Made by a program: the position numbers and the translations under genes. Below the pieces are notes generated by a model. It was not told where the DNA came from, did not search any database, and saw nothing but the letters and a program-made list of their open reading frames with translations. From Macrostomum lignano (lineage: Eukaryota): a stretch of DNA of 64,000 bases. Shown piece after piece: positions 1 through 64,000 of the stretch. Position 1 is the stretch's first letter; every line of letters begins with the position of its first letter. The stretch is taken from NCBI GenBank assembly GCA_002269645.1, contig NIVC01001037.1, positions 311,632-375,631 of the forward strand. Reading direction: 5' to 3'.

Positions 1-86
1 TATGTCCGGGAAAGTGATCGATTAAATCCTGCAAAATAAAATCTATGTCAATAACCTCCCTGAAAGTGAGCTTTAAAGTGGTTTAT

Positions 87-970
<884 letters not shown>

Positions 971-1323
971 CTTTTACGCCGAGGTGCGTAGCGCCTCGTG
1001 TATTAAAGTGTATTAAAGCCCAAGAAAAGCATAGAGGCCGTCTCTAAAGCAAGTAAAAGACAGTCCTAAAATTTTGTTCTTTTGGTCTAAAGGCTGGATC
1101 GATTTTATATGGTGCTTTAACCATAGGCAAAAAATTAGTTATTTTTATCACGAGAAAGGCCCCATGTTTATAATACCAAAATCGTTGATGGTTTTCACTT
1201 GTCACTTGTCATTTGTCACTTGTCACTTGTCATTCGTCAGCTTGTCACTTGTATTATTAATGAAATAGGCCCCAGGTATTTTTTAAGCAGTGATCTATAA
1301 AATCTAGTGTTTTATGCATGTCC

Positions 1324-1447
1324 ACTTACATGCCATACGCTCCTGACCGCTATGATAAACTCTACTTACATGTCATGCGCTCCTGACCGCTATGATAAAC
1401 TCTACTTACATGTCATGCGCTCCTGACCGCTATGATAAACTCTACTT
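1324..1447 (+). repeat. 40-bp tandem repeat ACTTACATGTCATGCGCTCCTGACCGCTATGATAAACTCT, about 3 copies, resuming at 2670-2725 after an insertion
   Basis: Direct reading; the array is interrupted by the 1448-2669 insert. Confidence 0.9.
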
Positions 1448-2669
1448 GTTTTTGTTTGTTAAACGAAAGGGTCCTAAGGGGGACCCGCGGATCAGCCACA
1501 TGGAAGGGCTCTGCCGCGAGGGGCACTGCCAGGGGCACAGCAATAGCTGTTTATAGAGCCCGAGATACCCCGAGAGAGATGGAGATTGGGCCCGGCATAA
1601 AGCGCGGGAGGGCGAAGTTGACCCAAGCCTACGGTACAAGACACCGCCAAACCAACAGTGGAATCAGGGACGGTGCTAGGACCGAATCCACCCAGGCTAC
1701 CCCCCCCCCAGTCCAAGAGCGGGGAAACCCAGAAGTCTTGGAAAGGGCTAACTATTGGAGCGAGTCTGGAAGGCTTGTATCCGAGGGGGAGACTCTAGGC
1801 GGACTCGGAACACCTCTATTGCTGCCAACCCAAGGGCATCGCCTATCCAGCTCATTATTGGGGGCCAGGCCAAGGGGTCGGGAAGAGGCACCAGGGGCAA
1901 GAGGACACCAGACTCAGCCGGTTGTCCCCGGTACGGGACGAACATCCTTCCCAGGACACCAATCCACTGTCAGGATGAGAGCCAGAGACACTCAAGCAGG
2001 GACCGTCAGCAGGAGCCAGTAGATGGACCCAAGGACAGAGCAGGGTGGACCGGGCAGTGGGCAGAGCTCATTACTCCGAAAGATTGGATGGCTACATAGG
2101 CCGGGGTTAGATAAAACCAATACTGTAAAAGGACTAAAACATAACTGGAGGAGCACCTGAACCCACGCAAAAAACCTGCAAAAAACCTGATGGTGGTTGC
2201 TAACCTTTTCGACGATGTGACTTTTCGAGCTTATGATGGTGGTTGCTTGACTTTTCGACGATGTGATTTTCGAGCTTGTGAGTTTTCGAGCTTGTGATGG
2301 TGGTTGCTAAATCAGTTTTCGACGATGTGAGTTTTCGAGCTTGTGAGTTTTCGAGCTTGTGAGTTTTCGAGCTTGTAATGGTGGTTGCTAAACTTTTCGA
2401 CGATATGATTTTTCGAGCTTGTGACGGTGGATGCTTTTCGACGATGTGATTTTTCGAGCTTGTGATGGGCCCCCCAGGGCCGATGGCCAAATTATTGGAG
2501 TACGAAAAAGAATAGGGTTTATTTTTAGACTGGGCACAGCCCCTCCGGGGCGGACCCTTAGTTATTGGGCTAGCCGAAGCTAGGCCAATCGGATTGCGCA
2601 AACCCTTAGACAAGCTACCAGAGAGGCAACCAGGGTAAAAACAGTCAGAGACCGTCTTTACGGCCTTAA
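1448..2669 (-). mobile_element. Non-autonomous retroposon-like insertion with SL-like 5' head, internal tandem repeats, 3' hairpin and A-rich tail
   Basis: 13-bp direct repeat ATAAACTCTACTT at 1435-1447 and 2670-2682. The minus-strand 3' end is hairpin GGGTCC-CCCTTA-GGACCC (1469-1486) followed by TTTCGTTTAACAAACAAAAAC. No recognisable RT ORF. Confidence 0.6.
2186..2466. repeat. Compound short-unit repeat (TTTTCGAGCTTGTGA / TTTTCGACGATGTGA / GATGGTGGTTGCT) inside the insertion
   Basis: Direct reading. Confidence 0.9.
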
Positions 2670-2838
2670 ATAAACTCTACTTACATGTCATACGCTATTG
2701 ACCGCCATAATAAGCTCCGCTTACCATGGCAAATCAAGACCCGTGAAGAAAGCCATTTCTTCATATTCACTGTACTGTCACTACTCAGTAGTCAGTAGTA
2801 GCACTCTGGTTTTTTAGTCCGAAATCAAAGAGACCGCA

Positions 2839-2886
2839 CAAGGACTACTTAACAACTGAGCGTCCTAAGTTGTTAAGTAGTCCTTG
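2839..2886. repeat. Perfect 19-bp inverted repeat with 10-nt loop
   Basis: CAAGGACTACTTAACAACT (2839-2857) and AGTTGTTAAGTAGTCCTTG (2868-2886). Confidence 0.9.
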
Positions 2887-3293
2887 AGACTGCACAGGCT
2901 CACATCACAGAGTGTAACATACTGTAATATGTGTAACCACACGGTCAATATTTAAGATCTTCTCTGGGTCTGCATACATGTATTTATAGCATTTGCTGTT
3001 ATACTAATTTTCTCGTTATAATATGCTTTCCGTTTGACAGTGTCTACATACACCATTCAAATTATGATTTTTGAAAATCCAAAAAGACTCAGATCCATGC
3101 TTTCATAGGTTTGAAATCGAAAATTTTTATTTTCAACTAAGCTGCCGAATACGGGTTCACAGCACGAATGCAATCATTTATTACCAGAAAGGATTAAGTG
3201 GGTCAAAAATGAACTTCTATCCGCCCACGCAAAATTTACCTATAAAATTTGTCCAACAGCCAAAAAACTAGCGCGCAAGGTAGAATCTGAAAA

Positions 3294-3975
3294 ATGGCGG
3301 CCACCACTCACAGAAAAACGCTCAACGAATTCGAAATGGAAGGCGTCGTGTGGAACAACTTTAAATTCCGACCGAGCGATGTTGCGATATTTGCGTGTGT
3401 ACTTTTCCCAGGTGCGGCACAACGCTTACTCAGGAAATTGTGTGGCAGCTTGTTCACCGAGACACCATCAAGCAAGGGGGCAAGTACGCTCCCATTGACC
3501 AACGGTTCCCGTTCCTGGAGTTCAACTACGGTTGGGGAGTCTGGTCCCGTAAAGTGGGGCATCGACAGGTTGGAGTCGGCTAGCGAGGATGAGCAGCGCC
3601 TCATCAAGACGCACGTCCCGTACGCGTTAATTTCGCACAGGTTAAACGAAGTGAAGCCTCGAGTGATTGCCGTGCTGCGCAACCCCAAAGACTGCTGCAA
3701 TTCGCTCTACCACTTCTACAAAGGCCTCGAGATGTACGGGCCCTGGTCGGGAACCTGAGACGAATTTGTTGACATATTCCTGAGCGGCAAGACAATGTGC
3801 GGCGACTACTTTCAGGTTAGTTTTGTGAGGCTTTAACCTGTACAGATGCAAACTTTGATACCGTATTTATTTAATTGCAAACTCCGCGTAATTAGGTCTC
3901 TGCGGACTGGTGGCAGCTCCGGAATGAGCCGAACGTGCTGCTCCTGAAGTACAAAGATCTGGTCAGCGAACCTGG
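3294..3975 (+). pseudogene. Cytosolic sulfotransferase (SULT) pseudogene, 3'-truncated
   Basis: PAPS-binding loop TFPRCGTT, KTH, RNPKD..SLYH, and W..R..PNVLLLKY.DL motifs. Two frame changes (about 3395 and 3555), TGA at 3756-3758 where a Trp is typical, GT-AG intron 3816-3895, and similarity lost after about 3975. Confidence 0.85.
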
Positions 3976-4151
3976 CAACCACCTGGAAATCAACATGTAT
4001 TTAAAATTAGCCAGCATATTCGCGAATGATCGCTGCTTTTACCTACGTTTATAGCTGTCAACGCCTATATAAGTTTTGCGCGCTATGGCCCACGGTTCGA
4101 TACGAGTTATTTCGTGTTACTTCACAAATCATAAAAGTCATTTCAACACTG

Positions 4152-5561
4152 TCATGCTGTAAATTCGATCAGCGGTGTTTCTTCGTTAATCTCCCGATCC
4201 GATGGCTCGTCGTCGATGCAGTCTTCCTGGTCAGAGATGTCGCCTGACAGGAACAGCATTACAGCCATTGGATAAGCCACGAATCGATAGTACGCCGAGC
4301 CAACGATTAGGAATGCAACAATAATCAAATGGTAGACATAGAACAGGGGCGCCCGGCCCTGCGCCGGTTGCAGAACCGGGTTGTCCGCCGGCACGGCGAT
4401 AAGAATCGCTACTAGAGACTGACCGGCCAGAGTAGCGAGGCCCCATACGGTGAAGCCGATTCCCATCACGAACAGCTTGCAGTGGTTTGGCGCAACGCCG
4501 TTCAGTATCTCCAAGGCGGCGATCACGGTCAGCAACTCGGCCGCACCGTCCACTGCGGAGGCGGCCCAGAACACGGCCTGCACAGACAGGGCACGCTGAG
4601 GTGGGGACCGCGAAACTAATATTAAGACGATTTCCACCAGGGCTTTGACAATGATTCCTCCCTGAAGCCGGAGCTCAATGGATATATGCTTGGACGAGCG
4701 GTAGGCAACCAGCATTAGCAGCAGACTCCACGCGATCTGACAACTGACTTTCATTAACTCAGGTGAAACTAAACACTCGTTAGATTGGCCATTAGTGGTG
4801 TTAGTCGAATCAATTGATTCGATGTAGTGACGCATCTCAATAGTGTACACCAAACTTCGACTTCCAGCAACCGAAATTACAAACGGAATCATTGGAGAAA
4901 ATATCTTGAAGTATCGAATCAAACGACCTGTCGTTGGAAATGTGAAACGGGCGCGCCGAGCCAGGTCGTCAGTATTGATGTAGCCCGACATAGCCATGAA
5001 CGATATGCTGGCTACAATGCCAACCAGGGTGTAATAGTTCCCGACTAGCTCCTCAGACATGGGCAGCACAATGCCGATGAACTGGCCAAGCTTCACGGAC
5101 AAAAAGTAGGCACCGCTGAGTATTGTCCAAATCCTGGGCTGAGGGTACCAGCGGTAGATGCAGTACACAATGCATGGCTGCATCAGGCCGTATAGAAGTG
5201 GAATAGGCGACCAGGCTGCCGTAACTAAAGCGCTTGAACTGCAGATAAAATTTAAAAAGATTGCAGCCACAAGAAGGATAGAGGACAGAAGCATCAGGTG
5301 ACCGCAGATGTGAATTACAACCAAGTATCCCATGCAGGCATTAGCTAGCAGCCCGCCAAGCACTGGAAGAAGATACCTGGTGGAATAAATCCAAAAGATT
5401 GCTGTGCCTCGGGAGTCAAAGCACTGATCGCTCAGCCGGCACGTACCGTTTACAGACAAAAAATTCTCTGGGGACAGTATGCCAAGCTGATTGTCCACGA
5501 CCTTGCTGCACATCTTCATAAACAGCACCACCAGAATGTCGACTGTGCTTTCGCGAAGCAT
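4152..5561 (-). CDS. Divergent POT/PTR2 (SLC15-like) MFS transporter, intronless, about 469 aa from ATG 5561
   Basis: About 12 hydrophobic segments. YLLPVLGGLLANACMG resembles POT TM2, and AELLTVIAALEILNGVAP...MGIGF resembles SLC15A3/4 TM10-11. Acidic tail with EETPLI dileucine-type motif. Confidence 0.7.
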   Translation of the reverse strand: MLRESTVDILVVLFMKMCSKVVDNQLGILSPENFLSVNGTCRLSDQCFDSRGTAIFWIYSTRYLLPVLGGLLANACMGYLVVIHICGHLMLLSSILLVAAIFLNFICSSSALVTAAWSPIPLLYGLMQPCIVYCIYRWYPQPRIWTILSGAYFLSVKLGQFIGIVLPMSEELVGNYYTLVGIVASISFMAMSGYINTDDLARRARFTFPTTGRLIRYFKIFSPMIPFVISVAGSRSLVYTIEMRHYIESIDSTNTTNGQSNECLVSPELMKVSCQIAWSLLLMLVAYRSSKHISIELRLQGGIIVKALVEIVLILVSRSPPQRALSVQAVFWAASAVDGAAELLTVIAALEILNGVAPNHCKLFVMGIGFTVWGLATLAGQSLVAILIAVPADNPVLQPAQGRAPLFYVYHLIIVAFLIVGSAYYRFVAYPMAVMLFLSGDISDQEDCIDDEPSDREINEETPLIEFTA

Positions 5562-6169
5562 CGCAAATAAAAAATCAAACTGTAAAGACTTCAATTTAGA
5601 TTGTAGAACGATATACGCTTGATACCAGGCAAGCGACTGAGATTTATATTTTAAACATTGACCACGATACATTGGGTGGATGAGGCTTTAGGGTGGAGAG
5701 CAAGAGCGGCCAGAATGCAGAGCGTACATGAGTAAGAATGTACAGTGAAATATTGTAGAAAGGCGCACGCAACGAAACAGGTAACGAGTAAAACACCACT
5801 CCAAAATTCTGAATAAAAAACAAGCTAACAAAAGTAACAAAAATTTGCCCAGCCAAGTCACCACACAAACGATACAGCTTTGTGTTCGAGCAGGCGTTTT
5901 AAAGCAGGCAAATTAAGGTTAACTATGCAAGGCAGCAAATATATGGACGTTAAAGACGGCATCTATTTTTTGAAAGCAAAATTAGCATCCGAAATGCTAT
6001 AAAGCAGACAATTGGTTTTACAGAACAAATAGCTTGTGCAGAAGCTCACGATGCCGTATTGTCCTTCACGCAAGACTCAGTCTAGCAATAGCCTACCAGT
6101 ACAGCTCATTGTCTAAAAAAGTGTAGAAATGTACAAATCTGCTCTAGCTATACTAGATTAGATAGATTA

Positions 6170-7412
6170 CTCGGAGAATCTAGAGTAGATTCCTATGTAC
6201 CTCTAAGGTGCCTAAGGCAGACCCAAATAACTAGCAGATTCGAAGGCTTACCAGCCGCGATTTTTGGTAGTTCGAACCCCAAACGGCGCCGACAGGGCAG
6301 CGGAATTCTTCCCGTATTTGTATTTCTTCTGGTATTTCGTTTTACACACGGTACTCAGCGGCAGGGGCGCGCAATTCAATGGGCACACAACGCTACAGTA
6401 CAAGTCACCGGGGAGCCACGAGCACGACGAGAATAGGGTGAAGAGTTTATTGGGTGGTGATCAGTCACTCAATAACTCCCACTTCTAGACACTGGGGAAC
6501 AAGTGCCTAGGTATGTACAAATTCAAATAACTCTTACTGGAGCGGCTCCTCTTGTAGTTTGTAGACGTCTGGTTCTTGTAGTAGGCAGCGCTGTCTGACT
6601 TGGCTGAGCTGGGCGGCGGCCGGTTCCGGTGAGCAGCTGTGGTCTCTTGGAGTCTTTACTTTATCTGTGGGTCGACCAACACGAGAGCGAATCAGAATTC
6701 TTGACGGTCCTCGAGCTCGGAATGAACAATAGAACGTGCACGTGCGCCCTTATGAACAATTGAATTCTCTAACTTTCTGTAATAGGTCCTCCTGAAGGGC
6801 GTCTTCTTCGTTACGTCCGAAACGTAACGGATAACTTAATTCAAATCAATAAATCCTCTAGGAATGTATCCTAGGAAACAAGGAGGCCTTTCTCAAATGT
6901 GTCGACAATAAGTGGCTCTCGTAAAATCAACTTATTAGCGCTAGTAACAATTAACTAAATCGGGTAAACGCTTACCAATCTATCCGGATTTCTTCTCTCA
7001 GAGATGAGTCTTCTTTGGTTAACGTATTCCAAAGTCTTCCTTGAGACCGCTCCGAGTCTGAATTTTTGACTCGGATTTTCGCTTATATTTATAGTAAAAT
7101 TTGGGTGAAAAACTGGTTTAAAACCGGTTATTTACTTAGGTCACGTATGTTTGATTAGGAGGTCATGAATGTTTGATCATTACCATATATGGAATTAAGC
7201 AAATAAAATTCCCGAGAACCGGTTTCTTGATCAAATAAACGTCGGTCCTACGTAGGGCTCTGAGTCACTTCTGTTTGCACATGACTCATTAGACTCATAG
7301 AATTTCTAAAAATAGATATGACTCATCATGACTCATTCTAAAAATAGATTGCGAGTTTAAATTAATTTTATTAGAACATTACTTTAAGTAGTGCGTTCTG
7401 ATATAATTTACA
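6170..7412 (-). mobile_element. Possible solo LTR or terminal-repeat relic
   Basis: Minus strand starts TGTAAATT at 7412, followed by a cluster of TGAGTCA/TGACTCA sites, a TATAAATA box near 7090 and AATAAA near 6450. No TSD or CA end found; left boundary uncertain. Confidence 0.3.
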
Positions 7413-9073
7413 GTTCTCTACAAGGGGTCTCACGGGCTCTGAATAAATAGACAGCAAACTGGGGTCGAGGTTGCGGGAGAAAGACGGCTGAGACAGTTCA
7501 TGGGACCAAGATGAGAGGTGCCAGCCAATCACCGAGAGCGCAGCACGGCAGACTGGGACTGGCAGCCAATCAAAACTACTGGGACGGACGCGGCAGCTTG
7601 ACTTACATACAAGAAAAATGGGTGCACTGTGCTACTGAAAAAATGAGTTCATTCAATTCTGTACGCCAGTGGGGAAAGAATACTTGCTAGAAATATGACT
7701 CGCACTGTACTTCGAATATTTTTGATTCCATCACATCTGAAACTTCAGTTCCACTAGGGACAAAAGCTTTGTGTGGGATCTGTGAAAAGTGAGTAGTCGA
7801 TATCATTGGCGGGTCATTGCACAGATTTTTCACAAGTGACAAGTACGAGATAACGATAACGAGGCGCAAGCAATTCCCCAAAGGCTCATTCACACCGCCA
7901 TCAAATGCGTTATCGAGCTGTTTGAAACTTCACTTTTAGCTTGTCACTCACTCGACTCCTAGTCATTGATGGATTCGAGTGCTTTGGTCACAACCGCAGA
8001 TACGAGCTAATAAATTAACTAGATATGCCACTTAGGCATTTACGAGCGTGTACTTGGAAAACAGCTTTCTACTTTCAGTTAAGTTTGCAGGCGTACACAA
8101 CTTGCTAATTGGTTCAGCAATAATGTACATTAGCCAGTCCACTAAAAAGTACATGACAGCTTCAAGGACTTCTCAAGTAACATGTATGCAGGACGCTACA
8201 CTCGAAGTCTATGGTAAATGTCTTGAAGGCAACTTTTCGCCGAAAAATACACTACAGAGATAGGAGGTTTGAATTTTTTTCAGCACAAAAATTGTTATTG
8301 CTTTTGATAGGAGGCAGATATAGTGTTCATCTTTTGATATGTTGTGCCTTTCTTATTGCTCTATCGATATTCTTAAAGCTTTTCGTTCAGAATTAGTTTT
8401 AAAGGCAGGTTTCACCAGAAAAAATACACTACGGAGATAGGAAATTTCACGATTTTCAACACTAAAACAGTGATTGGGTCTGTTAACAGTGTCAGAGAAA
8501 GTTCTAATCACACTATTTTGTGCCTCACATGCTGCTCTAACGACTCATTAATCGATTTTTAATGTTAAATTGGTCTTATTGGAAAAAACGTTTAAAATAA
8601 TGACAAGACCATGAGCCTTGCCCTTGGTTTTAAAAATGTCGCTCCATAAAAATGTGAGCCCCATGTCGCTCACCCTCCTGCGAATATCAATCTGGCTATG
8701 CAACACTCAGCAAGAAGAACAATGCTAATGCCACAATTACAGGTTTAATTATTACTCAAGAATGGGTCCATCAATTCCGCAAACTAACAAGCCTGCAAAA
8801 ATACTTCTGACTCGTATGCAAATTCGTACTTACAAAAATTACTTTTACCTTTAATTCAAGCACTCACTGAACCCCTCCTGGCCCGTCTGTCTGTGCACTC
8901 GTGCTGGATCAGTCACGGCACAGTTGAATACTTTGTAAATGAAAATAATATGACATCAATTTCTCAAGCCAAAAGCTATCAAAGCTCGCTTCATATAATC
9001 TTCGATGTTTGTTTTAAAAGTTTCTGAGAATTTCATACCTTCATTTTAGCTTCAGGCACTCTATAGAAAAACT

Positions 9074-9519
9074 CATCTCAAACTCCGGATGTCTCAAATG
9101 TCCATCTCAAACTCCGGATGTCTCAAATGTCCATCTCAAACTCCGGATGTCTCAAATGTCCATCTCAAACTCCGGAAATCTCAAATGTCCATCTCAAACT
9201 CCGGAAATCTCAAATGTCCATCTCAAACTCCGGAAATCTCAAATGTCCATCTCAAACTCCGGATGTCTCAAATGTCCATCTCAAGCTCCGGAAATCTCAA
9301 ATGTCCATCTCAAACTCCGGATGTCTCAAATGTCCATCTCAAACTCCGGATGTCTCAAATGTCCATTTCAAACTCCGGAAATCTCAAATGTCCATCCCAA
9401 ACTCCGGAAATCTCAAATGTCCATCTCACACTCCGGAAATCTCAAATGTCCACCTCAAACTCAGGAAATCTCAAATGTCCATCTCAAACTCCGGAAATCT
9501 CAAATGTCCATCTCAAACT
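9074..9519 (+). repeat. 29-bp minisatellite CATCTCAAACTCCGGA(TG/AA)TCTCAAATGTC, about 15 copies
   Basis: Direct reading; explains the three overlapping repeat ORFs. Confidence 0.95.
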
Positions 9520-9614
9520 TCAGAGTTAGCGTTCATGAATCTCATTCTTAATTCATTCTATCTTAATCATAGACCATGAAGTTCAACCCATGGAGGAGGA
9601 GAATTCTTTCCTCC

Positions 9615-10142
9615 ATGGTTGAACCAAAGAGTATTGAGGTCGCCTAGTATAGAGTGCCAATAAGGATGAAAATCTGAAGCCGACTTTTAGAATCCACCCA
9701 CCCCTTCCGGTCACCAAGCTTTTTAGTCTATGGCACAAGTTGTGGCTAGAATGGTGTACAAAGCCGATGCTTAAGATTAATACAGATGCATCAGAAACGC
9801 AGTTATTGCAATTAGCTACCGCGCACTTTAGTGGCAAGGCTGTTGTTTTTCAGACGTAAGGGCTATATGGCATGGCTGTTACGGAGTTGTGTATCGACGA
9901 CGGCAACTGAGTCTGGTGACTGAGCGATGTTGTCTTGCTTATTTGATACATGCATTTTCTAAGTGTGAAATGTCTTATATTTCTGAGCATCGGCCTTGTA
10001 CACCATTCTAGCCACAACTTGTGCCATAGACTAAAAAGCTTGGTGACCGGAGGGGGTGGGTGGATTCTAAAAATCGGCTTCAGATTTTCAACCTTATTGG
10101 CACTCTCTACTAGGCGACCTCAATACTCTTTGGTTCAACCAT
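9615..10142. mobile_element. Foldback/MITE-like element C with about 157-bp inverted arms
   Basis: 9615-9771 is the near reverse complement of 9986-10142; arms contain TTTTTAGTCTATGGC. Confidence 0.8.
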
Positions 10143-10411
10143 ACACTGTAGACAAAATCAATCGTGCACTTTATTTTTGTTGTCTTTTCAATTTATAAAA
10201 ATAAATTTCAATCCTGCACCTATGCTGCATTAGACTTCAAGGAGATTTTGCCATAGACAAAATCAGTTCTGCGCGCTAGAGCGTGCAAGATCAGCAATTC
10301 TGCACGCAGAATCAAATAAGAATGGATGAGTTGACAATCTGATACATATATTAGCGAATTATTTCACACTGAAAATCATTATAAGTTTAATTGGCTTTAA
10401 AAACTGAAGAC

Positions 10412-10604
10412 ATGGAGCTCTCAGACGAATGCCGAGACTGCGCCAAGGACAGCACGGATCCGGAGATCACGAAACGCCGCTATCGTTGCATCAATCCGGA
10501 ATGGTTCGCACCCAACATTCGGCTTCGACTGCCGTGCTTCCTGCCCAGGGGATTCTTTCTGATTACACACGAGTGAGTATTGTCTTACAGACAAACAGAC
10601 AGGC

Positions 10605-10685
<81 letters not shown>

Positions 10686-10688
10686 CTA

Positions 10689-10725
<37 letters not shown>

Positions 10726-12163
10726 GGCAGGCAGGCAGAATGTACTCCCTTAAGAAATCATATACCAAGCGATGCGCCAACCACGTGCCACCGCTGCAGC
10801 GTGGAGGTGAACATGCTGTTTCAGACGCAGACCGACAAGATTGAGGTTTTCACATTCGTGAAGCGCCTGTTCCAGGAGCACAACGCTCTGATTAGGGGCA
10901 GCAGGAGTCGGGCTCTGTTCATTGAGACAGCCTACCTGTTCTGCATGGATGTGAGTGCCTCATAGTTGGCTATGCTAAAAATATCCTTGCTTCCTTGTAA
11001 AACAGCCTTGCGATTAAATTTCACCCAGGTAGCCGAGAGCGCCATCTCGTCGAACTTCTTCATGTACATACCGAAGTCGCACTACAGGCGCTATTTGGAA
11101 GATGTGCCAATTTTGATGAAAGCAAAAGTCTGCATCATCATCGACTATCACAGGAGCCTGGCTTATCGATTTGGTAATTTTTTATCGAGATTGTTGATCT
11201 TAACTAAGTGTAAAATGACAAAACAAATGACCCCAACATCACCAGGCATTCGCGTCAGCAAGCTCACGGATGAGTCCGACCGCGGCACCGAGAGCACCAG
11301 GAACTCCCAGGTCGAGTCCACCATGGACCGACCGACCGTCCGCTTCCACCGGAACCGCGCCGCGGTGGAATTCATCCAGGAGGGCCGGGCCTGCACCATC
11401 GCTGGTGAGTCAGCTGCTATGGAATTTGCTGAAGCTGAGCTGCCCTTCAAATCCGCAAAATGACCGGAAATGCCTATTGGGGTCTGAAAAAATTAAAGTA
11501 TTACACTCACAGGCAGTATTACACTCACAGGTAGTATTACATTCACAGGCAGTATTACACTCACAGGCAGTATTACACTCACAGGCAGTATTACACTCGC
11601 AGGCAGTATTACACTCACAGGCAGTATTACATTCACAGGCAGTATTACACTCACAGGTAGTATTACATTCACAGGCAGTATTACACTCACAGGTAGTATT
11701 ACATTCACAGGCAGTATTACACTCACAGGCAGTATTACACTCACAGGCAGTATTACACTCACAGGCAGTATTACACTCACAGGCAGTATTACATTCACAG
11801 GCAGTATTACACTCACAGGCAGTATTACACTCACAGGCAGTATTACACTCGCAGGCAGTATTACACTCACAGGCAGTATTACACTCGCAGGCAGTATTAC
11901 ACTCACAGGCAGTAATAAACTCACAGGTAGTATTACATTCACAGGCAGTATTACACTCACAGGCAGTATTACACTCACAGGCAGTTTTACACTCACAGGC
12001 AGTATTACACTCACAGGCAGTAATACACTCACAGGCAGTATTACACTCACAAGCAGTATTACATCTCACAGGCAGTATTACATTCGTACACATTGCAGAC
12101 ATTATCGCCACAAACAGGGCCATCCAGTCCAAAAGGAACACGGACCCGTTGCGGCACCCGTGA
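10412..12163 (+). CDS. Unknown 5-exon protein-coding gene (about 250 aa): exons 10412-10572, about 10731-10950, 11029-11173, 11246-11404, 12099-12163
   Basis: GT-AG junctions with compatible phases and GC3-rich codons. Two of four exon-1 substitutions versus the duplicate are synonymous in this frame (CGA/AGA, CTG/TTG). The exon-2 acceptor is ambiguous within a CAG array. Family not recognised. Confidence 0.7.
10587..10738 (+). repeat. (ACAG)n microsatellite filling intron 1
   Basis: Direct reading. Confidence 0.97.
11497..12084 (+). repeat. 18-bp minisatellite AGTATTACACTCACAGGC, about 32 copies, intron 4
   Basis: Direct reading; the VLHSQA and CECNTA ORFs derive from it. Confidence 0.97.
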
Positions 12164-12449
12164 CTCGGACCAGTCAGTGTGGTTCATCTGTCAATGACAA
12201 GCAAAGCGATTCTGACTGTCTACTGAGCAGCTTTTCAATTAGCAAGCTGCAGGTGAATTCTAGCCTCGACAACTTTTTATGCCAAGAGCTAGGGAGACAG
12301 TTTAATACTCTGAGTCTAATTGTTTTGCATTGATTACCATCGTATTGCAGCATGCAAAATAGTTGCCGAAATTCTATAATTCTCAGAAGCTACAAATACG
12401 TACATTGATAAAAATTATTAGCGTTTCATGGCGGATAAAAAACCTTTGC

Positions 12450-13068
12450 TGAGAGGTGGTTTTTGAGAGGATGGGTTCTGAGAGGGTGGGTTCTGAGAGG
12501 GTGGGTTCTGAGAGGGTGGGTTCTGAGAGGTTGGGTTATGAAAGGGTGGGTTCTGAGTGGATGGGTTCTGAGAAGGTGGGTTCTGAGAGGGTGAGTTCTG
12601 AGAGGTTGAGTTCTGAGAGGGTGGGTTCTGAGAGAATGGATTCTGAGAAGGTGGGTTCTGAGAGGGTGGGTTCTGAGAGGATGGGTTCTGAGAGGGTGGG
12701 TTCTGAGAGGGTGGGTTCTGAGAGGGTGGGTTCTGAGAGGGGGGGTTCTGAGAGGGTGGGTTCTGAGAGGGTGGATTCTGAGAGGGTGGGTTCTGAGAGG
12801 ATGGGTTCTGAGAGGGTGGGTTCTGAGAGGATGGGTTCTGAGAGGGTGGGTTCTGAGAGGGTGGATTCTGAGAGGGTGGGTTCTGAGAGGGTGGGTTCTG
12901 AGAGGGTGGGTTCTGAGAGGGTGAGTTCTGAGAGGGTGGATTCTGAGAGGGTGGGTTCTGAGAGGGTGAGTTCTGAGAGGGTGGATTCTGAGAGGGTGGG
13001 TTCTGAGAGGGTGGGTTCTGAGAGGGTGAGTTCTGAGAGGGTGAGTTCTGAGAGCTGGTGGGTTCTGA
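12450..13068 (+). repeat. 15-bp G-rich minisatellite GAGAGGGTGGGTTCT, about 40 copies
   Basis: Direct reading. Confidence 0.97.
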
Positions 13069-13517
13069 AAGGAAGGGTTACAAAAGGTTTGAATCCGAGA
13101 TACAAAACATGAACGAGTACGGGACAACACAGATACTTGTTGTTGAATTCAACCAAATCACTGCAAAAAAGTTTTCTATTTTTTTAGCCTTGACACTGCA
13201 GGATGCGCTGCAATGCAAATATTGTTTTGAAAAAACAAATCGACTTAAAATGTGTAGTGAAGGGAATTAGTACGATTCGGATTGGCAATGAATAAAAAGA
13301 CGCTAAAATTTGCAGAGGGGCTACAAGAATCAATTAGAAAATAGTCCAGCTCAGCCGTTTCTGCAGAGCTCACTGGTACAATATTTCTGATATTCGCGGC
13401 AACCATAAACAAAGGTAGACTCAAATAGCAAAGATACTTTCAAAGCATTCGTTAAATATAACATAGAAAGCCATGAGCGCTTGAATAAGCCTTGAACAAA
13501 GTTGCCGAAGGCACATT

Positions 13518-13518
<1 letters not shown>

Positions 13519-13552
<34 letters not shown>
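13519..13552 (+). repeat. (GT)n microsatellite
   Basis: Direct reading. Confidence 0.95.
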
Positions 13553-13553
<1 letters not shown>

Positions 13554-13909
13554 GTGTTGGCAGTAGTTGATGTACGTATGGGCATCCCAATATTTGACAC
13601 GTGTTGCCAATCCGTTAATTAGCTGTCATGTTAGTAGTTTACAACAAAAATTAGTTTGTACTTCAATTTAAGGTGCTCATAGCGCTGTGAAATGTCGTTT
13701 GTGTCACACCGAGAGGGACAACTAACTGACCAAAAACGGTAAAGCAACAAAAAGACTGTGATACACGTGCATGCAATATTGCACAAGCTTGTGCCATACA
13801 TTTTCGAGAGTATCTATTCATATCGAAATGTTCAGTAAATAGATAGAACTGTGCTGAAAACTGAGGATTTTCAAAAAAAGGCTGAGGATCTGAGGCCTGA
13901 GCTTAGATA

Positions 13910-16900
13910 TCAGTTCTGAGACTGGGGCGTGTGAGGTTCAATCACTCCCAAACCGCTGATTTGGCGAACTTGCGAAGAATCTCTGAAAAAGAATGTGAAA
14001 CAAGTTGAATAGTGTAAGGTATAATGACACAGGTTTGCAGATTCTTTGTAAACCTGTCCTTACCTAGCAGAAACAGGGCTATTGCTGCTGAAGTCTGCGC
14101 AAGCCCCTAAATAAGGCCTTGCTTGAAAGTGATCCTGGACCTGGAGACTTTCCGGTGTAAGATAAGCCGACAGATCGCCTACTGATAGCCTAAAATAAAA
14201 AAGTAAATGTGCGTTTGTTTACCTTTGCTAATAAACAAATTAAGATTTCATGCATGTGATACAGGATTCTGTCATACCTGCTACCGGTATTGGGTCCTAG
14301 GCCTCGCTCAGCTCTCAGACGCTCTCCGAGTTCCCGAATTTCCCTGTCGCGAGAGCAGCATGAAGTCTAGCGCGCAATATCCATTGTGGTTAGCGAGCGT
14401 CGGGGAGGCTTCCTTGTCCAACAGAGCCTGGACGCACTGAACTGACCGCTGCTGCACAGCAAGCATCAGTGGTGTCACTCCATCTTTATTCTTTGCGTCG
14501 ACTGTAGCTCCTTCTGTCAGCAAGCCTCAACTTCAATCTGATTAGATTTGTAAGCAGCCCAGTGAAGAGCAGTGCTCTGAGTCTCATTCTGATGGCTTGC
14601 ATTTACATGGCAGTTTTCCAGTAAAAACTTGGCTGCCTCCGTGTTGCCGTGAAGCACAGCCAGCATGAGGGGTGTGTCGCCGTGCGCGTCAATGGAATCG
14701 AAAAATTCTTCATTGGACGAGTGCTGCTTTAAATAGAAAAGAATCTCCTTGTTGCCTCCAATGGCAGCTAAGTGGGCGGCGTTTCTTCGCAACAAATTTC
14801 GATCGTTAAGACTACAACCAAGCTTTCCGTGCAACACCTCCAGTAGCCGGGTCCTTCCCAGAACAATGGATTGTAGGAGGGGCGTGTCTCCATTCACATC
14901 CGGTTCTTTCGCCCGGACTCCGGGGTCACTAATCAAGTGCAGCAGAATCTGCTCGTGACCAGCTGCAACAGCTTCGTGCACGAGCGTATAGCCGCGCTTT
15001 GTTTTCACCCCGAGACTGCAGCCGATTTTCTCGAGCTTCCGAAAAATGTGATAATTGCCTACTCTGACGGCAAGCGTTAGTGCAGTTTCTCCGTTCTGAT
15101 TTGCTTCATTTAGGAGCCTTTTATTCTCTTCTGTGCTCTGATTGTCCCGGATCAGCATCAGTGAAGCAAATATTGACTGCCACTGGCTATCACAGCATCA
15201 CGAATTTGCCCTGACTGTTTCTTACAAACTCGCGTCGCTGAAGACTCCTGAGCGCTGCTGCCTGACCAGTAGACGCCAAATGGCAAAATAAGGACTCGCA
15301 GACGCTGTCACTGTGATTTCTCAGGTGCATCGTCACGGCGAACCGGCTGTTTCCTGAGCGAGCCGCCAATTCCAGCATTGAGCGGCCATCTCTAACCGCA
15401 AGTTGTGGGTTCCAGCCCTTTTCAACCAGCAGCTGGTACATCTCTTCGTTGCCTATTCGCGCGGCTAGGTGCAAGGCGGTTTCTTCATAACAATTTTTGG
15501 CATCCTTTAAAAAGTCGAATTCAGACAAAAGCCACCGTAGGGTGCTCAGTTTGGATTCAGAAACCGCCACGTGAAGCAAGGTGTTTTTGTTATTGTTCAC
15601 GTCGTCTTTGATTCCGGGTGCTTCCGCAAAATCTCGCGGGCCAAATCAATTTGGCCAAATCGAATAGCGGTCAGCAAGGGCGTGTACCCCTTAGCATCTT
15701 TGACTGTAACGCTTGCACCTCTGCTGAGCAGTTCATTAATAAGACTACTGCGACAAGTTTCTATGCCAAGTGGAGTAAATTCCACTGACTTTCGCGCCTG
15801 TCTACTGGTACACCCAAATCGAGCAACTCTGTTAAGTTCTTATTCTTTCGAGAGCGAATGTTAGTACGAAAGACTTCGAAATTCGGAGACAATGTGTCGG
15901 CCGATAGACGAGCACCCGTTTGTAAGAGCAAATCGATGATACTCCGACTGCCCCGAAAGAATGCCTCCGCTAATACAGAGACTCCATCCTTGCTGACCAC
16001 ATTCACGTCTGCACTTTTGGCTAATAAAAGTTGGCAAATTTCAAAGCCTTTAGAAGCCGATAAAGCGCCAAATATCGGTGTCTTTCCATTTCCATCAATA
16101 GCATTCGGATCAGCTCCGTATTCGAGCAGCAACTCAACAATATCAAGCTTTAAATTGCGGCATGCGACATGGAGGGGCGTTTCAAAGTCGCCATTTCTGG
16201 CATGCAGAAGGGATTCATTCTTCTCAATTAGGCTTTTAGCAATCTTCTTTGAACCTCCTTTACAAGCAAAGTGAAGGAGAGTGTTCTTCAGTGAGTAGAC
16301 TTTCACTGAGTCTTCGTCAGTAATTGGCCAGATTTTTGACAAAACATCTTCATCACCGCGCAGGCACGCAATGGAGACAGCCGAATCACCATCATTGTTT
16401 GTGTGTCTTTTTTCCAAGCCAAAATCGATTAGTAGGCCAACTAATTCTGCACTGGCCTTTGCTGCTGCCAGTGTCAAGCACGAGTCACCTGACTTAGTTA
16501 CCGTGTCGATAGGGAACTTCTTTTCGATTAAAACCTTCAGAATTTCGAGCTTGTTACACCTGCACGCCAGGTGAGCAGCACTGAGACCGTCTTCTGTTTC
16601 GGTGTCTTTGCTGCACCCGTGGCGATTAATATCTGCACCATGCTATCGGCCGCAGCTTGCCCACCTCTATGGCAATCAAGAGAGGTGTCCAACCGTTTGA
16701 CTTCCGATTGTTCACGTCGCATCCAGCGCTAATTAGATCAGACAGAAGCTCGCTATTCTGGCCAATGATTGCATACTCAAGCGCAGTCTTGCCGTAGTTA
16801 TCTTTAGCTGTCACAAAGTTCAGGTCTGGTACCGTCGTTAAGAGAATTTTCACAGTTTCCCTTGACCCAGCCAGCGCCGCCAGCATCAGGCTCGTGATTC

Positions 16901-19444
16901 CTGCCGAGTCAATGCAGCAAATGGAGACGTTTTTCTCCACCAGCTTCTGTAGAACTTCAAGTCCACCTGCCTCGCAAGCAAAATGGATGGCTTGTCTGTT
17001 TTCTTTAGTGCAGGGTTCAAGCAGAACGTTTCTGGATAGCAGAAAGTCTACAATAGACGAGTCGTTATTGGAGCATGCTATCATAAGTGGCGTCTTGCCC
17101 GTTTTGTCTTCTTGGTCGAGGCAACAGTCCTTCCGTTCTAGCAGCTTCACCATGTCAAAGAATCTCATCTGCGTTGCCATGTGGACCGCATTTTCACCTT
17201 GATTGTTTCTCAAGTTAACATCGGCACCGTAGTCCGCGAGTTTCTTAACCACGTCTTCGTTGCCTTCTCTAACGGCTAGCAAGAACAGAGTGAGCCCGTA
17301 TTTGTCTTTTGTATCGAAAACGCACTTTAAATTGTTAACAAGATAGACAATTGCTTCAGGATGCCCCTTCATGGCAGCGAAATGCACAGCGGTTCTGCCG
17401 CACTCGTCTGTAGCGTTTTTATTGTCATTCTCTTCTGGCGAGTCTCGGTGGAGATACCGAATAACATCGACTTGGTTTTTTGCTGCAACTTGCATTAGGA
17501 TAGTCTTACCCTTTCTATTAATGTTCATTATAGGTTTTCCGCTTGCAGCAAAATGTGTCAGTAAGTCCACCCTACCCATCTTGGCGGCCATGCTCAAAGC
17601 AGAATTTCCTTTGTTATTCTTAACAGTGGAACTACACCCGTACCCAATTAAAGCAATGACAATTTTTCGAGTCAGGGAGCCGTCCTCAGACTGCGCGGTG
17701 ATTGCCTTCATGAGAGGGGTATTGCCCTTGTTGTCGGCAATGTCCATGGGGACTTTCTTCTCAATCAAAAGCTTGATCAGCGGCCAGTTAAGAGCAGAGG
17801 TAGCTTGAGAAGCTACTGTATTTCCCTTATTATCGATGACATTAATCTTGCAACCCTGATCTAACAGGAATTTGACAGTCTCCAAAGCGTTGTCTTTTGA
17901 GCCTGCAGCTACCAATATTGCAGTCTTGCCTTCTGAGTTTGGTACATCGAAGTTTGCTTGATGACTTTTTAGCACATTCAGCACGCTCAACTGCCCATTG
18001 GCGGCAGCCAAAAGTGCCGGAGTATTTCCAGCTCTATCGATGCGATTTACGTCGCAGTTATTTTCGGCAAGATAGGCGACTGTCTCTGCGGTGCCGGCGT
18101 GACACGCTGCCATGACTGCAGTTCGACCGTCCTTCGCTCTCGGAATGTCCAGTGGCATACTAGCTTGATGAAGCTGCTTCAGCATTTGGACTCGGCTTAG
18201 TTCAGCTGCCAGTTGAATCAGATTTGACTGGGTTTCACATTCGAATTGGTCGGTAGATTTCATTGCGTCAAGCACGCAATCGAAGATCTCTTGATTTTCA
18301 GATTCGATGCAGTAGGCTAGGGGCATTTCCCCATACCATCTTTCAGGTGCACGTTGGCACCAGCTCTAAGTAGCATCTTCACAAATTCTATATGGCTATT
18401 CATTACGGCTGAAAACAATGGTGTTCTACCCAGGTTGCAAACCCGATTTACGTTGCAGCCTTTGCTCAATAGAAGCTCTGCAATCTCTTCGCTTCCTTGC
18501 TGAGCAGCGTAGAACAACGGGGAGCTGTTGGTATTGTCAATCTTGTCGAAGTTTCCATCTTGTTCTGCAACTAGATGGAGAAACTCTGTGGAGCCAATTT
18601 GGGAGGCTACATGAGCGATTGTCTGCTCATCCTTGTACTGGAGATCGCACGGCTTTTCGGCGTCTCGTTTCGGATAATTTTCCAGCCAATAACGGACGCA
18701 TTCGGTTGCATGGCTCCGTACCAGCTCCGGTATGGTCTCGTTGTGCACCGCCGCGTCAAACTGCAGAGCCAACTGCTTCTCTTCCAGAATAGCAAGACTC
18801 TGCAGGTCGTGAGCAGCAAAGGCCAAGTCAGCGGCTGTGAATCCCTGGCGATTTTTTACGACAAGATCTGCGCCACGGTCAGTTAGCAGCCGGAGCAGAT
18901 GTGGTTGCTGATTAACGGTTGCCAGCATTAGAGGCGTGTTGCCGTCTTGGTCCTGAGCGTTGATACTGGCCCCTTCGGAGAGAAGCCTGCTGGCAATCTC
19001 ACTTTGTCCGTTTCTAGCTGCGCAGTGAAGCGCAGTCAATCCGTAGGCGTCTTGACAGTCGACACTCGGAACTCTGCGCAGGGCCATCTGGCAGGACTCT
19101 AGGTCGCCAGATTCAGCTGCGCGATGTAGACTACGGGTTGCTCTTAGTAGGGCTTCATCAGGCTCACCGTCTTCTCTGCTGTCGGCGCGACTTGACAAAG
19201 AAGCCGAGTCGTCACGCCATTGCATGAAGCGCCTAATCTGGAGAGCGAGCTCCTCCAATTTAGCATACTCGAGCTGATCTAATCTTTGAGTGCTCAATTT
19301 GGATAGCAGTTCCTTAATACCTTGAGGAAGACGAGTGCCAGTTGATGGTTCATTTGACGAGTTTTTTATTCCAAGCTGCAGAAGAAGTTCCTCGACTTCT
19401 CTCGCCTTCTTGCGTTTTTTGTTGTTGTCGCTGGGCTTCGGCAT
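13910..19444 (-). CDS. Giant ankyrin-repeat protein A (about 1790 aa if frames are restored); exons 19444-14278, 14189-14064, 13982-13910; frameshifted as assembled
   Basis: Continuous ankyrin consensus (G.TPLH.A...G...V..LL..GA.VN) across successive frames, collinear with the paralog at 24789-29916. Nine frame breaks. GT-AG junctions in phase 2; exons 2-3 are less certain. Confidence 0.85.
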
Positions 19445-22026
19445 GTCTGAAAGTCATTGATTGTTATTGCTTTTGTACAAATCTTCTCTGCAAGAAACGT
19501 GGCACCTACACGATTTAACTGTGTGATTCTTTTGTTTGAAAGTTACTGATACAAAGCTAGGGCGGTCAAAAAACTGGTTTAAAGTCGGAAAAGAGGGTTT
19601 CACCTCAATACAGTTTTGATTTAGCTAGGCGAATTCGCGCGAATGACTAGTGACTAGTGATCTGTATTTCTGACAATTTCTAATGATATTTTTAATAGCT
19701 ATTTTTAACTTTTAGTATAATGGACTAGCAATCTCCGCCCACACTAGAGAGGCAACAAAGTAAGGAACACAACTTTTTAATAAACTGCATGTAGGTTTCG
19801 ACCTTGTACAGTCACTACTGTTAGTTTCTTAAGGAAAACGAAGTTTAAAGCAGTTTAATCCACCCAGAAAGCCAGCTATCTAACCTAAGATATCAACAGC
19901 TCCTTTGAGCTTTAGCATCAAAGAATCTGAGCAACCCCCATCAGCCACACCATTTCAGCAATTCCCATCAGCCTTGATATCTCAGAAACTATCCCACGAG
20001 TCTGTAAATATCAGTCATCCTGCCTATATGAGCCTTGACAACTCAGCAATTCCCCCCACGAGCCTTTAAGGTCGACAGAGCGAATCAGTTCAAAAGAACA
20101 AAGTGTGTATCTATCCAGATTCAAGATTGTGTGCAATTTTTTCTATTCATGATACATTCTATTCTATTCATTTATTTTATTCATGAAGTTTAATGAAAAG
20201 CAAATATATTTGTTTTGAATAAGCATTGACATTGAAAAGGTATGAATAAAAAAGAGAAACCTTTTTTAATCTTGCAAGAAAGCGAGAATTTCTTGGCTTT
20301 TAATGAACAAGAAAATTACTTTTTCTCGCGAGAATTTCTTCTGAAGATTTTCTTATGAGATTTTGAGACAAGAGTATCTTTTCTCTTTACCCTTTTCTCA
20401 ATGTCTGTGTCCGTCAGTTGTGCACCCAGTCTTATTTCTGTCTCTCGAGATTCCACCCAACCTTGCCCAGGTTGGCCCATAGACGACAATTTGCTTCATA
20501 AATTCTTGCGAGAAAGTCTTGAAAGCCAAGAAAAGTTTATTCATGTCTTTTGCAGATTTTCTTAGCTTGAGAGAATTTCTACGCGCGAAAATCTCGACAG
20601 TTGAGAAAATATTTTCCTTTTTATCTTGGCTTACAAGAATTTCCGCCGAGATTTTCTCGATTTTTATTCATATACCGCCCATTTATTGCATTTCAATCCT
20701 TTCAATCAGATTTCTGAGTACCCCAAAGTTTAGCGACCGGCATTTATACAAGATTTTACCTGGTGATCCCGATGGTACACCGAAAGCCCATAGAGCTGAA
20801 AGCTTCGAAGTGCAAACGGAAGACGGCTGACTCTGTCTTGCTAAAACGTCGTTTTTCCGTATCGCGCTCACGCCTAGAAAGAATGAATTTGAGAGCTTAA
20901 AACGCATGGCTGGAAAGCTTTTGGAGAGACGAAATTATAGACAGGAAAGAGAAGGCAGGGTGTGTGGCAGGGTTTCTGTACAGATGACTGTACGGCAAGC
21001 ATAGAAGAGGGCAGTCTACCACATACATTTAAGTACATGAAATGCGCACAATAAAAACTTTCAGAAGCTATACGAGGTACTTTGAGCCAAGTACAAAGTC
21101 AAAATAAACAGAACCGACTGGGTTTCGGCTGCAAGTCTTGCCGACAGATTCCCTGACGCTTGGATAACACTAGAAACTCGTTGGCTTAGCAAAGAAAAGA
21201 AAAAATAAAGTCATCTCCTTAATAAACAAATTTGCACCTGGCTGGCTACTCTGTGTAAATATTGTTTTATTTAAAAAGTTAATCATTGATCGTTGGGATA
21301 TTGAGTGAGAGGCCATGCGTATTTTATTGAAAACTCGGATAAATAATTAGGGAGCTAAAACTAATTTTAGTAATATGCAATGTAACGATAGTGAGTTCCA
21401 GCATGTCCAGCGATGTAAAATTTAGCTTTGGCTGTTAGGAAACTATAAAAATTTCGTTATATTCTGTTAAATATCAAATTTCTGGAGTAAATATGAAAAA
21501 GTCTTTGTTACGCAAGGATACGAGCATATAGTAAAAATAAAAAAGAAGCGATGTTGAAAAAACTCTCATGATGCCGCGATTAAGCAAAAAGATTAATTGC
21601 CTTTAAAATTTGAAAATAAAATCGTGCAGGATTGTTTGCATGAACGAGTTAAAGGCCTACATGTAATTAATAATTTCTATAGAAAAACACCTTGTATTTC
21701 CCTATGGCTGGCTAGCTCTATTAGCTAAATAGATGTAGCTATCTGAAATTAAGATCGCACTGGATTCAGTGGTCCTGTGTTCGATTCCAGGTGTGGCGCA
21801 ATCAGTCTGCCTATAGTCACTAAGCCCCCACCCCTTGTGAGTGGATAGCTGTGGCATTTTACCTGTGCATATGCGATGTTTCTGGGGGAATTGCTGGGTA
21901 TGATGTCACAAACTTGGCATTCCAAGGAGCCCCATTGAGTTCCTCAGCTCTCAGGAGTAAATTGTTGGCCACTTGGGAAGAAACATACGAAATCTGATTT
22001 AATTGGGATTCATAATGATGGTAGTA

Positions 22027-22626
22027 TTGGTTTTTGCATGCTAAGTGAGACACCCCTCAAGCAATCTGAGACTGAATAGCAAAAGCACTATTGTCTATGG
22101 CCACCCCTCGCTGCAGCCCAGCTTTTTAGGATCGCCTTGCAAGTAAAGTGAGAAATTTTTTCAAGCTAAGTGAGAACCATATTGAAAACAAAGGGGTGGT
22201 TTTACGAAAATACAAAATGATGTACTGTCGGAAACTATATATTTAGAAAAGGATACGCAGGAACACAACAAAACAAGCGGTACAAAAATTGTTGATAATG
22301 TTATAAGCGTTCAAATAAAGGGTTGCATGTTGATACACTGAGCAAACTTTCGAGTGCAGTGGAGCTCCCAGCCTGCGATCTTGTGCGGAGTAATGACATG
22401 CAGCGATTCTCTTCCAAGCTCGTTGCTTGTTAAACGCAGTTGATTTGCCATAGCCCAGCCTTTGTTTTCAATATGGTTCTCACTCAGCCTGAAAAAATTT
22501 CTCACTCTGCTTGCAAGGCGATCCCAAAAAGCCGGGCTGCAGCGAGGGGTGGCCATAGACAATAGTGTTTTTGCTATTCAGTCTCAGATTGCTTGAAAAA
22601 TGTCTCACTTAGCATGCAAAAACCAA
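22027..22626. mobile_element. Foldback/MITE-like element A, about 168-bp inverted arms, flanked by TAGTA
   Basis: 22027-22195 versus the reverse complement of 22459-22626; TAGTA at 22022-22026 and 22627-22631. Confidence 0.85.
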
Positions 22627-22631
22627 TAGTA

Positions 22632-23248
22632 TCGCTTTTGACGCTCTAGATAAGACTTTAGACATTCAAAATAAGACTGCATAGGATCGCAAGCAAGGCC
22701 AGGCTAGCCACGGCCAGAGCATGCCCAGTCTTGGCTGCAGGAATGGCTTGGCCATAGACTTAAAAATGGAATATCAAAATGAGAATAAGACGCTCAATAT
22801 GAGACTGAGTGTGAAAGCCTTCAGATATCGCTCTAACCCTCTGACCTTCAGCCAGCTCTCCTTCTTCACCCCTTGGGTTGCATCTGACCCCTTGGATTTC
22901 ACTGTGATGGCACCATCGATTCCTGCAGCAGACCGTCAGCGTCTGATCGACGCAGTAAATAATGGATCAACCATCCTAGCTGCCGCTCAAATTCTGCTTC
23001 TTGTTTATTGCCTAATTTCTCCTTAGCTGTTTGTATGGTGACTGCCAAAAAGCAAATAAATTACGTTCACTCCCGGTCTCATATTGAGCGTCTTATTCTC
23101 ATTTTGATATTCCATTTTTAGTCTATGGCCAAGCCATTCCTGCAGCCAAGACTGGGCATGCTCTGGCCGTGGCTAGCCTGGCCTTGCTTGCGATCCTATG
23201 CAGTCTTATTTTGAATGTCCAAAGTCCCATCCAGAGCGTCAAAAGCGA
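22632..23248. mobile_element. Foldback/MITE-like element B, about 174-bp near-perfect inverted arms, flanked by TAGTA
   Basis: 22632-22805 versus the reverse complement of 23076-23248; TAGTA at 22627-22631 and 23249-23253. The spacer encodes MAPSIPAADRQRLIDAVNNGSTILAAAQIL (HTH-like). Confidence 0.85.
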
Positions 23249-23464
23249 TAGTATTGGGCTTCACTGTCAAAAAACATAGAAAGTTGGTTGTGCAATGATA
23301 AATATAATATGTTATTACATAAAAAGCAAAGCAAAGAAACTTGTTATAGCACGAGTATCTGTCGTTACCACAGACCAATAATAAGTACAGACTTATTGGT
23401 ACTTTGACAGACTTATTAGTCTGTGGTCGTTACGCATTCCGACCGAATGCCTCGGAATAACGAA

Positions 23465-24335
23465 TCAAAACGGCAAAGAGTTGAGCAGAGGCTGCGCCAA
23501 CTTTCGGCTTTCCGGATTGTCCAGGTAAACACTTTTGAACACAGTTGCCAATTCTGCAGGAAAGATCCGCTCGGTGATGAGTAAACTCACCGGCAGTTGC
23601 AGCCTCTGAGCGCGACAAAACACGCGCAGCAGGTAGCTTTCAGTAAGGTCGCCCGCTTCGCTCTCTGGTGGGCAGCCAATCAGCGCCTCGTGCAGAGTGC
23701 AGCCGAAGGCCCACATGTCACCCGCCTGCGTTGCCAGCTTTGGATCTTCGCTGCTGACCCGTCGTAGCTCCGGCGCAGTCCACGGGTCATAGCGCCGGTG
23801 ACTGTTAGCTACGTGAGCCGCAAGCTGAGACAGCATTCCGTAGTCGCTAAGCTTCAGCACGTGATTGTCAGTGACGAAAATGCTGGCCAGAGTGAGCCGG
23901 CCGTGAGTGATACTGTTTGAGTGCAGATAAGCTAGGCCGCTGAGAACCTGTTTGGCCACCATGTTACCAAACTCTCTATCCAAGCAGTGATGAATTTGGT
24001 CCCGATCTCTGATCCGATCGAGGCATTCGCTAAGCCGTCTTTTCGGCAGACTTATTGACAGTTCCAAAGTTGGTCGAGGCTCCAGACCGTACTTGATGTC
24101 GGCTACTTGGCAGAGATTGGCGGCCTCTGATTCTGAGCTGTCGCTCTTTGGGAACTTGAAACTCTGGACCATGGCATCATCTATCAGTTTCTGCCACTTC
24201 CGATCAGAGCTTTGAGTTTCTATTTTTAACATAAAATAGCCCATCGAGATGGACCGGTGAGCGGTGAAGGCTGCCGCGATTTCTTGGGAATCATCGAGGT
24301 CTTCAAAATGAACGGAAGATTGTCGCCGGTTTCTA
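23465..24335 (-). other. Pseudokinase domain exon resembling the receptor guanylyl cyclase kinase-homology domain
   Basis: LAYLH..ITHGRL (no HRD Asp), VLKLSDYGM, WTAPELRR, TQAGDMWAFG, and a subdomain XI-like NPESR. Confidence 0.8.
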
Positions 24336-27300
24336 CTAAAAAGCGAGAATAAAAGTGCCTCAGATTTATATTGTATTTCTATGCCTTGAATATAGCTCGT
24401 GTATTAGAAATGTATGACAGCCAGGAGGTTTGAAATCACCAAAAAGCAATCATCCATAAAATTCAGCATGCCCTACCTTGCATGACCCGCCAACTGCTCA
24501 AAACCAAACTGCTGTGCCATGGAGGTTAGAGATATGCTCGACTGGTAGCTGATGACTGAGGTTGTCAGCCGCCTTTGTGTGACACGCCGTGACGCAACTT
24601 GTGCGATATCTTCCGGCTCATCCTCTTCTTCGTCTGACTCTTAAGGTCGCTGATCAGGGAAATGGTCATAGTAGTGGCAACTTACCTCCGTCAAATGGCC
24701 CAGTGACTCAATTGTTGTTAGCCTAAAATGTAATCGATACGTTTGTGCATTTTTGGAAGATTATTATTAAGTAGCCACAGGATGTTACCTGTTTGTCACA
24801 TCCATGTGGCTGCCACCATGAAGCTCTCTACCAAGATCCTTCATCTTGCCATCATCCGAGTGGAGCATGAGAGCTAGCGCACTGTCTCCGTACCTATTTT
24901 TCGCCGTCAAAGAAGCTCCACTATCTAGCAGTGCTTTGGCACACTCCGTTGACTTTTCTTGTACCGCCAGCATTAACGGTGTCACGCCATCTTTGTCCAG
25001 CAAGTCCACTGCGGCATTCTTCGATAGCAAACCACAAACTGCAGTCAAATTAGATTTCTGAGCGGCCCAGTGAAGAGCGCTACTCTTAGTCTCATTCTGA
25101 TGGTTCACATCCAAAGCGAAGTTTTCCAACAGATAACTGAAGGCATCAGTTTTTTCGTGAAGTACCGAAAGCATCAGGGGTGTATCACAATGCAAGTCAG
25201 AGGCATCAAATAATTCGGCAGGCAAGTTTTGCTTCAAGTATTTTAAATTTTCAAGGTTCCCCGCAATCGCACCCAAATGGGCAGCATTGCGATTGAGTCT
25301 GTTGGTTCTCTTTAGGTCGCATTTGTATTCACTGTGAAGAACTAAGGTAAGCCTTGTTTTTTCTAGATTCACTGCTTCAAGAAGGGGTGTATCCCCATCA
25401 TTGTCCGCCTCCTCAAAGGATGCATTTCTCTGAATTAAGTACCGCAGGATAGGCTCATGATTAGCCACTACTGCCTTTTGCACTAAGCTGACACCGTGTT
25501 TTGTTTTAACTGACAAATCGCATTTAACTTTTTCAATGAGCTCTCGGCAAAGATGGAAATTGCCTCCGACAACTGACCGAGAAATTGGTGTCTCACCATC
25601 CCTATCTGGGCGATCCAGATCGACTCTCACATTTATCATCCATGTGCACATGGCCTCGTGACCAGTAAAGAACGCCATGTTTCTGGCACCGAAAAAGTTC
25701 TCATCCTCATAGTTTTGGCCCGTTTCGTTGCATAGTTGTTGCAAAACCTTCAGTTGTCCTTCAAAAGCAAGAATTTCAAAGACTGAGGGTGTCTTCTTAG
25801 AAAATTGAATCGACAACTCGCCTTTTGCACGAAGGTGTCTGAGCAAGCTCATGCTGTTCGACATAGCTGAAATATGGCTTACTCGATATTTATTTTGCTC
25901 TTCCTCAAGAATAAGTGCAGAGTCGAATCCCTTCTGGACTAAGAGCTCGTACATTTTCACACTGCCCTTCGACGCCGCAATGTGAAGAGCAGTTTGTCCT
26001 TGTTTGTTTCTCACGTTTTTCTCAAAGTCAAACCTCGTCAGAAGCCAAGTCAAAGTGCTGAGTTTATTCTCTTTAGCAGCGATGTGCAAAACTGTGTCAC
26101 CTTTATTGTTAACGTCATTCTTTGTCTCTGGATGCTTTTTCAATATTTGTCTAGCAACGTCAATCCTACCGAAAATGACAGCGCTTAGAAGCGGCGTGTT
26201 GCCTCGTTCGTCTTTCAAATTAACGCTGGCACCCCGGTTGAGCAGTTCGGTGATGAGCTCGCTGCGACTCGTCTCAATTCCTAGATGCAGCAGGTGCCAG
26301 TCCTTCTCGAGGCGGTCAATCGATAAACCGGCATTCAAAAGTTCATTTAGATTTTTAAACTTCATTTGAAGAAGATTTGTTCGAAATACCTCAAATGATG
26401 CTGGGAGCTTCTCTGGAAAAAGGGGGGCCTCCTCCGCTTGAAGCAGTCGGATGATTGACGTCTTGCCTTTGTGATAGGCCTTAGCCATAGCGGACACTCC
26501 TTCTGAGTTCAAAAGACTCAAATCAGGTTTTTTGTCCAAAATTGATTTGCAAATCTTAAAATTGCCTGCAGAAATAGCCATGAATAGAGGTGTCTCGCCC
26601 ATCTCGTCCACCGAATTAATGTCTGCCCCTTGCTGAAGCAGCAAGTCAACTAATTCAAGCTTTGAGCAGCGGGATGCCACATGAAGAGGAGTCTCCAACT
26701 TGCTGTTCTTGGCTTCCAAAAGAGTTGGATCTCGGTCGAGTAGGCTTTCAATCAGCTTCTTCAAACCTCCTTCGCATGCCAAGTGCAGCAAAGTGTTTCC
26801 GTTGGCATATTTGTTTGAAACATCGGAATCGCTCACCGGCAAAAGTTTGGACAGAACCTCTTCGTTGCCCCTCTGGTATCCAAGAGAGACCGCCGAGTGG
26901 CCTTCACAGTTGATTTGGCTTTTGCTGAGTCCAGCATCCACGAGCAAGCCAATCAGCTCTGCACTTCCTTTTGGTACGGCTAGCGTCAAGCAAGAATCGC
27001 CTGATTTGGTTAGACTCTCAATCGACATGCCTTTTTCTATTAAAACTTTCAAAACTTGCAACTTATTATATTTGCAAGCTACATGAGCAGCATTGAAGCC
27101 ATCCTCAGTGACGGCGTCCACGCTGCACCCACGCTCAATGAGTGTCTGCACCACCTCATCAGCACTCTTTGAAGTAGACGCGATTGCTAGCATCAGCGGA
27201 GTTCGACCGTCTTTCTGTTGATTGTCTACGTTGCAGCCAGCATCAATCAGCTGTTTGATAACTTTTTCCCGGTCCCAAACGATAGCGTACTCGAGTGCTG

Positions 27301-29916
27301 ACTTGCCAAAGATATCTTTCATTTCGACTAACTGCTGCTTTCGAGTGATCAAAGCCTCAATGATTTCACTGGATCCCGACTGAGCCGCGAGCATCAGCGT
27401 TGAGATTCCACTCGAATCAGCGGCATGCACGGGAACACCTAGGTCAATGAACCGCTTTGCAATATGGGCCTTACCGGATTCGCAGGCTACATGAATCACC
27501 TGACGGCCATCTTTGGAGAATGACTTAGGAAAACAGTTTCTCGACAGCAGAAAGTTAATGAGAGCCATCTTTTTCTTTTCACATGCCAGCATGAGCGGCG
27601 TTTTCCCTGACTTGTCTTCTTGATCTAAAAGACATCCTTTCTGATCTAGGAACCTAAGTAGTTCTAGTGATTCCGCTTGCACTGCCAAGTGGGCAGCATT
27701 TTCGCCCCCGTTGTTTCGAATATTGACATCTGCTCCCAAATCGTAGAGCTTCTCTGCCACCTCTTTATGCTTTTTTTGAACAGCTAGCATGAATGGTGTA
27801 TTGCCTTGAAAATCTTTGGCGTCCGTCTCAGCATGCATCTCGTTCGACAGAAAGTCGACAGCTTCAGTGTGCCCACCGACAGCTGCGTAATGTACCGCTG
27901 TTCTCCCTACATCACAAGTTGCTTCCAAGTCGCTCATTGCCTTTTCTGACGCTTTTATAAGACGAAGAACAGCGAGTTGGTTTCGTTTCGACGCTTGCAT
28001 GATGATTGTCTTTCCTTTTTTCGTAATATTCACCAGCTCTTCACCAATCGAGTCCAAGTACTGCAAAACATCCAAGCTTCCTTGCTTCGCAGCGATACTG
28101 CAGGCTGTGTTTCCAGCATTGTTTCTAGTCTCTACGTTGCATTTGTTTGTTACAAGTATTTGCAACATCTTCAAGTTTGCAGGCTTCATTGCTGCGATCA
28201 TCAGAGGCGTATTTCCTTTTTTGTCCTGGCAGTCGAGGGGTGCGGAGTACCGAATCAGAGCGTGCAGCATCTCCATGTTGTCGGTCGTTGCTGCATAGTA
28301 CGCCAGTGTGTGTCCGTTTTTGTCTATCACATTGATGTCGCAGTGTTTTTTGTACAGATACTCAACCAGAGGCAGCGACTTCTTCTGCGCAGAAACCAGG
28401 ATGGCCGTCTCCCCTCTTTTATTTGGCACATCAAGCTGGGCTTTCCGTTTCGCTAAAACCTTCACCGTAGCAAGGTCGTTGTTGAAGCTGGCTCTCAGGA
28501 CAGGAGTGATTCCGTTTTTATTTACTACATTCACATTGCACCCATGATCAGCCAGATACTCTACCATCTCGGGGCAGCGTACCTGACAGGCAGACAGCAG
28601 AGCTGTCTCACCATCTTTGTTATTCACAGCGTCCAAGGGCAGCCCACGCTCGTGCAGCTGCCGTAGCATTTGGAACCTTTTATAGAGAGCTGAAATAAGA
28701 ACTAGATCATTGCCGCTTTCATCGATTACGCTGCAGTCAGCTTTCTTCTCGTCGAGCAAATAGTCAAAGATCTCCTGGGAGCCGCAAACAATTGAGCAGG
28801 CTAGCGGGCACGTTCCTGTCTTGTCCTTGATATTAAAGTTCGCGCCTTCTTCGACGAGAATTTTTACAATATTTAAATGACTATTGACGATGGCAGAGAA
28901 AAGAGCGGTTCTGCCTGTGTCCCGAACTCTGTTCACGTCGCATTTTTTTGGATCAGCATTCTGACGATGCTGTCGTAGCCATTCTGAGCTGCGCAGAAAA
29001 GTGGAGAGCTGTTCGAATTGTCTGGCAGGTCAAGGTCCGCTTTAAGGCTGTCAACTAGGACCAGAAGCTCTTCAGATCCGTTAAGGGCGGCCGTGAAAGC
29101 GATAGTACGACCGTCTTTATATTGAAGGTCACATGGCTTGACGTCGTCTGTCTGCGGATAGTTGTTCAGCCAATATTCAATCATCTTCGTCGAGCCTTTC
29201 TGCGCAAAGGATAGTATCGATTCGTTGTGAACTTTGCAGTCGAATTGAAGAGATCTTTCTCGCTCTTGTATCAGATCTAAGGACTCACGATCTTCAGCAA
29301 TGAAGGCCAAATCTGCTGCAGTAAAGCCTTTCTTATTCCTCCATTGCAAATTTGTTCCACGTTCAACCAGAAGTCGGAGGAGTGGCCTGTGCTTCTTCAT
29401 TATTGCGAGCATAAGTGGCGTGTCTCCATCGCTGTCAGCGGCATTGACGTCGGCACCTCTGGATAGCAGCAGGTTAACGACATCAGATTTGTCTTCATAC
29501 GTGGCCGCGTGAAGTGCGGTAGCGCTTTTCTGACCTCGAGCATTCACATCGACCCCTTTCTGTAGCATCATGCTGCAAAATCCCACATTGCCTAGCGCAG
29601 CTGCGCCTAAAAATGCACCAATTTCTGCATTCACTTCAGTCTCATCTTCGCTGTCGGAGCTTTCGGATGACGAATCCTTCTCGCTACTCCCTTTCTCCGC
29701 CATAGCTTTAAACTTTTTAAATTTCGCTTTCATTTTCTTTTGCTCTTCTTTCATTCTTGCTTTTAATTCCTGAGGGTTATCCGGAAGGTTCAACTCTCTA
29801 CTCCGCCGTTCCATTTGCTCGACGAATTGTCGGGGAAGTCCTTCGCCAGCCTGCATAGACTGCAGAGCAGCAAACATGCTGCCCAGCTCCATCAGCATGG
29901 GATTGAGCTCCTCCAT
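23465..29916 (-). CDS. Giant ankyrin-repeat protein B fused to a C-terminal pseudokinase (about 2080 aa model); exons 29916-24789, 24722-24477, 24335-23465
   Basis: ORFs 28933-29916 and 24785-28936 are ankyrin arrays separated by one frame break in an A7 run. Donors AG|GTAACA and AG|GTAGGG and acceptors TTTTAG are all phase 2, and exon 3 is in frame with the kinase ORF. One in-frame TAA at 24643-24641. Confidence 0.8.
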
Positions 29917-31443
29917 ATTTGATGGAGTGGGTGCTTCTTTGTCTGAAAGAGAGGAATTTTATTTTAAATTCATGGTAGTCGCTATGAAAATAGTCCCAGA
30001 ATCCTGATAGATACTTAATATCAAGTCGCTACAGTGAGCATTTCTAGTTACAATTAAGACAGGTGACTCTAAAATCCGTGATTCTGGTGTCTGTTCTGCT
30101 TCTAACTTTAATCCATATCTAGCCGTTTGTACATAAGGTGTACGTGTTTAAGTAAAGCGGATATGCAAAGTTTGGTTCACTATAATTAACTTACCAGAGC
30201 AGTTCCTAGTTCTGCTGTGTTATTATTTAAGAAATCAAAAGTTAAAAAATGTAATGCCAAGAGCTGTAAAATCGCCATCTAGTTTTTAGTTCCATGTTGG
30301 CTGTGAATATTAAATAGGCCAGAGAAACGTGTGGTCTGTCTACCTACGTACATTTTAGCTCCTTCTAACTCGTAACTGGGGGCTGTACGCATGCGAGAGC
30401 GTATGAGCGTACATTCTGTGCAATTACCGGTAGCTATTTCTGGCCAGATGAGAATTCCCTTTCCATACCAACCCACTACGAGTATAGCACACGGGCAGGA
30501 TAGTCCGTCTTTTAAAAGCAACTTCTACCTTGTTATTACTCAGCAAGGGTTTCGGAGCGGAATGCTGGCTAAATTATATCAGAAGACTATAAGAGAATGA
30601 GGCATAAGTAAATTTGTTTTGGTAATTACTCTGCGAGAAGTAATTTGCGTTTATTGCCACTAATTTAGGCGTTTTATTTTCGCTGATCTGATCTGTGCAT
30701 TTCTGACTAAATTAATGATGCTGTGTCATACTTTTTGAGGCTTTATAAATCCTAAACAAGTCATTTAACTTGCTTCTTTCTCGGCCCTAGAGTTTGTGTT
30801 TTTATTTGAGTCTAAGCTCGAAATATATTACTGTGTACGTGCGTGGGACTGTCGGTACTACGCTCTGCAGGAGGGCTGGTGGGAACTGCTGTGATTCAAG
30901 ACGACCACAAACGAGCGTTACTCAGTCCCCTGAGCACACAAATACGGTACGTATTCAGGTACACAATAACATACTCGTAAAATGGGCTGTTTTACTGTCT
31001 CTCTTTGTCAGGCAGGTACCCGTTACGAGCTACCTTTGGGCGGCTGATTGCTTTAAAAGCCTCAAATTTATCGTCTGCCTGCTGGTCGGCGCTGGTGTTC
31101 CTTAAGATTTCTTCTTTATCAAACTTGCTCAACTGAATAATAGTAATAATAATTGATTACACATCAGTTCTCAGCAGTTCTTGTAGTCCCAGCTGTTTTT
31201 TTACACTTGGTTCTTCTCGGTTCTTCTTTTTGTTAGTCTTAAAGCCTTGTGGTCGGGCTTTTCTCTTGTCTTCCGACGGCCGGGTATCGCGCGGACCAAT
31301 AGGCCTCCGGTTATAAGTTGTAACTATTTTCTACCCGTAGTTCTGTAATTCTACCTCTAACTCTGCAATTCTACTTGTAACTCTGTAATTCTACTTGTAA
31401 CTCTGTAATTCTACCTGTTATTCTGTAATTCTGTAATCATGTA

Positions 31444-31853
31444 TGATTCTCCCCGGACTGGATGATTAGTAACTGTCACATCCTGTCTGATTCACCCCGG
31501 ACTGGATGATTAGTAACTGTCACATCCTGTCTGATTCACCCCGGAGCGGATGATTAGTAACTGTCACATCCTGTCTGATTCACCCCGGACCGGATGATTA
31601 GTAACTGTCACATCCTGTCTGATTCTCCCCAGACCGGATGATTAGTAACTGTCACATCCTGTCTGATTCACCCCGGACCGGATGATTAGTAACTGTCACA
31701 TTCTGTCTGATTCACCCCGGAGCGGATGATTAGTAACTGTCACATTCTGTCTGATTCTCCCCGGACCGGATGATTAGTAACTGTCACATCCTGTCTGATT
31801 CACCCCGGAGCGGATGATTAGTAACTGTCACATTCTGTCTGATTCTCCCCGGA
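31444..31853 (+). repeat. 44-bp tandem repeat CCCCGGACCGGATGATTAGTAACTGTCACATCCTGTCTGATTCA, about 9 copies
   Basis: Direct reading; head-to-tail, no spacers. Confidence 0.97.
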
Positions 31854-33008
31854 TAGGATGAAGAATAAAGAAAGTCGCATTTCCATTCGAATATTTGCCT
31901 TTGTTGAATGAACTCCGGATTATAAGGCAATATTTTTTGTTTTAATTTTTTTGCAAATTATTTTAAAGTTTTAAATTTTCTTACCGAAAGGGTTACAATT
32001 TTAAATTTAATTTTCAAAAAAGCATTCAAGCTGCTGCTGTTGTTGAATTCAGGTCTGAAAATGAATACAATAAAATTTTAAACAAATCATTTTTGACAGG
32101 TACGTCGTATTTATTATTTACGTTTCTACTTTTGAAATAAAAAAATACAGTAAGCATGGGATTCCACAGTGGGATCAAGAGAAGGCAGTGTCGCAGAGAA
32201 AAGATATAAAAATATTTTTGTAAAATTTTGAAACTCCTCAGTCGCTAAAAGCCAAACTTAGACAGTTAGAGTCATCAGCATTCGTCACTTTCTACTGTCA
32301 ATACAAAGTTGAGAATATTTTGCAGGCCTTTCTGAATTTTATTAGGAAACCAATGAACTTGTACGTTGTACTTCAGTTTAATGTTAGCAGCAACATACAT
32401 GTAACTGAGTTGGTTAAGTATGCATAGTCCAATGTCATAAAACGGTCCTTGCATTATCAGTGTTTAATATTCGGCAAGTGACGTTGGCCAGATATTGGTT
32501 AGATATAATTTTCTATTCAAGCACTTTAGAACTCAATCTACATACGAGTAAAAACTCTAAGCGGAAGTACACGTTATACTTCAAATTCTATACCGAAAAC
32601 TTGATTTTTACAACGCCCAAGGCTCGTTGCCAATGCAGTCGCATCACACGACTCATGCTACAAAGTGACGAAGTCAATGAGCGGTAAAGGGTTTTCTCGA
32701 TCACGAAAAACTAGTTTCCATTGATAGTGGCGTGAACGAGCCTTAGGTGAAGCAAAAAATAAGATAACTACGGGAGAACATTGACACAGAATTCAGAGTT
32801 ATTATCAGCTGTAAAAAAGTAACTAAGACACGTTCGCATTTTTGAAGGCTTCTAGCAGAAAGAATGCCTAGCCAAATCTATTGAGGAAAAACAGTTAAAA
32901 ATAAAAATCAAAACCTGGCACAGTTAAAAGAACAACAGACCGGCCAACAGTAAACTGTATTTTTGTGGTCAACTCACGCTTTTCATATTATTCAGCTGCT
33001 GTCTCCAT

Positions 33009-36000
33009 TCAGAGCAGGCTGCACCCGCCGCTGGGTGGATTTTCAATGTACAGCATGTTCTCGAAGCCGTACACGAAGAAGGCGCCGAGCCTGCTGTCGT
33101 GCTCGTAATGGCACTCGGTCACTGGGACGCCGCGCAGCTGGTGCCGCTGTCGGATCACCCGCTGACCGGAGAAGTTCTTGTCGTGCGCCGAGATCAGCTT
33201 GCGAGACGCTTCGTTGACGGCGCGATAGGGAAAGTTTGTGATCGGCGATACCTGCAAGTCAGGGATTGCGTTTCACTTTTTAGTCCATATTTGGCCCATC
33301 ATTCTTTGCGCGAACATCAACACAGAAGCGAACAATAGGCTTACACTTTCGGCCTCTTCCTCGAAAATAACCTTTCCCGTGACGTTCCGCACCAGTTCGT
33401 CGGGCATGTCAGTCTTCTCCTCGATAAAGTCAACGTCCTTTCGGCGCCATTCGCACTTCATTTTCACGGTGATGACCAGCCGTTTTTGCCCCTTGCAGGT
33501 GCTGCACTGCTCGTCGCCGTTGCCTTGGCACACCGGACAGCTGTATGGGGTGCCGTGGCGAAGGTTGCAAGTTGAAGTTCCAAATTGATTGGCACAGCTC
33601 TGACAATGCAGAGGAAGTTTCTAATTCGGAAATCTCATTCAATTTTCAGTGGGATTCAACGAAGATGATTAAAAATAACATAGCAAGATCTTTAAAGGAT
33701 AAAGATGAAGCAATTATACCTCGAAAGAAGTACAGGTAGCTCGTAGCTGTTTCACTATGGTAGTACAATGACACTAGACACGCATAAATCAGAAGTTCTC
33801 TAACATTGAATTAAGGACTCAAGGAACATTGTGATCACTATTCAGCATTAAGTTCTCCCTAAGAAGTCCTGGTTAGCAAGAGTAGCTCAGCGTTCGATTC
33901 TCGCACCAAAGTACTCTCGCACCAAAGTACTCTCACACCAAAGTACCAGGTCTAGTGCTCGAAATTCGACCTCCTGGACTCGTGCGATATTCTTACCCAT
34001 GAGGGCCAACTCCAGAGGCAAGAGAGTGTACATGCTTGAGGATGAGAAACTCAGAGCCGCTGTACATCCTATGCGAGAGTGTACTTGCGTAAGTTTCCAT
34101 GTGAGTCCAATGGGTTTGACTGTTTGCATCCTCGCTGGTTGCGGTGGCTGTGACCACGACTGTTGCATTGCATGGTTTTGCGGTTGGGCCCAAAGACCCC
34201 TGCAACCTAACCAACTAAGCGATTCTGATTTTTACCGATTTTTATTAGAGGCAGGGGGCTGTGTCTTTAGAGGCAGGGGGCTGTGTCTTTAGAGGCAGGG
34301 GGCTGTGTCTTTAGAGGCAGGGGCTGTGTCTTTAGAGGCAGGGGGCTGTGTCTTTAGAGGCAGGGGGCTGTGTCTTTAGAGACAGGGGGCTGTGTCTTTA
34401 GAGACAGGGGGCTGTGTCTTTAGAGGCAGGGGGCTGTGTCTTTAGAGGCAGGGGGCTGTGTCTTTAGAGACAGGGGGCTGTGTCTTTAGAGGCAGGGGGC
34501 TGTGTCTTTAGAGGCAGGGGGCTGTGTCTTTAGAGACAGGGGGGCTGTGTCTTTAGAGGCAGGGGCTGTGTCTTTAGAGGCAGGGGGCTGTGTCTTTAGA
34601 GACAGGGGGCTGTGTCTTTAGAGACAGGGGGCTGTGTCTTTAGAGACAGGGGGCTGTGTTTTTAAGCGAAATTGTCACACAGTCGGTGAGAGGCCGATCA
34701 CCGACAAGAAGTTAACCGCTATTACAACGGTAACTTCTAGTAGTTCTTGCGAGAGGCAACTCGTTATTTACTGCCCATTCTACCGACTCCCCTGAGCAAG
34801 CACACAAGCGCGCGGATACGTACGCAGTCGTAAACACAGGTACACACACACGCATACACACACAGGAGTGTACAGTGGCCCTACATTTATTTATCGTTAG
34901 GCATGTACACTTAACTGTGCCTTGGAGGTTGGCCCTCAGGGGTGTTAATAGCACGAGCAGAGCCAAGCCAAGATTCTAATGTAGCCTCAAATTAATGTGA
35001 CTGCGCTTGGATTCGAGCCTGGGCCACTGGTACATAAGACCACTGCTGCGCTACGCTCCCCACCGCTCTTACTGCTTCTTCCCGTGTCCGTCGCAGTCGC
35101 CGCACACCACCTTACGCGGCACCGCGCCCTGCGTCTGCATCTTTTTGCCCTGACCGGAGCAGCCGCTGCAGCTGACCGTCTTCTTGCCGCGGCACTTGCG
35201 GCAGGGCACTCGGCCGCTCTGGCTGCAGTGGTGGCACGGCTGCAAGTTGAAATGTGGTTTTTGGATTGGGAGGTAAATTTTTAAATCGTACGCACAAACA
35301 ATCACCGTGCTGCAATTTTGGTATCTATGGAACCCTTAAATACTATGGTAAAAAGTGTTCCAGTTTTTCTCCTTCCGTTATATTTTAGCTTGCGTTAACT
35401 TTTTTTAATATCACCTTAACCGATGCCGAGTGAGGTACGGTGATCTCTCTGTCCTCGTCCGCGAACATCTCTTTCGGGTGCAGCTCGATGTCCCAGGGGC
35501 CGGGGGCGCGGCCGTTCTCCCTGCCATCAAACTGCTGGCCCGTGTACGGCTCGTACGACCAGCAGGTGAAGCGGGACTCAACGAAACTCTCCAGGGAGTA
35601 CTGGATATTCAAAATGGTGGCTTGTAAATTTGTGAAAAGTCTCCATAGGTGGGGCAGTCACATATAACTGTGACATACCGTAGCCTTCACAACAAACTAC
35701 ACATCTTAAAGCTTAAAAGCAGGTCAGGTTTATAGCACTCACATGCCAGGCTAGCGTGTTCTCGACCTTTGTGATTGGCATGGTACGCAAGTGACCCTGG
35801 CCGTTGCAGCACTTCTTCGGCGAATGTTCAATGAGAGTCTGCCGAGCGATCTCCTCTGTTACCTTGGGCAGCCTGCGAGTGAGATTTTTCATGTCTATAA
35901 AAGCGTTACGACTCGTTGAAAGCAATTCCTTCCATGTTTTAAGTGCGACTTACTTTTCAAAAGTCTTAGCACCGGCTTTGGCATCGAATTCTTGCCTTTT

Positions 36001-36592
36001 AGCCTTCGGGGCAGGCAGCTGAGCGAGGGCTGAAACGCGGCGGTCAAGGAGGACGCCAATTGAACTTGAAACTAATACTAGTAGGTTTGGATCTGATCTA
36101 GCTTATCTAGGGAAGTGTCATAAAACTTCCTGACAATCTCTGCGTTTATACGTCAATATTACTTTGAAATAACGCCCAGGTATTTTTGCAATTATGATGG
36201 CAAAGAAAATGGCGGACATACCTGATGTATCTCTTGAAAGTGTCCTGAGAGAAATTTATAAAAAAAACTATTCACCAATTTTTACTACGAGCGTACATAA
36301 GACAGGGAGGTGTCGTTCGCAAGAGGGCTGGGCAGAAAGCCACTTTAAAACAAAGAATTTTCTTGGGCATTCGCCCCTCACCGCCAGGTACGCCGATCTT
36401 CTCGTATCCATCCAGCCCGTCCATCTCCTGCAGCTGCTTGTCGGCCGAGGCTCTCTGCTCCGCCAGCAACCGCTCGTCCTCGCTGTCGTCCTCGCTGTTC
36501 CTGCTGTTGTTCCTGTCGATGCCTCCGTTGTTGCCGCCGAGGCCACTGCCGCTATCGGAGTTGACGAAACCGACCTTCGACTTTGATGGCAT
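33009..36592 (-). CDS. SSUH2: SSUH2 homolog (DnaJ-type CxxCxGxG zinc-finger protein); exons about 36592-36382, 36029-35954, about 35911-35743, 35600-35415, 35239-35073, 33540-33345, 33251-33009
   Basis: VTEEIARQTL..KKCC, YSLESFVESR.TCWSYEPY..DG...GPWDI, VPHSASVK, repeated CxxCxGxG, VSPITNFP, and FVYG...Y motifs match SSUH2 as recalled. Ends in CSLL. Exon-3 acceptor uncertain. Confidence 0.9.
34245..34659 (+). repeat. 22-bp minisatellite AGGCAGGGGGCTGTGTCTTTAG, about 19 copies, SSUH2 intron
   Basis: Direct reading. Confidence 0.97.
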
Positions 36593-38507
36593 GCTTGGCG
36601 TTTCAGTGTTTGTAGTTTGCCGAGTCCTACAACTTGCTATTTACCTGGCTGTGAGTATTCTATTAACCTCTGGTCAAGCCGGGGGAGATATACCCGAAAA
36701 TGAGGCGCTCAGGAAATTTTTTAGCAGAAAACAAAAGAAATTCAAATTGCCGGAGTGGCACCTGTAGGCACGGAATTAAGGGGAAGGGGAAGCAGCATTT
36801 GCGTGGGATTAAGCCGCGGCTTTCTACTCCAACCCGTTGCCAGGCGAGGACGCGAGAGACAAACTGCAGCGACACCAACCCCAACCCCCTCTCAACCGGT
36901 GAGGAGGAACAGGTGAAAAGGAAGGGATGAAGAAATTGAGGAAACCTTCTAGACCGCGTTGCCTACAGAGTCATGTGAGGTGCAGACACAAGTGGATGCT
37001 TAGGCAGGCTCACTCTGCCGTGCCCTTATACTCGCAGCGTCGGAGGGGGACGGGCGGGACACAGCAGCGCTCTTGGAGACTATTGTCTTTACAGTCAGAA
37101 ACGCATGCAATGCAACCACTGAACGCCCTGACTGTGAGATGTCACAAGGCGCCAGCAAAACTTCAATACAGAGGGAGATCAATAAATACCACCCGTGCCC
37201 CCTCCCTCTGGCCTACTCTGGTATGCTATTCACGAGTCAGCTGCATCCCTACCCCCTCTAAAAACCAGCTTCCTTTGCCGCATCATCTCCATCTCCTGCT
37301 CCAGCCTCTCCTTTAATATAGCTAAACTTTTGAATTCATCACGGGTCTTCTGCATGACGACTATTGTGCCAACCGGCGTCGGGAGCTGAGCGTGGAAAAT
37401 TCCAGGAAAGTCTCAAAAAATTCCGTACCTGTAGACAGTGGCTGGGCTTGAGTTTCTGCTAAAGCTTTTTCTTTGTATGAAACGCTGAGACTTGTTAAAC
37501 AATCGAATCAGGCAGCGTTGTTGTGAGTCCACACAGCTCTGAGTAAGCTGCCATACCTCAAAACTTTCAAGTTGTGAAGGCTAACATTGTTATAGTTCTT
37601 CTCATATATGCATGTGGGCAAAGGTCTTGCTGATTTCTTTCATTTAGACCTTTCGTTGTAAAAGCCTTTTGTGCATCGATTTTAGCAGTCAAAATCGATT
37701 TTAAGTACCGCTAAGTTACCGCTGTATTTCAATTTTAACTACTCATACCTGTCAGCTCTTGTCCAGCATATTTTACTTAGCATCCTGTGTCACCTTTGAA
37801 TAATGCTTAAATCAACTGGGGACCCATCTAGGCGAGGTCGAAGTAGTCAAAGACCCCTGTAAAATATTAAAAAATACTTTATACGGCACCGAAGGAGCAC
37901 TAAAATCTCCCATGTGCACCTAAAATCGTTCCGACACCTCTGCTTTTTGTACTTAAACTCATTAAAGACTTTCGTTCAATTTTCTTAAATTGTTAAAGAA
38001 CTCTACACAACTGCAGCGCTTGAATGCGAACTGAATTTCAGTCAGTTGTCGCAAGTTGCACCATGGAATGCGGCAACCCTGTATGCTAGGTCATCTTTAT
38101 TCTTAATCTTCATTACCTGTATGCGATGGTTTTTTCGCACGCGAAGAAAACATTTCTCACACTCAATTAGCCAAAACACAATAAACTGGCGTCAATCAAG
38201 ACTAGTTTAACATTAAATAACCTTTCGGTTCAAACTCTAAATGGAAAGCTTGCAGATTTGTGTAGCAGAAATTGAGTGGCAGGTGATGATTGATGGCTAG
38301 CAGCAACTATGCGTCACAATGCGTCCAAAGGGGTTCTGCATTTGTGTCCAGACATTTTCAGGGCCGCGCGATGACTGGCTGAAGCCGGGCCTCCCGCGTG
38401 CTGCAGGGGTCACTAGTCATACAGGCTACTTAAGTAGCTTTCTGTTCTGGTAGAATTTTTTAAATTTTTCCTTAGAAAACCAATCTGAGTCCAGCTCTCA
38501 GCGAAAC

Positions 38508-39543
38508 ATGACGTCCAGCAGCAGCAGCAGCACAGAGCTCAAGCGCCTCCTAGGCATCGACGGTAGCGTTGAGATGACTGAAGACGACCTGACGCAGTGC
38601 ATGGGAGTGTTCAAGCGATTCTCCTCGAACGACAGAATTCCAGTCTCAAAGCTCAAAGAGGCCTTCGATGCTCTGCAACTCTACGTGAACGAGGTTTATT
38701 TTGAGGTAGTATTAATATTTTTAAATATGTTCTGGGGTGCTTGCTATCTGGGGGATGCTTGCTATCTGGGGGATGCTTGCTATCTGGGGGATGCTTGCTG
38801 TCTGGGGGATGCTTGCTGTCTGGGGGATGCTTGCTGTCTGGGGGATGCTTGCTATCTGGGGGATGCTTGCTATCTGGAGGATGCTTGCTATCTGGGGGAT
38901 GCTTGCTATCTGGGGGATGTTTGCTTTCTGGGGGATGCTTGCTATCGGAGGATGCTTGATATTGGGGAGGCAAGAGGCTTTTTTAGAGGGAATGTCTGCT
39001 GTCTTTGTGAAGGCTTTATTTCGCTATCTTTTTGTTACTTGTAGAGAACAGAGATTCTATCCAGATGTCCCCCATCGGGGGGCGAAGATTGCTAGTAGAC
39101 ATCTAAAACTATAGTTTAAAGCTTTTTATACCCTAGAAATCCCTTTTTATATACACTTACATTCATTACAATATGATTAGATATCATCATTGCAGATGCA
39201 TATCGATTGTTTGATATTTCAGGAAATAGTCGACGCCCACCTTAAACGCGACGTGCAGTCTATGGAATTCTACGACTTCGCCAGCCTGGTGTGCTCAAAG
39301 AAGGCTAAAAAGCGCCGGAGCACTCACGCTGTGCTGTTCTCAATATTTGGCTTCCTGGACAAAGACCAGGACGGATTCATCGGCGCCCAGGAGCTCAAGG
39401 AGACCATGGACATGCTGGGAGAGATAGGCACAGACGAAAAGGTGAACAAGATGATCGGACAACTGGATAGAGGCGGTACTGGCAAGGTCAGCTATGAGGA
39501 CTTTGTCATCATGCTCAGAAGGAGCATCGAGGAGCCGCTCTGA
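38508..39543 (+). CDS. Calmodulin-like EF-hand protein 1 (degenerate N-lobe); exons 38508-38693 and 39223-39543 (alternative in-frame acceptor 39196)
   Basis: EF loops DKDQDGFIGAQE and DRGGTGKVSYED; phase-0 GT-AG intron. Confidence 0.8.
38731..39110 (+). mobile_element. Dispersed element carrying an 18-bp minisatellite (TGCTTGCTATCTGGGGGA) plus a conserved unique tail, copy 1
   Basis: Similar to 46120-46440 in both the repeat and the tail TTTTGTTACTTGTAGAGAACAGAG...GCGAAGATTGCTAGTA. Confidence 0.7.
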
Positions 39544-41215
39544 CCTCATAGGGAATCCAGGTCTATAGCCTATCCTCGAAGTTCGAAACTGGCGAAAAAA
39601 CTCAAGTTACTTACTAAATGTGTGCGAATACTAAACTTGACAAAATAATAATTTTTTCCACTAATAAATATACTATGAGCAAAACAGACGTTTGAGCAAC
39701 TTGGTGTCATCCAAGTGAGAATGTGCCTCCGCGTTACCTTGATAAAATTATTTTTGATTTTTCTGGTAAAATACATGGCATCGTTGAGAACATTGAACCC
39801 TAACCCATAAGCATCAGAAATCAGAAATATTGTCGCCACAAATACCTCATCCCTTTGTATTTGGAACAGTAAAAATAGGAAAAACTGTCTTAAGATATGT
39901 ATAGCCTTTTTATGCAACTGAAAAATATTCTAAGAATAGAAACAAATTTTGTCCTAAGCAGAAAAACAATTACAGTCATTGTCATTCAGAATATCACGTC
40001 CATAGCTTTTTCATATTCAGTGGAAGTCCTGTACATCTACTTTGCGCTCCTCAAGCCCTGTGCTTAGACAATCTCTTGCATCCATCTACGAGTACTTGGA
40101 AGTTCGAATGGTTTTGTGCCCGCTGGCATTAGGCCTTCTCCTTCGGATAGCCTTAGCCGTGCTGTAAGGCAGAGCGATTCGGCTGGTGGGGGGGCAATTT
40201 TCATTTGTTACTCACTTGAATTGGTTACGGCCATGCAGAGCAGAGTTAAAGATTGCCGAGACAAACTCGTTCCATTGTGTTCTTTGCAGCTCGCTACCAC
40301 TCCAGCTCCTCGCACTGTCGAGTGCACACTCGGTCTGTGCGCACTGGGCAGCACATTCAGATAGAGATGAGAAAAGCAGAAAATATGTCCAGTCAAAATT
40401 GAGGTTGAGAAAGACTGTTCGACTCAAATAAAAACTTTTAGTTTGCCTGTTCCAGCAACCAGGATTCGCTTTCGATATCAAGTAAGGAGAGCGTCTCGAA
40501 TACTGACGCAAAGCACAAATAAGTCGTGGAGTTGACGAAATTTTTCGTTCAGAAAGCGATTGACCTTTATTAATTACAGGTGAGATTTTCATGCACGGTA
40601 GAGGTATAGTATAGTGACTTGTTGGCCTAGAGTAATTCGGTTCTATTAAAAAGCACCGAAATTACATTCCAATCCGGATCGATCATGGAGGGTACAAGTA
40701 AATAACAATGAAGCGGAACTACACGCCTTATCGTAAGACTTCCATTAAAACATTAAAGCATAAGCCTTGCATGACTAGATTGTACATAAGCTTGGATATG
40801 GGATTATAAATACGAGTTTCGCCTCACTGAAATCACCACGTTTGGATCCGATGTTTTAGTTTTAAAACTCCTCGATTTCTAAAGGACAGCCGGATAAAAC
40901 CCTTTACGTACGCTAATTCATCCAGGAAATCTTATTGGCACCATCAAGAGACCCAGGAACTTCATCCAGACACCCGCGCTAAGCAACCGTAGGAGATACA
41001 TATAAGTAGACGAATAAACAACGGCATGCCCTATGCATACGTCGTATTTCTCTTTATTTCCTATTGATGTGAGTTGTACCTTAAGGATATGGGGTAAATA
41101 ACTAAGGTAAATGAGGTAAATATAAGCCAAGGGAAATCGTACTCATACCAGCTGGTCAATTTGAATCTCATGATCTACTTTAGACGATAGCGACTCCGCC
41201 TTCGGTTAGCAATTA

Positions 41216-44200
41216 ATGAGCTCGAAATCAGCTGGTTCAAATGGCGGCCAGAGCAACAGCGGCAGTGAGGACAGCGAGATCGACGACCTACCGGAGGTGC
41301 CGCCGATCCGTTCTACTCGACTCCGGCGCCTGAGCCGGCGGCCCAGCAGTCCTACGGCCCTGCGCGGTCGCTACAAGCCGCTGTCCAGATCGGCCAGCCT
41401 GACTGTGGCCGACTTCACTAGCCAATGGTGCGAAGTGTTTCGAATGTTCGACTCCAATCTGGACGGCGTTCTATCGGCCGACGAGCTCGGCGGAAAGATG
41501 CGCAATCTGGGGTACAATGTGACGCAGACCGAGGTTGAGGTAATTAATTATGTTAGTTGAGTTATTGGCTGTGTGTTCACAGGTGAGGACATTGCTCAGT
41601 TTTTAACACCGCAGCTGAAGAGTAAACCCGCCAGTAAATGGTCCTGGCCTTTTGCGAGTTTGAATTTACCTTTTGGACACAGATTTGGAAGCTCATATAC
41701 TTCCAAAATATCTTTATCTCCAGGGGTTTCTCCAAAGGTTTATCTCCAAAGTTTGCTGTCTACATGTGCACTTCAAACGTTTCCAGTGGACTAATTGGTG
41801 TTTTTGGTAGAGACAAACGGTAAAAGAAACTTGCAATAAAGTGAAAAGTTCAAATGGTTTAGGCCTTTTGGTTCTAACGGTACGAGCGTATGTCCTAAAG
41901 AAATTATTGAAGGAGAAAAGTTTCTTCCTTCCTATATACTAAAAATGAGTTGTCTGTATGTATGTGGGTAGGTATGCGATAGATTTCAGAAAAAATGGCT
42001 CAATTGATTTTCTTCAAACTTGCACCATTCGATCAGAAATTTTCCTGGGACGGTACATGCATCTTGGCTAAGAAATTGCTCAATGATAAAGGGATTAAAT
42101 ATTCGAAAAACATGCTTTTTTGCAAAGGTCAAGCAGCTCTTTCGACCTGGAATGCATTGTAAGAATGCTAGAGAAAAAACTGACTGGCTGAATTCCGATT
42201 GTGATAAAGATTGCCTCACAACAAGTTGAAAACAGTGTCGAAGAAATGCACACACGACTTGATTAAAATTGCGTAACCATATTGCTAACTTAAATTGAGA
42301 CTGATACTGGCTGACTGAGAAATTGATTATGTCATAACTTTTTACTTCAATTGACTTGCTGTAAGAATTGAGTTATAAGGGCCACAATTCATGTTCTCCA
42401 ATTGAAAAGAGATAGCCAAGATGCGAACAGACTGGAATGCTAACGTAGCGACCTGGGTTCGAATCTTAGTAGGGCAAAAAAGATTTTTTTTATTAAAACA
42501 CCTTAAAAACACAAAACTTCTAAACATAAAAGAAGCGCAATGTCAAACATAGAAGAGCCACCATGTCGAACATAAAAGAGCTAACATATCGAATATTAAA
42601 GAGCCACCATGTCAAACCTAAACGAGCCACCATGTCTAATATTTAAGAGGCACCATATAAAACATATAAGTGACTTTATGTCAAACATAAAAGAGCCACC
42701 ATTTCGAACATTAAACAGCCACCATTTCGAGATTAAAGAGCCACCATTTCGAAAATAAAAGAGCCACTATTTCGAACATTAAAGAGCCACCATTTCGAAC
42801 ATTAATTAAAGAGCCACCATGTCGACCATAAAAGAGCCACTATTTCGAACATCAAAGAGCCACTATGTCAAACATTTAGGAGCCACTTTTTCGAACATTA
42901 AAGAGCCACCATATCGAACATAAAAGAGCCACTATTTTAAACATTAAAGAGCCACCATTTCGAACATAAAAGAGCCACCATGTCTATCATTAAAGAGCCA
43001 CCATGTCAAACATTCAAAAGCCACATTGTCAAACATTAAAGAGCCACTATGTCAAACATTTAGGAGCCACTTTGTCGAACATTAAAGAGCCACCATGTCA
43101 AACATAAAAGAGCCAACATGTCAGACTTTAAAAAAGCCACCGTATCAAATATAAAAGAGTTACCATGTAGAACAAAAAAGAGCCACCATATTGAACAAAA
43201 ACGAGCCACCATGTCAAACATAAAAGAGCCAACATATCGAATATTAAAGAGCCACTATTTCGAACAAAAGCGAGCCACCATGTCAAACATAAAAGAGCCA
43301 ACATATCGAATATTAAAGAGCCACCATGTCGAACATTAAAGAGCTACCACGTCAAACCTAAACGAGCCACCATGTCTAATATTTAAGAGGCACCATGTAA
43401 AACATCTAAGTGACTTTATGTCAAACATAAAAGAGCCACCATTTCGAACATTAAACAGCCACCATATCGAACATTAAAGAGCCACCATGTCGAAAATAAA
43501 AGAGCCACTATTTCGAACATCAAAGAGCCACTATGTTAAACATTTAGGAGCCACTTTTTCGAACATTAAAGAGCCACCATGTCAAACATAAAAGAGCCAA
43601 CATGTCAAACATAAAAGAGCCAACATGTCAAACATAAAGAGCCACCATGTCAAACATTTAAGAGCCACCATGTCAAACATATATGTGACTTTGTGTTAAA
43701 CATTAAAGAGCTACCATTTCGAACATTAAAGAGCCACCATGTCAAACATGAAAGAGCTATAACATGAAGAATATTAAAGAGCCACCATGTCGAACATAAA
43801 AGAGCTGCCATGTAAAATAACAAAGAGCTACCAAGTTAAACATAAAAGAGCCACCATGTAAAACATTAAAGAGCCACCATGTGAAACATTAAAGAGCCAC
43901 CATGTTAAACATTAAAGAGCCACCATGTTAAACATTTAAGAGCCTTCGTGTCAAACCTAGAAGAGCCACCATGTCGAACATAACAGAGCTACCATGTCAA
44001 ACATTAAAGAGCCACCATATCAAACATTCAAAAGCCACATTGTCAAACATTGAAGAGCCACTATGTCAAACATTTAGGAGCCACTTTGTCGAACATTAAA
44101 GAGCCACCATGTCAAACATAAAAGAGCCAACATGTCAGACATTAAAAAAGCCACCGTATCAAATAAAAAAGAGTTAACATGTAGAACAAAAAAGAGCCAC

Positions 44201-47200
44201 CATTTCGAACATAAAAGAGCCAACATGTCAAACATAAAGAGCCACCATGTCAAACATATATGTGACTTTATGTCAAACATTAAAGAGCCACCATTTCGGA
44301 CATAACAGAGCTACCATGTCAAACATTAAAGAGCCACCATGTCGAACATAAAAGAGCAACCATGTAAAACATTAAAGAGCCACCATGTCAAACATTAAAG
44401 AGCCACCATGTCGAACATTAAAGAGCCACCATGTCGAATATTAAAGAGCCACCATGCCGAACATTAAAGAGCCACCATGTCGAACATTAAAAGTCACCAT
44501 GCTAAACATTAAAGAGCCACCATATCAATCATAAAAGAGCCACCATGTCAAACCTAAAAGAGCCACCATGTCGAAAATAAAAGAACCACTATTTCGAACA
44601 CTAAAGAGCCACTATTTCGAAAATTAAAGATCCACCATGTCAAACATAAAAGAGCCAACATGTCAAACATAAAAGAGCCAACATTTCAAACATAAAGAGC
44701 CACCATGTCAAACATTTAAGAGCCACCATGTCAAACATATATGTGACTTTGTGTCAAACATTAAAGAGCCACCATTTCGAACATTAAAGAGCCACCATTT
44801 CGAACATTAAAGAGCCACCATTTCGAACATTAAAGAGCCACCATGTCAAACATGAAAGAGCTATAACATGAAGACTATTAAAGAGCCACCATGTCGAACA
44901 TTAAAGAGCCACCATGTCGAACATTTAAGAGCCACCATGTTAAACCTAAAAGAGCCACCATGTTAAACCTAAAAGAGCCACCATGTTAAACCTAAAAGAG
45001 CCATCATGTCAAACCTAAAAGAGCCACCATGTCGAACACTTAAGAGCCACAATGTAAAATATTAAAGAGCCACCATTTTGAACATATAAGTGACTTTATG
45101 TCAAACATTAAAGAGCCACCATGTCAAACATTAAAGAGCCACCATGTAAAACAAAAGAGCCACCATTTCGAACATTAAAGAGCCACCATGTCAAACATTT
45201 AAGAGCCACCATGTTAAACATAAAAGAGCCACCATGTAGAATATTAAAGAGCCACTATGTTGAACATTAAACAGCCATCATGTCAAACCTAAAAGATCCA
45301 CAATTTCGAACACTTAAGAGCCACAATGTAGAATATTAAAGAGCTACCATGTCAAACATTTAAGAGCCACCATGTCAAACATTTAAGAGCCACCATGTAA
45401 AACATTAAAGAGCCACCATTTGAAACATTAAAGAGTCACCATGTCAAACATTTAAGAGCCACCATGTCAAACATTTAAGAGCCACCATGTCAAACCTAAA
45501 AGAGCCACCATGTCAAACCTAAAAGAGCCACCATGTCGAACATAAAAGAGCTATACCATGAAAAACATTAAAGAGCCACTTTCTCGAACATTAAAGAGCC
45601 ACCATGTCAAACATTTAAGAGCCACCATGTCAAACCTAAAAGAGCCACCATGTCAAACCTAAAAGAGCCACCATGTCGAACATAAAAGAGCTATACCATG
45701 AAAAACATTAAAGAGCCACTTTCTCGAACATTAAGGAGCCACCATGTCAAACATTTAAAAGCCACCTTGTCAAACATTAAATAGCCACTTTGTCGAACAT
45801 TAAAGAGCCACTGTGTCAAACATAAAAGAGCCACTGTTTCAAACATAAAAGAGCCACCAGGTTAAACATTAAAGAGCCACCATGTCAAACAATAAAGAGG
45901 CACCATGTCAAACATAAAAGAGCCACCATGTAAAACATAAAAGAGCCACCATGTCTGACATTAAAAAGCCATCGTTTCAAACATAAAACAGTTGCCATGT
46001 AGAACTTAAAACAGCCACCATGTCAAACATAAAATTTACACAATTTCAAACATAAAAGTAAGCGAATTTTAAAGGAGCCACTATAATTCTAAGGAAATTG
46101 TCGCACTAGCTACTTATTGTCTGGTGGATGCTTGCTATTTGGGGATGCTATCTATGTAGGGGATGCTTGCTATCTGGCGGATGCTTGCTATCTGGGGGAT
46201 GCTTGCTATCTGGGGGATGCTTGCTATCTGGGGGTTGCTTGTAATCTGGAAGATGCTTGCTATCTGGGGGATGCTTGCTGTCTTGGGATGATTTCTTTTT
46301 GCATTGCACTTCCTTTGAGTATTTTGTCTGTTTTCTTTGTGAAGGCTTGTTTTGGCTATCTTTTTGTTACTTGTAGAGAACAGAGGTTCTATACAGATGT
46401 CCCCCAAGGGGGGGCGAAGATTGCTAGTAAAGATCTGAAATTAAGCGCATATAGTGCTAAAATAAGATTGCAGCCTGTGAAACAAGCGACAACGGCAACG
46501 TGTAACTTTTACGAGATCAAAAAGTTCTAAAAGTAACCTCACAACTGTCTGTCTGAGTGAGGCTGCTGTCGACGTCGCTCTGCAGCCAAGTTGCATGCGC
46601 ATAAAGATGTAGAAGCGAACACTGTCTTTTGATGGTTCAATCAGCTTCTGAAAAAACACATGGAAAATATATGGCTGTGAAATTTGACTGGAGCACATTT
46701 GGAAGCCAAAAATGCATATAAATTAGCAAACAGATGTAGCCGCATAAGTGTAAGTTTTTGGATTTTGCCGATTCTATGACTAAAAGCTATAACAAGAGGT
46801 TGCAGAACTTTTTGACCACCTCTCGTATAGTCTGCGAATAGACTAGCTCGTAGATGAACTGCCACAGCTGAAGCTCCCATGAACTACAGCAGTAGGAAGT
46901 GGGTGTTTTCTATGAACTTCTTGTTTTAATTTTTTTAGCTAATTAGCATCACTGCCTAATAGCGCATCTGTTGAGAGATCTGAGTTAACAGTACTACTAC
47001 AGTACTAGTACTGCACTTCTGACAGCCTCCTAAATAATTCAGCTGATGACTATATGGTAATTTATGATCTGATGAAGTCAAAACTGCACTAGACTGTCAG
47101 ATTTCATTAAACTGAATCTCTCTGTACTCCCAACGCACCTTTGATACCAGGACCTAATTCATGAGTGGGACAAGGATGATAAAGGCGCGCTGAGCCTCAC

Positions 47201-47630
47201 GGAGTTCACTCTGATGATGAACAGCTCAAGATTTCAAGCGGGTACGGAATCGGCAGCTACGCAGCCGAGTTTTCTCAGCGACGGTGCTCGGGACACAAAG
47301 GAGCTGCTCGAATTGAAGGCCGCCTTCGACCTGTTCGATCGAGATAAAAACGGCTTCCTTGACGCTGGCGAGGTAAAAATAGCGCTGGAGCTGTTGGGAG
47401 AGAATCCCACCGATTCGGAGGTGGACTTCATCATGACGGAGGCTGACTCAGATCGGGACGGCGCCGTGAGCTTCCGTGAATTCTGCGACATTGTCCTGGG
47501 TCGCAGCCTCAGTCCGCGGTCTCCCTTCTACTTTCATAGGAGGGGCGCAAATCTGGCGCGATGGAAAGAGGAAGAGGACCGGGTTCGACTTGAGTATCAA
47601 ACTGATCACCTGAGCGCCAGGACTGGGTAG
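41216..47630 (+). CDS. Calmodulin-like 4-EF-hand protein 2 with N- and C-terminal extensions; exons 41216-41539 and 47151-47630
   Basis: EF loops DSNLDGVLSADE, DKDDKGALSLTE, DRDKNGFLDAGE and DSDRDGAVSFRE. Phase-0 intron GAG|GTAATT ... TACCAG|GAC. Confidence 0.85.
42525..46050 (+). repeat. About 3.5-kb degenerate 21-23-bp satellite, consensus AAAGAGCCACCATGTCAAACATT
   Basis: Direct reading; lies in the intron of EF-hand gene 2. Confidence 0.97.
46120..46440 (+). mobile_element. Dispersed 18-bp-minisatellite element, copy 2
   Basis: Similar to 38731-39110. Confidence 0.7.
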
Positions 47631-49004
47631 GCTAGGACGATTGTTGGGCCAGCTAGGGTAGGAGGGTAGCAGGTGTTTTATTTTCAGAGTTAACTATAAT
47701 ATTCATTTCAAGTTTTTCCTCCATCGCGACCAACTGTAAATTGTAAATGGCAGTATATGTACTGAAAGAGTTATTAAATCATGCGCTTCGAATAAATTAC
47801 ATTGGGTAAAGTGCTCGTAATCTAACATGTATTTTTTATTGCTGCTAGCTCAAATTTTTGTACTGAACAGGCAGTTGTATGAATTCTAGATTTGATTGCA
47901 CTTTACTGTCTTTTGGAATATATATGTGGTTATTGCAGAGTATTTGAATACATGAAAATGCGTCTTAAAAGTATCACCTAAATTTATAGCCCTAATTTAA
48001 ACCATGCGTGTACTACTAGCGTACTTAAAATCTACGAAGCTCAGAAAGTTTTTTTAGATATTCTCAAATGTAGCTACTCTCCATAAGTCATATATAACAA
48101 ACACTTGGAACATACATACTTCCAAAAATATGCTATGCTTACATGCAACATTGTAGACTACTACATTGTATCATACGAGCTACTTGTAAATGCAGCTCAC
48201 CTATACATGTACGTAAAGTGCATACATGCAAACATCGAGCAAACTGTTTGGAATCTCCTTAGCTTCTTTCGATCATCTTTATTATATTTCTCAACGGGAC
48301 TCTCATAATTATTACTAGGCCGAACTACTTCCGAATAGGGCGCAGAAGAGAATTTTAGTAATCTAGTTTGCCTTTAAAGCCGATTGAGCTTGAAGTTTGG
48401 TAGCATGTTTGGTAGAAAGACAGCCATCGATTCAGCTGCAATATCTAATTATCTTCTGACTTTCTAAACAATCCGCTGCTTTTAGTTTCTTTTAAAGTTA
48501 TATCGCAAGCAGATATTAACAAAACTCGGGTAATTTATGAAGCCAGGATGGTTAAAAATGGAAGAACCTCTGTCGCAGAATGCTAAATACCTTTTTAAAT
48601 GTTTTACTCGTGGTATTTAAATGACATTTAAATAAATTTTAAACAACTATAAGCGTGCAGTCTTAACACTTTAAGCTAGCACGATCAGCATGTTTGTCAT
48701 GAATGCATTTCACATTCGATTGTACTTTGCTATGATTATATTATTTTTTCAATAATTTGTGTTTTATGTCACGACTTCGGTAAATTTTAATTTTAATTTA
48801 ATAAGTTTTAGATTATTTTGTCAGGTTTATATTTTTAAAATGACTATTGCTATTATTAATATAATTTTTGTGTCTTCGTTTTATTTCTTTTCATTACTTT
48901 TATCTGCAGTCTTTGTCATACAAAATGCAGATCTATAAAAGTTTTAAAAGAAAACTACCATTGTGGAATTTTTGGCTTCATTTTTGCAAAGCCTAGAAAT
49001 TTAT

Positions 49005-49180
49005 CAGTGGTAGATTTAGGGGGGGGGGGGCAAAGTGCACACACCCCCACTTAGAATTTTTATATTTTTATGGAATATACATTATTTTGTACATATACAT
49101 GTAAATGATAATATGATATACATATACATGTACCTTAGAAATCTGGACCCCCTGTTCATAATTTTATAGATCCACACCTG
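49005..49180. mobile_element. hAT-type MITE with 8-bp TSD
   Basis: CAG...CTG termini with degenerate TIRs (CAGTGGTAGAT / ATCCACACCTG); AAATTTAT at 48997-49004 and 49181-49188. Confidence 0.7.
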
Positions 49181-49662
49181 AAATTTATTGGCATAGCCAT
49201 AAGCTTTTATGACTAATGATTGACTAATGACTAATGATATTATGTCAGATTTGTTAGATTACTTATTTCTTTTTTAAACTCTTCCAAAATTATGTTATGT
49301 TTGCTACAATTGAAACATATTTTAATTAAATATTAGGCCTCGTTTTTTTAGACAATTTGATTATTAAGAGTGTTCTACATTGAATTAAAGTTTGATTTTT
49401 TTATTTTATAGATTATTTTTTTGTTAGGATACCTTTCTGATTCTGGTTCTTTTACCAATAAGAGTCCCATGGAAGTGTGGATCTGATTTTTGAACCATGG
49501 TATTCTTTAGAGGTATGGATCTTGGCTGGGGCTCTATAGGAAGTTTGTAAATTTTAGTTGACTCTGGTGTGCTTCTAGGGTCTAGATGTCTAGTTCTCTA
49601 GTGATCTTAGAATATGGGACTTATTGATGATGTGATTCATCAATTCAGCAATCATTGGTGTG

Positions 49663-49885
49663 TTTCTAGAGTATGGGACTTACTGGTGTGGTTCTGGAGT
49701 GTGGGACTTACTGGTGTGGTTCTGGAGTGTGGGACTTACTGGTGTGGTTCTGGAGTGTGGGACTCACTCGTGTGGTTCTGGAGTGTGGGACTCATTGGTT
49801 TGGTTCTTTATTATTGGACTTATTGATGTGGTTCTTTAGTGTGGGACTTATTAGTGTGGTTCTGGAGTGTGGGACTTACTGGTTT
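49663..49885 (+). repeat. 28-bp minisatellite GAGTGTGGGACTTACTGGTGTGGTTCTG
   Basis: Direct reading. Confidence 0.9.
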
Positions 49886-52800
49886 GGTTCTTTATTATTT
49901 TGCTCAGTAACTGCCCTGTCTACTGTGAGTAGCTAAATAATATTTTGCTCAATTTTTATCAAACCTACAGCTATCCCAATGCCCACAAGAATAAGTCTTT
50001 GTATCACTGAGCATTCATTCGATCTGACGATCTCAAACAATCCATTAACTATTTTTAGGAACATAAATATCTCCCAAACTCGATTGTGTTAGCTAATTGG
50101 TTTTCTCTAGGATTTACTTCGTTGCAGAAGTTTATTGAATTGGTTTTCATTCTGAACTCTATCTTGGCACTATTCGTGTGTGCGGACCCAAGCAGCTCAA
50201 TCACATCACATGCAATCAATCAAATTAGTTCCGTGGTGGGTGTGGAGAAGAGAGATTTTCGAAGGGATAAGTTATAGTTGGCTTTTGATGATGCCTGCTT
50301 GCGAATGCAGTTAAATATATATGCGCAAATATATATATAATAGAAAACTGATAGAAATCTTAGCCAGAAGAGAAGATTGGAAGACTTAGCCTTTTCTACT
50401 TTTAAGTTACGTAAAAGTACATTCGCTACCGTTTTTGTCTTTACGACTTACGAACATAGTCCATTCGAACTGGCCTCCACTTTTCGAGATTCTAAGGTCA
50501 AGCTACTTTAGAGTGAGATCAATCCTGTCTCTGCTATATGTACTTCTGTAAATTTACTGAGTAAAATGTGACGAAAGTTATACAGTAAAATGTGACCTTG
50601 AGCTTTTTGACATTTTTCTCTCGTCTCTTTCTTCACTCACTGTCTGTATTTATCCTACATGTATCTTCCTAGCCCATCTCATGTCTCAGCCAAAAATAGT
50701 ACATGCAGACCGATTCCTGTTTACCCTATAATTTCATGATCGCATATGGCACAGAGACGCGAATCGTCTGTCCTCCTTGACAGCTTGTAGGCTCAGGAAT
50801 TGGGCGTGGGCAACTCACGCATTTAGTGATTTAGTGTATAAAAATGCGAATGCTTTGCCTTTGTCTATTACTGTATGGAATGAATTGAATTGCTTCTATA
50901 GCCATAGGGTACAAATAACTGTTGAAGGTCGAATTCTTGAATGTCAATTCTCAGTTTCCATAATGTGGAATTACAGTTGCAAGATTATCACCCGGATGTC
51001 CTTATTGACACAGCAAACAACATGCACAGGGAAGCTTGCTTCAAGTAAAATATTCAGGTTGTCTGAAAAAACTCGGTTAGCTAAAAGGCTGTGAAACTGC
51101 AGCTGCTGAATCACGAGTCCACTTCGTGTTCTGCGTTGTTTAAGTCAAGCAACTGTCGATACTGCCTTTGGTTGTGCAAAAGAAATATTCATCATCGTGC
51201 CAGGTCATGTGCCGCATCGCAAAGCGTGGATGCTGTTTCGTCATATTATTTCATCGCGCCGCACTCTGTCTGGTATTGGGGGATGCCCTGCATCTACGCT
51301 TGCTGTGCAGTGCAGTTTGTTTCTGTCGGGGTGTATTTTCTAGAGCAGCCAGTCCTTCTTTTAGCGATGCACTGTACATTCATCTGGCTACTGGCTTTTT
51401 TCCTTCCCTTTTCTCCACTTTCGTTCTCCTCACCTCACAGTTGTACGCTTCGCTGATACAGAAGTACGCTTAGGACTGGGGGCAGACAAGGAGGGGATCA
51501 CGACGGGTTGGACGGAGTGGAAAAACCCCCTTGTTGGCCCCCGGTTTCAACCGGTTCTCCACGCGAGGAAGGCCAAAACCTTCATCTCTGCATGCCTCTG
51601 CGGCCAATGAGAGCGCAAGAGAGAGACACAGATAAGAGAATGCGAGGGATAGAAAATAGAGCGGGGGCCGTTCATTTTTTACTTGCGTGCGCCTCAAGCC
51701 GTGCGTGCGCGCTATTTAGCCTAAAAAACTCCAGAGCAAGAAGTCTGCAAAGCCAGTCATAGTAAAGTAGGGCCGTGTCCTCGTTTTAACGGCTTCCTAA
51801 GCGTCTCTCTGTCCGTCCGACTTCCAAGAGTTAATTTCTGCAACCGACCTTGACCTGTTTTCCTTCTCTCTCGGTGTTGAGGAAGATTTCCGTGGATCGA
51901 CCGTCGTTCGAAAATTCAAATTCTATTTGGTAAGTGAGCTCACTTAGTATCGTAATTTGCAGTGTTTACTTGAATTGAAATGATACTCAACCGAATTCTT
52001 TTCCTTTCTGGTCCTGTCATGTTGCATATCATTAATAAATTATTCGATCATGTTTCTGGCTTGCACTAACTACCGGCTATCATTAAATTCTGTTGTTCGG
52101 TCTGGCTCCTGACCTGGATCGGTCAAACAGTCTGCTAGCCAAATGCCTTGCAGATGAGATAACAGAATGGTTGACAGTACAACAAGCTCAAACTAAAAAA
52201 ACTTCGAAATTTCAATTTTTATAACACCTGATAATACCTGACCTGTAGTATTTTGCTAGAGTGTGAGCTGGAATGCTTGTGCTTGAGTATATATATGCTA
52301 TATATAGAGGTGCGTTAATTTGGCTGAGATTTTTATTACGCCAAACGGAAGTCGCGCTGTAATTTTAGTGTGTATTGTATATGTACATTGTTGTTGCTGA
52401 CCCGAACTTTAGACTCAGAAGATTTGGTATAATGTGGAAGAGAGTCAGTTTTTAGCTGTGGAATTTAAATCGATATGAAAGATTGATAGACCCCCGGTTG
52501 GATTTCATGTCCATTTTTAAAAAGCATTTGCTCCAGTCCCAGCGCTCTGTCACGTGCTGTCCGCATTATCTAGCTAGATTTGTCTGTCTGTCAGTCGTGG
52601 AGCACGTTGGCAGAGCGTGCTGCTTCCTGTACTCAGAGTGCGTGCGTGCGAAGTCTTTGAGAACTCCCGCGATTACTTTACTTTAGCCTCGAATAGGTTC
52701 TCAGTGAGGTAGGTGACAGAGACAGCCCCCTCTTCACCCCTCTGTCCTGAATTCAAGTTCAAAGGAAGCCCCTGGCTGCTTGAGCTGAGTACTTGGCTTT

Positions 52801-53796
52801 TCTTGCTTATACCTTATCTTCAAGCTGCAACTCCCAATATCTTTAGACATGCAGGCGTAGTTTAGTAAGCGAAAAATAATGCTTTGAAAGTGAATGAAAA
52901 GCAAGGCTGCTAGGTTAGGAACTTAGGTATGAAAGCTTGCAGTCAGTTGTAAGAGGAAGCTTTCAAGAGATTTTACGGCGAGTTTGAACAGAATAGAATA
53001 CTTGTAGTGTATCATAGTTTAGAAGAAAAGCTCGGCTCGTATTCTCCCGCAGTCCCGCGCTGCTTTCTCGGCAAAAGTCAAAGCATCAAAAGTCCACGAA
53101 TATATTTAGTAAGGCCTCTTTTATCCGACAATCCAAGGCCCAAGTGAGAGCGGAGCGCCCTACGGTGCGTGATGGGTAGAAACACGACCGTGACTATTGA
53201 ATCGTAACCGAAAGCTGGATACAAAGGGAGTCGAAAGCAGCCAGCTTCCATAGATCCATAGCTAGCTGTAAGGAAGAGAGAGAGAGTGAATGTTGCTGGA
53301 AAAAAACCAATCAGCCAGAGATTAATGAGCCCTTGGGAGAACTCTTCGTGTCGCGCGCCAGTATAGAGGAAAATATTCAGGACTGCACTTCTGTTGGCTA
53401 CCTTAACTAGTGGTCGATCGTTTCTTTTAACAAGCGCTATCGTTTGCCTCTTGGGGTTTCATCATGGTTTTCCCATCGTCAGTTATTAATCTACGGATAT
53501 AAAAGCATTTCTATCTGATCTACGAGTACCAAAAGTCAAGTGAACAACTATGACGTATTGGGTAGTTTATGTAGCTGCTCGTAAGTCAATCATAACACAA
53601 TTAAGTCTGCATCAACACCGACGGATTTCTCGTTCATCATCGAATCGGAAGCCTTTTCTTTTCCTTCAAGTTGTTTAAAATCAAATAGTTGCAGAATGCA
53701 GCAAAGATTGAAGCACTTGTTATAATAAAAGCGCTATTTATAACAATTTTAGATTGCGAAAAAAAGACATAAACGCGCCAACAAGCTCCATCAGCA

Positions 53797-55299
53797 ATGC
53801 CGCTGTGTAAGAAGAAATCTGGTGAGCAGGCCGACTCGGCCGATGCGGCCTCCCCAGTGCAGCTGCAAAAGAAGATCACTCTAATGAACGGCGTCAGCAT
53901 CATCGTTGGCTCCATCATCGGTTCGGGGATTTTTGTTAGTCCGACCGGCATCTTCAAGGAGGTGAACAGCATCGGGGCCTCGCTGCTAGTCTGGGTCTTG
54001 TGCGGCGTCTACAGCTTCTTCGGGGCGTACAGCTACGCCGAGCTTGGCACAATGATCCAGCGCTCTGGCGCTGACTACGCCTACGTCCTGGTGGCCTTTG
54101 GGCCCTTCATGGCTTTCCTGCGTATGTGGTGCGAGATCCTCGTCATGCGCCCTTGCTCTCAGACCATCATAGCCCTCACCTTTGCCAAGTACATCCTGGA
54201 GCCATTTTTCACCGGCTGCCAGGCGCCGATCATCACCGAGAAGTTGCTAGCCGCGCTCTGCTTGACAATCTTGACGGCCGCTAACTGCTGGAGCATCCGC
54301 GCCTCCACCTGGATTCAGGACATCTGCACCTGGGGCAAAACGCTCGCCCTAATTATCATTATCATCGCCGGCTGCGTCCAGGTCGGCCGAGGCAAAGTCG
54401 AGTTCTTCGAGGAGCCGTTCGCCGACTCGGTGATGGGCGTCGGCAACCTCGTGCGTGCCTTCTACTCTGGCCTGTTTGCCTACAACGGTTGGAATTACCT
54501 GAACTGCGTCACTGGCGAGATGAAGAACCCGCAGCGCGACCTGCCCCTGGCAATCTTCATCTCATGCGCCATCGTCACTGTGGTGTACGTCCTGGCCAAC
54601 GCCGCCTACTTCACCACGGTTCCAGTTGCCGAGTTCGTGACCACACCGGCTGTTGCCATCCTGTTTGCTAAGAAAATCTCCGGCTTCCTGGCCGCCGTCA
54701 TGCCGATCTTCGTGTCCCTGTCTACATTCGGCGGTGTGAACGGCGTCCTGCTGACCACGTCCCGGATATTCTTTGTGGCCGCCGAGGAAGGTCAGATGCC
54801 CAGCTTTCTGTGCATGATCCAGCAGCGCCTGCTGACCCCGCTACCCGCTGTGCTGCTGGTGGGTCTCATCTCGCTTGTCTATCTCACCATTGACGACATC
54901 TACGTGCTGGTGAACTACATGGGCTTCGTAAACTGGCTGGCCATCGGCCTGTCCGTCTCCATCGTGCTGTACCTGCGCGTCAAGCGGCCTAACGATCCGC
55001 GCCCGATTCGCGTGCCAATCATATTCCCGATTGTGTACACCATGTTCACCGTGCTGCTGTGCGCCAACGCCTTCATTGGAGCCTTCTGGGAGTGCGCCAT
55101 GGGCGTGGTGATCATCCTGACGGCTGTGCCGGTTTACCTGATCGGCGTGGCCTGGACTAACAAGCCGAAGTCTCTGCTGCGCTGGACCTCCGATCTCACT
55201 CGCCTAGTGCAGAAGGTGTTCCTGGTGCAGCTGCAGGAAGATGGAGGAGCCAAGTCGGAAGCTGAGAAATTGGTTGCGGCCGAAGAAAAGGAGGCTTGA
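53797..55299 (+). CDS. L-type amino acid transporter light chain (SLC7 LAT subfamily), intronless CDS, 500 aa
   Basis: GSIIGSGIFVSP, AELGT.I..SG.DY.Y, YSGLFAYNGWNYLN, NP.RDLPLAI, and RPIRVP motifs. The conserved Cys between TM3 and TM4 (FTGCQAP) used for heavy-chain linkage is present. Strong GC3 bias. Confidence 0.95.
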   Translation: MPLCKKKSGEQADSADAASPVQLQKKITLMNGVSIIVGSIIGSGIFVSPTGIFKEVNSIGASLLVWVLCGVYSFFGAYSYAELGTMIQRSGADYAYVLVAFGPFMAFLRMWCEILVMRPCSQTIIALTFAKYILEPFFTGCQAPIITEKLLAALCLTILTAANCWSIRASTWIQDICTWGKTLALIIIIIAGCVQVGRGKVEFFEEPFADSVMGVGNLVRAFYSGLFAYNGWNYLNCVTGEMKNPQRDLPLAIFISCAIVTVVYVLANAAYFTTVPVAEFVTTPAVAILFAKKISGFLAAVMPIFVSLSTFGGVNGVLLTTSRIFFVAAEEGQMPSFLCMIQQRLLTPLPAVLLVGLISLVYLTIDDIYVLVNYMGFVNWLAIGLSVSIVLYLRVKRPNDPRPIRVPIIFPIVYTMFTVLLCANAFIGAFWECAMGVVIILTAVPVYLIGVAWTNKPKSLLRWTSDLTRLVQKVFLVQLQEDGGAKSEAEKLVAAEEKEA

Positions 55300-56466
55300 A
55301 TGAGTAGTTTCTTGGAAAATCCTAAAACGCAGCCGGGATGGAAAACCGCCTACAGTGTGTGCAGAAAAATAGTTAGAATTATTAATTAAAACTTGAATAT
55401 GAGTAGCTTTGCGGTTAGAGTTCGTTCACCAGATCATTTTTAAATATCATCTTTTGTTTAAGAAAATTCGTGTTGTCTCACACAATTGTTTAAAGCATTT
55501 TTTTGTTTTGAGAGTTTAATGCAATGATAAAACCTAATTTAGTTATCAGTCAACTAGTTCCAACTATTTTGTATTTGTAATGCTTATTCGGGTAGATTTA
55601 GTAGCGTCTAATTCATAGATTGATTTCTACAGGCCTATCGTTGTGCGAGTTTCAGCTAAGCAGCTTCTCTTGTCTTTTTGTGTAGACTTTTTGCTTGACG
55701 TCCGAGTTTTCAATGCAATGCAGCAGCTGCTGCTCTTGTGCTCACACTACATTTGCCCATGCTTGTCCATTATTTTGGCTTCAATAAAAATGCTTGTTGG
55801 TTGATGTCCTGGTCCCTGCGAAATGAAATAATCGTCAATATTTTATTGATTAGCTTTAGCTGTTAAAAATAAAAAAAAAAATTTGTCAATTTTATTTTAA
55901 CCAAGCACCAACAGACTTTAAATACTCGACTGCCGTATGGCACTAATAATGCAACTTTTCTCACCTAATTATGTTTTTTGCCGGGATCTTGAGATTATAG
56001 TCTCAGATGATCGCTGTAAGCAGGCAGGCGGCCAACTTGTACTCAGTCTGTACACATTGCTAAGTATTTCCCTGCTTTACTGTCTCCCCATCTGTTAATC
56101 CAAAACTTTATTTAAAAGCTGTTATTAATGATTGAATCTAGCGAGACTGGTCAGTCGCAGTTCGATTTTATGCTATAATATCAAAATTTATTGTTTGTTA
56201 TCAATATGTGCAATTTTCATTCCAATCTAATTAATTTAATTGTTCAATATTTAGCCTTCAGTCTGATATTTTAGCATTATTATTATTAATTATTATTATT
56301 ATTACCACTATTAAAAAGTACAACGCCGTCGCTTTGAGCTGTTTTTGCCAATAAAATTTCGGAGTCTGTTGGCTTTTACTAGCAGCTTTTTGTCCTCTGT
56401 AGAGAGCTCAGTTACACCTGCTCTTTTATTTCATTCTATTTCTGGAAATAGAGGGCTAAACAGATT

Positions 56467-57030
56467 GGAAAGAGATGGGAGTGGGGGGAGATGAGAGATA
56501 GGAGAGGGGGGAGATGAGAGGAGAGGGGGGATGAGAGATGGGAGAGGAGGGAGATGGGAAAGGAGAGATGGGAGAGGAGGGAGATGGGAGAGGAGGGAGA
56601 TGGGAGATGAGAGGAGGGAGATGGGAAAGGAGAGATGGGAGAGGAGGGAGATGGGAGGTGGGAGAGGAGGGAGATGGGAGAGGAGGGAGATGAGAGATAG
56701 GAGAGGGGGGAGATGAGAGATAGGAGAGGGGGGGTGAGAGATGGGAGAGGAGGGAGATGGGAAAGGAGAGATGGGAGAGGAGGGAGATGGGAGAGGAGGG
56801 AAATGGGAGGGGAGGGAGATGCAGAGAGAGGAGAAAGATGCAGAGAGAGGAGGGAGATGGGAGAGGAGGGAGATGGGAGAGGAGGGAGATGCAGAGAGAG
56901 GAGGGAGATGAGAGAGGAGGGAGATGAGAGAGCGGAGGGAGATGCAGAGAGGAAAGAGATGGGAGAGGAGGGAGATGGGAGAAGAGGGAGATGGGAGAAG
57001 AGGGAGATGCAGAGAGAGGAGGGATATGGG
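56467..57030 (+). repeat. Polypurine GA-rich repeat (GGGAGAGGAGGGAGAT-like units)
   Basis: Direct reading. Confidence 0.95.
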
Positions 57031-57917
57031 ATAGATGAGGCAGACGCTAAGAGGGATTCGGGAGATACCGCATAACAGCAGCAAGCTTCCATCTCCAAAT
57101 CGCGTTTGTTTGTGATCGAAGTAAATCAAGCCTGCATCTTAGTCTTTAATCTAATTTTAGTCTTAGTCTTCCTGTAGTCTCAGGTGTTTTGATCCGTATA
57201 CGCAGCTCCGGGCGATCACCCGACAGCTTTGAGCTCAGCTCGCCAGTCAAGGCATTGACGTTTTCTCAAAAGATGAAACGCCAAGTCGCGTTTATTTGCG
57301 TTTGACTTTGAGGAAATTCTTTCCTGCTCTTGCCGAAGAGTTGTTTCCCTAAAGCAGAACCATCTGCTCCTTTTTCATTAGAAATGTTTAATAAGATTTC
57401 AGAATCGAAATGAAAATAAAAAAAAAGATCGGCTTTGAGCCTCGCTTTTTTGTATTGAAGAATTTGCATGGTTCCATGTACTTTCCAATATGGGTTTCTC
57501 ATTAGGTATAGGAGCTCCCGCTGCTCGGGATGCTGCTCTATTCTTTAATCAGTTCCGCCCCGCTGAGCTCGAAGTCCCCATCCAGCGACATGAAACGGGA
57601 TTAGACCGATGCGGATATGCAGACTAGAGGGAGAATAGAAGAAAGTCTTTGAAGGCAGCTCATGATCTCTCAATGTCTTCTGTTCGGGCTGAGTTCCATC
57701 CCGGCTTGAGGCTCAAAACAAGTTCACTGAAAGCTCTCGAGCTTAATCTGGGTTTACTTTAGAGATAAGCAGACTGCCCAGTCCTGCCATTCTCTCTTCA
57801 CGTCTTGAACACTTCCCGAGTTGCGAATTTCGTGTTCTCATTCTCCTTAATCTCTATGATTGACATGTATGATTTATCTGTCCTGTAGTCCTGCTTATAC
57901 CAATTTTCCAGCGCCTC

Positions 57918-61724
<3,807 letters not shown>

Positions 61725-62139
61725 GGCTTGGAAATGTACTTTAAAGTGTCAGAGTTATTTACATGCATGTATCAGATAGACCGACTTTTTGTTCTTTTTT
61801 AAGCAAAGGAGAACTGAGCCGAAGTCTGGAGGGACAGCTGAGCTGAATGAATAGATCGAATAGATCAGATACGTAGATCGTAGATCAGTCAATGGATTGA
61901 TTGTAGAGATCAGATAGATCAATGTCTGATAGATCAGATAGAACGCATTTTTTAGTTTCATTGTTGAATAGTTGTTCCTTCAGACTCTGGTCTAAGAACT
62001 TCCTGGCCTTGGAATAAAATGAAACAATTATTTTTATATTTATTTAAATTCTAACATTTCTACTTTCAGTAGTTCAACAAGTAAGGTGGTCGTGCGCATA
62101 TCCTGTATGAATCATGTTAGTAGGCAATGATCAATTGTG

Positions 62140-62667
62140 TCAGTCTTTCTTGGCAGCGACCTGCCGCAGGCAGTCCACGGTCCCGAGTTCGTTCACCGCC
62201 GACGCCTGAATGCGGTCCGTCGAGCTCCTCGTCACTGCAATGCGTGAAATCTGATATTTTCATGCCCGATCTATACTACTGTACAGTAGAAATATAAACA
62301 TTTTCTCCTAATAAATACGTTTTCCCCATGAAGGCTTTAACGCACCAGTTGTTCTTAATATTGAGTTGTTTTGTGCTTAAGGCGTGATTTGACGATCTGC
62401 TTGACCTGACTGCCTTCTGCTAATCCTTCTAAGCCTTGCTAATCCTGAGTGCAAAACTGGATTTCAATGCATAGACTGTGCATGCAAAGAATCGAAATTC
62501 CAATTTATAATTTGCGAGTGTCATGCTCGCATTGTTTGGCACGCCAACTGCGAAGCTGCGGTTTTCTGCAGGTTTTGAAAGCAGTTCTGTTTCTGTGCAG
62601 TTCTTTCTGTGTCTGTCTGTCTGTGTGTCTGTCTGTGACTGTCTATCTGTCTGTCTGTCTGTGTGCC

Positions 62668-62706
<39 letters not shown>

Positions 62707-62733
62707 ATGCCTGTCTGTCTGCCTGTCTGTCTA

Positions 62734-62766
<33 letters not shown>

Positions 62767-63646
62767 ATGCCTGTCTGTCTGTCTGGCCACAATCCAATCT
62801 CTCACCCTCCCCAGTGGTCCTTTGCTCGATCGCCCTGAGCCGCCGCGTCGCGATGGCTTCCAGCTGCACACGGGCCGCCTGGTGGTCCTCCAGCACCGCC
62901 CAGAGGTCGGCGCGGGCCAGGCAGAGCAGCTGCGAGTAGCCCACAGAGCGCACTGAGGCCGTGCGCCGGCTGCCCATGCGGCCGAGGCTCAGCACGGAGA
63001 TCTCGCCAAAGTAGCAGCCGGCCCGCAGCGTGGCCAGGGCGCGGTCGGAGCCGTCTGACATCACCTGCAGCCGGCCCTGGCTCACAATGTACATCTGCCG
63101 GCCCACCTCGCCTGCGGCCGGGAGGCGAGAATTGATGGCTAGATGGGGCGGTCTCAATCTAATCCCAAATCTCAGCCTTATCTACTAGACAATCACCCTA
63201 ATTACTAGAATCTCGCCCCATCCTATCCCAAATCTCACCCCAGCCTGTACACAATCTCACCCCATCCTGTATAAAATCTCACCCACCTTGTCCAAAATCT
63301 CACCCACCGTGCCAAAAATCTCACCCCACCCTGCTCAAAATCTCACCCTTCCTGCACACGAAATCCCCAGGCGAGAAGAGCACCGGCCGCAGGCGCAGCA
63401 CCAGGTCGGTGAGGAAGCCCTCCTCGGTGTTGTGGAACATGTCCACCCGCTTCAGCGTGTCCAGGTGCGCATGGATGGCCAGCTCCGCCTGCAGCTTGTC
63501 CGGCAGCGAGGCCAGCGCCGCCGTCTCGTTGCAGTCCTGAAGGCCCGAGTGGCGCCAGAGATGATCGAACCAGCGAATTACTCGCCGCTGCAGCTGATGA
63601 GGCACCCGACGGTTCTCCATGTAGCTCTTGACCTGGTCCAGGCGGC
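62140..63646 (-). CDS. Cyclic-nucleotide-gated channel alpha subunit, 3' part (C-linker and CNBD); exons about 63646-63347, 63111-62806, putative last exon 62234-62140; gene continues beyond the window
   Basis: [75 protein letters not shown], and RRTASVRSVGYSQLLCL motifs. The last exon is less certain. Confidence 0.92.
62605..62784 (-). repeat. (ACAG)n on the CNG sense strand, intronic
   Basis: The plus strand reads (CTGT)n. Confidence 0.95.
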
Positions 63647-63712
63647 CTGCGGGTCGCGACAGGGGGCGGTGCTCAACTATGAGTCCTAAGTTCAGGTTGG
63701 ATGCCGCAAAAC

Positions 63713-64000
63713 CGATTCTAATCTTAGGTCAGGCAACTTGCTGATCCTAATCTTAGGTCAGGCAACTTGCTGATCCTAATCTTAGGTCAGGCAACTTACT
63801 GATCCTAATCTTAGGTCAAACTTACTGATCCTAATCTTAGGTCAAACTTACTGATCCTAATCTTGGGACAGGCAACTTACTGATCCTAATCTTAGGTCAG
63901 GCAACTTACTGATCCTAATCTTAAGGCAACTTACTGATCCTAATCTTAGGTCACAACTTACTGATCCTAATCTTAGGTCAAACTTACTGATCCTAATCTT
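63713..64000 (+). repeat. About 24-29-bp quasi-palindromic tandem repeat CTGATCCTAATCTTAGGTCAGGCAACTTA, CNG intron, running off the window
   Basis: Direct reading. Confidence 0.95.

Follow-up and report, generated by a model that had tools for sequence, protein, structure and literature searches.

A retroposition-type insertion in Macrostomum lignano with a putative spliced leader-derived 5' end

Partial spliced leaders (SLs) beside LINE and LTR elements are already known in parasitic flatworms, where 597 such loci have been attributed to trans-spliced transcripts (PMC12582326, 2025), and SL relics in retrogenes have been described by Slamovits and Keeling (2008, as cited in PMC12582326). Here we describe an insert in the genome of the free-living flatworm Macrostomum lignano that is like those loci in having a fragment of the species' own leader attached to a retroelement-type insertion. 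The parasite loci were filtered out and not dissected (PMC12582326), and a trans-splicing origin predicts that they keep the leader's 3' end. In contrast, the M. lignano insert has only the 5' 22 nt of the leader, apparently remodelled into a hairpin, at the 5' terminus of a non-coding insert flanked by a target-site duplication (TSD).

Retroelements are also physically tied to SL RNA genes in SLACS, CZAR and CRE of trypanosomatids and NeSL-1 of nematodes. Those elements are autonomous, with reverse transcriptase (RT) and endonuclease ORFs, and specific for SL genes, whereas the insert is non-coding and lies in a minisatellite. SLACS transcripts start at SL +1. CZAR and SLACS of trypanosomes insert at nt 11/12 of the mini-exon (PMC5814959) and, since they sit after nt 11, an SL-promoter transcript through them would begin with the first leader nt, an architecture that recurs here with 22 nt. 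The Pr77 retroposon head works as a Pol II promoter inside the element, and TBP and SNAP50, which are SL-promoter factors, bind to it (PMC8190864). In the Pr77-headed L1Tc, NARTc and SIDER, this short conserved 5' head is common to autonomous and non-autonomous non-LTR elements; unlike the M. lignano head, Pr77 is not leader-derived. With SINEs, SINEU included, the insert shares a non-autonomous nature, a probable dependence on a LINE, a small-RNA-derived 5' end, a TSD and a hairpin/A-rich 3' end. SINEU elements are snRNA-headed, with U1 or U2 heads. SINE heads comprise most of a small RNA and classically have Pol III promoters, while the insert has 22 nt of SL, an immediate Pol III terminator and a length of 1.2 kb. 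Finally, the U6-L1 retrogenes of mammals and other chimeric retrogenes arise by RT template switching, and composite retroposons of the SVA type have internal VNTRs. The insert resembles them in having an snRNA piece at the 5' end of a retrocopy and a composite build with an internal tandem-repeat block, but such chimeras contain a full-length unmodified snRNA, whereas the insert head is partial, mutated and seemingly co-adapted with the neighbouring sequence.

The window that we analysed is the final 64,000 bases of record NIVC01001037.1 (M. lignano assembly GCA_002269645.1). The insert occupies positions 1448 to 2669 (1222 bp; approximately 313,079-314,300 on the record), with the minus strand as the sense strand, and its bounds are set by the TSD and by the restoration of the array phase. 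It interrupts a 40-bp minisatellite of 3.1 units (TRF period 40, 97% matches), found at 1324-1447 and again from 2670-2724. The two TSD copies, ATAAACTCTACTT at 1435-1447 on the left and at 2670-2682 on the right, are identical at 13 of 13 positions, and beyond the right copy the array (repeat family D2) is back in register. Excising the insert and one TSD copy in silico returns the 40-bp array exactly in register. The first-pass annotation, made from the sequence, had described a 1222-bp insert in a 40-bp array with a 13-bp duplication; coordinates, TSD identity and array phase all agree with it. The ends of the insert read GTTTTT...CCTTAA.

A paralogous locus (L005) contains the flank and a single diverged 40-bp unit without the insert, so the insertion postdates the duplication that gave rise to it; the divergence of this locus is too great for it to stand in as an exact empty site. 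A duplication inside the window, 87-970 to 10462-11175, ends before reaching the 40-bp array and provides no empty site, and two haplotype contigs (L007 and L008) stop at window positions 4309 and 5168. The allelic haplotype is NIVC01001904.1, where collinearity predicts the site near position 30,376. Twenty-two exact look-ups of window ORFs lying outside the insert yielded no handle close to it for an allelic empty site. The sole nearby gene is a pseudogene.

On the minus strand, the 5' end of the insert (2669-2642) consists of TTAAGG followed by the 22-mer CCGTAAAGACGGTCTCTGACTG (2663-2642), as the first-pass annotation had claimed. The published M. lignano SL is CCGTAAAGACGGTCTCTTACTGCGAAGACTCAATTTATTGCATG (PMC5173321). 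We recovered two complete SL RNA genes, at 616-724 of locus L003 and 1590-1697 of locus L004, with an identical 44-nt leader, and the leader is invariant across two genomes and the literature. The 22-mer corresponds to SL nt 1-22 with a T18G change: 21 of 22 positions are identical, or 22 of 23 when the G at -1 is included, and BLAST against the L003 and L004 genes gives 95.7% over 23 nt. With either base at nt 18 it reads CCGTAAAGACGGTCTCT[TG]ACTG, continuing as TTTTTACCCTGG in the insert, and the 35-nt head is TTAAGGCCGTAAAGACGGTCTCTGACTGTTTTTACC. The leader that the first-pass annotation had quoted, with one mismatch over 22 nt, is thus correct by both the published SL and the two genes, and the true SL, against which it had proposed to align the head, does match. 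The 22-mer occurs once in the 64-kb window, where the chance expectation is 0 even allowing up to 3 mismatches; by our own arithmetic, a 764-Mb genome should contain approximately 0.006 matches with one mismatch or none. Moreover, the match sits at the insertion terminus. From this sequence agreement, we consider the 5' end of the insert a true homologue of the SL RNA's first 22 nt. A literature search found neither the G18 variant nor the sequence of the SL/body junction.

The similarity ends sharply at nt 22. Leader nt 23-44, the AUG and the GUAAG donor are absent, in agreement with the earlier remark that the insert lacks the terminal ATG, and beyond nt 22 the alignment to the SL RNA gene is equalled or bettered by 396 of 500 shuffles. 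The GT previously placed 45 nt from CCGT is present, but there is another at nt 34-35 and a covariance model of the SL RNA aligns the GT as no donor. Because six additional nt precede the SL part (TTAAGG, 2664-2669, minus strand), the start of the copy is not exactly SL +1. Among these six, only the G at 2664, equivalent to SL -1, agrees with the sequence upstream of the L003 and L004 genes; it could be a match to that gene position or could have been templated by the cap, while the TTAAG looks like filler.

The head is predicted to fold into a 12-bp 5'-terminal RNA hairpin, GUAAAGACGGUC-UCU-GACUGUUUUUAC (2635-2661, minus strand; nt 3-29 from CCGT), and this predicted structure is a new observation. 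The first-pass annotation had invoked the 5' CCGT...ACGG hairpin of flatworm SLs; a terminal hairpin does appear in the fold, but with a 12-bp stem instead of the 4-bp CCGU...ACGG. It is built from the SL 22-mer and the next 7 nt (UUUUUAC), with 17 of 17 positions of the left arm and loop identical to the SL, and its predicted free energy is -13.2 kcal/mol. The head reads as inherited and shaped because G18, the only mismatch to the SL, forms the closing C-G pair of the predicted stem (returning it to T costs 2.7 kcal/mol), because the following 7 nt complement SL nt 3-9, and because an equally stable fold is reached by only 0.4% of random or real 9-mer continuations. These predictions suggest that the SL head was inherited and remodelled, not freshly joined. 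A fold-back (snap-back) origin of the hairpin was rejected, because the agreement of its left arm and loop with the SL would then be accidental. The head region is structured, with several predicted hairpins (z = -2.5 to -2.7), and folds as a self-contained hairpin, in contrast to the leader-donor helix of the L003 and L004 SL RNA genes. The stem includes two G·U pairs that are valid in minus-sense RNA only, which argues for the minus-sense orientation, and the A-rich tail agrees. The plus-strand orientation was discarded, since there the G·U pairs become C·A mismatches and there is no A-rich 3' end.

Regarding the rest of the insert, an internal tandem-repeat block with 16-nt subunits and periods of 41-81 (TRF; repeat family D1) spans 2188-2468 on the minus strand. 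Near the 3' end, a hairpin with a 6-bp stem, GGGUCC-CCCUUA-GGACCC, is predicted at 1469-1486 (minus strand), followed by the A-rich tail UUUCGUUUAACAAACAAAAAC at 1448-1468 (minus strand), which adjoins the TSD; together they read GGGTCCCCCTTAGGACCCTTTCGTTTAACAAACAAAAAC. The stem-loop and A-rich tail that had been noted on the minus strand were therefore found at these positions. This tail, which reads AACAAACAAAAAC beside the TSD, is a short mixed run and not a clean poly(A), and no AAUAAA was found near the 3' end. The tail's best match among the DNA compared, together with the terminal CCC of the hairpin, is the 3' end and flank of the U1 snRNA gene in L004, and TAACAAACAAAAA within it is a candidate snRNA 3'-end signal. 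No protein homologues of the insert were found in any of the six frames. A 190-aa plus-strand ORF and a pseudo-protein of the other stop-free frames gave no protein matches, exact look-ups of 8 insert ORFs were negative, and none of the insert's ORFs is a called protein. The insert is non-coding.

A retroposition-type insertion is supported by the 13-bp TSD, by the absence of both LTRs and terminal inverted repeats (TIRs), by the A-rich tail behind a 3' hairpin and by the lack of coding capacity. The TSD falls in the variable range of non-LTR elements that integrate by target-primed reverse transcription (about 7-20 bp), with an empty site restored in silico rather than from an allele. The A-rich 3' end adjoining the TSD and the lack of terminal repeats also fit that class, with a tail that is short and not pure poly(A). 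No terminal direct or inverted repeats and no TG...CA ends were found in the insert. An LTR retrotransposon, a solo LTR or a DIRS element was rejected on those grounds and because the TSD is 13 bp, compared with 4-6 bp (none for DIRS), so the ends of a known LTR/DIRS element, which the first-pass annotation had named as evidence against its reading, do not occur here. A Helitron or TIR DNA transposon was likewise rejected, given the 13-bp TSD, the lack of TIRs and the lack of a CTRR end. As for the retrotransposons specific for SL genes, they occupy a fixed site in SL RNA genes and encode RT and endonuclease; our copy lies in a minisatellite and has no ORF homologues, and no SL RNA gene was found in the 64-kb window.

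The proposal that the insert is a SINE does not hold in the defining sense. ARAGORN detected no tRNA-like head in the insert, Pol III A/B boxes were absent from both of its strands, and directly after the head, at nt 23-27 from CCGT, there is a T5 Pol III terminator, with six further runs of four or more T on the sense strand. It is therefore not a Pol III SINE, and its 1222 bp compare with about 100-700 bp for classical SINEs. Rfam returned no family at gathering thresholds for the insert, and its one match was at chance level (E = 2). In a SINEU-like, snRNA-headed SINE, or an "SL RNA-headed SINE", the head would be most of the small RNA, which is not what we found. We built a covariance model (R1) from the real SL RNA genes, which it scores at 137 and 131 bits. 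At the insert, default filters gave nothing; switching them off yielded 10.4 bits from an alignment in which the middle of the model is deleted, a score that is not significant at window scale. This weak alignment spans the full length, with the terminal hairpin followed by CCAAUAA, as in L003. The SL-derived head of the first-pass annotation is hence retained for the 5' 22 nt, which are homologous to SL RNA, but not as a whole small-RNA head.

In an SL RNA gene, an Sm-type site is expected at about 70-85 nt, with a 3' hairpin on either side. None occurs at that position, as had been stated, but the insert as a whole does have one canonical Sm consensus (RAU3-6GR), AAUUUGG at nt 171-177 from CCGT, against a chance expectation of about 0.4; the site has an unpaired probability of 0.48, an ambiguous context. 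An SL RNA gene or pseudogene was rejected given the missing leader nt 23-44, AUG and GUAAG donor and the failure of the covariance model. Because the 3' half of the leader, the AUG, the donor and the Sm region are all absent, the insert is neither an SL RNA pseudogene nor a retrocopy of a trans-spliced RNA.

No second copy of the insert was found elsewhere in the 64-kb window or in 78 kb of other M. lignano loci (L005-L008), approximately 104 kb of non-redundant DNA. No copies were found in viral contigs, and scans of metagenomes and prokaryote genomes gave only genuine SL RNA genes. As one copy was seen in the approximately 104 kb compared, an element family and a conserved head are hypotheses only. 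Within the window, neither a partner LINE nor a common 3' tail was found, and inspection of 133 stop-free segments revealed no evident RT-like ORF.

According to these results, the explanation we favor, with a probability of about 0.5, is that the insert is a LINE-mobilised DNA copy of a non-coding transcript of approximately 1.2 kb, most likely made by RNA polymerase II, with an SL-derived head. A LINE-type reverse transcriptase would have used target-primed reverse transcription to place the copy, in minus orientation, in the 40-bp minisatellite. SL nt 1-22 would have headed the source RNA, a piece inherited from the source element and not gained at this insertion, and T18G together with the following UUUUUAC would have remodelled it into the stable 12-bp 5'-terminal hairpin. 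The most economical origin would be that the element captured an SL RNA gene's 5' end. The progenitor may have lain, or may still lie, inside such a gene behind leader nt 22, so that the promoter of that gene would produce an RNA headed by SL nt 1-22; in such an arrangement, the 3' end of the element would be followed by CGAAGACTCAATTTATTGCATGGTAAG, and transcripts from the head would start with CCGUAAAGACGGUCUCUG. The trypanosome retroelements that reside in SL genes are a precedent for this kind of arrangement. An equivalent recombination or template switch in an ancestor may be the origin instead. We infer mobilisation by a LINE, transcription from a Pol II/SL-type promoter, membership of a family and any role of the hairpin, which may act in 5'-end protection, as a promoter element or in recognition. 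Several observations weigh against this explanation: one copy in the DNA compared, no partner LINE or common 3' tail found, six nt ahead of the SL part, a short mixed tail, an SL match of only 22 nt, and a head that the covariance model does not recognise at normal sensitivity.

A more ambitious version of this reading, which we regard as doubtful, would make the insert the first one sighted from a family of non-autonomous retroposons that Pol II transcribes and that are organised as mobile snRNA-type units. Their 5' end would have been captured from an SL RNA gene (nt 1-22, with the hairpin, bringing start-site/intragenic promoter determinants and possibly the SL cap identity), and at their 3' end they would mimic an Sm-class snRNA gene such as U1 in its terminal hairpin and 3' flank.

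One could argue that the insert is instead a one-off chimera, in which the RT, having copied an unrelated RNA up to its 5' end, switched to the 5' end of SL RNA or of a trans-spliced mRNA, copying 22 nt. The SL part at the extreme 5' end, its sharp stop at nt 22, the single copy in approximately 104 kb of M. lignano DNA and the T5 tract exactly at the junction would all suit such an event, template-switch junctions often having extra nt. We nevertheless find it unlikely. A fresh chimera should hold the exact, invariant leader, yet the head has G18, and the neighbouring 7 nt complement SL nt 3-9 to give a predicted 12-bp hairpin that 0.4% of continuations can equal. A mutation that happened to close the helix after insertion is improbable, because the TSD copies are still identical at 13/13. 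Besides, template-switch products normally hold a small RNA that is complete as far as its 3' end rather than an internal stretch of 22 nt.

The insert could also be the processed retro-pseudogene of a single-copy ncRNA gene with an SL-like 5' hairpin, without a mobile family; a diverged SL RNA paralogue subject to read-through would be one example. One copy was seen, the head is structured, and both the Sm consensus at nt 171 and the resemblance of the 3' end to the 3' end and flank of the U1 snRNA gene point in this direction, as does the weak 10.4-bit full-length alignment with CCAAUAA after the hairpin. However, that covariance match is not significant at window scale and past nt 22 the similarity is no better than that of shuffles, while the tandem-repeat block and the hairpin with an A-rich 3' end and no nearby AAUAAA are retroposon-like, not typical of snRNA or mRNA. 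We consequently think this origin improbable.

It is very unlikely that normal trans-splicing gave the leader to a retroelement or some other RNA, of which the insert would be a retrocopy. This mechanism has been offered for partial leaders beside mobile elements (PMC12582326), and trans-splicing affects about 30% of M. lignano genes (PMC8629364). Nevertheless, trans-splicing joins the whole 44-nt leader, so the leader 3' end (...UUGCAUG) should abut the body, and incomplete reverse transcription would lose the 5' part of the leader. The insert shows the opposite pattern: nt 1-22 are kept and nt 23-44 are gone, with no residual similarity. Finally, although the 22-mer is partly self-determined, since nt 18-22 pair with nt 10-14, a chance resemblance to the SL or a fragment of a DNA transposon, Helitron, solo LTR or DIRS element is scarcely credible, given the expectations of 0 in the window at 3 mismatches and approximately 0.006 per 764-Mb genome, the match at the insertion terminus, the 13-bp TSD and the absence of TIRs, LTRs and TG..CA ends.

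Should the insert prove unique, it would count as a curiosity, one chimeric retrocopy. In practical terms, SL-based read trimming and SL-gene finding based on the 5' leader in M. lignano could catch such copies. If the more ambitious reading is true, 5' capture instead of trans-splicing could explain hundreds of flatworm partial-leader loci beside retroelements that SL-gene surveys now discard as retrocopies of trans-spliced RNAs, and the half of the leader that is retained at those loci is a simple and decisive criterion. If other copies have the same head, SL RNA would be added to tRNA, 7SL, 5S and U-snRNAs among the small RNAs from which retroposons draw their 5' ends. The route would be unusual, with a 22-nt capture leading to a hairpin on a Pol II transcript and no Pol III promoter, and it would tie the expression of retroelements to the flatworm trans-splicing apparatus, a tie that SLACS/CZAR and Pr77 provide in trypanosomes.

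The 1222-bp insert lies at 1448-2669 on the minus strand of the window, which maps to the final 64,000 bases of NIVC01001037.1; the window's 500-aa permease ORF is coded exactly on this contig and on a second contig of GCA_002269645.1. At 1448 the insert interrupts a host minisatellite with a 40-bp unit (1324-1447) that continues from 2670, and it is flanked by a target-site duplication, ATAAACTCTACTT, at 1435-1447 and 2670-2682. When we deleted 1448-2669 and one ATAAACTCTACTT copy in silico, the array was back in perfect register. The two copies of the duplication are still identical (13/13), which marks the insertion as young. Neither direct nor inverted repeats were found at the termini of the insert, and its sole internal repeat is the tandem block spanning 2188-2468. 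The minus-strand sequence begins with TTAAGG-CCGTAAAGACGGTCTCTGACTG; at its other end stands a hairpin of 6 bp, GGGUCC-CCCUUA-GGACCC, and then UUUCGUUUAACAAACAAAAAC, which adjoins the duplication without a gap. The first-pass annotation had described the duplication, the ends and the 3' hairpin with its tail, and all its sequence statements on the insert were correct. A 48-nt near-perfect palindrome (2839-2886, 87.5% self-complementary) lies in the unique flank, about 170 bp to the right.

The resemblance of the 5' end to the spliced leader (SL) is real and holds against the published M. lignano leader, CCGTAAAGACGGTCTCTTACTGCGAAGACTCAATTTATTGCATG (PMC5173321), and with two SL RNA genes. These genes, both complete, were returned by scanning public collections with the head pattern, and lie on contigs L003 (616-724) and L004 (1590-1697). 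They share an identical 44-nt leader, GUAAG, two hairpins and a U-rich site; as their intron hairpins differ, they come from different genomes. The leader of these genuine SL RNAs pairs with the splice donor, in a fold unlike that of the insert head. Over leader nt 1-22 the insert has 21 identical positions (22/23 counting the G at -1). The similarity to the SL RNA gene then stops abruptly: from nt 23, 396 of 500 shuffles scored at least as high as the real alignment. When trained on the two genes, a covariance model gave 137 and 131 bits on its sources. A normal search with it had no match at the insert, and turning the filters off yielded no more than 10.4 bits there, in an alignment that deletes or replaces the 3' half of the leader, the donor and the Sm region. 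The end of similarity at nt 22 and the covariance model rule out that the head is an SL RNA gene or pseudogene.

Regarding the source contigs, L003 (1-3076) is a 3-kb environmental JGI metagenome contig, Ga0302322_100095745, with a Macrostomum-type SL RNA gene and, at 1774-2919, an intron-less Na/K-ATPase beta-subunit-like ORF identified by eye. Its exact protein is known only from JGI/IMG, and it therefore probably comes from a relative of M. lignano, not from M. lignano itself. L004 (1-3752; JAGQZA010000190.1) is a low-coverage contig mis-binned into the MAG 'Flavobacteriaceae bacterium HKST-UBA79', and is eukaryotic, flatworm-like contamination. Its leader agrees with the M. lignano leader at 44/44 positions, and it carries TTAGGG-like repeats at ~270-340 and a U1 snRNA gene at 1121-1283 (151.7 bits).

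RNA folding of the 22-mer with the next seven bases gave a 12-bp terminal hairpin, GUAAAGACGGUC-UCU-GACUGUUUUUAC, overlooked in the first pass. The sole departure from the leader, T18 to G, makes the closing C-G pair, and its reversion costs 2.7 kcal/mol. UUUUUAC, complementary to leader nt 3-9, starts exactly where the SL similarity ends, and just 0.4% of random or real 9-mer continuations form an equally stable hairpin. Two of the pairs are G·U, valid solely in minus-strand RNA, in agreement with the orientation given by the A-rich tail. In this young insertion the SL piece already carries a mutation and is co-adapted with the adjoining bases; we infer from this that the head already had its present form in the source RNA and was not made by a template switch at insertion. 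A one-off template-switch chimera, which would also give an SL-derived 5' end, is opposed by the G18 change and the hairpin, and we consider it improbable.

The insert is non-coding: its ORFs are absent from the called genes, and among 5.8 billion proteins there is no homologue of its 190-aa ORF or of a pseudo-protein made from all its other open frames. It has neither tRNA-like sequence nor A or B boxes; a T5 terminator directly follows the head at nt 23-27, and six additional T runs are present. Together with the 1.2-kb length, these features reject a Pol III SINE. Transcription from the insert's own 5' end, if it occurs, must be by Pol II, which also transcribes SL RNA. After the SL-derived hairpin come a structured stretch of ~170 nt, tandem repeats over ~280 bp and ~700 nt with a higher GC content than the flanks, and then the 3' hairpin and the A-rich tail. 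Such an architecture is consistent with a LINE-dependent retroposon of composite make-up or with a LINE that has lost internal sequence; within the window, no partner LINE was found. The 16-nt motif CTCCAATARTTWGSCC (minus strand) occurs twice in the insert (1745-1760 and 2485-2500), with 2562-2568 as a further site, and CCAAT/ATTGG motifs cluster in the first ~180 nt; these could represent promoter elements of the CCAAT-box type, or else an internal duplication.

The 3' end of the insert (1448-1486, minus strand) reads (hairpin)CCC-UUUCG-UU-UAACAAACAAAAA, or, as DNA, CCC-TTTCG..TAACAAACAAAAA. Its best match is L004 1276-1300, CCCTT/TCCTAACAAACAAAAAA, where the U1 snRNA gene (...GUCCCUU/UCC-UAACAAACAAAAAA) ends, at 1283 per Rfam, and its 3' flank begins. 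The score of 32 was the best in all DNA compared, against 25 or less in ~3,600 windows. The likeness may reflect an snRNA-type 3'-end signal or a LINE-type tail common to both, or a coincidence in A-rich sequence.

Elsewhere in the window, a segmental duplication (87-970 and 10462-11175, 98% identical over 592 bp) takes in an (ACAG)n microsatellite and the 3' portion of a gene's coding sequence, and the duplicate at 10966-11460 runs on into a different ORF. Minisatellites are unusually abundant, as at 42522-46058 (23-bp unit, ~152 copies over 3.5 kb), with further arrays of 15, 18, 22, 29 and 44 bp units; several 18-bp GGGATGCTTGCTATCTGG arrays (38734-38967, 46120-46287) lie within or adjoin EF-hand-like ORFs. 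At 14517-19444 and 23465-29916 (also on L006-L008) lie two ankyrin-repeat genes, tandem paralogues whose C-terminal ORF is kinase-like. The annotation breaks them up into 'genes' the size of single ORFs (327 aa and 566 aa on NIVC01001037.1, vs 1469-1789 aa on the other contigs), and at least four contigs of the assembly carry this region, 93-99% identical. A sulfotransferase-like pseudogene (3294-3974), compared with its annotated paralogue at L005 11749-12721 (297 aa), shows two lesions: an indel or frameshift around 3400, and TGG changed to TGA at ~3756.

The related M. lignano loci, reached through exact protein matches, comprise a paralogue, L005 (92% identical), a second paralogue, L006, and the haplotype copies L007 and L008 (98-99%). 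In L005 the right flank and a single diverged 40-bp unit are preserved and the insert is absent, which places array expansion and insertion after the two loci separated. The allelic site should lie near position 30,376 of haplotype contig NIVC01001904.1, where the sulfotransferase copy is a pseudogene and no gene is annotated in the 1.6 kb between the compared part and the expected site. L005-L008 (78 kb together) contain no second copy of the insert. That the insert is a retro-pseudogene whose source is an SL-like ncRNA gene present in single copy is as improbable as the chimera.

We give about even odds (0.5) to the insert having arisen by retroposition of a Pol II non-coding RNA that captured its 5' end from an SL RNA gene; this is the reading that we favour. 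In the simplest route, the progenitor would have lain inside an SL gene after leader nt 22, with the SL promoter driving its transcription. CZAR and SLACS are a precedent for retroelements inside the leader, at nt 11/12 (PMC5814959). A further precedent is trypanosomatid Pr77, a short retroposon 5' head able to recruit the SL-promoter factors TBP and SNAP50 (PMC8190864). In parasitic flatworms, 597 partial-leader loci lie beside LTR/LINE elements, and a trans-spliced retrocopy mechanism was proposed (PMC12582326). The insert keeps the leader 5' half and lacks the 3' half, which is not the form expected of a retrocopy of a normally trans-spliced RNA; a trans-spliced retrocopy with an internal deletion is quite unlikely. 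Chance, or another transposon class, is very improbable, no such SL match being expected by chance in the window. Of the SL-headed SINE proposed in the first-pass annotation, the insertion and the SL-derived 5' end stand, and a SINE in the Pol III sense and a head made of a whole SL RNA do not. The insert is not yet a new class, and takes its place beside associations between SL and retroelements that are already known.
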